Shown: positions 1 through 64,000 of the stretch, piece by piece
Layout of the letters: the number at the start of each line of letters is the position of its first letter
Numbering within the stretch: the stretch's first letter is position 1
From: Marsupella aquatica
Lineage: Eukaryota; Plantae; Marchantiophyta
Direction of reading: 5' to 3'
NCBI GenBank assembly: GCA_973895155.1
Contig: OZ316891.1
Coordinates: forward strand, 27,041,154-27,105,153
Length of the DNA: 64,000 nucleotides
Program-made: the position numbers and the translations under genes
Notes under the pieces: model-generated
Seen by the model: the letters and a program-made list of their open reading frames with translations, nothing else
What the model was told of the DNA's origin: nothing
The model's database searches: none

Positions 1-160
1 GATCCCTACGAAGGCAGTTGGCCGGCTTCCCTTGCCAGGTATACCCGAGGAAAATGCTACTCAGAGCGCCACTCCTCCCACAAAAAAGAAAGTTACGTGG
101 AGCCCCGAGGTTCCGTCCGTAATAGAGCTCCCAAAGGAGTAGCCGACAGTCTGGAAACCT

Positions 161-3120
161 GTGGCCTACGATGGCACCAGACTAGAGGAATTGGAGGCTC
201 ATCTTGACCGGGCCACCAGAGACCATGTGGATGTAATCCGCAAGGAACACTATAGCAAATACACCACAAAGAGGGAGAGAACATTCAACGTCGGTTATGG
301 CCTACGAACGCCAGAGGAAAAGGCCATCCAAGAACTCCTATCGGAATATGAGGACGTCTTCGCATGGAGTCACCGAGACTTAACCGGGATTTCACCGGCC
401 TACGGCGAACACGTCATTGATCTAAACTTGGGTGCTCATGCCGTCCGAGAGAGACAACGAAGACTAAACCCAAGATATTCCATCTTGGTAAAGGAGGAGT
501 TAGATCAACTGATCGCGGCAGACATAATCTACCCCGTCTTATCTAGCGAATGGGTGTCCCCCATTGTGGTGGTTCCTAAGAAGGTAGGGCCTGATGGTAA
601 ACCCAAAATTCGAATATGCCAAGACTATCGGAAGCTCAACGACGCTACTCGGAAAGACCATTACCCGCTTCCCTACACGGATATGGTCCTTGACATGGTA
701 GCCCGAAATGAGGTATACACATTCCTAGATGGATATTTGGGTTATAACCAGATTTGGATCAGACTGTCGGACCAGCTCAAAACCACGTTCATAACGGAGT
801 GGGGAACCTACGCGTTCAGGCGGATGCCCTTTGGCTTATGCAATGCCCCGGCTATGTTCCAGCGAATCATTATGAATATTTTTCATGACTTCTTACGAGA
901 ATTTTTGGAGGTGTTCATAGACAATTTTGCCATCTTTGGAACAATCGCCCAACACCCAGAACACCTGAGGCGGACTTTGGAGCGGACCGAGAAGTAGGGT
1001 TGAAATTACACCCGGGCAAGTGCTTCTTTGGGGTTACGGAAGGAGTGCTACTAGGACACCGAGTATCCAAACGAGGGATCGAGGTGGACCAAGAAAAGGT
1101 GGGCGCGTGGATGAATGTCCCTTACCCAGCGGACCAGAAGGCGGTGCGATCCTTCTTAGGCTGCGTAGGGTACTACCGACGATTCATTCAGGATTTTGCC
1201 AAGATAGCCCTACCCCTCACAGAAATGATGAAGCAAGACGCGGTCATAGAAATGACTCCCCGTAAAAAATCAGCCTTTGACGGACTAAAAAACCAGCTAA
1301 CTATGGCTCCGATTTTGACTACCCCCGATTGGAACAAGGAGTTCCATGTGTATGTCGACGTGTCTGGGTTTTGCATCGGCTCAGTCCTAAGCCAACTGGA
1401 CGACAAAAAACGTGACCACCCCATTTACTTTGCGAGCCGACAACTATTTGCCGCAGAGAAAATCTATTCGCCCACCGATCGGGAGGCCTTGGGAATCATC
1501 TACTCGTGTAAAAAGTTTCGCCATTATCTATTGGGATATAAGGTAGTATTCCATACTGACCATGACAGCCTAAAGTACATGGTAAACAAAGCAGACTTGA
1601 CAGGGAGAATAGCTCGTTGGGTCCTGCTGCTCCAAGAATTTGACTACGAAGTCAGGGTGCGACCAGGGAAAGCACACGTGAATGCGGACTTCTTCTCAAG
1701 GATTGAAGGGGAATCAGACGACGCACCTGTCGATGATGCATTCCCTGATGAAGAATTATTTCGCGTAGAAATGGACCAACCAACGTGGTACGGGGACCTA
1801 ATCACCTTTCTCTTAACGGCCCGCATTCCAAGTAACATAAACCAAGAGGCCGCGTCGGTCTTTCTGCGCAAGGCCGCACCATACATGATGATACACGGAC
1901 ATCTGCATAAGGAAGGCGTCGATGGGAAGATCCGCAGATGCCTAGATTATAACGAGACGATCATTGTCATGCGAGCTATGCACGAGGAGGAGGCAGGAGG
2001 ACACTTTGCCCCGGTCACCACGGCTCACAAAATCTTGGACGCAGGTTATTGGTGGCCTACGCTTCATCACGACGTAGCCCATTTTATCCGAGGTTGCGAC
2101 TTGTGTTAGCGCGCGGGAAAACCCCGCAGATCGAGTAATCATCCTCTTACCCCGATCTTTCCTCTTGTCCCGTTTGAGAAATGGGGCATCGATTATATCG
2201 TACCATTCACCCCTATTACCCGAGGTCGGCGTTGCCGGTACATCCTTCTTGCTATCGACTACTCGACTAAATGGGTTGAGGCCCGGGCAACGGTCAAGGA
2301 TGACGCGGCCACCACCGCCAAGTTTGTGTACGAACAGATCTTCACCCGTTTCGGACCTCACTTGGAATTAGTCAGTGACAACGGGACTCATTTTTTGAAC
2401 GAAATGGTGGAAAAATTGACTGACCGTTACCTCGTCAAGCACAGGAAGACTACCCCTTATCATCCCAAATGTAACGGACTAGCAGAGCGGGCTAATGGCA
2501 TCGTAGGGAAAATCCTCAACAAAACCGTGGCAGCCCACAAAACAAATTGGGACGACAAACTTTTTGCGGCGGTCTATTCGTACAACTTGGCGTTTAAGAC
2601 TACTACAAACCACAGTCTGTATTTTTTGGTATTCAGACAACATGCGCTTGTACCCGTCGAGTTCGAGGTCGAGACCCCGCGGGTACGCATCCGCCACAGC
2701 TTACCAGAGGCCACTAGTTCGTGCGATCGAGCATATAAGATCGACAGTCTAGAAGAACAAAGATTGTGGGCATCGCGACGCGTAACTGCCAAGCAAGAAG
2801 CAACGAAGAAACAGTACGACAAGGGACTACGCCAGGTGGACATCACTACGGGAGATCTTGTCCTTCTGTACGGCAGTAGGTACATGTACTTTCCAGGAAA
2901 GTTACACACACGCTGGCTAGGACCTTTCGTTGTCCAGCAGATGTACCCGAACGGATCCCTCCAGCTATCAATGTACGCCGGCGACCTCTTTCCCAATCGA
3001 GTTAGTTACGATCATGTGAAGAGGTACTTTCACCAGGACAACGAGCGTAATGATGTTCGCGAGGACGCTTCACACTTGAGTGGGGAGCTATGTGACACGG
3101 GTAACGTGTCACTTAACTGA
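161..3120 (+). pseudogene. pol: Gypsy pol (RT, RNase H, integrase) with a frameshift near 990 and an in-frame TAG at 2107-2109
   Basis: Motifs: RICQDYRKLNDATRKDHYPLP, MPFGLCNAPA, VFIDN (RT); YVDVSG..IGSVLSQ, VFHTDH (RNase H); GGHF...YWWPT..CDLC, KWGID, SDNGTHF, TPYHPKCNGLAER, WLGPF (integrase). ORF 161-997 and ORF 1000-2109 are in different frames; 1000-2109 and 2326-3120 share a frame. Confidence 0.95.
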
Positions 3121-3322
3121 ACCCAGGTCGTAGATTAGGTCTTATACGGACGTTAGGACCGTAGCTGTAGCGTAGAATAGCACGTATAGCCGTCTGTTGC
3201 CATTATGAATAGATTAGGAGTAGGTTAAGATGACCAAATGATTACGAGTTCAGGAAGATGATTATTACGCGCGACCGAGGTACGGTGGCGGCAGCGGAGT
3301 AAAAATCAGTTAGAAGTCACGC

Positions 3323-5955
3323 TTGGACCGAGGCACCGACTTCAGCCCATTATCAATGACCAAAACGGCTTGGCCTTCTCACGCTCGGGCTCATCCTGGC
3401 ACCTCCATAAGAGAGGAGCCGATGGCGCTGCGGGCCATTTGCTCATTTCCACCTTTTTGGAATTTGCGAATGTTGCCATCCACTCGGCTTTCTGATCGAA
3501 TCAAGTCGACCTTTACAAGAAGATTATCGAGGGATAAGAGCGGAATAAGGCAAGATTTAGTCAGGACGAGCGAGGCCTCCACGAGAAAAAGGACCAGCCG
3601 GGTGGGAATGTGGACTCAAGGAACCGGACTACGAGGTTAGTATGACCCTTACAGCCTTGGGATTCTGGACCTTGTTTGGCGAGTAGGTGCTAAGTTCTCC
3701 GAGACTTACTGGTACTCTTGTCCCGAGAAAGCCGCTTACGAACAAAGATACGCGAAGCTGGTGACCAAGGTAACACTGGTTAATTGCGAAAGGACAGCCA
3801 TCACCAGGGATTCCAGCTACAACGAGCTGCGAGACTACATCACCGAACTATATCTCAGCGAGGAAGGGCTTAGATCGGTAGCAGAGGCGATTCTTGAAGT
3901 CCCAGCGAAGTTCTTTAAGCTGAAAGGCAGCCAGCGGCTTACTCAAGCGGAGTTCGACAAGATTCCAGGGTACCTAGACCAGCAGATCGCAGCCGAAAAG
4001 CGTCAAGAAGACATCAGCAGACAACGGGAAGCGGCACGTAATCTTACGTTCCTCGGGGAAAGCTCCAACGCCTTCAATTGGGATATGGCTACCCCAATAC
4101 CACCAGTGCCTCGGCCGATGACCACTGGCGTACCGCCAAACCGGTCCCAAGTCCGTCCAGTGATCAACACAGAGTGTTCTTCGGGTTCCGAGCGAGTTAG
4201 TCCGCAACTCGAACAACATTCGCGTAAGCGGCCAAGGACGATGACGGCCCCCGAATCAACAACACAAACCAACGCTGCGCCTGCACCTGCCCCAAAAAAC
4301 CCCCCGGCCAACCAGAACCGACGGCCCGCGGATAACCCAAAGTCCAACTTATTACAGGTAATCCGCGTCCCCGAGTAGTCTGGATCGCGATCAAGAAACT
4401 CGATCACGCAGACTATCTGAAGGAGCATCAGTTGGAGCAGTTCGCTCACTTGCTATGGAGACCGTGCGCCGCCGGGTCGAAGGAGATTTTTGAGTTCATC
4501 TCCAATTTCGACACTGACGCATCGACCACCAAGGTTTTGGGACAGGCCTTATCACTCATGGAGCATCGGTTAACGCAAATCTTCTGCCTGCCAACCGGGC
4601 CGGTGCCGATTGAACTCCGAATTCGGGATAAGGAGTATACACCACGGCACTTCAAACCCGAGGGTAAGACGGACAACGGATACAAGCAGGGGTCGTGCAC
4701 CAACTTAATCTGCATGGAGCGTCTTAACTTCATACGGACTACCTTACACATGATTGAGCCACGATCCGAGATTTCCCTCTGCACGATCGTGCAGGTGGAA
4801 CAGTACAAACGGCGGAACTGGGCCCAATTCTTCTACCAAAGATTCTTGGGGGAGCTGAAGCGGGCTCAGGGTGGTATGGCTATTGGGGGGAAAACTTACT
4901 TGGGAAGTCATATCGCCATTATCCTCGCCTGGTACAAGGCACGGCGGGAGGCCAGAGGAAAGAATATGGCCACCTCAGCCCCGACTAATGTCACCCCCAC
5001 CCCAGAGGAGGCAACCCCGAGCGCGCACACTACCGTCCCTCGGGCAAACCCCGAGCCGGAAGCCCTGACTAATATTCCGCCACCTCCTCCTATGGAAATT
5101 CCGCCGCCCCCTTCCGTCGAGCCTCCGCTACCCGCAGTACAACCACCCCCAATCCCTCCACCACCTGAAGAAACCTTCCCTTCCCCAGCGCAGACTACGG
5201 AGGAGCTCGTTGCCCCGCCCGAGGAACCACCAGTACCCGAGAGGATGGAGGACTACCAAGTAGCCCCGGGGACCATGGCCTACGACCTGGTCCAGAAGTT
5301 TAGCCAGACTATGTCTGGGGAGCTGGCGACGTACATCGGACAACAAGTCTTGGCGTACTTTCAACCAGCCTTCTTCATGTTAGAGCACCAACCACGGATT
5401 GTAAGCCGCTTGGAAGAAGAACTCATGGCGAAGGGGAATGAGATCGGGCGCCTCCAGATGCTGGTAGAGCACCTCGAGGAGGAGGCCACTACCCGCCGCG
5501 AGGAGTTAGTCCGCACCGTCGAACAGAGGGACAGACTAACCCAGGAGTTAAGCGGAGCGCAAGCAGATCTCAAGAAGCTGGACGACACCGTGCTTCAATT
5601 ACGCTCAGAATCTTTGGCTCGGGTTACCAGCCTGACCAACCTCAACAAACAATTCCCGCAGGCAGCGCAGCAGGTGGCTAGTCTCTCCGCCAAACGGGAT
5701 AAATTGCTGGCGCAGGACCAGATCCATCGCGACTCCATTAACCAGCTCAACCTGGAGGTAGCGCGGCTCTTGACCGAGGCCAATGAAGCTGCAAACGAGG
5801 CGAAGGAGGCGGTGCAGGACAACAAGGCCTTGCAGGACCGCGTTACCCTGCTCGTCCTCCAGCGGGGAAAACCTGGGCCCACCTCTGATCAAGGCGGCTC
5901 GAGGTCTCGCCTTGACAAGGGGACCAGCCCTGGTCCAACCACAGCACCCACGTAA
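3323..5955 (+). pseudogene. Retrotransposon extra ORF(s): unknown N-terminal region, then an Athila-ORF1/plant-mobile-domain-like segment, Pro-rich linker and long coiled coil
   Basis: ORFs 3323-3640 and 3761-4378 share a frame, separated by a single TAG. The 4432-5955 frame is open from ~4336, suggesting a frameshift near the A/C run at ~4292-4305. Contains IFEFISNF..TKVLGQALSL..LTQIFCLPTG, PPPP tracts and a heptad-rich C-terminal half. Confidence 0.65.
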
Positions 5956-7105
5956 GGGGTGGTTAGCGAAGGGTGGAAGCAGGCGCCGCACGAGGCAGTT
6001 AAGTCAGCGGCATCTTTCGGTTAGGTGCAGCGACAGAATGGCTGTCATTAGGCGCCGATTAGCGGTAGTAGGAAGAATTAGGGCCGGATCAGTTAGGATC
6101 AGCCAACGTAGGATGGAGTCCATCAACAGACTAGATTTTTGTCAGTAGGCTTGGCCGCTGCCATCCCGGTCGGCACCCTCGTCATCAACGGTCAACCAGT
6201 CAGTGCGGCACGGCCAGTAGTCAGAAGGTAGTTAGGCAGTAGGTAGTATCCCGGAAGGTAGTATCCTCTGGTTCTCTTCCACAAACTGTAGTATTTAGGC
6301 TTCCCCTTCCGCTATGGAAGGGGGAGAAAGCTTAGTTATCTCAGCGGAAGAAAGGTGAAGCACGGGGAGTCCCGGCCTAAGCAGGGTCAGAGCGCACCAA
6401 GGAGTGAGAGCCAGAGTCGAGCTTGCTGGGCAAGTGCGAGGCGGGGCCTCGTAGAGACTGGGCATCGACTGCCGTTGGGCCTGCTGACCCCCTTTGAAGT
6501 CGAGTCAACCATGTAAACTGATGCTTCGCTAAGTAAACGTAGTCTTTTCCCTCTAATGTTTCCGCAAGTAATTGGTGTTGTGAGTATGCTTTGTCTGGGC
6601 AAAGGCACCATTTTAAGGGACGTACCGGGTGCGGACTAATGGTAGGGATTGCCACCCATTGTATGTCACAAGGTTCTGTCGCATCGATGGCTTGAAAAGC
6701 CCCAAGCCGGGAGTTAGTCCGAGTCACTAACTGAGGGAGGATTCCAGCGGTGGAAAATAAAAGATACCTATGACTAGTACGAATTGCTTAAGTGTTATAC
6801 CAGTAAGTATATCGGCTTAGCCCGACTTAGGGCTAATTGGGGCCACTACACACCTCCTTGCCCGAACCCTCACCACTACTGGTGGTCGAGGTTGCGCCAT
6901 GGCACTAAACTGGATTTAAGGCCCAGGTTAGGAACGCGACAATTTTGTTGAAGGCTATGGGCCATAACCCCCTCAGCCAACTGGTGCACCTTGTCTTTGT
7001 CGGGGACCATGGGCTCTAACCTCCTGGGGCTCACCTTGTTAAGGATTACAACCCCTCACCCCTCACCCCCCCCCCCGGCGCCCCCAAAAGGAATGTATTA
7101 ACCTA

Positions 7106-7881
7106 CACTGTCCACCATAATTAGTGTGACCAGCACTAATTTGAGAGCACCAATTTTCAGGGTCTACTCGCCGAATGAGTGTTAGTCACACTAATTTTGT
7201 GCTAACAATATTTGATGCACATGAATTAGTGTTAATGTGGTCTCAAGAGTGGAAAAGTGGTCTCAAAAGTGGTCTCAACAGTTTTTTGACATTGGTTTGG
7301 TGCTTTTTGAGGCGGCGGACCACCTCTCTGCTGTGGGCCGCCGGTCCCCTCCGGATCAAAAACTCACTCACCTGCTTTGTGCCAAAGCGTGGATTGATGA
7401 CCAGCGTAGGAACTGGCTCCAGCTTGGGGGTGGTCGCATCACTTCCGGTTGACCCTGTTATTAGGCTGCTGAGGGCTTCTGTTGCTTCTGCTGCCCCTGG
7501 TGCTTCCTTTGGCATCTGGTTTCTGTGAAATTAGGTTCCTTTTGTTTATTATTGCATTGCACTGCGCCTTCTGTGGCTGCTTGTTCGCCCTTGCCGTGGG
7601 GTTTATCGTGGCCGACAAACTTATAAAGTTAAAAATCATTCCGAGGAAGAGTGGAAAACTAGAGGGAAAAATTGCATTAAAAAATTCACAAGAATTAGTG
7701 TTACTTGGACATCCATTTTTACATCCATTTTTACATCCATTTTTACATCCATTTTTACTAGTAATTTAAAAACAAAAGTGGAACAACAAATCATGTTGGA
7801 AAACAAACAAAATTAGTGTTACTTGGACTCAAAATTAGTTTTACCAAAATTAGTGTAAAACACTAATTACTCTGAACAATG
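7106..7881. mobile_element. Non-autonomous TIR element with TA target duplication (Tc1/mariner-like)
   Basis: TA|CACTGTCCACCATAATTAGTG at the left end and CACTAATTACTCTGAACAATG|TA at the right end form an imperfect ~21-bp inverted repeat. Many internal AATTAGTGT/ACACTAATT subterminal motifs. Confidence 0.7.
7709..7758. repeat. Tandem repeat (ACATCCATTTTT)x4
   Basis: Four exact 12-bp units read directly. Confidence 0.95.
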
Positions 7882-10230
7882 TACTTTTAAATCCTTCTTA
7901 GAGTTGTTATCGAATGGTTATGAGCAGTACTTCCCCCACTACCAGGCCCAAGGGTTATGATTTCAGCCCTAGCTCCCATCTTGAGAGTTATGAATTTAAG
8001 AAATAACTCTCAGCTCAAAATAGAGCAAATTAAATTGCACTTGGGGGCTACTCTTGTGAACCCATGGCCACTTAGGTATTAAAATTTTCAACACCTTGGG
8101 TCCATGGTTTCATCCTGCACGTAATTCTCTTCATGATATTTTCAACCTCTGGCGTTTTGGGGGACGTTATATCCCCCAATGCTCTGGAATGACTTTACTA
8201 TGTACATAATCCTTCGATAGCAGCTTTTGAGAAAACAGCCTCTCAGGGGACAAGGGACACAATAATAATGAATGCGCATGAGCAGGTGTTGCATGGGGAC
8301 GTTAGTGACCGTGTTCACTGACTTTACTATTCCCGGAAACCAGGGAGTGGAGAGCCTATTTTTAGTATCGCGCGGCACACTGTAGCGAGGTTGATGTCAT
8401 GATTGGAGAACAATTTTTGAATTCTGCTCGGGATTTAAGAACACTGTCTTTTGGAGGGATTTACGGCTTGAGTTCAAATTTTCTTATTACAGGAACGTGC
8501 CGTACAAGAACAACACTTATCTCGGCAGATGACAACTGCACGACCACTGTTGGTGTAGGAGTGTTGTCAGGAGTTCAGTCCGTGCCGGCGTCAGAAACTT
8601 GAGGGATCGATGAGATCGAAACCGCGTGGATTTCCGATCGGCAAACCGTTCTCTCACTCTCCTTCAACAATTCTGTCAGCCTCCTACTAGTGTATGTATC
8701 GATGGGGAAGCGATGTGCCGCGACAATCTTTGGGAGATTGCTTTTGGTATCAGAGTCGGGCTTGTTTCACTGAGGCAGTAATGTAGCGTTGTCGTGCTGG
8801 GAATTTGAAGGTGAACGTGAAACACGGTCGTGCTCATCACTCTGCATACCGTTTTTCCGAATATTGAATGATAGCCATCCAAATTTGAATTTTGAATGAC
8901 TTCCTGGCATTCGATTCGAAACGAAGCAGTTGTCTGACCACTGGTGGTGCCGCCCACGGATCACGGAAGTCATGGGATTTGCGCGGTGTTTTCAAACTGG
9001 ATCTTTGAGGTTTCGGAGGATCGTTGCTTACCTAGCCTAGGGGAAATCCTGAAGGCTCGGTATTAATAATATTTCTGAGGCCGAAGCAATCTCAACTGAC
9101 AGTAATTAGTAATGACACACAGGTTGTCGAGTGTCCACACTCTGTAGGCAACGTCCCATCAACACACACATGTTTCCCTTGGACAAATCGGGTCTGCCCA
9201 TTCACAATTATATCCATAATTATACTTCGCATCGGGAAGGATTTCGTCACTTTTCTTTCACAGGTTTTATACATTGAAATTTGAGCAACGTACTACATGT
9301 TGCTTCCGTCCGCGTCGGAGTGGAAAGGGTTCCGCCAAGCTTGCTATGGAAGAATCAGCATTACCGTGCACAGGAATATAAGTACAAGTGTTCAAAGTCG
9401 TTTGGCTAGGTCTCCAGAAGGACAGTTGTAACGGAGTTGACAAATCATTATCTCGTTTGCTCACTATGTATTCTCCCAACCTTAGTTCGGGATTATTACA
9501 CTGCCACGGAAGAACACAATCCAATTTGTGAATGTTGTAACCAGGCATCCACAATAACTAACTGCTGTTCCTTTTTCCTCACAAGTAATCGTCGACAAAC
9601 ATTGCGTATATTGTTCAGAATGGAGCAGACCATCGACAAAAATGAGCAATTCACAGTACAAGATGGATTGATAATCGATTGAACAATGCCCATAAAACGG
9701 GCACGCCAAGTGCTTTTTTAACATCCAAAACTTAGGATACTCTGCCGGTAGCCATACGAACTGCGGTGACGTCCTCTATACAATTTTCCTACATTTAACA
9801 ATGGGTCTGATAAGGTACAAGAATGTACATCACTGTAAGTAACATTCTACATTCCTGAACTGGTAAAAATGCAGCGTGAGAGGTGAATGACACCTTTCGC
9901 AACCCACGCACACTACGCGATGGAAGAGGGTTCCAAGCAATTACAGGGGCATGTAATCTCGACTCACGACTGTTCGAGTTCACGCCCCTTGCGTGACCAG
10001 CCTGGACCACAGTCGGAATTTTGTACACTACAATGTTCGCGAGGATTATCAAGACCTGCTTGGCAATTACATACCCTGTGTATGAGTTTGCAAGGGCGGA
10101 AGGCGATTAGTTTTGCGCTAAGACATCTCAATCACGTTACATTCTATAAGGGATTCTCTGACCTGATCGTGTCAGGACACCTAAAAGTAAAAGTAAGATT
10201 TGTTGATTCTCGTTGGCAACAATCTCCAGC

Positions 10231-11239
10231 TCACTTCTTCGCCTTCTTTGAAACTGGCCCTGTGCTGGCCGATCTCCTTGTGGTTGAGGGCTTAGTCTTC
10301 GGAGACTTCGCCGGCTTGGGAGACTTCGCTGACTTAATTGTCTTCACTGTCTTCTTCGGTGTTGTGGCCTTCTTCGGTGTACTCGCCTTCTTAGGCGCAG
10401 GCACCGGAATTTTTCTCGGGGCTGGAGCTTTCCTCTTTGCAGGCTTCTCTGGAGTTGAAACCTTCTCCTTGGCTGGAGCCTTCACAGGCTTCGAAGGCTT
10501 TACGGGCTTCACCTCCTTCGTTGCCTTCGCAGTAGCAGGCTTCACCTTGTTTACCTTCGTTGTTTTTGTTGTTGCCTTCTTCACAAGCTTGGGAGAGGCG
10601 ACTCCGTTGGCTGCTTTGGTCTTGGAAACTGTCTTAGGCCGTCCAGCAGTCTTCTTAACCTCCTTCGACGCGCCTGAAGCCTTGATCGTCTTCACTGTAC
10701 TCGGTGCCTTCGGAACCTTTGCCTTCGGCACCTTCTTCAACTCTTCCGACAACTTGAAAGAGTTCTTCACCTTTGTCAACTTCCCACTCTTCGTCAAATT
10801 CTTTAGCTGAACGGACAAAGTCTTCTTGAAGTTCGGAGAAAGGCCACTCTTGTACTTATCCTCCAAGTACTTTGCAATCGCGTATTGACTCGATCCTGTT
10901 CTCTCCTTGAGAGAAGCAATCGCTTCCTTGATCATCTGCACATACCAAAGAACGTAGATCAACAAACCAATCACTTCCACATCCCATCAAAATTAACAGA
11001 ATCCAACACAACAGCACTGATTTGATCTAGAAATGCAATTGAGGAACTTGATATACCTGCAAGTATGTTGGATGCGCAGCGGGAGCCTTCGGGACTTTGG
11101 GCTTCTTCTCCTTGGGAACTTTCACCTTCTTCTCCTTCACTGCCTTCTCAGGCTTCTCGGCAGCCTCCGTAGCAGGAGCTATCTCGGCCGGAGTGTTGGT
11201 AACCGGCTCTGCAACAGCGGAAACCTCGGTGGTGGCCAT
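10231..11239 (-). CDS. H1: Histone H1 (linker histone), 2 exons: 11239-11057 and 10935-10231, ~295 aa
   Basis: MATTEVSAV... N-tail; globular domain HPTYLQ|MIKEAIASLKERTGSSQYAIAKYLEDKYK...GKLTKVKNSFKL; K/A/P-rich tail with SPK/TPKK motifs; GT-AG phase-0 intron at 11056-10936. Confidence 0.97.
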
Positions 11240-11367
11240 GGTCGTTCGTTCGTTCCAACCAATCAATCAATCCCACCTACCAGCGTGCCTGCTCGACAGA
11301 GATCGATCGATCACTTCACAGCTGCGAAACGGAGGAAGGAATTCCTCGACGTAAGTCGCAAAATTTG

Positions 11368-11437
11368 ATCGCTCGCTCGCTCCGCTCAATCGATCAATCG
11401 ATCAATCAATCAATCTAATCAGTCACTCACTCACTCG
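11368..11437. repeat. Compound microsatellite (TCGC/TCAA/TCAC) in the presumed H1 5' UTR
   Basis: Short tetranucleotide runs read directly. Confidence 0.75.
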
Positions 11438-11779
11438 CAGCAATCAGCCGAGCTGAACGAAAGAAGCGAAGCCTAGGCTATCCCAGCGAAGACGTCGAAA
11501 ATCGACGACGACACGAATGAACGGATTTTCAGTGTCGTAAAATTTCAAAACCAAATATTAGCCCCGAAATTGGTTAAACCCAAAATGTCACAAAATGATC
11601 GCTTCGCTTACTCAAATACTCACAACGACGACGAACACAAACAGAGTAGAGCTAAAATAGGATGCGAGTGAGAAAAAATTTAAGAGCTACAAAGGCTAAG
11701 TAGACGAGACTGGCGACGAACGAAGAGCGCGCCCGCCCTCCGGTTTTGCTATTGGGGCCGCGGACACAAGGGAGGCCTG

Positions 11780-11809
11780 TGATTGGCGGAGGGCACATAG
11801 GCACGGATC
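11780..11809 (-). promoter_or_regulatory. Plant histone type-III octamer composite element
   Basis: Minus strand reads GATCCGTG-N14-GCCAATCA, matching the consensus GATCCGCG-N14-ACCAATCA with exact 14-nt spacing, ~540 bp upstream of the H1 ATG. Confidence 0.8.
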
Positions 11810-12859
11810 GATGATTTTACGAAGATTAGTAGTTTTCCGTCCGATCTGAGTTAATCGACGGTTCTTTACTGCGCTCTTTACACTGACAGAGGACCCGGCG
11901 TCTCGTACTGAGGGATCCTAGTTCGTTCTCATCCGCTCCAGCATTGTGAACCAGCATTTGAAGTTTTATGCACCTTCCAGACCTCAGGTTGGTGTGCTTT
12001 CCACTTCACTTTTCCACCATCAATCTTGCAGTATATGTGGCCAAAATCTGATTTCTTTGGCTTGAAATGAAGACCAGGAGCTAGGCTATCTATTACAACC
12101 TATACCAAGACCTCTAATAAAGAAATGAGACTATGGTACTGTGTCAAAGTGAGGCAACCCATATTGCGTTCGAAACGAAGGGTGTTGAGGTTTTGTTGAT
12201 ATCTCAAGATCTATATGAGCATCAAATCTAGTTTTTTTTTGGTAGGCGTGTTTCTAGGTCACCTTACTCCATGCTCAAGGATTTCCAGGAACAAATCTAG
12301 ACTAAGATTATGTCAAAATCAATGCTAAACGGCAACACCAAACACACGAGAAGAGAAGGTCTTCCAAACCTTTCCATTTCATGGTCCTTGGTGCATCTAA
12401 AGTGAAGCACATGGCTCCCTCACTTCAAAAACATGGGGATCTTCATTATTCATTAAAATCCTGCTAATGTTTGAGTGAGTTGGCATTCAAAATCACAACA
12501 AAAGTTGGACAATAGCCACTTGAGCACTTTGAGGTGGTTGGTTCCTTTGCAAACATGTTCCTTGCCCTCACCATTGAAGAAATCCTTATTCTTGGTTCCA
12601 AAAGTGTTTTGCAATACATCCCTGAGATGAATCTGTGAAAGTTTGTGAGACCCTCGATGCTTACCAGGCAACTTACTACGGATAAATAGAAGACCTTGAC
12701 CATAGAACTCCTTGCCAAAATACAAACAACAAAATCTTTCCAAGTTGAACTTCTTGTCTTGGGCTCTAGGAATGTTCATATCCATCTTGATTGGAGTTCT
12801 TCATTGCCTCCTAGCCCCCAAAAAGATTCAAATAGTAATCTCTCCCTAAAGCAATTCAA

Positions 12860-12957
12860 TGAGCCGACCTAGGTTCAATCCAAAGTTGAAGTTAATTAAG
12901 AACTAAAGTAAGGATCCAAGTGGTGATTCAAGCAGAACAACTTTGCAGCTATGATTC
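12860..12957. repeat. ~95-bp dispersed repeat, copy 1 (copy 2 at ~14440-14532)
   Basis: Both copies share TTCAATCCAAAGTTGAAGTTAA...AAAGTAAGGAT...TTCAAGCAGAA.AACTTTGCAGCTATGATT. Confidence 0.8.
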
Positions 12958-15900
12958 AATCAAACAAACAGTAAACCATGCTCCAACCAGTGGGAGATCA
13001 TTTCATTGTTGATAAGATTTTTACAATAGTAGTTGAATAGGAAAATTTCCATGTGACCCCAACAAGGTTCCTACCAAAATAGAGAGCTATCCAATTCCGG
13101 CTTACTTTGAATAAAAGGCGTTATGGGGCTTAGATTTGGTACTGTATCATCAGTGCCTTGCCAATCTGCAGGCTTGTTCTATAGTAGTTGATCCAAGCAT
13201 GATGCCATGGTTAGTGAGTCTTAAACATTTCATAGGGTTAGACAGTTAAGATTCTTCTCCCTTGATAGCAAACCAATAGCTTGTAGCTACCATTTTATAG
13301 TTGTTGTATAATTTGTTTGAAGATGGCAGCAAGTTACAAAATGGCAAGCTGAACCAAGGGTAGTTGTGTATGCATTTAAGCTGTGCAGAGTGTGATTTAG
13401 GCATGTAGTGATGATTTGTGTTGATGAATTGAGCACGTAACAGGTTTTTGGAGGTGTGTATGAATGCAAGAAGCTTTGGTGAATAGACTGCAACACCTGT
13501 GAAAAAAGTAGGCAGATTCAGATCAAAATTCCAGATGCACTACTGTAGTCATTAATCTTGTCTCTAGAGGTCTCAATTAGAGAGGTAGCAATGTGGAGAA
13601 GGACAAGAAGTGGTTCATTAGGGACTCATGTATCAAAATGTTACAGATGTGAACCTGTAAAGTTTTTTCTCTAACTCATGCAAATTTTGCGACTAAACTC
13701 TATGCCTGTCTCTAAAATGCAAGTCATACAAGTTATAGGCCTTGAATTGATCCTAGATGTTCCTCAAGCTTGACAACAACCTTGCTGACATATAGTCCCT
13801 TTGGAAGCATTTCAATTCTGGTCTTTTAGGTCTTTAGCAAATTGTAATCTAGGATGAAAAGGCATACAATTCCAATAGGAGTGGTGTGCAGGTTTTGCTT
13901 CATTCAGTAATAAGTACCACAAAACCGTTCAGAAGGGCTTTTTGTAACATTAGACAACTTTGGTTCAGTAGTGCTTACTATAGAGACATGCAAAGAACAC
14001 GCATGAAATAATTTTTTTCTTGCAGCACCTTAACTAAAGATTTCCACACGTACAAGGAGAGAAGAGGCTCAGTCACATTGTTGGAAGTGGTGAATATGCT
14101 GAGCCTGGGCTTAAGTTGATCCAGTAATTATGGAGGTTTAAACCTTATTAGATATCAGTCTGAACCCGCCCATATCACTGAAGCTCAGACTCTTCACCAA
14201 AAGCAAACATATATCATTTTGGTGGCTGGCTTTTTTCTCTCAGAAGCCTCACCAAGTGAAAATTTACCTTGAAATATGCACGCAATTAACCTTGTTGAAT
14301 CACTTTTCAACTCAGCAGCCCTGCTAAGTCATCTCAATGGCCTTGCTGAGTATGAAGGTTCCACATGGAAACAATTGATGGGAGCAATTGATACAGCTTG
14401 ACAACTGTATCAATTGTCAAAATGGAGTTGCAAAACTCTTGAGCCAACCCAAATTCAATCCAAAGTTGAAGTTAAGAACAAAAGTAAGGATTCAAGCGGG
14501 GGTTCAAGCAGAAGAACTTTGCAGCTATGATTACTGTGACCAGCTACAAGTGATTGTCTTTGCAGTGTATAAAGTTGACTGGTTCCCATGCGTTGCTTGT
14601 CTTATTGCATTGACAAAGAGTTTAAATCATAATTATTCTTGCTAAAATGGTAAGCCTATGTTTCTTGGTGGGAAAGATGTTAAAGAACATTGGCCTTCGA
14701 CAAGTTTTTAAATGTTCAAATATTGGTAGCCTCTTCAGTTTCCCTATTCCAAAATTTCCAGTTTGGGGTTTGAGTTGAGCACAAACCAGCAGCATTTCAT
14801 GGCAGGCTCATACATTCCAGTAATAGATGATCATCTATATCTATATTAATGGAAGTGGTTAGACAGTATGGGGAGAAAGTTGACCAAGTCTTAATTCTGC
14901 ATTGTCTCAGTTGTCCTGGGTCTTGAGTGGAAGACTGAAAAGTTTTCTTGGTGGTCCAAGCAACCTAGATACCTATCTAGTGCCTCTGGCTTACCAAATG
15001 AAATGACTTGAGTTCAACTATTACATTCAAGTTTGTCTTCTCTTACTGGCTACTTATTTTTGGAGTACTAAAATATTTTTTCATGATGCTTAAACTGACC
15101 GTTGTAAGTAGCAACTTTTGAGCTGGTTGTGACCCAAAGTCCATGAGATGGATGGATTACATTTTGAAGTCAAGCCACAAATCCAAGAAACTATACCACC
15201 AGCTATTATTGAAATCAACTGATATCAGTTGTCACCTCATTTCAAAGACACAATTAAGATGACCTGGGCCCCCAAAATTCAACAAATTCAAGAAAAGGGT
15301 CATATCCCTCCTGTGTACCAAACAGATGCCCATCTAAGCGAGGTCAGCCGAGATTGGCCCATGTTCATACCATCATATGATCCCATCATGCTCTTGGCCC
15401 ACTTCTGTACCATATATACCATCAAATCCACATCTATGCCATCATATGCCCTGTTCATATTGTACAGATGTCATGGGCCAATCTTGGCTGGCCTTGCCAT
15501 TCGGTACAAATGCAATTACAGATAACAAATACAAGCAGTTTTTTCAATGCCTTACACCTATATTGGCGAGATTAGCCAAGATTGAGCCGATATCAATTAT
15601 AAAGCTGAGATCCATGAGGGTTTAAGGAGAGATGACTTATTGGTAAAATTGTGCACACATATCCCCAAATCCTTTGGCCTAACTAGCTTATTCAAAGCCA
15701 ATAGGTGAGTTTGCATCTCATTGTGGCTGAATCTTTTTTTTCAATGCAAGCCATGAAACCCCATGGGAAGGGAAACTAAAAAGGGCCAAACAAGAAGGGG
15801 ACCAACCCCAAGAACAAGGGCCAGCAGCAGACCAACCAAAAAGAACCAACCAGCAGGAGAATGAAACAAAACCCAACCAAGCCAGCAACAAGGAGCCTTT

Positions 15901-16299
15901 TGAAAGAACAGCAGAAGAAAACCCAACACCTATCTAAGCACCTCTATCTAGCTAAGATCATAGAAACTTAAATGATTGGCAACCAATAAGACAGCAAGAC
16001 CCAAAACCTTGCCCAAAACTAAACAGAGTGTGCCAGCACAAGGAGCAGAGCAAGGGACCACTTAAAGTAAGATTGCACCTCAGAAGAACCAAAGCACAAG
16101 GAGGAGGAGGAGGAGTTTTGAAAGAGTCTGTAAATCATGTGGTTTACCAGCTTGAACTTCCTTGTTGGTTTATTTGTATCAGCCCACCTCCATTGCTTTG
16201 CTAATGTTATTCCTTGTCACACCTTAGCCCCATTGCCTTGAATCATAGAGACAAAAGCCTGGCTATTCTCTCTTGTATCAATGTCTATTCCTCTGACTA

Positions 16300-16800
16300 C
16301 CAATTTTATGCACAGTCTATCTTTTCTCGACGTGAATCCCACGGATCTGCAATTCTTTTGATGCTGATTCTCCCACAGAACCTAGTAATAGAGTGGATCA
16401 GGGAATCTGGTTTTGCTTGGAAGCCATCTATACAGCAGACTGAATCCTCTACGCTCCACCAACCCGGCGTACCAGCCAAATACCAGAAGAAAACTAGATG
16501 ATCCCTCAAAGGCTCCCATATATTCCACAAACTCCTAGTGTACTTGAGCCCACAAAAAGCTTGGGATAGCAAAAAAGAAGATGATCTTCTGCTGTGTACC
16601 TGTTCCTCCTAATGATCATGTAGTTCTTTTGAGAGTTCCTCCATTTGACTAGATCCAAATTTGCATTGGAAAGACACGCCTATTCTGAACAAAGATCATC
16701 TAGCGCCTTATTGAACATAGACATGAAAGAGAATCAGAATTGAATGTCTCTTAAAAGCCTTCAGTCCCAGCTCCTTCAACTTTTGGTCTAGCCAGAGTTT
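16300..16800 (-). mobile_element. Degenerate L1-like LINE ORF2 3' remnant
   Basis: Minus strand gives TAEDHLLFCYPK (zf-RVT-like) near 16560-16595 and Trp-rich fragments such as LWNIW. Boundaries approximate. Confidence 0.4.
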
Positions 16801-16859
16801 TCCATGCCACCAGGGGGATCCTTCTATCACCACAAGGATTAACTCCCCATAGAAAATCT

Positions 16860-17151
16860 GAGGTATTTGCAACCGACAGGTTCAAACACTAACAGCAAAC
16901 AATTACTTGTAACAGGAAAATGAGTAGTAGTTTTTTAGAACTGTTTTGAACCTTTTCTTTGAGATAATAATTATTTTATTTTTGGTTTAGTCAGTATTGT
17001 ATTGCTAGCTCTCGGATCTAGAAATAGCAGCCCTAAAAAAAATGTCAAGTTTTTAACTATTTTGGAAAATTATATATTTAATGGTGCATTTTTAGATCGT
17101 TGTTTTTTCTGGTACCGGTAAACTTGTTTGCTGTTGCGGTCGCAATACCCA
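16860..17151. mobile_element. Diverged copy of a ~300-bp MITE family
   Basis: GAGGTATTTGC...GCAATACCC ends, internal GTAACAGGAAAATG motif, flanks AAAATCT/AAAATCC. Confidence 0.5.
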
Positions 17152-20084
17152 AAAATCCTGTCATACAGCTATAATATATTGTCTTGGTCAGAGTTTCTGA
17201 AGAATGAAGAAACATCATATGGTAAACAAGGTTGGCTTGCAATACATGTTTGACAGTTAGTATAGTCCTACCAGCGAAAGATAAAAATATCGTAGACCAT
17301 GAAGACTCCTATTTTATCAAGGCAAAAGGGATGAAGTTGAGGAGTACATAGCCCCCAACCCATGGCATGGGAGTGCCAAGATATCTCTATAATTCCCCAC
17401 TGACATGCACTTACTAATCAAACATCTACTGTGGGCACTAATCAGAAGAAAACTACCCTTTGTGAGACGCTCCCCTTTGTGACTTTTGGGAGACCTTGAG
17501 AAATATATGACTTCAAGTTTAGGGTACTAGTCATTTTAATTTACACCTATCCACTATTTTTTGGGTGAGGTTAGTGAAAGTCATTTCTACAACTTCTGAG
17601 AAAGCCACAATTGTAACACTATAAGGTGAGTCATATGTAACGTATTCTGCATTACAACATTATGAAATAGAGTGCAACAAGCTCTACAATAATACTTGGC
17701 TCTATATCAAATTTTTACCCCAACCATAGTTAAGTAATGACACTTTCTACCAGCTATACCAGTTCTGCTCTATACCATCAAACATGTTATGTGTACAGAT
17801 CTTGCGCACTATATATCATAATAGTATCTAGGTAATTATGACTATCCAGAGTAGCATTCCTTGCATGTAATGTGGGATGTAATGTACAAGAAACTCAGTG
17901 TGCACTTGAATCACATAGTGAAGTGTTTTGCATTTAGGAGTTTTGTACCCTTAATTAAGAAGTTGGAGCCCAGCTTATATACATATGACATTGGAGCCCG
18001 GAAGTTTAGGGTCATAACTAATTATCAGGACCTTTTTTAATCATCCTAGCATAATTCACTATTATGCCTCTAGTGTGGCCACATCCCATCAGCCACCATG
18101 CATCTACCTAGGGACATCAAAGCTCATCAAATCTACTAACTCTAAATTGCCAAAGGAGTCAGGTTAGGGTTGAATCATTCCTTTCCTATGAATGTGGTTG
18201 ATGCTTACACTAAACATGTGTAAGCAATAATGGTTGCCTTTGATCCCTTAACTGGTGGCAGGATGGTAATCATTACTGAGGGAACTCCAATACACGCCAA
18301 TATGTTGGGCCTATAGTACAAGCAACATCCGTTGATTCTGCTTTGAATTTGGTGCATTGTCAGTTGGAGTGTAGCAAGAGTGAGGGAAAGTTTGCTTTCA
18401 GTGCTGACTATTGAGCTGCCCTAAGTGTATACACTCCTTGCCATCCCCAGCTGCTCAAGTTTCTGCCTATACTCTCCACCTGCTCTAAGTAAGTGTATTG
18501 AGCTTGCCCTCACTCACACCATTGAGGCTTTTGGTGCTGTCGCCACTATAAGTGTTGTTGCACGTTGGTGCTTGTAGACTATTTATGGTGCTACTACCTC
18601 CTGTGAGCTTGTGGCTGATCAATCTAGGACACCTGAGCCAGGTCCAAGCATTGGTCCAAGCGCTTGGTATTGCTGCAAGAATAGCAAGGGATTTCTGGTC
18701 CGTTTGTTGCATTGAGAGTGCACTTTTGCATGGGAGTGGCAGTGTTGCGGTATTGAACAAGTTAGAGTCACATTCATGTGAGCTCAGCTCAGGTCTGGCT
18801 TCCAAGGAGGTGTTCAAGGTGATCAAAAAATAGTGACAGTGAGCCTGATCAGGTTTGGCTTTATAGGTCTGAAGGAGGTTGGACCTGCAACGTACCTAGG
18901 AGCTGTGAGCTGCATTAGAGTGCATCCAACATACTGGTGAGTCACTCTCACCCATATCACAACTTGGTGGGTAGATGCAGGTATGAGGTCCATTGGCTTG
19001 TTGCACAAAGGTCCGGAGAACTGAAGTTTTGAGCGGAATGAGTTGCTTAGGTGTGCACTAGATATGTTGTTGTGCCAAACCGTTTCAGCCCAGCAAATGG
19101 AAATGAGGAAGGAACCAACTAAATACTCATCCCTTGTCGGTGGCAAGTGCTGAGCTGTTCAGGATGGATGTTTGGGTGAGAAGGAGATTCAGTTGGCTGG
19201 TGACTCATCATCACTTGACTGGTGACTCTAAAGTGATAGCTACTCGAGGGGTAGTGAGCTTGATGGGGGAGATAGGTAGTGACCCGCCGTAGGACCAGTG
19301 ATCAGACTCTCACTAGTGGCCTACTCGAGGGCACCCGTTGTAAGTTGATCGAAAGAGAAGATTAAAAATAAAGGAGTGTGAGAGTGAGCTTTGAAATATG
19401 CTTGTCGTTGGATCCGATTGCAGCAAGAAGCAAGTCGCTTACCCGGGGTAGCCCTTAGACATTGTGACAACGTGGAAATGAGAGGTACATTTTTGTTGGA
19501 TGCATTGGAACTGGTATCAATCAGCTTTTGTAATAGCAAGAATTGTTCAAAGAACTTTAGGGGGTTGTGTTGTCTCCATTGCATGCAGACTTGTTTTTCC
19601 ATCTTTCAGCTTGGCCTATGCAGTTCATAATTACATCAACATTCTTTGTTGATAGACATTCTTATCCCAAACATCAGGTGAACCCAGTTGAGTGACTCCA
19701 AGCCCACTGAACTAAACCAAGCTGAATGACGGAGAGCATGCTTGGCTACACTGAACTGTGTTGCATTGAACACATCCTAAGTAGCTTCTAGATGAAATTA
19801 TACCTGGGAGCTAAAAGAAGGAAAGTGCAAACATTGAATTGCGATGCAACTTGGAACTTAGTAGTGTGGTCCCACACTGAGACTTCTTACACTGTTTGGA
19901 TGTTTTCTCACAAAAACTTAAGGTTCGTGTAATTAGGTGATTATTCCAAAAGGAGAGTAAAAGTATGGAAAATCATAAAAAAAATTAAAATTTTAGAATT
20001 TATAAGATCCTCTTAAGTGGTAATAAGCTATTCCTAAGAGTTTCAAGGATGACTTAGAAGACAAGGAGGCAAAACAAGATGATG

Positions 20085-20415
20085 GCTTGGACGTCCCTTT
20101 CTGAGGACGTCTCTTCCATGACACCCTGGACATCAATTGACAGCGGCAGTGACAACCCATGATGACAACATATTGACATCCCTGATGTCCCTTTGCAAGG
20201 ATGTCCACCCGCTTAAGCCATAGATTGGACAGTCGCCAACCCGCGCATGACCCTGTCTTTTCCTAGTGACATCCCTAACATCCCTTTGTAAGTAAGTCCA
20301 AGATATCCACTCCTTTTTGAAGACTTGATGACCCGACGTCCCTCGTGACCAAAGACAGCAAAACTGTAGGATGGCTTGGACATCCCCAAGTAAGGACATC
20401 TGGGATGTCACTTAC
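20085..20415. repeat. Cluster of GACRTCCC/GGATGTC motifs in both orientations
   Basis: About ten GACATCC/GACGTCC/GGATGTC occurrences within ~330 bp. Confidence 0.6.
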
Positions 20416-21314
20416 CCAAACCCTAAATACGGCCAAGACGGCATTGAGACAACTTCTCAAAAACGTTGTGGACCTTGTTGATGGTTGACGATGGAGGCAA
20501 GAGATTTAACTTCTAGGTCTCCTTTGTCTGTTCACCGTTTGTACTCATTTTTCTTGCTAAAGGAGCGTACTCACGGAATGTACATATAGCCCAATTATGA
20601 ACTGACATTGATAAGGCATAGAGGATCAAGTATTGAATCAAAGAAGCTATGGAGTCCCAAACTTTGCTTGATTAGTGCTCTTTTATTTGTTCGTCTTTTC
20701 AGTTCCATCTTCTCCATGATAGCGTAGCTACCTCAAGACCTTGTGACTCTATTCTTGATCCCCAATGATCAGCTATTTAGGAGAATTTAATAGTTGAGTT
20801 TTCTCTGAATTTTAGAAAGCTATGGCTGCCCGGAGCTTACCAATTAGTAAGAGTGTTAGAATTGTTATACCTTCTGGTTCTAATGCTTACTTTGAGCTCT
20901 TGGGTAACTAAGTAGACATGGGCTTGAGTCATTTGATTTTCTTCCATGGGACATGCTCCATGGATATATTGCTCATTGCTGATTTTCTTTGTGCACCAAG
21001 AGCCAAAACTTTTAGAAGTTCCACTAGAGGTTCTCCCGATGTTTGCACTCTTGGTGTAGTTTCTAAGGTTTATCAGTTGAGTTAGGAGGGAGAGAGGTTT
21101 ATTCTGTTGGGGAGGACTTGACAGCTTGTTACTTTTGAGGTGTTAGAGACCAGAGGACTGGTTGGAGGATTGATCAATGCAAGAATTGGGAACTAGCTCA
21201 ATTGCTCTGTTTCGTAATGCCCGTCTTTCATCCTACCAAGCCCATCAAGGTTATGGTCTACTTGGCTAGTTCTATTATTGCTTCATGGACTGACTCGGGG
21301 ATTGATCAACTGGG

Positions 21315-21638
21315 GAGGTGTTTACAAAAGACAGCAAACAGGAAACAGGATTTAATAATAGAAACTGGTAACAGGAAAAAAAACTGGTAACAGGAAAATG
21401 GGTGGAAATTTTTTTTGATTTTTTTTTGAAATTTTTTTGCTAGCGCCCGGCGCTGCTAATAGTAGCGCCCAAAGCTAGCCAATGTTGCATTGTTAATTTT
21501 TTTGGAAATAACATGTTTTAGGAGACATTTTTAAATTGTCATTTTTCCTGGTAACAGTGATTTTTTCCTGGTAACAGCATTTTAAAAACAGGAAAAAAAA
21601 TCCTGTTTACCTATTTCTTGTCTCCGTCGCTATACCCC
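21315..21638. mobile_element. MITE (Mutator-like) with 7-8 bp TSD
   Basis: Ends GAGGTGTTTAC...GCTATACCCC, flanked by (C)AACTGGG on both sides; internal GGTAACAGGAAAA repeats; homologous to 51690-52011. Confidence 0.8.
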
Positions 21639-24600
21639 AACTGGGCCTTATTAGTTCTTTTGGAGGTGATCGCCAAGCAGGTAGTTGTTTTGACTTCTAC
21701 TAGTTGTCGTGACATATAGTATCGTAGCCATAGTATATCGAAAACATACAAGTCACCGGCAATGCATATGTGCAAGATGCTAGCAACCAACATCCTTAGA
21801 AAAAGTCCAATCACATTCACAAGTGCCAAGAAAAAGCAACTGAGGTGGTATGTACATAGTGGAGGTGTAAACCTCTATATATAAAAGGCGTAAGAGAAAC
21901 AAGCGTACTGAAATCGAATCGAAACCGGCGAGATGCCAAGATCGGCCGGGAGCATCTAACGAATCACTGTGTGAATCCCGTGTACGGAACCGACGAGCAC
22001 TGTCTAAGCTCTGTCAACAGCGATTCAAGAAGAACTGAAAAACGGCAAAGAAAAACATGCCCTAAGTAGGTCCGGGTCCAGGCATCACACTAACAAACAC
22101 TTTGCTTCAAGAACGGCCCAGACTCGCTACAAGAACATGACACTAACTCAAGTAGTACACTAGCCCTAACTACATACCTAGCGGGCATGCGAGGGACATG
22201 CCAATGTGCACAAGAGGCACTATCCCTCGGCATGACATAGTGACACTTTCTTGACACCTTACTTGGCACCACTAGAAGAAACCGAGCCATTCTGAGACCC
22301 AGCCTTACATGACTTGTGTGAGACCTTTGAAAATAAGTGACTCCAAGGTTTAGGGTGTCATCTTTGTTACATCTTCTTGACTCACTTTTGGTGAAGTTCT
22401 GGGAAGTCATGTATTTAACTATTGGGAAAGTTGCTTCTGTAACTGAGTTAAGGCAAGTATATTGAAGTTATATAAGTGACCATGACTTACATGATTTCCT
22501 TGCCCAATACATATGATTTTGGATCCATCATATTAATCACATTATGTCATGCAATTATATATAGTTACCTCCCTTTGCTTTAACCATCACTGAGTTGCTC
22601 TTTATTGTTCCCCTGTAAGAAAGTATACATGACATTTTTACCCTAATTGAAGTTTAGGTAAGTAGGGCAAATTTGTGATTCTAGCTAGACAAGAACCAAC
22701 CAAATTTAAGTTAACATTCATGTACACGGCCGCAACTGAGTTCAAAAAGGTGTGAAAATTTGTGCCATGCCCCCAAAAATAATGATGCACCCTAAACCCT
22801 AATACTCTACATACATAGTTACCTTAAAAAAGTCACCACAACCAATTAGTGGTACTTGTCACATACTGCTCACACACATATTAAAACTCACTTCATCCAC
22901 TAACTCATTTTAAAAATTTGCTCTGCATATATACCCCATAATTAGCCAATATCAAATGGAACCCCCTTCATATGGGAATATTGAAGGGCCCAATTTAGGA
23001 CCTCTTTTTCCTTAAGTGCACAATGCAATGCCGTTGCATCAATTTCTCTATCGGAAGCCCTCTTCCAATGAACCATGTTGCGCAATTGCAAGTTGATACC
23101 AAAACTTTTGACTGCCAAAAGCTTTTGTGGAGGGACTTGGAGAAAGAGAGAGTGCGCCCGCAAAGTGAGAGTCTTGTTGTTTCATGAGCGGGAAAGTTTT
23201 CACACACTAGTAGAAACCGGGGCAATTTATATGTCAAGGCTAGGGGGTGGCTGGGTTTTCACTAAAGGGGGTTTAGGGGGGGTTTGATGTCAAGGGTCGG
23301 GGGTTGCATGTTAAGGGGATGGGGGTTTAGGGACCATTGGATCGTCGGCATCCATCCCCCCCGGTCCATTCTTCATCCATTTAACCCTCTTTTGCCAATG
23401 ACTCCAAATGTCCAATGGGTTTTCAGAGGGTTTATGCTTGAGGAGGGTGAGTTTAAGGGTAGGTGTTGTTTTTTGCCATCTGGGTGACTTAGGATATTTA
23501 TCTAACCCAATGACTATACCCAAAATACCCAACTAAAAGCCCCCCCCCCAAAAAAAATGCATGCACCCTTGGTCTTAGTTACCGTTTAATCCTAACTGTG
23601 AACTTACGTCTAAATGTGTTAGGTGCTTGCAGAATGCCTATGAACGAGTCCTTCCAGTCGACTCAATGTTTAGGGTAAACGGATTTTGTAAAGGAAAATT
23701 GCACAAAGTGTCGACGGCTACCACTAGGGTTTTCCTTCACGTTTCTGCAAGGGAATCCAAGGCCAAACACTTTGCGCCCGATAATGCACTTTTCCTCAGT
23801 TGCTCTCGACTCTTGCACCTGATCGCACTCAGTCAATACATTTAGCGCTTTTGGAGGTGGGATTTCATGTCATTGCGTAGGGCTTGGAGCTTCGACCTTT
23901 GCTATATGACCCATTGTCGACTGCAATCTCACTATAGGGTTTAGGTGGGCCCTAAATCTTACATTCGTCTTTCCTGTGGTGACAACGCGGGTGCTAAGGT
24001 GTATAGGAGCAAGGTTGTTGGGAGGTTTATCGCGGATGACTGGCGATTGGTGAGGCCTATTTGCATTCATCTCCACTATCATTGGGTACCCGAGATACAA
24101 CGATCGACCTTCTATACAGAGGCGAGGAAGTGACGAGAACCTACAACTCTTTGCGGGAATGCGTGGTCTTCTGCTTACCTGATTGCCCTCATGCTTGACT
24201 GTAAATACATTAGTAAAGTTTTGCTTTGGCTCAACTTTGGTCTTTTTTGGCCTTGCGTGACTGCGCTCACTTCTCTCGGTTTCCAGTGTGTAGTTGGCTA
24301 AAGACCTGGATGTCATGCTGTGAGCGCAAGCTGCTAGTAGTTGTCCATAGCTTGGGGAAAGCGGTGGGGACTGAGGCCACAAAGGAGTTTGACCTGCGCT
24401 TTTTTTTCTTTGCAGCAAGAGCGAGAGTGAGACGAGTTGCAAATTGAGTTTCATTGAGCTGCTGCCCTGGGCTTGGCGGAGGTCCTACACTCTTGTGTCG
24501 CTCACTTGTTCAGCTCGGGGTTCAGCTGCGGTGGGAGCGGGCTTTTGGTAGTGACCTGTTCAGTTGCAGTGGGAGCTGACAACTTTGGTGGCTGTGGTGT

Positions 24601-27436
24601 TGAGCTTCTGAGGAGGGCAAGCAACTGCGTGATGTGCCCTTGAGTGAATGTCTCTTGGAGGAGCTGCGAAGTGGTGAAAGGGGAAGGAGGTGAGCTCGGG
24701 CCTGGAAGCAATGTGCTTCTCCAACATTTTTGCACAATGCAATGCTGCTCAATCGTTTATCCTTCCTCTAAAGCTGAGTGTGATGCATCGACCTTTGACG
24801 AGAGTATCTGCATTACAGTTTGCTACATACGGCTGCTCTCTGTGTGGCAATCGCCAATAGCTAGCGCAATGGAGGGTTTGACGTCAACTTTGAGTCATTG
24901 ATCAGTGCACACTACATCGCTCTCCCTTTGCTAAACCCTTTCTTTTGGCTTGGTTCTTGGTGCCTTTGGCATAGGAGCGACGTTATTGCTAATCAACTCC
25001 CGAATCAACTTTGGAGGTGCGGGTTAGAAGGGGTTGGAGAGAGGAGGTCCAAACCGAGAATGCCCTTCACCGTCAATGGTTTCTACTAGTCCCGGCCATG
25101 CAGCTGAAAGTGCGCTTCTTTCAGGTGTCGTAGCATTCTGCCAGCCGGGTGCTTGGACTGCAGAGAAGAGCAGCCACAGTCATTCAGTTCTTCTCCTAGC
25201 TCAGCTGCGCATTGTCAACCATCGAGCGCTGCTGCGCGCTAGCTGTGAACCCCAAGAGGAGCTGCGACAAGGAGGAGATGCAACCAAGAGGAGATGCGAC
25301 CAAGAGAAGCTGCTGCATCCCACATTGAGTTGGACATTGAGGTAGGGACGTGAGCTACGCACTTTCAACCATCAAGCAACCACCAAGCTCGGCAGCGCTC
25401 TGGGATTTGTTGGCCACAACAGACAAAGCGGAAGACAAAGGTGAGTGTTCGTGCACCGTTAGAGTAACCGCAAGTACTCTATTACATGCCTCGTTGTTCT
25501 CTATTACATGCCTTGTTCTCCCGCCCACTGTTTCCTGCGATTTTCTTTCTTCCATAAGAGAATGGTGATTTCTTCTTCTATCAAACAAAACCCCACCCAA
25601 CCACCACACAAGAACGTGGGGTGCGCGCTTCTTAATCCTCCTCAAACTGGCCCATTGTTCATTGAAACCCCACATATTACCCACCGGCACCAAGGGTCCA
25701 GTCCCAACCCGTCTTCCGCTCCCCACCATCTTCACTCTCTCGCGCATCTATCTCCTGAACGGCGTCGCTCTCCCTTAGACGCAGAATGCTCCGCTGTGAT
25801 ATTGCCTCCAACTTTTCTAGTGCAATCTAGGCAATTAGACTGCTTTTGCGAAAACTGCCCTTCTTAAAAGTGAGCAATACTAATAAGCCCCGGGGGTGGA
25901 GCGTTTGTTACGATGGCCGTGGACCTACCGTGGGCTATGGTAGAACACTCTATTGTCTATGATGATTCTGAATCTGCTTGAACTGCGAGTGGATGTGCTT
26001 TAAGGCAAACTTGTCGGAGAAATTAGAATGGGGGGACGGAGCTGTCAGTGCTTAGGTTGTGGCATTTTTGAGATTGTCAAGAGTAATCTGTGATCTCATT
26101 TCTAAATGGTTTGAGCTCCTCTGATGTGCATAGGAATCGGGCTGAGGAAAGCTTTTGGGAGCTATCATCGGAACTAGCTTTCGATCTATTTCTGCTACTT
26201 TTGAATTGGTACTTGGGAAGGCTTTGTATCGTTAAGCACTACAAGATTCACAGGCCAGACCTGCTTGCTAGTATGAGGGGCTTTGAAGGAATGTGTGGCC
26301 AGGGCTGATTAAGTATGGATTAATTTTGCATTGCCTGAGATACTGAAACTGCCACCCGCTTTGTTTCAATGCCTTTGATATTAATTGTTAATATCTCAAG
26401 AGGGTCGTCAACTAAGCTGAAAGGAGTCAAAGCTAACTACAAGCTAGCAAATACAGAGAATGCTCCCAAGTCGAGTCAGGAGGAAGTTACTAAAACTAGA
26501 CCTTCACAACTCTCGAAACTGGAAAGTGAAATTCAGCGTGAGACACGTAGTTGAAGGCCACAAGGATAACTATATGGCCACGCTGTCCCCCATTCAAGTC
26601 CAAAGTCCTCTTCAGATTGTCTGAACTCCTATTGAATGTATTGAATAATTATTTCATCACAGAAATTTTCAGAACAAACACGAAAGCACCAGGGGGCTGA
26701 GGATTGGATATTGAGGCTGAAGACATTGAGGTCATAAACTAGGTGTGGTTCGGGTGACAATGTTAGCAACTGATGCTTCTTCAGGGGAACTTCCCATGTG
26801 CAGTTTATCCACACATGATTGACTTTGGTTCTTGCTATTTTTCTTTTGGTGTACTCTTGAGTTTGATGTCACTCTATCCTTTCCTGTAGCCTCGAAATAG
26901 GAACACACCTGCTTAGTGGTCCCCAATCGCCCAATGATTTATAATGACTGTGTCTAGGTGATGTATGCATTGCGTGTTCATTCCAGAAGAATGAATATGT
27001 ACACTTTGCACAAACCTGGACAGATTTTGAATGTTATTTATCTGAGTTTCTGTTTGTGAGCTCTAACTTGGAGCCTTAACATTTGTGTTTCTGTGGGGCT
27101 GAGCAGAGTTTGTTCCGTCTAGAAGCTGCTGTACTGAAGTGATCAGCCTCCGGCTTGGAGGTGAATCTTCAATTTTTTGTGGATTCGAGTGACTTCTGTC
27201 CAGCTGAGTTTTGCTTTGTCGGGACGATTGTGTTTGGCTAAGATGCTAGATTGTGGCTTGTCTTCTTGCTTCCAGCTTGTGTATTTTCAATTAATAGAAG
27301 TTGGGAACGAAGTGATAATTGAATTTCCTTATATTAAGCATCTTCACCTAGAAACTCAATACATAAACTCCAGGATTCCCTCGGGACATAAAATGAGCCA
27401 AATTGTCTCAAAATTGGGAACTTGCACCCGCACTAC

Positions 27437-27779
27437 TCAAACAATTGTGTTGGGCTTGGTGGCCTTGTAAGTCTTCTTTAGCTTTCGCAATGGAGGTTGA
27501 ATCTTGCAGTACGTCAAGGGGAACTTGATCTTTGAATCATGGAACTGCTTGGTACTTTCTCGCTTGCACAGAGAGACAGGGACTGTCGTAGTCTTCATGA
27601 TCTGGATGCAAGGGAACCGAACTCTATGACAAGAAGCCATCTCATCATACATCTGCTCTGCAGCTCCGTTTCTTGTGGTATCACAATATTCCTTGTACAT
27701 GTTGTGATAACCTGTACGACTCTGATACGTGGACCCAGATACCGAAGTTCTTAATTGTGGTGGGCTTCTTTTCGAAGAT
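27437..27779 (-). pseudogene. RPL18a: Captured last exon of 60S ribosomal protein L18a (eL20), frameshifted
   Basis: After a TACCAG acceptor: [16 protein letters not shown]-(frameshift)[14 protein letters not shown].[47 protein letters not shown]...KTYKATKPN. Confidence 0.93.
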
Positions 27780-28787
27780 CTGGTAGACACATTATTCAGC
27801 ATTTGCTAACTTCGAAACTAGAAGGGTAACACATTAAACAACAGAGAAACTCACAACATCCTCCTTTGGTCCTTCAGAGTCTGTACTTTGATTCTGAAGT
27901 TTGACTGAGTTTTTGTTTACTAAAAGAATGTGACTGTGTAAGAGTTCCATTTGGCAGTGGATTGGTTGAAGCACTTCATGCTAGTGTGTTGTCCACAGCT
28001 CTTCAACTAGCTTTCGTCTTCCTTGTCTTTCACCACTTACGATGACATCAATTCAGCTAAGACCATAGAAGGTTCCAAAGCATCTAACTTGTAAAATCGC
28101 ATTCTGTTACATCAAGGACTAAGGTGTTGGGTGCCAAAGGAGACAGCACAACAAACACGCTGAAAAGACTTCAGGACTGGGTTCAACAAGGTAGTGAAGG
28201 TGCTTAGAGCCATAGTAAGTATGCATTCTGTATCTTTCTCTGTTGATGTGAGCTTGTGCATAATGGGAGTTGTAGTTGGCAAGAGTTCCAAATATGAATA
28301 GATCCAGAAGTATGTGATCATGTACTTGCTCTATAAAGTTCTGAAGATATAAGCATTTTCTGTTAGACCAGGCAACTTGGGAGTTGGTAAGTGTCACCTG
28401 CATCTGAGGGGCTACACCGGGGCATCAGTGGAGGTTCACTTGCACAACACGACAACCAGTGAATTTTCTCTCTACTGCAACCTGCAAGGTGAGACTTTCG
28501 GTCTTTCTGGATGAAAAAACAGGAGTTTAATATGATTGATATACATGTCCGTCGAGAATATGGGTTTATCACCAAGCTCTTTGTCTTAGGAAACTCATAA
28601 ACTCAGAATCAAATATGTACTATGCACGTTTCATGCTATGTGTATACTATGACCTGTAGTTGGAACCAAGACAATGAGTGGGAACTGATTAGTTTAGGTG
28701 GTTGTTGTTGGCGAGGCAAGTCGACCTCCTGCTCACCTTGCTCATCAAAGGACGTGAACAGAGGACATCACAACGAAAGCAACACTT

Positions 28788-29237
28788 ATGGTGAGGACCC
28801 GCAACGCTGAACATGTGCGACTTGCACGCAAGGCAGAGATGTTGCGCCTTGAGTATGTCAGACTTGGGATCCTTCCAGCCCAGTCTGCATGGTACTTTGA
28901 GTACCCTGTTGTTTCCAGGAACAACTACAGTCGGCCTCTACCTGCTTCAGTACCCTTCCCGACATCCTTGGTATTTGTGTCTCTTGTACATGACCCGCCA
29001 CAAATTAGGTGCCAAGGGTGTGTACACAGTTGCCAATATGACTGTCCTGCCTGTAGGGCTTCTGGCCCAGAATTGGATGACCGTTCTCTTGGATACCGAT
29101 TTTTGCACAGAGCACAATGTATCATCTGGAACCACTCGCCATCCTGCAGTGTGCCTGGTGATGTCACTTGTCCTGCCCTCCCAGACCCCACCACCGGTGA
29201 CTTTGGTGTCTACACATGTTTGGATCACATGCTCTAG
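28788..29237 (+). CDS. CACTA cargo: 149-aa Cys/His-rich protein of unknown family
   Basis: Intact ATG-TAG ORF; MVRTR N-terminus; CQGC-H-C-CPAC-H-C-H-C-C-C-H pattern; homologue at 58851. Confidence 0.55.
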   Translation: MVRTRNAEHVRLARKAEMLRLEYVRLGILPAQSAWYFEYPVVSRNNYSRPLPASVPFPTSLVFVSLVHDPPQIRCQGCVHSCQYDCPACRASGPELDDRSLGYRFLHRAQCIIWNHSPSCSVPGDVTCPALPDPTTGDFGVYTCLDHML

Positions 29238-29852
29238 AGGACCACTTGTCACACCGCATGCACAGACCAGATACCATTGACCTATAGCTTAACACTCTGA
29301 CTTCAACACAGAGGATATTTACTTAAAATTTTGATGTATGAGCAATTTTGGGTCCAGGGTTTAGGGTCAACAGTACATAACTTATATCCTATTATGCCTG
29401 CACTAAGCAAAATATCCTAATTTAAGAGGCTAGCAAACTCGCATAAAAGTCTCTATTGAAAGACTGCTTTCATGACTGCTTTAACCTGGTGAACATTGCA
29501 ACGTTCAATGAATTAATGGGCCATGTGATAATATGAAAAATGATTTATGCCTCACTTATTTGTCTCAGCCACTATCATAACCTATTTAGGATGTATAAAT
29601 TTCAACCCTTATGACACTGCTTCATACCAATCCTCTTCGAAGAATGCCTGTTTTACATGTCACAACTATTGTATGTGATTCAAATGCATGAAATGTTGTT
29701 GCAGATCTCCTTTGGTGAATCATAGCCACAATTAAAATTGCGGTGTTGGTGGAGAAATTGTATTAGGGGATCAGTTTTGTGTGTGGGCTCAACATACCAA
29801 AAGTATGTGTGCTCTGCATCCTTGTGTGGCCATTCCAATTCATTGCAGTAGC

Positions 29853-29996
29853 AAATGCCTTTGTACCTTAAATGCTAAATATATTTTACTTTCTGTGCAG
29901 TCTGCTAAATTGTAGAGTCTATCTAAATGCCTTTGTACCTTAAATGCTAAATATATTTTACTTTCTGTACAGTCTGCTAAATTGTAGAGTCTATCT
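29853..29996. repeat. 72-bp tandem duplication immediately upstream of the PHD ORF
   Basis: AAATGCCTTTGTACC...GTAGAGTCTATCT occurs twice; also present at ~59920-60062. Confidence 0.9.
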
Positions 29997-30007
29997 CATG
30001 CGCAGGC

Positions 30008-30688
30008 ATGGCACGGCCTAAAATTCAAGCCAAAAAGCGTGTGACAGAGGTGAGAAACACAGGTGTACTTGGGGCAGATGCTACTAACTTCTCTGCAAGT
30101 CAGATTTTCCAGAAGGCAGCTCATTGTTGTGCCATTTGTGACGATGGTGGGGGCCTGGTCATTTGTGAGGGCCCTTGCATGAGGCATTTCCACCTCAACC
30201 CGGAGTCTGACCTTGCTGCAGAAAACAACTGTCCAGGGGTGGGCCTCCCGTCAACACACCAGGGAGACTGGATGTGCACTGATTGTTTGGAGAAGCAGGC
30301 TAAGTGTGCACAGTGTGGGAAGTTGGGGTCCTATGAGGGCTCTGTTAATGCTGCAGCAAATGTTAGGAAATGTCCAGACCGTTTTTGTGTGAGATTTTTC
30401 TGTTTTGAGTGTTTGCCTGCTCATGCCACAGCTTGCCCACTTCATAGGTGCAAGGCATGTGGTGAGCATGATGATGACTACTGGACTGACATAGTCCACT
30501 GTGCTAGGTGTCCCACTATGTGGCACTATCATTGCCTGAAAGATCATCAAGCAGAGGGTTATGCTTGTGACAGAGAAATCTATGATCACTCTGCACATGG
30601 TGTTGATCGATGGATATTTTATTGTCATCGCCATGCCATTGATCCTACCTCGCGCACTCCTGTGAGAGATCACATATCTTGGCTGTGA
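30008..30688 (+). CDS. CACTA cargo: stand-alone EDM2-type multi-PHD finger protein (226 aa)
   Basis: CAICDDGGGLVICEGPCMRHFH...C..C....CAQCGKLGS...C....C..FF...C...CPLHRCKAC...CARCPTMWHYHCL...IFYCHRHAIDPTSRTPVRDH parallels the EDM2 PHD region as recalled (CAICDNGG..CEGSCLRSFH...CPLHKC..C...CRRCPKSYHRKCL...IYC..HEID....TPVRDH). Confidence 0.88.
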   Translation: MARPKIQAKKRVTEVRNTGVLGADATNFSASQIFQKAAHCCAICDDGGGLVICEGPCMRHFHLNPESDLAAENNCPGVGLPSTHQGDWMCTDCLEKQAKCAQCGKLGSYEGSVNAAANVRKCPDRFCVRFFCFECLPAHATACPLHRCKACGEHDDDYWTDIVHCARCPTMWHYHCLKDHQAEGYACDREIYDHSAHGVDRWIFYCHRHAIDPTSRTPVRDHISWL

Positions 30689-31280
30689 AGCTGAACATTG
30701 TACATGCACAGTGCACCTGATGTGGATGTACTATTTTTTGAGATTGCAGAGATTCCAATTTTGAAAAGGAGTTGGGTAGGCGAGTTTATATAGGCAGCAC
30801 TTATCTTGTGCTCTGGCGTCAGTGGTTGGGTACATGCCTATACAAACTTATCCTTACAAGCCTTCTTGGAAGTATTTAGGCTGAGTGGTCATTTTCATAA
30901 ACACTTTCATCAGACTGCTAAATTAAAACAGGACTTCTAAGTTGTAAGCGTATAAATTATCAGGCATGCAATTAATCAAATTGCCCTATAAGTTTGTCAT
31001 TGAATGTATCCTCCTTTACAACAAAATATGTATGTGCCATGACAAGTTGGTTGCACTTCATTTCACCACGGATATGGATTTTGTAGTATATATTCAAACA
31101 ATGTCCTGCATCCGTGCAGGTGCCTAGTACATATTGTTCACATATCCCTTGTACCTATCAAAATCGGACCTGAGCACCAGTGGGCCAGATCAACTCAAAA
31201 AGCAGGAATTTTGTTGTCCTTGTATTGTCAGGTGAACCCATTCTTCCAAAATTCACTGTCATCACGTAGAGTGTGTGTAC

Positions 31281-32153
31281 ATGGAGCCTGGTAAACGTAG
31301 AAAGTGTGACCACCCAGCAGTGTTTACAGGGGTCAGAGCGATTTTGGTCCATGGCCAGCATGGGTTGACCAAAGTGCATTGGCCAACTGTACAGAAACGA
31401 TTCTCTGAGCTCCATGGCACTGTAGTTCAGGACATCACTCCAGAGACTACACATGTTGTTGCAGGGACATGGCTATCAGTGATAAAGAAGTGGTCATGGT
31501 CCTACATGAATTCTGCAATTACTAAGCAAGGCCTAAAAGTAGTTGAGGCCTCTTGGATCACAGATTCCATAGCACATAAGATTGTACAGGATACTGAGCA
31601 ATATGAGTTGTGGGAGGATGAAGAAGCTTCTGCATCAGCTTGGGCTGAACAAGAAGTCTGGGAAGCAAAGGCACGGCTTGCTGATCTCCAATATGGACCT
31701 GTACTCAACAAAGGACAGAGCTCTACAAGGCTGAAGTGTATGTTGGCTGAGGAGACAAAGCAACCAACCCCCATTCTGAAAGGGCTGAGCATGGTATTTG
31801 TGGAGGCAGGAATTGGAGAGGTTAAGTGCAAAGTGTACAAGTCCACAGTGCTTGACCTAGGTGGGACAGTGGAGGAGAATATAACAGAGGACACCACTCA
31901 TGTCATTACTAAGTCATATCCCAAAGCCTGTCGCAAGTTTGGGAAGGGAGACATTCGCTTTTATGTCATGTCCCATAATGTGTTTGTGGTTTCATATGCT
32001 TGGCTTGTGGAATCAGTAGCAGCTGGGAAGCGTCAAAACCCAATGGACTATGATCTTTTTGAGGCCTGGCCACGGAAGGGTCAGGATCCTTACAGAGAGG
32101 ACTATGAGACAACAAGTGAGGAATGGGTCATTAGCGATTCTGAATCAGAGTGA
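31281..32153 (+). CDS. CACTA cargo: tandem BRCT-domain protein (DNA polymerase lambda-type BRCT), ~290 aa
   Basis: Two repeats with F/L.G...V..G, GTV...IT..TTHV and W..DS/ES...Y.L motifs. The second has VEAG...KFGK...YAWLVES..AGK, resembling the plant Pol lambda N-terminal BRCT. Acidic C-tail. Confidence 0.85.
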   Translation: MEPGKRRKCDHPAVFTGVRAILVHGQHGLTKVHWPTVQKRFSELHGTVVQDITPETTHVVAGTWLSVIKKWSWSYMNSAITKQGLKVVEASWITDSIAHKIVQDTEQYELWEDEEASASAWAEQEVWEAKARLADLQYGPVLNKGQSSTRLKCMLAEETKQPTPILKGLSMVFVEAGIGEVKCKVYKSTVLDLGGTVEENITEDTTHVITKSYPKACRKFGKGDIRFYVMSHNVFVVSYAWLVESVAAGKRQNPMDYDLFEAWPRKGQDPYREDYETTSEEWVISDSESE

Positions 32154-32586
32154 GGAGTAGTAGCATCAGTTTGGACACAAGTTTTTTTGTATAAATCAGA
32201 TCATTGAAATAAATGTGATCTTTGAACTAATGTACCTTGTTATGGTTGGTGGCAGTTGGGCTTATTTTACTATTGGCGGATTGTTGTTTCCTGCTGCCTG
32301 GGGGTGTCACTGTAAACGTACATGCAGAGGCGGTACATTTGAGGACAGCGGAGGAGGTGGTGACACCCTCCAACATTTAGGAATTTTGTGTCATTCACTT
32401 GACAATAGGTACACTACTTGCGAACCTGTTTTTTTCTTTTGGGGTGGTTTAGGGTTTGTGAGAATTTAGTACACGTTATGTTAACTCTTTTGGCAGATAC
32501 AGTCAGGGATATATGGAACACAAATACCACCATTAGGCATCCTTGTTCACTGCTGTCCATGACTGCAGAGCTCCCAGCCTGTTACA

Positions 32587-35500
32587 ATGCACCCTGGTCA
32601 CCACCCTCCCCAGACCCAGCCCAGGGCACAGGCACTGCCTTTGCATCATCCCACAAGGATATCACGCCATGATAATAAGCTTTGGCAGCGTGAAAGGTTA
32701 CGAACCAGACTTTCAGGAGCCAGTAGGATGAGATGTCCTTGTGCAATCTGCCAAGGATCCCGTACCAGGGGTCTGAATGAGGTTTGGCGGCATATCGCGG
32801 TTCATGGAAGAGATCCACGACATCGAGTTTGGAATGATCCTGCAGAGGAAGATTCTTCCGACGAGGAGTGGAGGTTAGAATTTGATGCTGCCAATGCTGC
32901 AAGACGGGCAAGTGAGGTTCTGCCTGGTGCATTTGAAAATGTTGTAGCTGGTGGTCTGTGGGTTGTCAGCTCTCCAACGGGATGGTGCTCAGGCAGCACC
33001 ACGTGACGAAGGAATTCATGTGGAAGAGATGGTGAGAGACATCTTCCAAGACTTGGATGCATTTCATGATGGGCTGGACAATGAAGAGGATACGGCTGCA
33101 GATGCAAGTGTGCCCCCTGTCGAAGAGCCTCTTGATGAGTTTGAGATAGGGCAGGAAACCCCTGGGCATGATGGGATGTTTGGCTCTCCCCTGCAAATAC
33201 AGGAAGGCAGGAAGTCTTTGTACCCCGGTAGCAAATGTTCTAAACTGGGATTTGTCATCATGTTCCTGAACATTTGCGGCAACCACAATGTCCCCAACAT
33301 TTTGGTTTCTGAGTTGTTGGCATTCTTGCGAACAACTGTGCTACCAGATGGTAATATTTTGCCCAAGAACATGTACGAGGCAAAAAGATGCATATCTAAT
33401 CTTGGATTGAACTATGATTCGATCCATGCCTGTCCTGATGGGCATGTTCTTTTCAGAAAGGAGTATAAAGAATCGTTGACATGCCCTAAGTGTGGGAAGC
33501 ATAGGTATCGGAACTCAGGAAAGTCTATGGTTCCCGCCAAGGTACTTCGTCATTTTCCACTCATTCCCAGACTTCAACGGATGTTCAGAAGCCGTGCCAT
33601 CTCGGAGATGATGACTTGGGCAACTGACAAGAAAAGTGATGATGGGCTACAACGACATGCTGCAGATTCAAGGCAATGGAAACTCATAGATGAGATGTAT
33701 CCCGAATTTGCTGCTGAGCCGAGGAATGTCAGACTTGGGCTGTCATTGGATGGGGTAAACCCATTTGGAGACAAGAACAACAAATTTTCGTGCTGGCCTG
33801 TAACTATTTTGAATTATAACCTTCCTCCTTGGATGACTACAAAGCGATTTTTTGTTCTGATGGTCCTACTGATACCAGGGCCAGACAGTGCTGTATCTGC
33901 CAACATAGATGTGTTTCTGGCTCCCCTAGTGGAGGAATTGAGAAAGCTTTGGGAGGAAGGAGTTCTCACATATGATGTCCTACAGAGGCTTGGGAGGTTA
34001 AACCCATTCATCCTTAGAGCCATTGTCATTCTGACTATAGCTGACTACCCAGCCCATGGGATGATATCAGGCCAAACAACAAAAGGATATTGTGCTTGTA
34101 CTACTTGTGGGCGCAATGTCACCAGTGAGTACTCCAGAGCCCTGCAGAAAGTGATATACATGGGCCATCGTTGTTTTTTGAAGGCAGATCACCCTTACAG
34201 AGAAAGACAAGCACTGATTGCACACTTTGGCAATGAGATTGAGCAACGTGGACCCCCGGCACGAGTGACCAAAGAGGAGATCAGGCAGTGGGGAGCACTG
34301 AGGGATGACTATATCAAACGAGGGGGCAGGGAAGATGGAGTGAGTGATCCAATAAAGCGATATGGTGTAAAAAGACTGAGCATATTGGACTTGGAGCTCA
34401 AGTACTGGAGGGTAAGCCTCTTGGAGTTGATGCTAATTGGGATACATGTTTTGGTTCAGAGCATGTGCATTCATTTCGAAGAGAGAGACTAAACTTGAGG
34501 CATTTCCTGACGCTTTTGCATTGCAACGATGCAGGAGTTTGAGCCAAGCAAACATAACATTGATGTTATGCACATTGAAAAGAATATTTGTGAGAGTCTA
34601 CTCAGATTCTTGTGTGGAGAGAAAGACACTGGTTCAGTGAGATTGGATCTTGAACAGAGGGGAATGAAACCCCATCTTTGGTTGAGGCCACATGCCCACA
34701 GAGCTGATGTGCTCTTGAAGTACCAAGCGCCCTATGTTCTGACAGACACAGAGTGGGAACTATTTGTGCAGAGGTTGAGTTCTTTGAAGGTTCCTTCAAA
34801 CTATGGCAGTGCTTTCAAGAAGCATATCATGAATAGAAAGCTTGGTAGTATGAAAAGCCATGACTACCATATGTTGATGCAACAGGTGTTGCCTTTATGC
34901 CTGAGGGGCCTGTTGCAGAAGCCTGTTCGTACTGTGATCATGCGACTCAGTGATGTGTTTCGTCGTATTTGTGTGAAGGTTTGGGATGAAACACACTTCC
35001 CACAACTGACAGAAGATATCGCTCAGGTGCTGTGTGACCTGGAGATTTATTTTCCTCCCGCATTTTTTGATGTCATGACCCACCTACTTGTCCATGTTGT
35101 GGAAGAGCTACACCAATTTGGGCCTGTGAGTGCTCGTTGGTTGTACCCTTTGGAACGGTACATGAAGCTACTCAAAGGTCACGTGAGAACATATTACAAA
35201 CCTGAAGCAAGCATGGCTAAAGGTTACATCAAGGATGAGACTCTGGGATTTCTGACCGAATACATAGCACAATATGAGCATGTGAAGACCAGGGTGTGGA
35301 ATTCTGATGAGGAGGAAGGGGTGATAGGTGAAGTACTGGAAGGGGCTGCAACCACAAAGAACCTGACCATATCTATGAGAGACTTGGCACATGACTTTGT
35401 ATTGCACAACACTGTGGTGATGGAACCCTAGATACAGTGAGTGCATACATGTGCTATAATCCAGTTCATGAGCTTAAATGTTGTGTTCGTGTGGTTTTCT

Positions 35501-36319
35501 CCTTCAACCTGTTCATGTTTACCCAAGCTAATGCTGTGTGGTTGTTTGTTTAGGGAGTATGAGTCATTGAAGGCGGCCCATCCCACTGCAGGAACAACTT
35601 TTCCAGGTTTCATGGAGTGGATCAGAGTGGCAATTAGAGAGCATCACGAGACCCACCCAGACATGGATGCAGATGTTTACCTACTGTCTAATGCCCCTAG
35701 CCTGAAAGTGAAGACTTACAAACGGATGAGAGCATATGGGAATCACTTCCGAGTGAAGGATGGTGACAGTGCCTACAGGGTGACGAATGACTGCGGGCTC
35801 ATCACTGTATTTGAGCAACAGAGCCACAATCACGACAGGGCCTGGATGGAGATGGGATATGTGGGAGAATTAGTTGACATATGGGCTTTGGACTATGGGG
35901 CGGTGTCCAGTCCTGTGATTCTTATGAAAGGTTCATGGGTGCGGCAGGATTGGCTTGGTAAGAGGGCTACCATGAAGAGAGACAACGACGGTTTCTTGCT
36001 GGCCAATTTCAGAGGAAAATTGCCCGAATGGTCTGAGCCATTTGTGTTTCCTAGTCAGGTGGAGCAAGCTTTCTTCCTGGATGTGGAAGACTCCCCAGGT
36101 TGGCGTGTAGTGTGTCATAAACAGGCCAGGCAACGTCAGATGGAAGGATCAAACCTTGAGTTTCATTTACACTCTCATAGTGCCTTTGATCGTCGGCGTT
36201 CAGACCAAGTGCCTGTAGTTCATGATAGCGGGGACTTCATTCCTGTGACAAGGGTAGATGCATTTGCTGAAGGAGGCGAATTCAGAGATGCAGATGCCAA
36301 CAGTGTGCCTGTGCCATGA
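32587..36319 (+). pseudogene. CACTA TnpD/Tnp2 transposase (transposase-associated, Transposase_21, DUF4218, DUF4216 domains); introns 34412-34534 and ~35437-35553; frameshift near 32950 and TAG at 35429-35431
   Basis: Motifs CPCAIC..H, IHACPDG, FAAEPRNVRLGLSLDGVNPF, YNLPPW, IDVFLAPLVEELRKLW, DVMHIEKNICES, MKSHDYH, FPPAFFDVMTHLLVH, WLYPLERYM, EPFVFPSQVEQAFF. Confidence 0.95.
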
Positions 36320-36475
36320 GTAATGTGAATTGTTTGCATGGACATTAGTGAGGGGAAGGATGTGTAATAAAGTAATTCTGAAGCAACACAGATGTATGGA
36401 TGGATGCCTGGTGATTGTGGTTGCATTGTGTTATACGGGGTGACCATAGATGACATGTTTTTGTGGTCCAGTAGG

Positions 36476-39400
36476 ATGGAACAGAGTGACACAGAGATGT
36501 GTGAGTATGAAAGGAAAGCTATGGAACAACGAGCATACGTGAAAGCCAAAATCGCAGAACTGGATCTGGAAAAGGATGTGGCTGAATTGTAAGGGAACGA
36601 TTCTCAACTACACCCCTCCGCTGAGTTTGTGTGACATGAATAGTTCAATGTGGCACTGAAATTGTGACTGTATTCTCATATTGGAATGTCGCAAAGCCAC
36701 AGCATTTTCAAAGAAACAAAAGGAGTACGCAAGAAGGGTGACCAGCACTATCTCTGGGCCTGTGCGTCGGAGTGACAGGTTGAGCAAGAAGGTCGTACCT
36801 ACAATGGCAGAATGTGGAGATGACATTGATGCTGCACAGGTGGGTGCAGACACTAGACAAGAAGATGCAGATGATGAGTATTTTCCAGAGGAAATAGATG
36901 AGGATGGGGGTTATGAAGATGAATACATTGCAGAGCAGCCCCAAAAGAAACATGTAAGTAGTTTTCCCAACAAGGTTTTGAGTTAAAAACTCGTGTTTAG
37001 AGGTTTCATATGTTCAGTACTACACATATGTACCTTGCTTAGTTCCTGACATTGTAGTTGGTGATGTGATGCAGCGTCCTGCCAGTTCTGTTTTGCCTTC
37101 GAAGCCTGTGCATGCACCATACCAGCAGGGGGGGCTGACCTCTGATCAAGGTTGGCGAGGTGGTAGTAGTGGTAGATCCCAGGCTGGTGCCCAATACTAT
37201 GGCAGGGGGCAAGCTCTAGGTTATGCCCGTGGTAGAGGCAGAGCAGGTCCAAACCCACAATCTCGTGGGTATGGACGTCCACCTCAACCATGGGGATGTG
37301 AGTATATATCTATATGCCAGTTCTTTGTGAAGGCATGGCACTCCTGAATTTCAGACTGCATATCAATTTTTGACATTGTTTGGGATGTATTGGATTCAGA
37401 CAACATGAAATTCTGTCCACCTGCCATTGCATGCAGATTCTGCCCAACCTGATTGGGCAAATGCTAGTAATGATCAGTTCCAATGTCCACAAGGACAGAC
37501 ATGGGTTGAACCAGGTTGGGAGGATGGTGGTGGGTCGTGGAATGAACAAGGTTGGGAAGGTGGTGAAGGTAATTGGCAGGGATATCAAAATTCAGTACCT
37601 ACAAACGCTGGAAGAGGAGCAAGTAATGTCTGATCTTGTCAGCAATGGAAGAACTCATTATATGTGGAGTCCATTCACGTGGGGGGGACTCTGCACATGT
37701 ATAATGATAGAAAATGTATGTGTGCAGGTTGGACAGTCGAACCATCGACTCAAGTATTCACTAATGCCCCTATGCAGATGCAGCACGGAAGGGGGACAGG
37801 TATGTCGGTGAATGTTCAGTTGTTTTCCTACAGTTTGTACTTAGTTTTCAGTACATATGTTTGCACACACATACCTAGAAAGTGACATCATCCGGCCCCT
37901 GTACTAGGCTGGACAGGTGGTCCAGGGTCGCAACAATTTCAGAGTGTAGTCCCTGCACAGGCATCTACAGGCAGAGCTACAGGTATGTATGTTTGAAGAA
38001 TTTTTCTTGAAGTGAAGCATTGAATGTTGCCGTCATCCATTCTGCTATATGTAGTTCTCAAGCATGAATGGCATTGTATTTTCCCAGGTGGCTTCAGAAC
38101 CCCAGGTAGGGTGAATGAAGGGGTGGCCAATACAACGCCCAGTACTACCGAGAGCAGTGCACGAGGGGAGGTGACAAAGAAAGGGAACGTAAAGTTGAAT
38201 GAGAGACAATGGGTGGATGCTGAGTGTCCTCGCAAGAACCGATGGCATGCTGATTTGAAAGCTGAAGTATTGCGTTGGTTAGATGTGAGTGTTATTAATT
38301 TTAAAAAACAGCATCCAAAAGATTGGAAGACTGTATGTGAAAATGTTGCTGCCAAATGGAATTATGTGGGCAGTGATGATGGCGTGGACATAGGTTGCCT
38401 AGAGAGTACAGCAGGTAAAATTATCAAGCAAGAGAGGTGGAGAATGCATAAGGCTTGGAAGGAAGGTGGGGAGAAGCCAGATATGCCTCCACCAGCCAGT
38501 TGTGATGATAAAGTGTGGGCAAGGTTAGTAGCTTATTTTGTAATAGATGCTTCAAAAAAGAAGAGTTCACAGATGACCGAGGCCAGGTTGAGTGTTCAGA
38601 ACCCTAATCTGACAAGAAGGACCGGCACTGCACCGACAGCTAAACGTTTGGTAAGAATGAATGGCCTAGCTATGTAATTTATGCTACACTATGTACTATT
38701 TTTTAGTGTAAACCCATACATGTAAACTTTGTTTTTTAGTGTACGTTCCCTGAATATTGATCGATAACTTGTGTTTGCCATGCATGTGCAGAAAGCCCAA
38801 TTGGGGCAAAGCCCTTCAAAAGAAGAGTTGAGGGCTGAAATTGTGAACACCCGGGCTCAAGAGGGTGCATCTGAATCCTCCAAGCATGTAAGTTATATGA
38901 GTTCTGATTGGTAATTGAATGACCTGCGTTGAATTTCAGGTGTACACTGTATATAACATTGATTGTGCATATATTGCCCAACATTTCATATGGAGTGATT
39001 GAACCTATACCCCTGTGTCATGTAGGGAGGTGGATCTTCACTTACAGAGATAAGTGGTCGTTTGAAGGCTGTCGAAACATGTCTTCCAGAGATCAATGAA
39101 CGTTTGAATTCATTGACTGACTTGTTCCATGTGAACTTCAAGACATTAATGGAAGCTGTTGTGTCGGTGAGAGATAAAATTGATTCCAATTCTGCAGGAG
39201 TTCCACCATCACCACTTGAGGTGGCAAAGTCGATGCACTCTTCTGGCATGCCAACGACATGTAGGCTTGAAGGTAAGGCCTTTACAACTGTGTGGGATAT
39301 GATTATTAAATGTATAGTTTGAATTGACATTGTTTGTTGAATGTGTTATTTTCAGTAACATATATTGTGGTTGTTGTGTCCATAGAGAATAAGATAGGTG

Positions 39401-40182
39401 CTACAGAGAAGAAGTATGAGAACCTGGCAAATACTCGCTGTAATTTAGAGGAAACAAAGTTGCAGTCTGTACAAGCAACTTGTTTGACAGAGGGCAGTCA
39501 ACCATGTTTGGATGAGGATGACATTGGCAAGGGAGTGGATGATATCAATGTTGGGGCAAATGAGGATATCAACAAGCATGACAATGATACCATTGAGCCA
39601 GATTCATGCTATGTAGATCTTGACTCCATTGCAGAGATAAATGATTTGCAGAATGTATCATTCTCAATGACAGGTGTGCCTCTTGTTGAGATAAATCCAA
39701 CCAAAGAGTTAGTTGGTATGACACTCCCAGGTGATGAACCTGCTACTGAGACAGTCCTAATAGAGGAACCTACTGAGCCTAGCTTCACTACTGTGAAGAG
39801 AGGAAGCATGCGCACACGAAGCAAGTCTGCTGGTGGGAGCAGAGCCACATCAAAGGTTTCATACAAACCTCCAAGAACAGTGCTGGCAGAAAGATCTAAG
39901 GTGGAAGTGGGGAAAGCACCTAATGCTGAGGGACAAAGTGGCTTGTTAGCTGTTGATGAGAGTGGAACACGAGTAGGATTTGCCAGAGTGCAGGTTGGTT
40001 CCACAACGTTCCATGGCAAGAGGATTCCCCCAGGTTATTCAGTAGTGTTAGTCACATTACTAGTGAAACCTAAAGCTGTCCTTCCCATTCCAAACACAAA
40101 TGATGATCCTCCTCAAAAGACACTTGGAGATGCTGCAGGTTCTTTGGTATTATGGCCAAGCAAGTTCATAGAGGATCCATAA
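36476..40182 (+). CDS. CACTA TnpA-like multi-exon gene (exon structure approximate)
   Basis: Series of GT-AG bounded coding segments: EYERKAMEQR..., RRSDRL, G/Q/R-rich low-complexity exons, a Ptta/En/Spm-like W..L..YF...KKKSSQM..AR segment (38089-38650), and a C-terminal FHGKRIPPGYSVV.V...LPIP....TLGDA.G..VLWP motif typical of CACTA ORF2. Confidence 0.8.
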
Positions 40183-40682
40183 CAATGTCATGCCATTATT
40201 TGTTTGTAGTGTGAGTCATGTTATGTAGATTTTAGATGTCAAGAAGCAGTACAAGAATCATGTCCTCTTGGAGATTCATAGTATCATGCATGTGCTTTCA
40301 GTTATCTCATCCTACAGTCATCAATTATGAGTTCCTGTTTTGTCTAAATTACATTGATCACATTGTAAACTATTCCATTGGAATTCAAATGATCTTCATT
40401 TTTTAGCAAGATTGTGATTGTGTTTAATTCTTATGAATGTTTTATGTAGGATCTGCTTATATGATGCTTTGTTTCATGTGGATGTCATTCATGCTATGTT
40501 CATTTCTTGTATTCAATGTGTTATATTTCTAAAGTTAGAACATCAGGTTTCTATGTATTGTAATGTCGAGTGCTCTCTCTCCTTATGAACTATCCCTCTG
40601 TGTTCATTAGTCATGGTTATAACTTGCATGTGAACCTTATTAGTTATAAACATGAGTATATAGAGTCCCAAATGGTTCTGTT

Positions 40683-41037
40683 GTGTGACGCGGGCCAGGG
40701 TCTCCATTGGTCTCTCCTGTGACACTAAATAGTCACACGCTAGTCGTTGTTGAATGCGGGTAAGTCATGTATGTGACTTACGATGTGACTCGCTGAAGTC
40801 ATATTGCAGTCACGTCGAAACAAGGCTAGACTCCACAATAAAGTCACAGATCAGTCACAAATGGGTATCAAGCAAGTTGCAAAGCCCAGTATCAATAGTG
40901 ACTTCCATTTTTTGGTCTCAACTTTTGCAACTCCAAGGGTCACAGCGTGGGTCAAGTCACGTTGAGTCACAATGAAGTCACATGAGCCAAAATGAGTCAT
41001 ATATTGCGGTCTCAGTTCACCTCGGATTCTTCTAGTG
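40683..41037. repeat. CACTA right subterminal repeat array (GTGAC/GTCAC/GAGTCA)
   Basis: More than 10 direct and inverted copies next to the right TIR; the same motifs occur at 22300-22500 and 53370-53540. Confidence 0.8.
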
Positions 41038-41461
41038 CACACATCTACTTTTTGAGAGGTTGCTTATTACTATTGGAGTTGAGCAATTCAAGAAGGAGAG
41101 TGAGACACTTCAAGCTTCATCAGTCGGAGTTAGCAAAAGGGTTCACTCCACCACCCACAACATGCATCACCAAGACCACCCTAGTGGAGTAGACGTTGAC
41201 AATATCAGATTTACCAAGGATGACTTCTCCCACTTTTGTTGCCTCCACTTCATACATTTCATCGACTAACTTCATCGGTGATGCTCAAAGACTAGCTAGT
41301 GTGGTTAGTTTCAACCAATATTTGGTATACAAGGCTACTAGGCTTTTGAGTTGTACGGTCCCACCATAGTTACTTGCTTGTATTTTTAGTTTGATTTTTG
41401 ACCCTCGCTCTACTCCACTTCCCCGTGTTCCATCGTTTGTACCTTCACCCCAGCCAGATTT

Positions 41462-41804
41462 TGTTGAGCATAGACGACAATCACAACGGTAAGCACATGA
41501 CACATCCAATGATCAAGTAGTCGACACAAGAGATACGTGGTTCACCTCCTTGAGGCTACGTCCACAGGAACACACAAGAGAGCTTTATTGAACTCTAAGC
41601 CCGTTGGCTAAACCAAGTCTCCATAGTGTAAGCTCTCCTCATCTCTCAAATGGCTCTGTAACAATGAGCCTAAGTTCCACTTATCCAAGCAAACATCGCT
41701 TGGCATATAGTGTGCATCCTAGTTAACCTAACCATATCTCCGACTACGGTTAGCCTAACTGCGGTTACATATCATAACCCTAGACCTTGAGTAAATACCT
41801 AACA
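41462..41804 (-). mobile_element. Copia-type solo LTR (343 bp)
   Basis: TGTTG...TAACA termini, exact 5-bp TSD GATTT on both sides, and a minus-strand GTGGACGTAGCC...GTGAACCACGTA motif common in Copia LTRs. Confidence 0.88.
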
Positions 41805-42335
41805 GATTTCCCTATGGATCAATGTTGAGGAGCCAAAGGTACCCATTGCTAATCCATCTCTTCCTCCTGCATTTACACCCATGCAAACACCTTTCTTCCA
41901 TTTCTAAGCCTTTACCACCTTCACCTGTACCCACTCCAGTTCTATCCTCTTCCACATAGGATACCACTCTACCACATTTTGATATTCTATTTCCTTCTCC
42001 TACCACGGAATGAAATGAACCCATTCCTAACCCTACACCCGAGACAGAGACTATAGAGCCACCCAGTATATTCTTTGTGTGAACTTCTATAACTTTCCTT
42101 ACAACATTTTATAAGGTTTTAATAATTTTGGCCCCACGAAAACCCCGTGGCGGAGGAAACACACAAAACCAACAATCCGAGAATTTCAGCCCCCAGAAAG
42201 ACAATGAACAGCCAGCAAAAGCCCAGAGCCCGAAGGTAGAACAGAGGAAACAACAATACTGGCCACGACCCGCCTCTGCCAGGCCGCAGCCCCCTACACC
42301 AATTACCTATCCGCATTGTCACCACCCCACACTTC

Positions 42336-43400
42336 CTACCCCGATGTAATCCATACATCTCTACCTTTCAGCCATTCAATTCTTTCCCTGTTGATCATTT
42401 CCTTGGCCCTCATAAATCGTGTTTTCCTGTTACAAGCATGCAATGCCAGCAGTATTGCAGAGACGTGGTCAGCTGCCTCTGAAAGGATGAATCGGAAGTC
42501 CAACTTTTTGCTCCCTTCCGCCTGGAACATGTGCTCATTGCGCCCAAGACACAATGCCCAAAGCATCTGAAAGAGCATAATCATCATTACAATCTTGCTA
42601 TGGTGCCTTCCTATCGCCAGATCTACCAGTCCCATCAGACCCCCGGGGTAGCCTACAAATATTCCACCAAATCCTTGTGAACACAGAGCCCAACATTTTT
42701 GTGCATGAGTACAGTCCATAAATAGATGCGGGATGGTCTCCAGTATCCCCGGCTTGCACTCTCCATTACCTTTGCCTATCTTTACTGCCCTCACTCCAGT
42801 GAACAATCCTGATGCTATTACTCTCCACATAAAGGTCCTTGCTCTCATTGACATTCCTGAACCCCATATTCCAGCCCAACTCTCATTCCATTCGGGCTCC
42901 GTTTTACTGATCCCCCAAGTCCTGTTCAAGTTTGGCTTGTCCTCAACCACGTGTCAAAGTAATTGATAAGCCCTCCTATTGGGGATCTTAAAACACTTCA
43001 TTGGGGCAGGATTGTCAGCCCAACACCAGCATCGAGGGCCCGGTTCAAACCCCCACTCACATTGTGGAATTGAATACAATGCCTCCATGAATCTTCTACC
43101 AAGAATCTGATGTTCAGGTGTGAATCCCCTCAAATGCTCCCATCTCCCTTCCAGTCCTTGCCATTCCCTACTTGCACCTTGCCAAAGATCCTATATACAC
43201 CTGATGCCCAGTCTCCCACAGAGCACTGTAGTAGCCGCCATATCCTCATTGCTCCATGATTGAAACCCTTTCAGGCATCTGATCACATCCCCAACTGACC
43301 ACCGACCCGGTATCTTATCAGTTGGACAAAAGATCAAATTAGCTTCTATAACTTTGATCTCTTTGGCTCCTATTCTTTCTTCTACTATTGATATTGAACC
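42336..43400 (-). mobile_element. 5'-truncated L1-type LINE (ORF2 C-terminus with zf-RVT)
   Basis: W..IWGS...RARTFMWRV...L.TG.R...GEC..ETIPHLFMDC..A..CW...LW.L...RN..MF pattern in ORF 42336-42950; upstream frames are broken. Confidence 0.85.
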
Positions 43401-44411
43401 CACCTGTGCATTTCCCTCCTAGTTTGTTAGGATGATTACTTCACTCATTGACACACACGTCACTCTTGCGCCATCATTACTTCCACTTATGTGTGGTTGC
43501 CAGTCTTAGCTTTTCCCTTTGTGCATACCTATGACATGGTCCTAGTTGCTTTTGGTACTCTATGGCTTCCTTTCGACAAGCTGCACATGCCAGAGATTAA
43601 GAATCTTGACTTGTGGAGTTTGATTTATCATTGTAGAGAGGTCATTGCACCTTTCCCCTTTCCAGCCCCAGACATTCTATGGCCTTCAGATTATCATGTT
43701 TGGATTGGACCGGATGAACATCCCATCTGGAAGTCCAATGAGCCACACTTGATTCAATTTCGTGAGGACCTATTTGGTCAACAATATTTGAAGGGCAAGA
43801 AGGTTAGGGGGAAGCTAGCAGTTGGTTGAGTAGCTTGCCTTCCTTTACTTATAGTTGACCCTCCTCCTATTGTGATATGAGGTTTTGTACCTCATTTTGT
43901 AGTTTTTTAATTAGTGTAATTTAGCTTTGAATAATCGTACTACTCTTTCGTCAAGGTTGACTCTTATGTGTAACTTAATTTGTTAGACTTAGGAGATGAA
44001 AAGGTGTGTCTTTTCACTCTCCTTAGCAAGTGGGTCACTTTATGTATTTATTTATTCTAGTTACATAATTCTTATTTGAGATAGTGTGGATAGTTATGTG
44101 GATTTCCTCATCTTGGAGTTTGTCCTTTATACTTATAATGTATTTTTGCAACAAAAAAATTGTATACTTTGAAATGTGATTACTTGTGCTATGAGTCTAT
44201 CCCTCCTTTGTGTGGCAATGCATGTTGCAATTGCCATAAGAAATAAAATACATAAAAATATTATTTGTAGTTTGTATTGGAAGATTTGTTGATCTATGCT
44301 TAATTCAATTAAACTGCAACATTTGTTGTAGATTTCTCTATTTTACATGAATGATCTATCTTGGGAGATAAATATTGCTTGTAAGTAAGAAAGAGAAATC
44401 TATGTGTTAAG

Positions 44412-44579
44412 TGTTATAAGGGCTAAAACCCTAACCCTACTTACCCTAGAATGTAGGGGAACGGAGGTTACATAACTGCCGATATACCATGTACTACATA
44501 GGGAGAAGTTTACTCTCCCACAAGGTAATGAAGGAAGTGAGCTTGCTGGTGTATGTGTGTCCATGGTTGATGCATAATA
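44412..44579 (+). repeat. 5' LTR of the Bianca element
   Basis: Matches 50916-51083 except for one C/T difference. Confidence 0.95.
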
Positions 44580-44907
44580 CGTCATCAGCACGACTCTACA
44601 TTTGGAGCACAACCTTTGATTTAATTTTTCTTAGCAAATCGATTCAGTGAATCTATGTGCACATTTTGAACTATTGATTGAATTAAGACCTTTTGTATAT
44701 GATTCGATTTACAACGACAATTTCAAGGATCAGGAGCACAAGCATCTTTGGTCAATGCGAGGGAGTTCTTTTTCTCAACAATTTCTTTCCATCTGAATTT
44801 CTTAGACATCAAGGCCATAACTGATTTACAGAATCCAGGCAGAACATAATTCACAAATTCCTGGATATAACTCAATTTGAGATCAAATTACCATAACTCC
44901 TATTACA

Positions 44908-47900
44908 ATGAATTCTATTGAGAAGCTTCAATTTAAGGCTCTAACTACTGATGGTGCCAATTATTTATCCTGGTCACTTGATATCGAAGCATATCTTTCA
45001 TCAAAAGACCTACAGGAAGCTCTTTACACAGATGCAGGCCTAACAGTACCGCAGAAGGTGAGAGTATTAATCTTCATACGACATCACCTTGCCGAACCAC
45101 TCAAGATTCAATACCTGAATCAATTCAACCCCATAATTCTCTGGGAAGATCTAAAATCAAGGTTTGATCACATGCGCCTGGTCTCCCTGCCGGCCGCATG
45201 TCATGATTGGATCAATTTGCGTGTGCAGGACCACACTTCTATATCCAATTATAATGGAGAACTTTTCCGGATCACCTCTCAACTATCCATATGTGGCCAC
45301 CCAGTCAACGACGCCGAACAGATTGAAAGAACTCTATCCACTTTCAGTGTAGGAAACCTCATCCTTGCATCTCAATACAGAAACATGGGATTTACGAAAT
45401 ATTCAGAGCTGATAGCTCATATGCTTCTTGCTGAGAAGCATCAATTACTCCTCTTGGAAAATGCCAAATCTCGCCCACCTGGGACAGCCGCACCCCCACC
45501 TAAACCTGAAATTAATTTCAATAGACAGAATGACAGAATTAGAGGACGAGGTAGAGGAAATTTCAGGGGGAGGGGACAAAGAACATATAACCGAGGCACA
45601 AACCAAGAGAGGGGCAGAGGTTATGGCCAATTCCAGAGAGAAAACCAAGCATTCGGAAACTTTAATCAAGGACGAGGAGGACAACGAGGACGAGGAACTG
45701 CATATAGAGGCAGAGGCCATGGAGGAGGCCGTGGAAGAGGATACAATAAGTGGGCAAGAGAACCCGAGAATCCTATTGAATGTTTTAGGTGTGGCACAAG
45801 AGGACACTTACAGAAAAATTGCCGAACTCCTGCCCACCTAGTTAAACTCTACAAGCAACGCATGGAATTACCCAATAATGAAGCCCACGGTAACTACATG
45901 GAAATCATAGATAACATTGAGGGATATGCACCAGACCCAACAGCCCCCGAAGTCCATACTGCCAAATTAGGAGATAATCCCTCAATGCTGGACGATAATC
46001 ACAATTGTATCGTTGATAGCGGTACATCTCATTCCATATTACGCCAAAAAGATTACTTCCTAAATATCACTCCATCCCACAGATCCATGACAACAATCAC
46101 TGGTCCTAATCATATAGAGGAAGGTTTTGGTCCAGCACAAGTAAGATTACCCAAGGGCACAGTCCTCCACATAGAATCTGCAATTTATGCTCCACGGGCC
46201 ACTCGAAACCTTATAAGTTTCAGTGACATACGCGCCAATAGACTTCATATTCACACAGATACTTGTGGAAACCGAGAAGTCTTACATATCCTGGAGAATA
46301 CCAAATCAGGGAGATTAGTCCGAGAAATACTACCTTTATACCCCCCCGGACTATACATCACTCGGATCTATTCTTATTATGCTGCAAGTACTCCACTTAC
46401 CTTAACACAGATATGGCATAATCGCCTTGGACATCCTGGTACAACTATGTATCATAATATCCTAAAGGCTACCGTGGGCATACCTCAAGGTGTTCACCCT
46501 TCAGCCACCAGCAAACCATGCATTGCATGTTCATAGGGAAAAATGATAACTCATCCAGCACCATCAAAGACAATACATAAGATCCCACAATTCTTGGAGA
46601 GGATCCAAGCAGATGTTTGTGGCCCAATAGACCCACCATCTGGCCCATTCAAATACTTCCTGGTTATCATTGATGCCTCCACCAAGTGGTCACAAGTCTC
46701 TCTGCTATCCACTCGAAATCTAGTCTTCCTGAGGATATTATCACACATTTTGAAATTAAAACATCAGTTCCCAGAGAATCCAATTAAAGCAATCAGAGTT
46801 GATAACGCGGGGGAATTTACCTCAAAAACCTTCGATACCTTCTGTGAAACAGCAGGCATCGATATTGAATACCCTTTTCCACATGTGCATTTTCAGAATG
46901 GTATTGCAGAATCTATAATCAAAAGAATACAACTGGTGGCTAGACCCCTACTGATGCAGTCAAACTTACCAGCATTAGCTTGGGGTCATGCGGCTCTGCA
47001 TGCAGCTGCCCTCATTCGACTGAGACCATCATCATTTAATTCTCAGACCCCCCACTTCTTGGCATACGGGTTACCACCAGACATCACACACCTACGAATT
47101 TTTGGATGCCTGGTTCTTGTCCCTATTTTAGGTCCCAAGCAAACTACAATGGGACCCCAGAGGCAACGAGGCATCTATGTGGGATTTGACTCACACTCTA
47201 TTATAAGATACTTGGAACCCTCAACAACAGATGTTTTCAAAGCACGGTTCCAAGATTGCAATTTCTTTGAAGATGAATTTCCAACTCTGACAGAAGACCC
47301 AACAAGCAACGGAAAGGTAAAAGTAAAAGACTTACAATGGTTGTCTACCCGCCTGCTTGCAGACGACCACCGCACTAAAGAAGCAGATGAAGGAGTACAA
47401 CGTGTTCTCCATTTACAACAAATGCTTATGAAACTTCCAGATGCTTTTAACGATGCAGCCAAGGTAACTCGCTCACATGTAGAGGCAGCAAATGTACCAG
47501 CTCGAATTTCTCGACAGACTACATCTGCAACTGAGACTGCACCCAGGGCAAAAAGAGGTCGCCCACTGGGATCCAAGGATTCTCACCCTAGACAGCCACG
47601 TACACCCATGCTATCTCCCAGAAATATACCTACTACAGTACCATCTTCACAAGGCACAGCCGATAATGATGAGATTACAATTAATTATGTACATACCGGG
47701 CAGATACTGCAGCGTGATAAGACACAGGTTGATGATATCTTTGCATTCAAGATTTTTTAGGACATTAAAAACACTATTCCTGATCCCCTAACGATTGTTG
47801 AGGCCCGAACTCGCCCAGACTGGCCACAATGGGAGTTAGCTATAAATTCAGAACTAGACTCACTAATAAAACGAAAAGTTTTTGGACCCATTATTACTGC

Positions 47901-49599
47901 ACCTGCAGGACTTCATCTTACAGGTTACAGATTCATTTTCGTCAGAAAACGAAATGCAAAAGGAGAAGTGATCAGACATAAAGTGCGCTTGGTCGCGAAG
48001 GGCTATACCCAGATCCCCGGCCGAGACTTTGATCAAACATACTCTCCTGTAATGGATTCAATCACATATAGATATCTAATCGCATATGCTCTTATGAACA
48101 AAGTAACTAGTTATGCATATTTTAGATGTGATTACTGCCTATCTATATGGTATCCTTGATACCAAGATTTATATGAAGGCACCCCCGGAACTCATCAAGC
48201 GATTGATGTTTCACATTGAGGGGGAGAAAACCGGTAAAATAAACCCAGGTCTACAACCTGGAGTACATCAAACTTGTCCTACAGGCAATTTGAATTCAGT
48301 GACGACTGAAATCGGACCTTTAGTCCCGACTAAGCAAGATGTACTGCACACATCTGCTCAGAGGAAACGAATGTCTTCCTCACAGGTTACCCCTGTTATA
48401 CCAACAAAGAAAGTTAAAAGAGAACTTGCAGTTCAGGTACTTCGTTCTCTATATGGTTTAAAACAGAGTGGGCGGACCTGGTATAAACGATTCAAAGCTG
48501 AAATGATTACATTGAATTTTATTACTGATGATATTGCTCCGTGCCTCTTTATCAAAAAGGAAGGAAATGAATTTGTCATTATCGCAATTTATGTGGACGA
48601 CATCAATATTTTCGGCACAGCAAAAATCACAGCAGAAACAATAGAAATCCTGAAGAAGACATTCGAGATGCGGGATATAGGTAAGCCCACCTATTGCTTG
48701 GGCTTACAATTTAATCACCTGCATAATGGCATACTAGTTAATCAATCGACCTACACTGAGAAGGTATTAAAACAGTTTAACATGGTTGTTGCTTACCCTG
48801 TAAGCACTCCAATGCATTTAAGATCCTCAGATCCTGCAAAAGATACATTCAAGAAATGGAGTGCACCTGAAGCAATTCTTGGCCCATAAAAACCTTACCT
48901 CTATGCGATAGGTGCTCTAATGTACCTGGCTACCCAGTCCCGTCCTGACATAGCTTTCGCAGTGAATCTCCTTGCACGCCATAGTGCAAAACCAACTATC
49001 CGTCACTGGAATGGAGTAAAGCGAGTGTTCCGTTACCTGCGAGGAACCACAGACCTGGGACTATTCTTTCCCAAGCAGTCAGAAATCTATTAGTGGGATA
49101 TGCGGACGCAGGGTACCTTTCCGACCCTGACGACGCAAAATCCCAGACAGGATATGTTTTTCTTCAAGGAGGTACTACTATCTCATGGAGAAGCTGCAAA
49201 CAGACACTGACAGCTACTTCTTCTAATCATTCGGAGATCATTGCCCTATACGAAGCCACTAGGGAATGCATTTGGTTAAGACATTTGATAGATCATATTC
49301 AGAAAAACACAGGCAGACCCCGATTTGATAAACCTACTGTTATATACGAAGACAATCGACCCTGTGTCGATCAGATAGTGCAGGGATTTATCAAAGGGGA
49401 TCGAATTAAACATATAGCACCCAAGTTCTTCTATACACATGAGCAGCATGGCGAACAGGTAAATGTGCAGTGGATTCCTAGCAAGGAAAATCGAGCAGAT
49501 TTATTCACGAAACCACTACCACCATCCCTACACAGGGAACATACATATGGTATTGGAATGAGGAGTATGAAATCACTACTGCAGGGCATTCATGAATAA
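44908..49599 (+). pseudogene. Copia gag-pol with stops (46534, 47758, 48887) and frameshifts (~48105, ~49090)
   Basis: NYLSW, CFRCG..GH...C zinc knuckle, CIVDSGTSH protease, WHNRLGH..CIAC, LERIQADVCGPIDPPSGPFKYF integrase, LYGLKQSG/YVDD RT, GYADAGY/YEDN/ADLFTK RNase H. Confidence 0.95.
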
Positions 49600-50915
49600 A
49601 TCGACATTGCTTGACACAAATTACATGTTCGATTATTCATAGAAAACTAGGAGACATATTCTACTGGAATACTGATCACGGGACATTCCACTTATGCTGA
49701 TAAAGATGAAGAATCAAGCTCAGAAAAGGTAAGATGAACAACAGAGTCGAACTCAGGATATGTATATACTTCAAGAACTGAGGGAGACAGAGGTCGAGCG
49801 AGCAAGACCAAGATCCATCTAGCAAGACTGAGCTCCAACAAGAAAGACTCCCGAACAAAGGGACAAGGAACTCACAGTGGGACCAGTGTAGTCGACCAGC
49901 AGTAGTCGACTACCAGCAGCAGCAGCATCTTCTCTCCTCCTCTCGAGCTCCACCGAGCATGCCCGACCTCCACCAAGAAAGCCAAGCCAGGAGTATTCTG
50001 ACCCGTGTCTAAAGCTTATCCCGGGTTCGCGCACAGCAAGACTAAATCGACTATTAAGGAACTGCAATCGACTGGGCAACTCAGTCGTTCTCTCCCACAT
50101 TTGCAGTAGTCGAGAAACAACTGGACCTTGTAAAACCAAAACATCCAGTGAGCCGACAACTTTTTCGTGCTCACCTCTTCTCCTTCGATTCTCCTTCGAT
50201 TCTCTCTGATCCGAGCAGCGATCCCACAATGCACATTTGCAATAGCCGATAACCAAAAGGATAAGTGCAACGTCGAGCAGCAACGATCCCGTTCATTTCA
50301 GTTCAACATTTTCTTTCCTGGAGGTGGCTGCAGCGCAATACTCGACAGCCTGTTGATGGAAGCTTTGCCTTGGCGAGTTGCATACCATTCAGCAACGCAT
50401 AGCTTCCCGCTCTTCCTCTCTCGCAGATGTTACCATCTACTGGATGAAATCGACATTCTAAAATCAGTTTTTCTTTCCGGTGCCAACGTTCCTAACGATG
50501 ACTCAAAGTTCTCATGTATTCCACAGTTCTTTCGAATCAAGATTCAACTCACACAGGACTCTCCACTACAGGAAACTATCGAATGCATACCTAATCTATA
50601 GATTTACTTTACACTTACAATTGCATTTAGGTTTACTCTTACAGTAGAGACTACTGTTTACTTTACATACCATAGTGTAATTTTAGTGTTAAGTTTAGGC
50701 ATAAATTTTTCCTTAGTCATGTTAATTCTTGATATGTTCCATTTTTTTGGCCTTAGACCATGTAATAGTAGTGGCACTCTTTCCATGATTGGAGCATGGT
50801 TTTAATGAGACCATACTAAAACTTTGGCCAAATAATCGACATATCCTTAAACGGGTTAGTTTTTCCCCATACTTTTGTGGTTGTTTGAAATATTTTTCAT
50901 TCAACCAAGGGGGAG

Positions 50916-51083
50916 TGTTATAAGGGCTAAAACCCTAATCCTACTTACCCTAGAATGTAGGGGAACGGAGGTTACATAACTGCCGATATACCATGTACTA
51001 CATAGGGAGAAGTTTACTCTCCCACAAGGTAATGAAGGAAGTGAGCTTGCTGGTGTATGTGTGTCCATGGTTGATGCATAATA
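50916..51083 (+). repeat. 3' LTR of the Bianca element
   Basis: Follows the PPT and is followed by TSD TTAAG. Confidence 0.95.
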
Positions 51084-51689
51084 TTAAGAAGTTAGTAGCG
51101 ACATTCTTAATTCACAGATTTGAAGTACCATGGTGGTATACGGAATGTGCATTAGTTTTACTATAGAATTGTACATCCTTTAAAAAAGAACATGTTGCCA
51201 ACATCTTAATTACACACTACCATACACACAATTTAAAACATTTTTGGGGTCTTTTGAGCAAGTGGTGGACCTTTCCACCCAACGCCCCCACCAAACCCAG
51301 CACTTGCTTAAGTGCCCTTGGTGCCCAAAAGCCTACACAAAACTCCTTGAGCAAGCAATTTGGTACCTCTAGCACCTCTGGTGGCAACCCCCATACAGCC
51401 ATACTTGCTCCCTAACTCAACCAATGCTCAACGATTATCACAATCTGCACAAGCAACCAAACATCTAGGTAAGTAACCCATGGGATCTAGGAACTCAAAA
51501 CTAGTGTCTCAACTCAAGCTCAATAGACATTGGTAAGTAACTCAACGAATAAAAACTCTTGGACCTGCATGGCCTTGCCATAAGCCAAAGCCCATTGTTC
51601 ATCCAAAACAACCCCTCTTTGGGTGCCACATGTGCTTCCGCACTTTCTATTCTGCCCTGCCCTTAGGACATGCTCATGGCCCAAACAAG

Positions 51690-52011
51690 GAGGTGTTTAC
51701 AAAAGATAGCAAAACAGGAAACATGAGTTAATAACAGAAACTGGTAACAGGAAAATGGGTGGCAATTGTTTTGGAATTTTTTTGGGGGAATTTTTGTTTG
51801 TTTGATTTTGGCCAATTTATTTTTACTAGCGCTCGGCGCGGGTAATATTAGCGCCCAAAGCTAGCCAAAAAATGTTGTATTGTTAGTTTTTTTTTAATAT
51901 GAGACCTGTGAGGAAACATTTTTAAATTGTCATTTTTTGCTGGTAACAACATACTAAAAACAAAAACAAAAAATCTTATTTACCTGTTTCCTGTCTCCAT
52001 CGCTATACCCC
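51690..52011. mobile_element. MITE (Mutator-like), homologous to 21315-21638
   Basis: Same ends and internal motifs; flanks (C)AAACAAG / (C)AAACAGG. Confidence 0.78.
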
Positions 52012-55000
52012 AAACAGGTAGCTTGTCCTAAGCTTGTCCTAAAATGTGGGGACTAGATCGACCCTGACTCTAGCAACCAACTCTAAAGTTCTTGCTCAAT
52101 TGATAGTCTAGGGGCCAAGTGACCTTGGAACTCAACTTCTATGCCTACTTTGCTTTGCCTCCCCAATGCAAGCTCCTGTACGTGGGAAACTCAACGCAAC
52201 TTGTCTGCTATTTTGGCACAATTTGGTAAGCGAGCGAGATAGCCCTCACAAACCCGAGAACCAATGGCACCCCTAGACCCAACTAAGATTAGGAGTATGA
52301 ATACCTTCTCAAGAACTTTCCAATGCATCCAAGAAGTCCTCCAATGGACTTCCTCTTGAGAAGTTATTGTCATTTCCATTTTACACTTCCTCTTATTGTG
52401 GCGACCGTCGTGGCTCACGACTAAATTGACTCGCCCTTGGCTCCCAAGGAGACATCACTCCCCTTGTATATGCTTCTAGAGACCTACCACTCTCAGGCCG
52501 GATTTGGTCCCCTATATTTGGCCCTCAACGTGGACTCCAACCCCCATGCAAAGACCCCCAACTAAGTTGTTATGCCCGCAAATTTCTAGCTAGACATTTG
52601 TAAGTGAGGTGCCTTAGCCCGTTGTGATCGGGCCAACACAGTGCTCATGCCTAGGCCCTGAGAACCAGTCATCAATTGAGGGACCCGGACAACCTCATTT
52701 GAGCCGCACCGTATCTCATGCTTTCAACGTCCGTTGCGCATGAAGTAAACTTTGTTAGCCTTGGGCCCAAGAGGAGCTCCCACTCAAGCCCTCATAACTC
52801 AAAGTCCATCCGAGGACTAGACTGTCCATCCTTAGCCCAGCCCAGGTTCCATGCCCGATCAACTCTATGCTAGTCTAAGTCCTTAGTGTGCGTCACCAGC
52901 TTAGCGCCTTGCTCATCCTAGTGCAACGTCTCATTGCCCCACTAGTCTCCCTATTCTTAGTCCCCACCAGATGGCTATTCTGGAGGCTTGGACCATAGAG
53001 GAGTTTGGTGCCAAAGATAGTGACGTTGGAGCTATGTGTTAGGGTAGTCAAGTTCCGCGACTGAGTACAGACACTTCTTAAAACAAGAGTTATGATAGAA
53101 ACTTAGAGAGCAGTTATGGCAAGGTTATTTTTTACTTTTTGACATCTCAAATACTGTCATCCCTCTTTCTCAAGACATGGTGATCGAGTTAAAGATTGCT
53201 AAACTATACCTCTAAAATCTCCAATTCAACAAATGTTTTCTTTGTCTTCATTTTATTAATTTTACTATGTTTTGTTTAAGATTCTATTTTCTTCAGGGAG
53301 GTCTGAGTTTCCTCTCTACACCACTCAAAATAGCACTAGAAGAAACCCACCCTTTCTGAGACCACAAAGAACGTGACAGTTTGTCCGAGACCTTCATGAA
53401 ACAACGACTCCAAAGTTGTTGGTGTCATGTTAGTCACACCTTCTTGACTGAGTTTTGGTGAAGTTTCGAGGAGTCATGTTTACAACTTTTAGGGAAGTTG
53501 TAACTATAACTCAGTTAAGGCAATTAGGTTGAAGTCATACAAGCTCTCTACATTAGAGTACAACTTATGAGAGCACAACATTTGAGCCCTTCAACCTTAA
53601 AGTATGGGATCTAACCCAATACATATGATTTTGGATCCCACATAGATTTAATTATAGTCAGGTCATACCATTTAAAACCATTACTGAGTATTCCATCATT
53701 ATTCCTGCCCCCATTTAGACACCATGAAGCGCGCCCCAGCCCCATTCAACTGCAAAAAGGATTTGTCAAAGCTTGCTAACCTAACTTAATGCTTTTTGTA
53801 GTCAATCTCTAATTTTTCTATCGCCGTCTTCTGGTCGTGCCAAAGGCGTGCTTAATTATCACCCAATTTCAGCCTCACATATGTAGGTTGGGTTTACTTA
53901 TTGCCATGCCCTAGAAACCTTCATGTTTCCCATGCCCCCTTCATATATGACAACCAATGCATGGTTCATGTTCAATATAAGTCCAACTTAAATATATATG
54001 ATCAGCTCTTCACTACCCCAACCCTAAAAAAGTGTACTTTTCATAATGGTAATGTGGGGTCATATATACCTCACTATTTGGCCACATTTTCACCAAATGG
54101 GGTGGTTCAAAGTTGTGACTAACCACTCACCCCACATATAACTATTGCGTAAGTCCTTTGGTTTCAAAGGAAAAAACTAATTAGGCAAATCATAGACTTT
54201 TGTGTCTCTTTTGTGAACTAATGTCTCCACTTCAATGTGCGTGAGTGTGCCTTTGGACACAAGTTTAGGGTGCGCGGGTTTTGTTTAACACAGCAATAGA
54301 GTGCAAAGTTGAGTTGAATGTGCGCGGGAACTCGGTTTAGGGTCCATTGTGCTTACGGCCGGGGACATTCATCGTGCCTGAAGGTTTTGTGAAGGGTTTT
54401 GTGCGAGGAGCTTTACGGACTTCACTCCCACTTGAGAGATGGTGATGGCAGGCAGGTGCAGCAACAGCGCTTGATCAAGGCTAGACTTTATTGCGTAAGT
54501 CCCTGCTCGTTGTCTGGATATGTCATTGTTGTCGGGGTCTTCATGCTCGTCTGATTCATCTTCTGCTCTTCGTGGCCGAGAGTTGACTACCTCACTCACT
54601 AACTTCTTGTCCAATGCATACCACAACCCTATTCCTCGTTCTCAGTCTGCGAGTTTGGGAGCTTTGGACTAGAGCACATGATCGGAAGCCTTGGACGAGA
54701 GACGCAGACTCCAATATCCAGCTTGAAAACAAACGGTGATTGATTTTGTCAGGTGAGAAGATCGAGAGCTCTAGAGATGGTGATGGCGTGTGGGCGTAGC
54801 AGCAGCGCTTGATCAAGGTTTGTCTTCTGCTGCCACTACTGGTGCGATTATTTCTACTCTTGGCTTTTCTCGCGGAAACAATAGCTCGGATCTGAGGGCT
54901 ATTGGCAGTGACACTGTTGCACCAGCCCCCGCGGAGCTTATGGGATTGGGAGGTTTTGTTAGTTTCATTCCGTAGCGGAGTGGCAGGGTTGAAGGTCGTA

Positions 55001-57524
55001 GCGGAGAGCGAGTAGCGGAGTTGCAAGGTTTAGGGAGTTGTGACCTTCATTTGTTGTAAATGTTGGTAAGACGCCGTGACTTGACTGGTGTTGTCGAAGT
55101 TTCTTTTTACTTAGGTTCCTTCAAAGTTTCAGCAGCGCAAATTTTTCTAAAAATGACTGTGACTGTGGGCTGCAGCTGGTGAGGTGGAAGGGATTGCAAA
55201 CGCGTTACTAATCTACAACCTTGGGCATGCTATCAACATATATCCAATCATCGAGCACAAAGTCGATTAAACCCTCACAAGGTAAGACCCACTCATTCCT
55301 TTTCTTATAAGCTCTTATTGGGCAAACATCGCTCTTTGCGTATGTAGTTTGCCAGCCAGGCAAGACCCATGATACTGTTCGACTACCACAGACAATCCCA
55401 AGCGGCCAAGTGGTGCTTCTGAATTTCTGTTGTTGAGTTGCGCCTTCCCACATGCCGTAGTCACTACTGCTCCTTAGCGTGCACCTACATAGGTGCTGAC
55501 CCAATGAAGAGAGGGATTGAGCCTTGGTACTGTACTCCTACACAGTCTAAGCTCAGGTGCCTATTCTTCATTTCTTGTTGAATGTTCCATTTTTTTAGCG
55601 GATTTCTGCTCTGCCCTTTTGCCATGGGTCGCCGGTCTGCTGGATGCTATCAGCAGATTAAGAACTAGTCATATCCTAAGTCCCGGTGTTGCAGTGGTGT
55701 CTCCGACCCTAAGATGCCACCTGAAATCATCTTTCTTGTTTCCTGCTGCTACTGATGTATGTATGTTCTCCAGTATTTTTGCTTACTGATTGGTCTCTCC
55801 ACACTTCTTGCTTGACATGACTGTTTTGCTCCTCCCTGTATGAGAACATGCCTTGTGCCCCGTGCTCTGGCGGTGGGGTGGGGGGGGTGAACAGACGACC
55901 TTAAGGTCCACTAAATTTATAGGAACCGTGCAATCGTTTAGCTGATTTTAGCAGCAAGTTCCCTTGCTTTCCCCTATTTTTGCTAAGATCCCTCCCCACT
56001 AATCACATGCATCCTTTACTTTTCTCGGTGGCCCGTGCGCCTGCCTTCCTACTTTCGTTCTTATGGACTTTCCTTAGGTTTTCTTTCACCTGATTTTGGA
56101 CTTTTTGCTCCGGTGGAATCTGTCTTGACAACTTGTGTTTGTTCTAATCGTTAATATCTCAAGAGGGTCGTCAACTAAGCTGGCAGGAGTCAAAGCTAAC
56201 TACAAGCTAGCAAATCCAGAGAATGCTCCCAAGTCGAGTCAGGAGGAAGTTACTAAAACTAGACCTTCACAACTCTCGAAACTGGAAAGTGGAATTCAGC
56301 CTGAGACACGCAGCTGAAGGCCACAAGGATAACTATATGGCCATGCTGTCCCTCATTCAAGTCCAAAGTCCTCTTCAGACTGTCTGAACTCCTATCTGAA
56401 CTCCTTAACTGGATGAAGTCCTGTCTGAATGTGAAGTTCAGATTGGCAATCTCAAATGGCAAGTTCTGAACTCTTGTCTGAACTTCATCCACCCTTCTAA
56501 ACTGGGATTTGTGCTACGTGTATAGACTCCACATTGTTGCTTCTCCCTTTCGGGCCAGCCCTCCTTGTGAAACGTAGGAGCACGATCATGGCACTTACAC
56601 ATAGTCTGACATTCAAAAAATGCTACTTCTCATCAGCATATTTCGAGTAGTTTGCCTGTGTGTTGAGCCTAATTATTTGTTTATTGCTTTAGTAACATGC
56701 ATGGCCAATTGGTTTCTCTTCATGTAAAGGCAAGTTTTTGAAACTTACTACTTGAATTGGTGGTTTGAATTTAGTTAAGTGTTGAGAAATTAGCATTCAC
56801 ACTAACTATTTTTCTTTTGTGATTGAGTTCTCTTTGCTATTGAATGTATTGAATAATTATTTCATCACAGAAATTTTCAAAACAAACACGGAAGCACAAG
56901 GGGGCTGAGGATTGGATATTGAGGCTGAAGACATTGAGGTAATAAATTGGGTGTGGTTTGGGTGACAATGTTAGCAACTGATGCTTCTTCAAGGGAACTT
57001 CCCATGTGCAGTTTAAGGGTTTAAAAATGATTGACTTTGGTTCTTGCTGTTTTTCTTTTGGTGTACTCTTGAGTTTGGTGTCACTCTATCCTTTCCTGTA
57101 GCCTCGAAATAGGAACACACCTGCTTAATGGTCCCCAATTGCCCAATGATTTATAATGACTGTGTCTAGGTGATGTATGCATTGCGTGTTCATTCCAGAA
57201 GAATGAATATGTACACTTTGCACAAACCTGGACAGATTTTGAATGTTATTTATCTGAGTTTCTATTTGTGAGCTCTGACTAGGAGCCTTAACATTTGTGT
57301 TTCTGTGGGGCTGAGCAGAGTTTGGCTAAGATGCTAGATTGTGGCTTGTCTTCTTGCTTCCAGCTTGTGTATATTCAATTAATAGAAGTTGGGAATGAAG
57401 TGATAATTGAATTTCCTTATATTAAGCATCTTCACCTAGAAACTCAATACATAAACTCCAGGAGTCCCTCGGGACATAAAATGAGCCAAATTGTTTCAAA
57501 ATTGGGAACCTGCACCCGCACTAC

Positions 57525-57748
57525 TCAAACAAATGTGTTGGGCTTGGTGGCCTTGTAAGTCGTCTTTAGCTTTCGCGATGGAGGTTGAATCTTGCGGTAC
57601 GTCAAGGGGAACTTGATCTTTGAATCTGCTCTACAGCTCCGTTCAACGTGGTATCACGATATTCCTTGTACATGTTGTGATAACCTGTACGACTCTGATA
57701 CCTCACCCAAATACCGAAGTTCTTAATTGTGGTGGGCTTTTCGAAGAT
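57525..57748 (-). pseudogene. RPL18a: Captured RPL18a exon, copy 2, with a 115-bp internal deletion
   Basis: [38 protein letters not shown].. joined to ..[25 protein letters not shown]. Confidence 0.9.
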
Positions 57749-58298
57749 CTGGTAGACACATTATTCAGCATTTGCTAACTTTGAAACTAGAAGGGTAACA
57801 CATTAAACAACAGAGAAACTCACAACATCCTCCTTTGGTCCTTCAGAGTCTGTACTTTGATTATGAAGTTTGACTGAGTTTCTGTTTACTGAAAGAATGT
57901 GACTGTGTAAGAGTTCCGTTTGGCAGTGGATTGGTTGAAAGCACTTCATGCTAGTGTGTTGTCCACAGCTCTTCAACCAGCTTTCGTCTTCCTTGTCTTT
58001 CACCACTTACGATGACATCAATTCAGCTAAGACCATAGAAGGTTCCAAAGCATCTAACTTGTCAAATCGCATTCTGTTACATCAAGGACTAAGCTGTTGG
58101 GTATCAAAGGAGACAACACAACAAACACGCTGAAAAGACTTCAGGACTGGGTTCAACAAGGTAGTGAAGGTGCTTATAGCCATAGTAAGTATGCATTCTG
58201 TATCTTTCTCTGTTGATGTGAGCTTGTGCATAATGGGAGTTGTAGTTGGCAAGAGTTCCATAAGGCCAAATATGAACAGATCCAAAAGTATGTGTATG

Positions 58299-58337
58299 AA
58301 CCAAGTGTAGAGTTGACTCTTTCTGAATATTGTAGTC
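58299..58337 (-). pseudogene. Ubiquitin fragment DYNIQKESTLHLV
   Basis: 13 consecutive residues identical to ubiquitin residues 58-70. No LRLRGG follows; the upstream sequence is decayed. Confidence 0.85.
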
Positions 58338-58850
58338 TCTTTCTGAATGTACAGTTTGGTAGGGCCAACGCCATGTGATCATGTACTTGCTCTATAAAGT
58401 TCTGAAGATATAAGCATTTTCTGTTAGACCAGGCAACTTGGGAGTTGGTAAGTGTCACCTGCATCTGAGGGGCTACACCGGGGGCATCAGTGGAGGTTCA
58501 CTTGCACAACACGACAGCCAGTGAATTTTCTCTCTAGTGCAACCTGCAAGGTGAGACTTTTGGTCTTTCTGGATGAAAAAACAGGATCTTAATATGATTG
58601 ATATACATGTCCGTCGAGATCATCGGTTTATCACCAAGCTCTTTGTCTTAGGAAACTCATAAACTCAAAATCAAATATGTACTATGCACGTTTCATGCTA
58701 TGTGTATACTATGACCTGTAGTTGGAACCAAGACAGTGAATGGGAACTGATTAGTTTAGGTTGGTTGCTGTTGGCGAGGCAAGTCGACCTCCTGCTCGCC
58801 TTGCTCATCAAAGGACGTGAACAGAGGACATCACAACAAAAGAAACACTT

Positions 58851-59303
58851 ATGGTGAGGACCCGCAACGCTGAACATGTGCGGCTTGCACGCAAGGCAGA
58901 GATGTTGCGCCTTGAGTATGTCAGACTTGGGATCCTTCCAGCCCAGTCTGCATGGTACTTTGAGTACCCTGTTGTTTCCAGTCCGAACAACTATAGCCGG
59001 CCTCTACCTGCTTCAGTACCCTTCTCGACATCCTTGGTATTTGTGTCTCTTGTACATGACCCGCCACAAATTAGGTGCCAAGGGTGTGTGCACAGTTGCC
59101 AATATGACTGTCCTGCCTGTAGGGCTTCTGGCTCAGCATTGGATGACCGTCCTCTTGGATGCCAATTTTTGCACAGAGCACAATGTATCATCTAGAACCA
59201 CTCGCCATCCTGTAGTCTGCCTGGTGATGTTACTTGTCCTACCCTCCCAGACCCCACCACCGGTGACTTTGGTGTCTACACATGTTTGGATCACATGCTC
59301 TAG
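58851..59303 (+). pseudogene. Cys/His-rich cargo ORF, copy 2 (TGG>TAG at 59193-59195)
   Basis: Near-identical to 28788-29237 apart from a premature stop. Confidence 0.55.
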
Positions 59304-60073
59304 AGGACCACTTGTCACACCGCATGCACAGACCAGATACCATTGACCTATAGCTTAACACTCTGACTTCAACATAGAGGATATTTACTTAAAATTTTGA
59401 TGTATGAGCAATTTTGGGTCCAGGGTTTAGGGTCAACAGTACATAAATTATCCTATTATGCCTGCACTAAGCAAAATATCCTAATTTAAGAGGCTAGCAA
59501 ACTTGCTTAAAAGTCTCTATTGAAAGACTACTTTCATGACTGCTTTAACCTGGTGAACATTGCAACGTTCAATGAATTAATGGGCCATGTGATAACCTGT
59601 AAAATGTGATTTATGCCTCACTTATTTGTCTCAGCCACTATCATAGCCTATTTAGGATGTATACATTTCAACTCCTATGACACTGCTTCATACCAATCCT
59701 CTTTGAAGAATGCCTGTTTTACATGTCACGACTATTGTATGTGATTCAAATGCATGAAATGTTGTTGCAGATCTCATTTGGTGAATCATAGCCACAATTA
59801 AAATTGAGGTGTTGGTGGAGCAATTGTATTAGGGGATCAGTTTTGTGTGTTGGCTCAACATACCAAAAGTATGTCTGCTTTGCATCCTTGTGTGGCCATT
59901 CCAATTCATTGCAGTAGCTAATGCCTTTGTACCTTAAATGCTAAATATATTTTACATTATGTGCAGTCTGCTAAATTGTAGAGTCTATCTAAATGCCTTT
60001 GTACCTTAAATGCTAAATATATATTACTTTCTGTGCAGTCTGTTGAATTGTAGAGTCTATCTCATGCGCAGGC

Positions 60074-60754
60074 ATGGCACGACCTAAAATTCAAGCCAAA
60101 AAGCGTGTGACAGAGGTGAGAAACACAGGTGTACTTGGGGCAGATGCTACTAACTTCTCTGCAAGTCAGATTTTCCAGAAGGCAGCTCATTGTTGTGCCA
60201 TTTGTGACGATGGTGGGGGCCTGGTCATCTGTGAGGGCCCTTGCATGAGGCATTTCCACCTCAACCTGGAGTCTGACCTTGCTGCAGAAAACAACTGTCC
60301 AGGGGTGGGCCTCCCATCAACACACCAGGGAGACTGGATGTGCACTGATTGTTTGGAGAAGCAGGCTAAGTGTGCACAGTGTGGAAAGTTGGGGTCCTAT
60401 GAGGGCTCTATTGATGCCCCAACAATTGTTAGGAAATGTCCAGACCATTTTTGTGTGAGATTTTTCTATTTTGAGTGTTTGCCTGCTCATGCCACAGCTT
60501 GCCCACTTCATAGGTGCAAGGCATGTGGTGAGCATGATCATGAGTACTGGACTGACATAGTCCACTATGCTAGGTGTCCCACCATGTGGCACTATCATTG
60601 CCTGAAAGATCGTCAAGCAGAGGGTTATGCTTGTGACAGAGAAATCTATGATCACTCTGCACATGGTGTTGATCGATGGATATTTTATTGTCATCGCCAT
60701 GCCATTGATCGTACCTCGCGCACTCCTGTGAGAGATCACATATCTTGGCTGTGA
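60074..60754 (+). CDS. EDM2-type multi-PHD protein, copy 2 (226 aa; two Cys>Tyr changes)
   Basis: Open ORF of the same length as 30008-30688; FFCFEC>FFYFEC and HCARC>HYARC. Confidence 0.85.
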   Translation: MARPKIQAKKRVTEVRNTGVLGADATNFSASQIFQKAAHCCAICDDGGGLVICEGPCMRHFHLNLESDLAAENNCPGVGLPSTHQGDWMCTDCLEKQAKCAQCGKLGSYEGSIDAPTIVRKCPDHFCVRFFYFECLPAHATACPLHRCKACGEHDHEYWTDIVHYARCPTMWHYHCLKDRQAEGYACDREIYDHSAHGVDRWIFYCHRHAIDRTSRTPVRDHISWL

Positions 60755-61346
60755 AGCTAAACATTGTACATGCACAGTGCACCTGATGTGGATGTACTAT
60801 TTTTTGAGATTGCAGAGATTCCAATTTTGAAAAAGAGTTGGGTAGGCAAGTTTATATAGGCAGCACTTATCTTGTGCTCTGGCGTCAGTGGCTGGGTACA
60901 TGCCTATAAAAACTTATCCTTACAAGCCTTCTTGAAAGTATTTAGGCTAAGTGGTCATTTTCATAAACACTTTCATCAGACTGCTAAATTAAAATAGGAC
61001 TTCTAAGTTGTAAGCGTATAAATTATCAGGCATGCAATTAATCAAATTGCCCTATAAGTTTGTCATTGAACGTATCCTCCTTTACAACAAAATATGTATG
61101 TGCAATGACAAGTTGGTTGCACTTCATTTCACCTTCGATATGGATTTTGTAGTATATATTCAAACAATGTTCTGCATCCGTGCAGGTGCCTAGTACGTAT
61201 TGTTCACATATCCCTTGTACCTATCAAAATCGGACCTGAGCACCAGTGGGCCGGATCAACTCAAAAAGCAGGAATTTTGTTGTCCTTGTATTGTTAGGTG
61301 AACCCATTCTTCCAAAATTCACTGTCATCACGTAGGGTGTGTGTAC

Positions 61347-62223
61347 ATGGAGCCTGGGAAACGTAGAAAGTGTGACCACCCAGCAGTGTTTACAGGGGTC
61401 AGAGCCATTTTGGTCCATGGCCAACATGAGTTGACCAAAGTGCATTGGCCAACTGTACAGAAACGATTCTCTGAGCTCCATGGCACTGTAGTTTAGGACA
61501 TCACTCCAGAGACTACACATGTTGTTGCAGGGACATGGCTATCAGTGATAAAGAAGTGGTCATGGTCCTACATGAATTCTGAAATTACTAAGCAAGGCCT
61601 AAAAGTAGTTGAGGCCTCTTGGATCACAAATTCCATAGCACATAAGATTGTACAGGATACTGAGCAATATGAGCTGTGGGAGGATGAAGAAGCTACTGCA
61701 TCAGCTCTGGCTGAACAAGAAGTCTGGGAAGCAAAGGCACGGCTTGCTGATCTCCAATATGGACCTGTACTCAACAAAGGACAGAGCTCTACAAGGCTGA
61801 AGAGTATGTTGGCTGAGGAGACGAAGCAAGCAACCCCCATTCTGAAAGGGCTGAGCATGGTATTTGTGGAGGCGGGAATTGGAGAGGTTAAGTGCAAAGT
61901 GTACAAGTCCACAGTGCTTGACCTAGGTGGGACAGTGGAGGAGAATATAATAGAGGACACCACTCATGTCATCACTATGTCATATCCCAAAGCTTGCCGC
62001 AAGTTTGGGAAGGGAGACATTCGCTTTTATGTCATGTCCCATAATGTGTTTGTGGTTTCATATGCTTGGCTTGTGGAATCAGTAGCAGCGCGCTGGGAAG
62101 CGTCAAAACCCAATGGACTATGATCTTTTTGAGGCCTGGCCACGGAAGGGTCAGGATCCTTACAGAGAGGACTATGAGACAACAAGTGAGGAATGGGTCA
62201 TTAGCAATTCTGAATCAGAGTGA
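61347..62223 (+). pseudogene. Tandem BRCT cargo gene, copy 2 (CAG>TAG at 61494; +4 frameshift near 62090)
   Basis: Aligns to 31281-32153 with two lesions. Confidence 0.85.
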
Positions 62224-62521
62224 GGAGTAGTAGCATCAATTTGGACACAAGTTTTTTTGCATAAATCAGATCATTGAAATAAATGTGATCTTTGAACTAA
62301 TGTACCTTGTTATGGTTGGTGGCAGTTGGGCTTATTTTACTGTTGGCGGATTGTTGTTTCCTATTGCCTGGGGGTGTCACTGTAAACGTACTGGGTGGGC
62401 TCAAATCTTGGCGGCAGAATTTGGTGGGTATGTTGCCTTTCCTAGATCAATAGGCGCTATTACGGCTCCTCCTCCGGGTTGCCATATGGCTGGCCACAGT
62501 TAGGACTCTCCTGCATGGGTT

Positions 62522-62947
62522 GTGCTAAAACATTTCTTGGCACCGCCCGAGGATGCAAGAGACGCTGAATCTATCATGAATGAGGATGCACAGTCTGAAG
62601 TGGACATCTACTTTTCAGCAGATGAGTTAGACAAGCCCGATGTTGTAGGTGGTTCCTTGTTGCCTGATTTGGCAGATGATATAGTTCTTTCACATGTCTG
62701 GCCGAGGGTTCTTGTGGTGTCGTGTGCACAAGATATCTGCAAATATAGACAAATTAATACACGGTGGAGGGACTTGGTAGCAACTTGCCCCCAGTGGAGG
62801 GCATTGCATCCACTGCTTGTAGGCACGGATGCAAGACCCCCATGGCATGAGCAGGGTTTAGACCTTGATGATTTAATGTACATGCCTGAGTACCTGAGGT
62901 CTGAGTGGCATCGAGAACAGGGTTGGTACCCATATCTCACCTGGTAA
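62522..62947 (+). CDS. CACTA cargo: F-box domain protein (original ORF may start at ~62300, with an in-frame TAG at 62501)
   Basis: LLPDLADDIVLSHVWPRV...KYRQINTRWRDLV fits the plant F-box consensus LIPGLPDDI...C..RV...R.V.KRWR.LV. ORF 62285-62503 is in the same frame. Confidence 0.72.
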   Translation: MLKHFLAPPEDARDAESIMNEDAQSEVDIYFSADELDKPDVVGGSLLPDLADDIVLSHVWPRVLVVSCAQDICKYRQINTRWRDLVATCPQWRALHPLLVGTDARPPWHEQGLDLDDLMYMPEYLRSEWHREQGWYPYLTW

Positions 62948-63293
62948 TAAGGTGAGATATCTAATACCGCTCTCACACCTGTGCCTATGACTATACATGA
63001 TTGGACTCTGATATGGTCATGGGTGTACATGCAGAGGTGGTACATTTGAGGACAGCGGAGGAGGTGGTGACACCCTCGAACATTTAGGAATTTTGTGTCA
63101 TTCACTTGACAATAGGTACACTACTCGCGAACCTGTTTTTTTCTTTTGGGGTGGTTTAGGGTTTGTGAGAATTTAGTACACGTTATGTTAACTCTTTTGG
63201 CAGATACAGTCAGGGATATATGGAACACAAATACCACCATTAGGCATCCTTGTTCATTGCTGTCCATGACTGCAGAGCTCCCAGTCTGTTACA

Positions 63294-64000
63294 ATGCACC
63301 CTGGTCACCACCCTCCCCAGACCCAACCCAGGGCACAGGCACTGCCTTTGCATCATCCCACAAGGATATCACGCCATGATAATAAGCTTTGGGAGCGTGA
63401 AAGGTTACAAACCAGACTTTCAGGAGCCAGTAGGATGAGATGTCCTTGTGCAATCTGCCAAGGATCCCATACCAGGGGTCTGAATGAGGTTTGGCGGCAT
63501 ATCGCGGTTCATGGAAGAGATCCACGACATCGAGTTTGGAATGATCCTACAGAGGAAGATTCTTCCGACGAGGAGTGGAGGTTAGAATTTGATGTTGCCA
63601 ATGCTGCAAGATGGGCAAGTGAGGTTCTGCCTGGTGCATTTGAAAATGTTGTAGTTGGTCTCTGTGGGTTGTCAGCTCTCCAACGGGATGGTGCTCAGGC
63701 AGCACCACGTGACAAAGGAATTCATGTGGAAGAGATGGTGAGAGACATCTTCCACGACTTGGATGCATTTCACGATGGGCTGGACAATGAAGAGAATACG
63801 GCTACAGATGCAAGTGTGCCCCCTGTCGAAGAGCCTGTTGATGAGTTTGAGATAGGGCAGGAAACCCCTGGACATGATGGGATGTTTGGCTCTCCCCTGC
63901 AAATACAGGAAGGCAGGAAGTCTTTGTACCCCGGTAGCAAATGTTCTAAACTAGGATTTGTCATCATGTTCCTGAACATTTGCGGCAACCACAATGTCCC
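63294..64000 (+). CDS. CACTA transposase N-terminus, copy 2 (open to the window end)
   Basis: ATG at 63294 reads without a stop through CPCAIC...VVVGLCGLSALQRDG...LYPGSKCSKLGF; it lacks the frameshift seen in copy 1. Confidence 0.9.
   Translation, partial: MHPGHHPPQTQPRAQALPLHHPTRISRHDNKLWERERLQTRLSGASRMRCPCAICQGSHTRGLNEVWRHIAVHGRDPRHRVWNDPTEEDSSDEEWRLEFDVANAARWASEVLPGAFENVVVGLCGLSALQRDGAQAAPRDKGIHVEEMVRDIFHDLDAFHDGLDNEENTATDASVPPVEEPVDEFEIGQETPGHDGMFGSPLQIQEGRKSLYPGSKCSKLGFVIMFLNICGNHNV

Follow-up and report, generated by a model that had tools for sequence, protein, structure and literature searches.

The 64,000-nucleotide stretch of Marsupella aquatica DNA analysed here (the window) contains two copies of a CACTA transposon, with a set of compact genes lying upstream of the transposase. 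The features discussed below, with the evidence for each, are:

22270–41037, + strand: CACTA/EnSpm element copy 1, 18,768 bp (CACTA ends, 3-bp target duplication)
27437–27802, − strand: captured RPL18a fragment, frameshifted, used as neutral control (Pfam Ribosomal_L18A, E 3e-18)
28788–29237, + strand: Cys/His-rich ORF, 149 aa (conserved relatives, no known family)
29853–29996, + strand: 72-bp tandem duplication preceding the PHD ORF, with a predicted splice acceptor inside it
30008–30688, + strand: stand-alone PHD module, 226 aa, EDM2-derived as judged by alignment (relatives, EDM2-like alignment, NSD2 PHD cluster)
31281–32153, + strand: two-BRCT protein, 290 aa, no catalytic domain, likely polymerase-lambda-derived (Pfam, relatives, model, tree)
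32587–36319, + strand: spliced TnpD-type transposase gene with inferred introns, disrupted in copy 1 (Pfam)
36660–40182, + strand: likely TnpA-type second gene, several exons, approximate bounds (weak Transposase_24)
53334–64000, + strand: CACTA copy 2, running past the window end (CACTA end at 53334)
58299–58337, − strand: ubiquitin-like scrap, 13 codons, copy 2 only (no database match)
58851–62223, + strand: copy 2 counterparts of the Cys, PHD and BRCT genes, decayed (stops, frameshift, lost ligands)
62576–62947, + strand: F-box-like ORF, 123 aa, on a 637-bp segment that copy 1 lacks (Pfam below cutoff, Atlas)

Copy 1 is a member of the CACTA/EnSpm superfamily, with CACTA ends, a 3-bp duplication and the transposase domains. 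Its termini (CACTAGAAGAA) are complementary at 16 of 20 bases, CAC is duplicated on both flanks as a 3-bp target-site duplication, and the subterminal motif GTCA[CT] reaches 21 and 41 per kb, as compared to 4.7 per kb window-wide. The TnpD-type gene contains Transpos_assoc, Transposase_21 (E 9e-70), DUF4218 and DUF4216 domains in Pfam searches (Transpos_assoc and DUF4216 scoring below their cutoffs); in copy 1 its reading frame shifts by +1 near 32955 and runs into an in-frame stop at 35429–35431. Within the putative second gene, Transposase_24 matches positions 38024–38677 with an E value of 0.014 (16 bits, under the cutoff of 28.7); the other open frames of that region have no Pfam match. 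Both copies are dead as autonomous elements.

Three intact ATG-to-stop ORFs of 149, 226 and 290 aa lie on the + strand between the left end of copy 1 and its transposase. They exceed chance expectation, since 300 base shuffles of positions 28700–32400 produced an ORF of at least 149 aa in only 8 instances and one of 226 or 290 aa in none. The ordered, same-strand cassette reported in the first-pass annotation of this DNA is present and open in copy 1 (28788–29237, 30008–30688 and 31281–32153). Predicted splice acceptors precede the starts of the PHD, BRCT and F-box ORFs and of the transposase; the prediction for the Cys ORF is weak. A search for further cargo among 78 stop-to-stop frames of at least 62 aa in the arms and spacers returned just RPL18a and one weak match, and Rfam gave no match.

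Copy 2 is separated from copy 1 by 12 kb of repeat-rich sequence. The left arms of the two elements differ: the initial 207 bp of copy 2 are 75% like copy 1, after which no match is found until position 56145 (26382 in copy 1). The order of the cargo is the same in copy 2, with 96.7% identity to copy 1 over 4.0 kb. That annotation had described the same set in both copies, which is correct for order, but the set in copy 2 is broken: its Cys ORF ends prematurely at codon 114, its BRCT ORF is interrupted by a stop (codon 50) and further on by a frameshift, and in its PHD two cysteines that serve as zinc ligands are replaced (C132Y and C165Y). The antisense RPL18a capture described in the same annotation is real and decayed, with a frameshift in copy 1 and a 115-bp deletion in copy 2. 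The decayed ubiquitin capture is borne out only as a ubiquitin-like antisense scrap of 13 codons in copy 2, for which there is no database match.

The Cys/His-rich protein is, by sequence comparison, a new protein family. Two of 23 candidate relatives are full-length (150 and 200 aa, 56% and 55% identity, 97% covered) and have in common with it an MVRTR start and a C-x-H-S-C-Q-x-D-C-P-x-C core. We found no Pfam family, no PDB match at an E value of 10, no usable Atlas match and no likeness to a PHD profile (probability 0.1%), and a single-sequence structure model was unusable (pLDDT 35). An overlapping frame (28813–29280) has no Pfam match, and we favour the 28788 frame on account of its conserved relatives.

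The PHD ORF matches NSD-type PHDs in Pfam (E 5e-5 to 4e-3, under cutoffs) and the NSD2 PHD cluster at an E value of 3e-19. Of its 81 candidate relatives, five are full-length (217–245 aa, 37–81% identity). Alignment with EDM2-like proteins gave 28 invariant columns over nine rows and a TP-x-x-DHI motif located C-terminally in both groups, in agreement with the EDM2-type label assigned earlier. Across the six compact PHD sequences, invariance extends to 24 of 38 Cys/His positions, as against 28 of 188 other positions. An insertion of ∼20 residues present in the three EDM2-like rows is missing from all six, which argues that they constitute one derived family. Identity to the EDM2-like PHDs is 28–34%, the reference being a grass-like EDM2 and not the host's own. 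The 226-aa ORF stops with the PHD module, and the RFD and methyltransferase-like ELP domains are missing. On these comparisons we conclude that the module is derived from EDM2.

EDM2 of Arabidopsis binds chromatin carrying H3K9me2 and keeps early polyadenylation in check (PMC7529245, accessible part). The cargo protein resembles EDM2 and ELP1, as described in the accessible parts of PMC7529245 and PMC3632883, in its atypical PHD repeat, zinc ligands and end motif; it differs in having neither an RFD nor a methyltransferase-like ELP domain, and in its length of 226 aa versus 1305 aa for the EDM2-like protein L001 (32% identity), which was treated as such from its RFD and PHD_NSD domains and a methyltransferase-like C-terminus judged by eye. 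EDM2-like proteins that are PHD-only are also present at L002–L007, on short contigs without a transposase.

The third ORF contains two stretches matching the Pfam BRCT domain (E 1.7e-13). Two of 1332 candidate relatives are full-length (294 and 295 aa, 59% and 54% identity); the best 14 of 61 BRCT profile matches span 111–313 aa, and none of the 13 scanned contains a non-BRCT family. In the structure model (pTM 0.43), a long helix accompanies the two BRCT folds, and a flexible linker spans residues 135–161 (pLDDT below 50); the predicted packing of the repeats deviates by 8–17 Å rmsd from solved tandems. The best fold match is the BRCT of PARP4 (Z 16.1, rmsd 1.4, 93 aligned). PDB sequence and fold searches place other BRCTs above polymerase lambda, which is absent among the fold matches listed; fold searches do not separate BRCT subfamilies, and this absence is no evidence against it. 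When individual domains were scored against hosts of known architecture, polymerase lambda was highest (45/46 bits, P0052), as compared to 22/42 for BRCA1-like proteins and 23/31 for REV1. In a quick tree of 84 of 87 domain rows (three shorter than 75 aa being dropped), with 39 of 79 branches open, the repeat-1 domains group with polymerase lambda (SH-aLRT 94) in a group that also contains REV1, while repeat 2 is unplaced. The protein was likely derived from polymerase lambda. The cargo gene also suggests where an unnamed family of small BRCT-only proteins probably came from. Riccia fluitans has a named stand-alone BRCT protein, KAL2607684.1.

Tandem BRCTs of the BRCA1 type bind phosphopeptides through a phosphate pocket marked by a T-x-K motif. 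The pair of BRCTs proposed in the first pass is upheld by Pfam and by the predicted folds, but the pocket motif is kept neither in alignment to BRCA1 nor in either repeat of the family alignment. Polymerase lambda reportedly shapes Ac excision footprints in Arabidopsis. Its BRCT domain binds Ku (PMC12056208, accessible part). The sites corresponding to R57, L60 and F61 of polymerase lambda are occupied by K182, V185 and Y186 in repeat 2 and by H, T and V in repeat 1, and vary in relatives. A basic residue occupies the Ku-contact site in 5 of 10 rows for repeat 2 and 1 of 9 for repeat 1, as compared to all seven polymerase-lambda-type rows; in the closest relative (P0002) the site is Thr. The likeness to the polymerase lambda BRCT, as described in the accessible part of PMC12056208, comprises a similar first helix in repeat 2 and the top per-domain score among annotated hosts; unlike it, the cargo BRCT is doubled, lacks a polymerase domain, and does not conserve the key arginine across the family. 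The earlier proposal of repair at excision sites is not supported: the BRCA1-type pocket motif is missing, and the Ku-contact arginine is Lys in repeat 2 and missing in repeat 1.

The F-box of copy 2, first placed at 62522–62947, corresponds to a frame that is open from 62522 and has its first ATG at 62576. The ORF scores under the Pfam F-box cutoff (E 0.13, 12.7 bits versus 20.5), but in the Atlas it scores 0.93 with a cluster in which PF00646 makes up 58%, sharing 104 of 256 features; a match to FBXL5 has an E value of 0.38. No substrate-binding domain was found in the ∼50 residues that follow the F-box. SCF targeting of host factors, as proposed in that annotation, thus finds little here: a weak F-box with a short tail, missing from copy 1. 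The edge of the 637-bp segment displays 4-nt junction homology. Because all five indels of at least 10 nt between the copies display 3–5 nt of such homology, including the sure deletion in RPL18a, the segment is likely ancestral and was deleted from copy 1. A separate inserted element was not favoured, there being no inverted ends and no other copy in the window.

We compared the cargo between the two copies, taking the neutral expectation from non-coding sequence (121 changes over 3717 bases). There are 21.5 synonymous and 33.5 non-synonymous differences (17.3 and 53.5 expected), corresponding to an amino-acid-change ratio of 0.50 (binomial p 0.008–0.016, Poisson p 0.003), although two-copy ratios are noisy, since the initial 122 transposase codons give 2.15. 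By gene, the deficit is significant for BRCT alone (p 0.014; Cys p 0.16, PHD p 0.31). RPL18a itself displays 1 synonymous and 9 non-synonymous differences over 58 codons; its non-synonymous rate exceeds that of the cargo (p 0.004), while the synonymous:non-synonymous contrast of the cargo with RPL18a alone is not significant (p 0.14). The ratio of observed to expected CpG is 0.19–0.40 for cargo and F-box, 0.25–0.35 for the transposase and 0.79 for a host histone H1 ORF.

Full-length relatives, kept zinc ligands, the deficit of amino-acid changes and transposase-like CpG depletion lead us to regard the three ORFs as quite probably long-resident, selected element genes and not fresh Pack-CACTA debris. 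The description of this cargo as long-domesticated thus agrees with relatives at 37–81% identity and amino-acid changes at about half the neutral level, a constraint that RPL18a does not display. The cassette was not recovered elsewhere with its DNA context: 221 pattern matches in a metagenome scan resolved to 11 loci, all host-type PHD genes and none with a transposase or other cargo, and four viral and two prokaryote-genome scans returned no matches.

We propose, with a probability of roughly 0.5, that this CACTA element carries three conserved accessory genes that serve the element, the PHD protein in anti-silencing and the BRCT protein at end-joining. The PHD and BRCT domains would have been excised long ago from host genes, with loss of the RFD and methyltransferase-like parts of EDM2 and of the polymerase catalytic core, and so would be non-catalytic readers or decoys. 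The PHD module likely attaches to silenced chromatin of the element and so keeps the element transcribable; by competing with or replacing host EDM2, it would favour long transcripts reaching the downstream transposase. Such a role in anti-silencing or read-through we put a little short of even odds. A polymerase-lambda-derived BRCT adaptor may dampen or steer host end-joining; that it acts at Ku or end-joining is possible but doubtful. For the Cys/His protein, a role as zinc-binding partner or as specificity factor in DNA binding is likely, and the F-box-like gene would be ancestral and dispensable. Based on the predicted acceptors, the cargo genes are likely expressed via splicing from a left-arm promoter. 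If this is true, cut-and-paste elements can convert domains of host machinery (here those of a reader of heterochromatin and, probably, of an adaptor in break repair) into tools of their own; the small cargo genes could each be tested directly in a model bryophyte. A broader and unlikely extension is a widespread early-land-plant CACTA lineage encoding host-mimic decoys, as viruses carry host-mimic accessory genes. Its set would comprise an EDM2 PHD mimic that hijacks heterochromatin read-through, a doubled polymerase-lambda BRCT sitting on Ku where transposition breaks the DNA, a new specificity factor that binds zinc and, optionally, an F-box.

The same conservation evidence is in line with selected genes for transposition logistics, in which the PHD protein would steer the transpososome to a chromatin state while the BRCT and Cys proteins tether TnpA and TnpD. 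Tethering suits non-catalytic readers, integration preference can be modulated by accessory factors (PMC13547354, accessible part), and the two copies are neighbours in repeat-rich DNA, at a distance of 12 kb; nevertheless, the cargo proteins are not fused to the transposase, and the donor EDM2 works in heterochromatin transcript processing (in the accessible text) and not in integration, making this quite unlikely. Passive, Pack-CACTA-like capture of stand-alone, lineage-specific host genes, with the conservation belonging to the host copies, we likewise consider quite unlikely. The element does take host DNA (RPL18a, the ubiquitin scrap), relatives are known from contigs of 0.9–2.9 kb, the Riccia BRCT protein and PHD-only EDM2-like proteins stand alone, and all three cargo genes are damaged in copy 2. 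Against this, the amino-acid-change deficit is seen between element copies, cargo CpG depletion resembles that of the transposase, and three or four whole genes, complete from ATG to stop, follow one another on a single strand in a constant order, while the clear captures are fragments in antisense. The integrated toolkit first suggested, combining heterochromatin reading, break repair at excision sites and SCF degradation of host factors, has its domain content correct in outline, a likely ancestral F-box segment, and K, V and Y in repeat 2 at the Ku-binding sites. It is nonetheless very improbable, given a sub-cutoff F-box with no substrate-binding domain found, missing from the copy with intact cargo, and a Ku-site residue that is basic in only half of repeat-2 rows and one repeat-1 row.

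In the full-text literature searched (subscription papers, Repbase and supplements lying outside its scope), no account of a CACTA element bearing EDM2-PHD or BRCT genes came up. Described CACTA/EnSpm elements encoding TnpD and TnpA (PMC8978399, accessible part) have in common with this one the CACTA ends, 3-bp duplication, transposase domain set, Transposase_24-like second gene and captures in the 5′ region, and some carry an added Peptidase_C48 domain; here, three to four whole extra genes lie upstream of the transposase, and the accessible main text of that paper contains no occurrence of PHD or BRCT. Pack-CACTA elements (PMC13317346, accessible part) resemble it in their decayed host fragments, but this element has its own transposase gene and its main cargo is whole and constrained. 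Classification as a Pack-CACTA was rejected on the presence of that gene and on the constraint of the three ORFs, unlike RPL18a.

Transposon-encoded counter-silencing factors numbered three, all from plants, in a 2019 review (PMC6719617, accessible part). VANC of VANDAL elements and mir820 of a rice CACTA are similarly element-borne factors thought to counter silencing; VANC is a motif-dependent factor of the Mutator family and mir820 an RNA, whereas the cargo described here consists of cut-down host chromatin and repair domains, known from sequence alone. A Zisupton element with an F-box isoform (cited in PMC12062965, accessible part) also combines an F-box with Cys clusters in a DNA transposon, but belongs to another superfamily and holds the F-box within a larger protein rather than a short separate ORF. 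Fungal TET/JBP DNA transposons, EnSpm included (PMC12730594), whose accessible main text contains no mention of PHD, BRCT or F-box, are likewise CACTA-type elements with a whole epigenetic gene as standing cargo; theirs is an enzyme, whereas here the cargo would encode non-catalytic readers.

A scan for CACTA ends identified a pair of termini at positions 22270 and 41037 that are complementary at 16 of 20 bases and associated with a 3-bp duplication (CAC). A short subterminal motif occurs 21 and 41 times per kb at these two ends, versus 4.7 times per kb across the window. On the basis of the ends, the duplication, the subterminal motif and the transposase domains listed below, we assigned this 18,768-bp copy (copy 1) to the CACTA/EnSpm superfamily; it is not a Pack-CACTA element. 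The features of the window are as follows.

683–5955: fragments resembling Ty3/gypsy RT, RNase H and integrase, recognised by eye
4558–5955: Pro-rich coiled-coil ORF, 465 aa, no firm Pfam match
10231–10935, minus strand: host ORF that we take to be histone H1-like, used only as a CpG control
22270–41037: copy 1, with Pfam matches to Transpos_assoc, Transposase_21 (E 9e-70), DUF4218 and DUF4216, and a weak match to Transposase_24
27437–27802, minus strand: captured RPL18a fragment, used as a neutral control
28788–29237, plus strand: Cys/His ORF
30008–30688, plus strand: PHD ORF
31281–32153, plus strand: BRCT ORF
42336–42854, minus strand: LINE fragment (zf-RVT, E 1e-4)
44410–51083: Ty1/copia element; LTRs of 170 bp that match each other at 99%, fragmented gag, integrase and RT frames
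53334 to beyond the window end: copy 2 of the CACTA element
62576–62947: F-box-like ORF, on a 637-bp segment found in copy 2 only

The two copies are 95–98% identical from 26382 (copy 1) and 56145 (copy 2) onward, whereas identity falls to 75% over the first 207 bp and, beyond that terminal stretch, direct comparison found no sequence in common between the arms (22270–26381 and 53334–56144). Given unrelated left arms joined to near-identical cores, at least one of the copies is chimeric, possibly through end swapping between subfamilies. Near 32955 the transposase of copy 1 shifts frame by +1, a point at which copy 2 stays open, and it has an in-frame stop at 35429–35431. The left arm of copy 1 also holds a second CACTA-like inverted pair (23205–25090; 13 of 14 terminal bases), for which no matching target duplication was found.

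The first-pass annotation had described the same ordered cargo set in both copies, with the three ORFs intact in copy 1. In copy 1 the Cys/His (149 aa), PHD (226 aa) and BRCT (290 aa) ORFs are indeed all open on the plus strand; ORFs of at least 226 aa arose in none of 300 base shuffles, and ORFs of 149 aa in 8 of 300. All three are damaged in copy 2: the Cys ORF ends early at codon 114, the BRCT ORF has a stop at codon 50 as well as a frameshift, and the PHD protein carries the substitutions C132Y and C165Y. The F-box reported for copy 2 corresponds to an ORF that scores weakly as an F-box (Pfam F-box, E 0.13; FBXL5, E 0.38; Atlas, 0.93 to an F-box cluster ranked below two clusters of unnamed 127–140-aa proteins). 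Its segment was likely lost from copy 1 by deletion, because all five indels of at least 10 nt between the copies show 3–5 nt of homology at their junctions; one of the five, a 115-bp loss, cuts RPL18a and is hence surely a deletion. The PHD, BRCT, F-box and transposase starts are each preceded, at a distance of 36–135 nt, by a predicted splice acceptor, and these acceptors score on par with those of two inferred transposase introns; the acceptor of the Cys ORF is weaker. A 72-bp tandem duplication (29853–29996 in copy 1, 59919–60062 in copy 2) doubles the predicted acceptor ahead of the PHD start.

Full-length relatives of all three cargo proteins were present among unnamed assembly proteins: 2 of 1332 candidates for BRCT (294 and 295 aa; 59% and 54% identity), 5 of 81 for PHD (217–245 aa; 37–81%) and 2 of 23 for Cys/His (150 and 200 aa; 56% and 55%), aligned with the cargo at both starts and ends. 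The six compact PHD proteins are invariant at 24 of 38 Cys/His positions versus 28 of 188 others. Between copies, the three ORFs display 21.5 synonymous and 33.5 non-synonymous changes, against 17.3 and 53.5 expected from context-specific rates (121 changes in 3717 non-coding bases), a ratio of 0.50 (binomial p 0.008–0.016; Poisson p 0.003); gene by gene, BRCT alone is significant (p 0.014; Cys 0.16, PHD 0.31). The comparison with RPL18a proposed earlier (1 synonymous and 9 non-synonymous changes in two alignable blocks, 58 of about 120 codons) was divided in outcome: its non-synonymous rate exceeds that of the cargo (p 0.004), but the ratio test is not significant (p 0.14). Such two-copy ratios are noisy, with transposase pieces giving 0.35 (88 codons) and 2.15 (122 codons). 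CpG observed/expected is 0.40 (Cys), 0.25 (PHD), 0.19 (BRCT) and 0.29 (F-box), compared with 0.25–0.35 for the transposase and 0.79 for the host H1 ORF, as expected for long residence inside a methylated element. Outside the coding sequence, transition rates in both copies are much higher at CG (0.11) and CHG (0.07) than at CHH (0.012), which is a footprint of CG and CHG methylation. With the plant RPL18a fragment and the named distant BRCT relatives, this pattern points to a land plant as host, likely one without seeds. Taken together, the relatives, the amino-acid constraint and the CpG depletion argue against recent passive capture. None of the relatives was linked to a CACTA element in the metagenome loci or in scans of viral and prokaryote contigs.

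The PHD ORF had been labelled as chromatin-type and EDM2-like. A 1305-aa protein from the metagenome scan (L001) contains an RFD, an NSD-type PHD and a methyltransferase-like tail, which agrees with the architecture published for EDM2, an ELP domain plus two and a half atypical PHD fingers (PMC7529245). The window protein is 31–32% identical to L001 and two other EDM2-like sequences. Because it has 28 invariant columns and an end motif in common with them, and because an insertion of ~20 residues in the EDM2-like sequences is missing from all six compact proteins, it is a derived, stand-alone EDM2 PHD module; the label thus holds for the module but not for a full EDM2 (226 versus 1305 aa). Chromatin marked by H3K9me2 is bound by EDM2, which also holds early polyadenylation in check (PMC7529245). 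PHD-only EDM2-like proteins, ~50% identical to the L001 PHD (L002–L007, L009), show that stand-alone modules arose elsewhere as well.

The two BRCT repeats predicted earlier were borne out: the structure model contains two BRCT folds with a connecting helix and a low-confidence linker, and fold searches confirmed BRCT without distinguishing the subfamily. When 1.84 billion representatives were searched with a profile, 61 matched, the best 14 being small proteins (111–313 aa) with one or two repeats; 13 of the best matches were scanned and contained no family besides BRCT. This unnamed family (relatives P0011–P0023, P0027, P0030, P0035, P0039, P0063, P0072 and P0074; one from Riccia fluitans) is possibly the cargo of related elements, and named distant relatives come from Riccia and Mesotaenium. 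The BRCA1 phosphate-pocket motif, T-x-K, is not kept in the window protein in either the BRCA1 or the family alignment. Polymerase lambda is the top-scoring annotated host per BRCT domain, and repeat-1 domains group with it in a quick tree (SH-aLRT 94) that places REV1 in the same group and leaves repeat 2 unplaced; in a PDB profile search it is only mid-list. The gene probably derives from polymerase lambda. Ku binding by that polymerase runs via R57 and L60 (PMC12056208). Repeat 2 has K182, V185 and Y186 at the mapped contact sites, and a basic residue occupies the R57 site in 5 of 10 repeat-2, 1 of 9 repeat-1 and 7 of 7 polymerase-lambda-type sequences; that the window protein would still bind Ku is doubtful.

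The Cys/His protein, with a conserved core C-x-H-S-C-Q-x-D-C-P-x-C, had no match in Pfam, PDB or Atlas. It is the product of a real, conserved gene and, judging from composition, may bind zinc.

Our preferred reading, at a probability of about 0.5, is that selection maintains these accessory genes because they benefit the element, and that they encode non-catalytic mimics derived from parts of host proteins. The PHD mimic would likely hold the silenced element transcribable as far as the transposase, the BRCT protein may direct or blunt end-joining, and the F-box-like gene would be an optional part. That such host-mimic decoys form a lineage-wide set seems rather unlikely. It is unlikely that the cargo instead serves targeting or tethering, and passive carriage of host genes, against which the constraint and CpG values count, is about as unlikely. 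The complete integrated toolkit proposed in the first-pass annotation is improbable. The observations of that annotation are confirmed in part, and its interpretation is supported in part. Accessory genes likewise occur as standing cargo in VANC and mir820 elements (PMC6719617), TET/JBP-carrying EnSpm (PMC12730594), Peptidase_C48 CACTA (PMC8978399) and Zisupton with F-box (PMC12062965); full-text searches of openly available papers turned up no description of the present cargo in CACTA elements.

A small dispersed repeat, ~75% identical, is located at 16898–17107, 21314–21640 and 51689–52013, and precedes the two CACTA copies at distances of ~0.6 and 1.3 kb.

Follow-up and report, generated by a model that had tools for sequence, protein, structure and literature searches.

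Within the 64,000-nt stretch of Marsupella aquatica DNA analyzed here (the window), an intronless PHD gene is cargo of a CACTA transposon, in both of the copies that the window holds. Its product belongs to a separate family of EDM2-type PHD proteins which bear, on a variable linker, an N-terminal motif in register with the tail of histone H3 (Table 1). Judged by counts over the family, the likeness to H3 appears to lie far beyond chance and to centre on A1, R2, K4 and A7, with K9 weaker and R8 rare. As a tentative explanation, we propose that the tail is a putative H3 mimic that latches onto the PHD module of its own chain.

Table 1. Features of the CACTA elements and of the PHD gene (window positions).
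Feature	Position	Strand	Remarks
CACTA element copy 1	22270-41037		18.8 kb; flanked by 3-bp target duplication
Left terminal inverted repeat (CACTAG...)	22270-22286	+	CAC target duplication before it, at 22267-22269
RPL18a (ribosomal protein L18a) fragment	27437-27805	-	Intronless; Pfam E 3e-18
149-aa ORF 5' of PHD gene	28788-29237	+	C-terminal half Cys/His-rich; no Pfam match
72-nt tandem duplication	29853-29996	+	Each unit with branch-point-like motif, U-rich tract and AG (29900, 29972)
Upstream ORF, 7 codons	29998-30021	+	Out of frame; overlaps main ATG
PHD ORF (P0001), stand-alone EDM2-type triple-PHD protein	30008-30688	+	226 aa, intronless; Pfam, EDM2 comparison, AF2
H3(1-9)-like motif A-R-P-K-I-Q-A-K-K	30011-30037	+	Directly after Met (ATG at 30008-30010)
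Variable unalignable linker, residues 11-27	30038-30088	+	Lowest pLDDT block (52)
Family-specific pre-PHD segment F/W-S/T-x2-E-x2-Q-x-S/A-P/A-H	30089-30124	+	Host EDM2 has an acidic run there
EDM2/NSD-type PHD module, three zinc-finger units	30128-30685	+	Ends in conserved TP-x-x-D-H-I-S-W motif
Tandem BRCT protein gene, second cargo gene	31281-32153	+	290 aa; open in copy 1; BRCT E 2e-13
Spliced CACTA transposase (Transpos_assoc, Transposase_21, DUF4218, DUF4216)	32563-36319	+	Pfam
TnpA-like region	38024-40182	+	Weak Transposase_24 match, E 0.014
Right terminal inverted repeat	41021-41037	-	16/17 bases match the left one; CAC after it, at 41038-41040
CACTA element copy 2	begins 53334		Extends beyond window end
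Second PHD ORF copy (P0002), same motif	60074-60754	+	Conserved Cys replaced by Tyr at 132 and 165

The element that carries the gene, a status on which the earlier note on this DNA was silent, was assigned to the CACTA (En/Spm) type by its inverted termini starting CACT(A/G) (CACTAG at 22270 and the reverse at 41037), by the 3-bp target-site duplication, CAC on each side, and by a Tnp2 transposase (Pfam: Transposase_21, E 1e-69; DUF4218, 2e-28; DUF4216, 1e-4). Across the first modelled intron, the transposase reading frame stays open for 786 codons; a single stop (35429-35431) precedes the last modelled exon. Directly 3' of the PHD gene in the same element lies the BRCT gene, a second chromatin/DNA-damage reader carried as cargo. 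Also present are an RPL18a fragment, representing captured host sequence, whose decay is greater in copy 2 and whose animal and fungal PDB matches score far below its best PDB matches, and the 149-aa ORF, which starts M-V-R-T-R, near the H3TM pattern (iM-Z1-R2-X3-K4) with R replacing K at position 4, and is frameshifted in copy 2. The PDB scores of the RPL18a fragment and the EDM2 relatives of the PHD protein both indicate that the DNA is of plant origin.

The two elements are 95-98% identical between 26382-33294 and 56145-64000, and about 97% around the PHD ORF. Copy 2 is decaying, two conserved PHD cysteines being Tyr and its BRCT ORF, which starts at 61347, being broken by a stop. The terminal 200 bp of both elements are only 75% alike and their left arms differ (53334-56144 and 22270-26381, respectively); this combination of differing ends and a 95-98% identical interior makes a hybrid or nested element possible. 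An insertion of ~630 bp (62392-63024), confined to copy 2, contains a 147-aa ORF (62504-62947) that we take to be F-box-like, although Pfam gave no confirmation. Comparison of positions 29600-30900 with four DNA runs recovered 618, 1904, 120 and 42 contig pieces at 80-99+% likeness, which is as expected for a repeat family, although such depth does not translate into copy number. Elsewhere, the window contains a host linker histone H1 gene (10231-10986, minus strand; Pfam E 8e-18), a Gypsy-type pol (143-5955, plus strand) with a long coiled-coil ORF behind it, and a Copia-type element (44410-51083) that appears to have inserted recently, since its 170-bp direct repeats (44410-44579 and 50914-51083) are 99.4% identical.

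The PHD protein had been taken for an H3 reader; Pfam and identity to EDM2 place it in an H3-reader lineage, that of the EDM2 type. It contains three PHD units of NSD-like kind (PHD-1st_NSD, PHD_NSD and PHDvar_NSD, all below the curated Pfam cut-offs) in which the Cys/His pattern is that of EDM2, identity to the EDM2 PHD regions of Arabidopsis, Selaginella and Marchantia proteins is 30-32% (E 1e-24 to 1e-29), and the best-scoring Atlas cluster (0.92) consists of NSD-like PHD proteins of streptophytes. A profile search of 1.84 billion representatives yielded 737 at E<=0.001; among the best 150 of these 737, a few short relatives rank first and EDM2-like proteins next, the latter including the Selaginella and Arabidopsis EDM2 proteins along with PHD proteins from Marchantia, Riccia, Calypogeia, Chlorella and Eleusine. 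The short proteins share 37-81% identity among the first matches, and family members have their first PHD Cys 29-48 residues after the start of the motif. All members other than those of the window lie in unannotated assemblies, and look-ups of the relatives found no named one. A metagenome scan retained one locus from 60 candidates, L001 (1.5 kb), on which the PHD ORF is frameshifted and no transposase was found. In a tree of 70 PHD regions (18 from the short family and 52 others, taken from 165 proteins without P0087, P0052, P0073 and five partial family members), the short proteins are set apart from the rest by a branch of length 0.97 (100/100). Being midpoint-rooted, the tree does not single out a donor lineage.

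The likeness to EDM2 (ENHANCED DOWNY MILDEW 2) thus resides in the same triple-PHD module. EDM2 proteins comprise 800-1600 aa with DNMT1-RFD-like and C-terminal regions, whereas the 226-aa window protein is without both, is intronless and transposon-borne, branches separately (stem 0.97, 100/100), and has the acidic run before PHD1 replaced and an H3-like tail added. An EDM2 orthologue was rejected on the basis of its length, its PHD-only architecture and its position apart from the named EDM2 proteins. A prokaryotic or viral origin was rejected too (viral scan 0/25; prokaryote scan 1/17, at E 2e-4, taken as chance). PDB searches turned up no solved structure of an EDM2 PHD module. Foldseek with AF2 model 1 recovered PZP and NSD PHD structures, six at E<=0.001 and with low TM-scores, and with AF2 model 2 no match at E<=0.001.

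At the N-terminus, the ATG followed by A-R-P-K-I-Q-A-K-K is present as the earlier note had it, and alignment to H3 residues 1-9, in the form quoted there, gives five identities of nine (A1, R2, K4, A7 and K9), position 8 being K and not R. In the copy at 60074, residues 1-51 are unchanged, and R2 is encoded by CGA instead of CGG. The two window copies were rejected as independent evidence, being about 97% identical over the motif region. Taken singly, the likeness is of modest significance (p = 0.023 when the 40-residue leader is shuffled), and a phmmer search of PDB sequences with residues 1-22 returned nothing at E<=10. The start M-A-R-P-K conforms to the H3TM pattern, as found in 11 of 23 family members, query included.

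Conservation was evaluated in 22 family leaders, the query, the near-duplicates P0002 and P0019, and P0021, P0048 and P0092 (no N-terminal region) being left out, with expectations derived from shuffled leaders. ARxK occurs in 13/22 (0.65 expected), ARxKxxA in 10/22 (0.04), ARxKxxAxK in 5/22 (about 0) and Met-small-R-x-K in 10/22 (0.2). RxK is found in 19/22 against 6.7 expected, with the control KxR in 7/22 against 6.8 and KxK in 12/22 against 7.5. With the query included, [AST]RxKxx[AS], a pattern picked after viewing the data, is present in 19/23 against 0.18 expected. Overall, 20 of the 23 family proteins having an N-terminal region bear [AST]-R-x-K near the start, and the motif is found in every large sub-branch of the family. 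The other three (P0004, P0005 and P0009) have no motif and an intact-looking PHD region, two of them retaining M-A-R.

Among the 20 bearers, position 1 is A14/S4/T2, position 7 A14/S5/I1 (a small residue in 19/20), position 8 K10/R1/other 9 and position 9 K11/R4/other 5; the invariance of R2 and K4 is partly by construction, since the motif was located by RxK. Conservation among homologues, proposed earlier as a check, therefore bears out A1, R2 and K4 but not K9 (11/20). Positions 3, 5, 6 and 8 are mostly unlike H3 (P, aliphatic, K and K), T3, Q5, T6 and R8 being mostly replaced, and H3 residues are gained by single members at T3 (P0016, P0113), Q5 (P0022, P0026, P0113) and R8 (P0020). An H3K9 mimic of the kind represented by G9a, for which A-R-K-S/T around the target lysine is reported (PMC8166343), was rejected, given the context A7-K8-K9-R10 and the R8 and K9 counts above. 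On a matrix of the 20 family motifs, H3 1-9 is outscored by 3 of 133,108 background 9-mers, all three internal to EDM2-like proteins (P0060, P0024 and P0174), by 3 of 4,316 basic background 9-mers and by 12 of 20,000 permutations.

The motif is held by selection, because the linker behind it is unalignable and variable in length, though shared ancestry explains the sharing itself. Column entropy is 1.1-1.8 bits at positions 1, 6, 7 and 9 and 2.8-3.8 bits at positions 10-20. In close copies, a variant list that leaves out rare changes and those near contig ends gives 15 changes over 29975-30085. The four that fall in codons 2, 7 and 9 are without exception synonymous, whereas nine of the 11 that fall in codons 6 and 10-15 alter the residue; codons 1, 3, 4, 5 and 8 have no listed change. 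The CpG of the R10 codon has a C>T change and that of R2 has none listed.

According to the proposed mechanism, the initiator Met would be removed and Ala1 exposed, and the tethered tail would fill an H3-binding groove in cis, most likely that of its own PHD module. Real H3 tails would then displace it, or the tail would tune the selectivity of the module for them; alternatively, modification of the tail at R2/K4 could act as the switch. The freed reader may bind chromatin at element copies and compete with, or stand in for, host EDM2, with the outcome that the element stays transcribed or chooses its insertion sites. The motif lies directly after Met in 11 of the 20 bearers. In the other nine, 2-7 extra residues precede it (MP[HST] in five, MFK in one and 6-7 residues ending in FT in three), so that a pocket for free Ala1 would be blocked unless these are trimmed.

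For the PHD finger of AIRE, D312 is reported to bind R2 of H3 and D297 to bind K4 (PMC2261226). Of these AIRE/BHC80-type positions, D312 aligns to E54 of the window protein, with D/E in 23 of 24 family rows, and D297 to His39 instead of an acidic residue, with His in 21 of 24. An AF2 model from 14 sequences with Met kept (model 1) has an overall pLDDT of 71.8, with residues 1-25 disordered and under 50; one from 85 sequences without Met (model 2) reaches 90.3 overall, with averages of 70 for residues 1-10 and 52 for residues 11-20, and assigns residues 5-6 to a strand and residues 7-9 to a helix. This pattern, read from the pLDDT and secondary structure of two models that differ both in sequence number and in Met, is a hint that the tail may be docked via a loose tether.

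Similar starts occur outside the family. Among the non-family matches listed, 13 of 137 begin with MAR, including EDM2 of Selaginella and EDM2-type proteins of Marchantia and Chlorella; the Selaginella and Marchantia proteins start MART, that of Chlorella MARA, and those of Riccia and Calypogeia MARV. In residues 1-60 of nine lycophyte, liverwort or algal EDM2-type proteins (P0035, P0029, P0042, P0087, P0089, P0102, P0024, P0025 and P0027), the MAR[TVA] start leads into a stretch that aligns loosely (W and, in several, R-x2-G-x2-AG after it), has no Pfam match and is absent from Arabidopsis EDM2. Three short EDM2-like proteins outside the family (P0053, P0061 and P0064, one from Eleusine) start MARxK ~44 residues before PHD1 and nest among seed-plant-type EDM2 rows in the tree, which makes an independent origin of this layout possible. 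The MAR starts can be read either as a recurrent pairing of A-R with a reader, as the self-docking mechanism would have it, or as a start that was inherited and serves some other purpose.

An inherited start is one form of a doubtful but still credible alternative: that the tail is a conserved basic signal, for nuclear import or for DNA/acidic-patch binding, or else a relic of the AR with which ancestral EDM2 began, its likeness to H3 being incidental. Plant start context favours Ala after Met, consensus positions 6, 8 and 9 are mostly K, against T6 and R8 in H3, and basic look-alikes are found inside EDM2-like proteins, high-scoring in P0060 and P0024. The algal, liverwort and lycophyte EDM2-type starts, with an apparent small conserved N-terminal domain and no K4, would suit a relic; AR, however, is kept even where it does not adjoin Met. 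Against a basic signal, R2 and K4 are not interchangeable, as the excess of RxK (19/22 vs 6.7) over KxR (7/22 vs 6.8) indicates, position 7 is small in 19/20, and H3 ranks above all but three of the 4,316 basic background 9-mers when these are scored with the family matrix. The same RxK and KxR counts weaken the caveat, raised previously, that basic MARxK starts are common as generic nuclear localization signals.

It is less probable, and on balance unlikely, that the mimic acts in trans, as a decoy or bait, held on chromatin through the PHD module, for host writers, erasers and readers of H3K4, EDM2 included. The motif conservation serves this explanation as well as it serves docking in cis, with which it is compatible and not mutually exclusive, and the residues that precede the motif are easier to reconcile with an enzyme substrate than with a pocket for a free amine. 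In addition, the N-terminus falls within the H3TM definition, in vitro binding to NuRD and to PHD/Tudor readers being reported for human N-termini of this kind (PMC8166343), and anti-silencing proteins encoded by plant transposons are on record (PMC5735166). The decoy idea had been put forward for both H3K4 and H3K9; a decoy of KYP/SUVH (H3K9) enzymes is less likely than an H3K4-centred role, because K9 is found in 11/20 bearers and R8 in 1/20.

A further possibility, that the ATG is internal, with an upstream coding exon spliced to the AG at 30005 and the motif not N-terminal, is highly improbable. The acceptor-like TGCGCAG pointed out previously is indeed present 2 nt before the ATG, and among the 16 AG sites in 29600-30010 the one at 30005 is a weaker acceptor candidate, the most U-rich being those at 29900 and 29972. 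Acceptors at 29900 and 29972 leave an in-frame stop before the ATG, whereas those at 29987, 29989 and 30005 do not. For the site at 30005, moreover, a branch-point-like motif lies 25 nt upstream, the read-through residues of P0016 and P0005 would be compatible with the same acceptor position, and no variants are listed in close copies over 29999-30010. However, of seven donor candidates (>=6/8, 27000-29950) joined singly to 30006, just one yields an upstream Met, adding six residues. Also, Met lies one or three residues ahead of the motif in 17 of the 20 bearers, including four with an earlier gene-caller start, and in L001 the position -2 has no AG and the frame is closed by a stop 17 codons upstream. 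The 150 best representatives of the profile search include no family-branch protein of greater length, and a search for longer proteins gave one match, EDM2-like and weak by the tool's own note. The ATG itself has G at -3 and +4. With single-intron models enumerated, a 5'-UTR intron appears the likelier reading, the 72-nt duplication likely being its 3' end, and a coding exon upstream seems unlikely. The splice and Met-position analyses thus reduce the earlier caveat about such an exon, although the AG at 30005 keeps the frame open.

Each ingredient of the proposed self-docking mimic has a known counterpart. EDM2 is reported to bind H3K9me2 chromatin, to raise or lower the silencing of transposons and to favour transcripts that run full-length through heterochromatin (PMC7529245, PMC3632883, PMC9910501, PMC9292364); from these reported roles one may speculate that a transposon-borne copy consisting of the reader alone could rival the EDM2 system or divert it. 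The human proteome is reported to contain 48 iM-Z1-R2-X3-K4 proteins, H3TMs such as VRK1, PCLAF and BCL11B (PMC8166343), relative to which the putative mimic of the window reaches further, to A7 and partly to K9, shares its chain with a PHD reader and comes from a plant transposon. In BAZ2B, a basic H3-like segment of the same chain is described as dampening H3 binding by its PHD, which is the model proposed here; that segment is an internal lysine-rich linker acting by charge (PMC5663869), while the window protein has a sequence-specific N-terminal motif and resides in a mobile element. VANC of the Mutator-like VANDAL elements is likewise an accessory gene product of a plant DNA transposon, with a possible anti-silencing role also conceivable here, but it belongs to another superfamily, binds DNA motifs, causes DNA methylation loss and has no PHD or histone mimic (PMC5735166). 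Pack-CACTA elements resemble the present one in holding host-derived sequence inside a CACTA, here also the RPL18a fragment (PMC13317346); they differ in that the PHD gene is whole, a selected ORF of an old family, and the element has a transposase. The literature searched, at the level of titles and abstract openings, with few subscription papers and no repeat databases, contained neither a CACTA-borne EDM2-type PHD gene nor an H3 N-terminal mimic encoded by a plant transposon, so that the ingredients are each known and their combination was not found there.

It is conceivable, if somewhat doubtful, that an old plant transposon family wields an H3 mimic and a captured EDM2 reader against chromatin silencing, and that EDM2-type readers are generally self-gated by A-R. 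Histone mimicry is known from viruses; if true, the present case would extend it to transposon counter-defence. To our knowledge, the escape of plant DNA transposons from histone-based silencing is for the most part unexplained, VANC, which acts via DNA motifs, being the example known in plants, and a reader-fused, transposon-borne H3 mimic would constitute a second route. With a protein of 226 residues and a peptide of 12, the mimic idea is directly testable, and the window protein would offer a compact model, of high confidence, for the PHD module of EDM2. The same finding, if true, would hint that EDM2-type readers carry a mimic of their own ligand.

Follow-up and report, generated by a model that had tools for sequence, protein, structure and literature searches.

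The window, the 64,000-nucleotide stretch of contig OZ316891.1 of Marsupella aquatica analysed here, is plant-type DNA full of mobile elements. The sole clear host gene that we saw in it is a linker histone H1 gene (10234-10986, minus strand; Pfam E 8e-18). Remains of a Ty3-type retrotransposon with reverse transcriptase and integrase frames lie at 143-5952, where two long ORFs after these frames (3641-4375 and 4336-5952) have no Pfam family above cut-off, and a zf-RVT fragment of a non-LTR retrotransposon (Pfam) lies at 42339-42953 on the minus strand. A Copia-type LTR retrotransposon at 44410-51083 inserted very recently, since its 170-bp LTRs are 99.4% identical. The features that concern us belong to two copies of a CACTA element:

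22270..41037, plus strand: CACTA (En/Spm) element copy 1, 18.8 kb, without the F-box-like gene
28788..29237, plus strand: Cys-rich ORF of copy 1, no known family, open
30008..30688, plus strand: NSD-like PHD-finger gene of copy 1
31281..32153, plus strand: tandem-BRCT gene of copy 1, open
32318..32321, no strand: deletion junction in copy 1, a single GTAC
53334..64000, plus strand: CACTA element copy 2, left end CACTAGAAGAA at 53334, continuing past the window end
58851..59303, plus strand: Cys-rich ORF of copy 2, with a stop at codon 114
60074..60754, plus strand: NSD-like PHD-finger gene of copy 2, two Cys lost
61347..62222, plus strand: tandem-BRCT gene of copy 2, with a stop at codon 50 and a 4-bp insertion
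62392..63028, no strand: 637-bp segment present in copy 2 and deleted from copy 1
62430..62947, plus strand: F-box-like accessory gene, ~172 codons, read as a single exon; broken here by a stop codon (62451-62453) and the loss of one base at 62521
62430..62521, plus strand: predicted N-terminal hydrophobic/amphipathic helix (Kyte-Doolittle 19-residue maximum 1.64), a minority version in the family
62501..62503, plus strand: TAG of the initial annotation, polymorphic, and out of the gene's frame when that is read from other copies
62546..62656, plus strand: acidic linker, low-confidence in the model, with a YFSADE-type motif common to homologues
62657..62797, plus strand: divergent F-box-like domain, 47 aa, ~5 residues beyond the Pfam model length
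62798..62944, plus strand: conserved C-terminal tail, 49 aa, candidate target-binding part
63291..64000, plus strand: 5' part of the TnpD-type transposase gene of copy 2, immediately 3' of the F-box-like gene (Pfam Transpos_assoc E 6e-05)

Copy 1 runs from CACTAGAAGAA to TTCTTCTAGTG, CACTA-type ends at 22270 and 41037, and has CAC on both sides, a 3-bp target duplication; the right end of copy 2 lies outside the window. The transposase of copy 1 is TnpD-type (Pfam Transposase_21, E 1e-69; DUF4218, E 2e-28; DUF4216), and a TnpA-like region follows downstream in the element. Terminal inverted repeats beginning CACTA/G, the 3-bp duplication and the TnpD-type transposase place copy 1 in CACTA/En-Spm. 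In its ends, target duplication, transposase and TnpA-like region, the element is like other members of this superfamily (Transposase_21, DUF4216, DUF4218, Transposase_24), but it differs from them by four small genes ahead of the transposase, one of which is F-box-like. From 56145 onward copy 2 is 95-98% identical to copy 1. The left ends (22270-26380 and 53334-56145) are 75% alike over 200 bp only and then unalignable; unlike left ends next to near-identical interiors likely reflect exchange between subfamilies. A nested CACTA-like piece of 1.9 kb at 23205-25091 matches at 13 of 14 terminal bases and has no matching target duplication.

The accessory genes are arranged before the transposase in the order Cys-rich, PHD, tandem BRCT and, last of the four, F-box-like. 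Pfam BRCT is found in two stretches of the BRCT gene (E 2e-13), and the PHD gene resembles PHD-1st_NSD (E 5e-05) and PHD_NSD (E 8e-04), both under the Pfam cut-off, as well as the AIRE and NSD2 PHD fingers (E 0.003-0.03). Between copies, pN/pS is 0.46 for the Cys-rich, 0.58 for the PHD and 0.38 for the BRCT gene, each from few sites. Each of the three genes has an open frame in copy 1 and is damaged in copy 2. In copy 1 one surplus base near 32953 shifts the transposase frame; both copies are dead or crippled. Immediately before the PHD gene, both copies have a 72-bp tandem duplication (29853-29996 and 59920-60062). Acceptor-like sites ahead of the PHD, BRCT and transposase ORFs hint at alternative splicing from one leader. 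The interest may lie more in the complete four-gene cassette than in the F-box-like gene alone. Transitions between the two copies number 19 at 112 CG positions, 37 at 355 CHG positions and 26 at 1286 CHH positions. An excess at CG and CHG is the pattern of methylated elements, and because the differences concentrate there, both window copies were probably methylated.

The initial annotation had described 62392-63028 as absent from copy 1 with a lone GTAC at the junction, and self-BLAST of the window bears this out: 28312-32321 aligns with 58373-62391 at 96.7%, and 32318-33294 with 63025-64000 at 97.6%. The GTAC microhomology is exactly 4 bp, standing at 62388-62391 and 63025-63028 in copy 2 and once in copy 1, and a 4-bp match is expected at ~2% of random junctions. 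The segment was also correctly taken to have been deleted from copy 1 rather than gained by copy 2, because contigs of the family hold the F-box part and show several deletions. Insertion into copy 2 was ruled out, as the segment occurs only once in the window, its two ends do not match each other, and the family has it.

These family contigs come from six of the seven public runs that contain the stretch (X1-X5 and X7, with X6 left out); contig depth in them is not copy number, run types are mostly unrecorded, and one run may be the window's own source. The F-box part (62584-62935) was covered in 4 of 4 runs of one comparison, at a depth close to that of the flanks in most bins. The contigs carry it inside element DNA, which upholds the earlier assignment of the gene to a transposon family, and in an X4 contig record spanning 62906-63026 the 3' end of the gene is continuous with downstream element DNA. 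The joint of copy 1 is present in X2, X4 and X5, with a loose end at that place in X1. In X4 the depth of this joint is 2574, versus ~3400 on the left flank, and therefore the deletion form itself has multiplied.

At least three distinct deletions in the family remove the F-box: 62387/63025, ~62390/62862 (X1, X5, X7) and 62412/62951 (X1). The starts of at least three fall within ~25 bp of one another, at 62388-62414, each deletion eliminating the F-box, and this clustering may mean that the DNA breaks readily here or that selection acts against the gene. Given the three deletions, the F-box-like gene is dispensable in cis, and its repeated loss could signal little usefulness. The gene might accordingly be seen as a captured host F-box gene or fragment that is functionless for the element, or unable to bind SKP1, and that is decaying. 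Breakage in copy 2, deletion from copy 1 and the three deletions in the family all speak for such decay, and Drosophila telomeric elements are described in the accessible part of PMC13534243 as having captured F-box fragments of 140-235 bp.

What the intact gene encodes depends on its reading frame. In the window copy, an open frame at 62504-62944 contains an acidic stretch and then an F-box-like stretch, with the TAG at 62501-62503 in the same frame. The initial annotation took this TAG for an in-frame break between the F-box and an upstream segment containing His and Cys. The TAG is indeed in the frame of 62504-62944, but it is polymorphic, and the upstream part is in another frame. The change A62502T was found at about half depth in 3 of 3 covering runs (1440/2986 in X1, 245/445 in X3 and 305/586 in X4), so the TAG is not fixed in all copies. 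An extra base behind 62521 was present in 3 of 3 covering runs (2213/3978 in X1, 419/445 in X3 and 560/586 in X4), and loose ends of X1 at 62522 also show it. T62451C occupies the entire depth in 4 of 4 runs in each of two run comparisons. Once the extra base and T62451C are taken into account, translation of the upstream part follows the frame set by ATG 62430; the 62451 stop and the missing base at 62521 are peculiar to copy 2.

The N-termini of homologues were scored against the same frames. P0004 (170 aa, 60% identity, the best homologue) and P0006 start at the same position with similar sequence, and their N-termini score z 4.5 and 4.4 when compared with the frame of ATG 62430, versus z 0.9 and 0.4 with that of the initial annotation. 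Among 13 N-termini scored, P0004, P0006 and P0019 (cluster mate of P0006) prefer the 62430 frame (p<=0.005), as does P0008 (p 0.03); P0005 weakly prefers the frame of the initial annotation (p 0.04), P0007 and P0018 prefer the third frame (p ~0.01), and six are uninformative. A synonymous test on the upstream part, run without the stop site and a triple change at 62461-62463, failed to separate the frames (4/9 versus 3.1 expected, and 2/9 versus 1.9). The run variants and the homologue N-termini rule out a single frame of His/Cys segment, TAG and F-box (P0003). The His/Cys segment is an off-frame reading, and the F-box, which had been placed at the C-terminus, is followed by 49 residues even in that frame, where it occupies residues 52-98 of 147. 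Rebuilding the ORF from other copies, as had been suggested, restores a gene that starts at 62430 and encodes ~172 aa, but not the architecture first described, which is an artefact of the frameshift in copy 2.

The product of the intact gene would thus be a protein of ~172 aa in which a hydrophobic/amphipathic helix is followed by an acidic linker, then by the F-box-like domain at the centre and last by the tail of 49 aa. The depth over 62430-62521 is far under that of the F-box part, and most of the depth joins other sequence at 62577, as seen in loose ends only. The ATG at 62576 is mostly particular to copy 2, and X3 and X7 contain a linker variant that is 36 nt shorter and in-frame.

The 147-aa window peptide has no Pfam F-box match at E<=5, and a 51-aa window piece alone gives F-box at E=0.11. 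Among aligned family members, PF00646 is matched by 14/42 and PF12937 by 12/42 at E<=0.5, all weak matches, and P0007 alone among the 16 closest homologues exceeds the cut-offs of both. One homologue, P0015 of Riccia sorocarpa, is labelled an F-box protein in UniRef and is the single annotated liverwort gene among them. In the ESM Atlas, an F-box cluster is the first match for P0002 (0.93) and the third for P0001, two results that come from the same method and hence are not mutually independent; the Atlas clusters matched are Streptophyta-dominated. When family profiles were compared with PDB sequences, FBXL5 ranked first (E 0.05-0.1).

A structural model built from 42 sequences has a pLDDT of ~90 across residues 51-100 and contains a predicted three-helix F-box fold of ~40-50 residues; a first model from a 2-sequence alignment had a pLDDT of 36 and was discarded. 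VIA-align against 48,161 chains gave 39 rows, all at Z 2-3, of which 15 are SKP1/F-box entries by title, and 10 of these 15 are restricted to model residues 44-112. The F-boxes of Skp2, FBXL10, FBXL17 and FBH1 (1ldk, 1fs1, 6bva, 6w66, 9xzj) align over 40-42 residues at an rmsd of 2.3-2.6, with Z only 2.1-2.3. Foldseek with the 42-sequence model returned no match at E<=0.001. The domain contains an insertion of ~5 residues; at a position that is Pro in most close homologues, the window copy carries Ala. The motif with an acidic stretch before it, as first described, therefore stands as a divergent F-box to which homologues and fold point, although Pfam finds no F-box in the window peptide. The call is made because homologues and fold agree, not because of the peptide's own Pfam score. 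We conclude that the segment is best modelled as encoding a divergent F-box; every signal is weak, yet all are mutually consistent.

In the tail, no Pfam family was found above cut-off, nor any LRR, WD40 or Kelch substrate-binding domain, and its 49 aa are very few for a domain that binds substrates. Pfam matches to N36 and phage lambda N are chance likeness over 17-28 residues. A C-terminal substrate domain of known type is not required of F-box-only proteins.

A search at E<=1e-3 found 16 standalone homologues, 100-243 aa in length, and a profile search gave 25 matches of 95-279 aa. Homologues at 35-60% identity share the same layout, and many have a hydrophobic N-terminal stretch. In the eight closest (P0002 and P0004-P0010) the tail is 46-53 aa long and conserved, with a shared motif, and among close homologues it is conserved as strongly as the F-box. 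A tight, more distant group (P0018 and P0034-P0054), mostly of ~240 aa and on many short metagenome contigs, has the same F-box-like core, with a hydrophobic helix at the N-terminus and a Cys/acidic tail that is longer. A search for a longer fused homologue of 259-2000 aa found none, which is weak evidence. Scans of metagenomes, viral collections and prokaryote collections gave no homologue context beyond L001, the sole homologue locus retrieved, whose 1090 bp hold no transposase.

The substitutions in the family indicate whether the gene has been maintained. Among those listed in 62522-62944, 18/41 are synonymous versus 10.8 expected when the same base changes are placed at random (p 0.009), and none creates a stop; because the variants listed are only the best-supported ones, with 59 and 4 more beyond the lists, the synonymous excess is approximate. 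The excess lies in the F-box and tail (10/17 versus 4.2 expected, p 0.002), and the linker has none (8/24 versus 7.0 expected). Since the listed variants of the F-box and tail are mostly synonymous, the gene was under selection, and the substitution pattern shows purifying selection on F-box and tail in the family.

This bears on whether the gene is a captured and functionless one. Pfam scores below threshold fit that explanation, as does the annotated liverwort gene among the homologues. A Pack-type capture would be a neutral gene fragment, whereas here we find a whole ORF, with start, domain and stop, and a synonymous excess (p 0.002-0.009) free of stops among the 41 listed variants; the layout is moreover kept in homologues at 35-60% identity. 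In copy 2 the remaining accessory genes are likewise broken, as is the transposase in copy 1, so that the decay reflects dead copies, not a dead gene. We therefore regard a functionless captured gene as unlikely, though it is the least unlikely of the alternatives to the reading that we set out next.

As a general rule, an F-box binds SKP1 and the C-terminal part captures the substrate (PMC3588083, in the sections available). Intact copies of the element may encode an SCF adaptor of this kind, with a central F-box on host SKP1 and a conserved tail that recruits a target, and we put the chances for and against this reading at about equal. It makes a fair working model because the F-box-like domain, the family membership and the purifying selection are in its favour. 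Intact element copies would make a small protein whose F-box docks on host SKP1, and the short conserved tail would deliver a target to the SCF ubiquitin ligase; the N-terminal helix may have a membrane or partner-binding role. Candidate targets are a host chromatin, silencing or DNA-damage protein, or a protein of the element itself. If the adaptor acts in trans, deletion derivatives could keep multiplying without the gene. Copy 1 lost the gene by a microhomology deletion, and in copy 2 the stop and the 1-bp loss inactivated it.

The tail also bears on whether a substrate is needed at all. A protein that binds SKP1 without a substrate could titrate SKP1, possibly at a membrane via the helix, or protect itself from degradation. 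Just 46-53 residues follow the F-box in close homologues and many homologues have the hydrophobic N-terminal stretch, both of which would suit such a protein, and polerovirus P0 is stabilised by SKP1 binding according to the accessible portion of PMC6593998. A pure decoy would not need a conserved tail, however, whereas close homologues keep theirs as well conserved as their F-box; we consider a decoy or self-stabiliser improbable.

A special case of the SCF adaptor is the anti-silencing factor that the initial annotation had in mind, which would have an Argonaute, a methyltransferase or another silencing protein degraded and so protect the element. P0 is the precedent: likewise a small protein of a genetic parasite, it suppresses silencing and has its F-box-like region at the centre, with neither LRR nor WD40 repeats (PMC3588083, as available in part). 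The neighbouring genes are chromatin-reader-like, and the family is very abundant in the compared runs. Clink, which had been cited as a second anti-silencing F-box protein, is described in the accessible text of PMC3588083 as acting on retinoblastoma proteins. For P0 and Clink, SKP1 binding and targets are proven, whereas the window protein is known from its sequence and a predicted fold, and Pfam, homologue and structure-alignment searches gave no match to P0, Clink or silencing-related proteins. The window copies were, moreover, probably methylated, as judged from the enrichment of differences at methylatable sites; broad anti-silencing is described as rare among plant transposons (PMC12973397, in the part available), and even in P0 the main effect of SKP1 binding is to stabilise the protein (PMC6593998, same portion). 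Although the SCF-adaptor idea is plausible, an anti-silencing role is a conjecture, and a rather improbable one.

The known systems closest to this gene each differ from it. A survey of 1007 plant genomes has, in the accessible part of its Table S6, no F-box or PHD row and one BRCT row for CACTA (775 clusters), and lists F-box in 3 and F-box-like in 1 of 1846 MULE clusters; its main text, as available, is without mention of F-box (PMC12973397). The MULE F-box is also an accessory protein of a TIR transposon, but of another superfamily and given as domain counts only (same source). The giant Plavaka/EnSpm elements of the red alga Bostrychia (PAG1-3) and VANC of VANDAL likewise combine an EnSpm type of 17-19 kb with accessory genes thought to act on chromatin; the Plavaka/EnSpm cassettes differ in holding methylase/SET and ParB/oxygenase genes, and the term F-box is absent from the available part of that preprint (10.1101/2025.02.11.637652). 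The F-box A2 genes of Caenorhabditis also link F-boxes to DNA transposons, but in the reverse direction, host F-box genes having captured a Mariner HTH (PMC12062965, in the text accessible). The term F-box is absent from the main texts of PMC13547354 and PMC12730594, and the accessible part of PMC7829749 holds nothing relevant. Our literature search, which extended to neither subscription journals nor Repbase, found no paper on a CACTA-encoded F-box gene.

At its most far-reaching, the proposal would be that bryophyte-type CACTA elements encode a mini F-box SCF adaptor, with a PHD-BRCT-F-box cassette and an N-terminal helix, that destroys a host silencing or genome-surveillance protein; it would be a counterpart of P0, shed repeatedly by derivatives that exploit the adaptor in trans. 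We offer this as a speculation and hold it improbable. To our knowledge, functions have been assigned to few transposon accessory proteins, and the counter-defences known so far act via DNA binding or small RNAs. Should SKP1 not be bound, the gene would be just another accessory gene in a large CACTA element. The small size of the protein, the intact alleles and the natural deletion derivatives make its role directly testable. A selected F-box-like gene in so abundant a CACTA family points to the possibility that a transposon, like viruses, directs protein degradation in its host.
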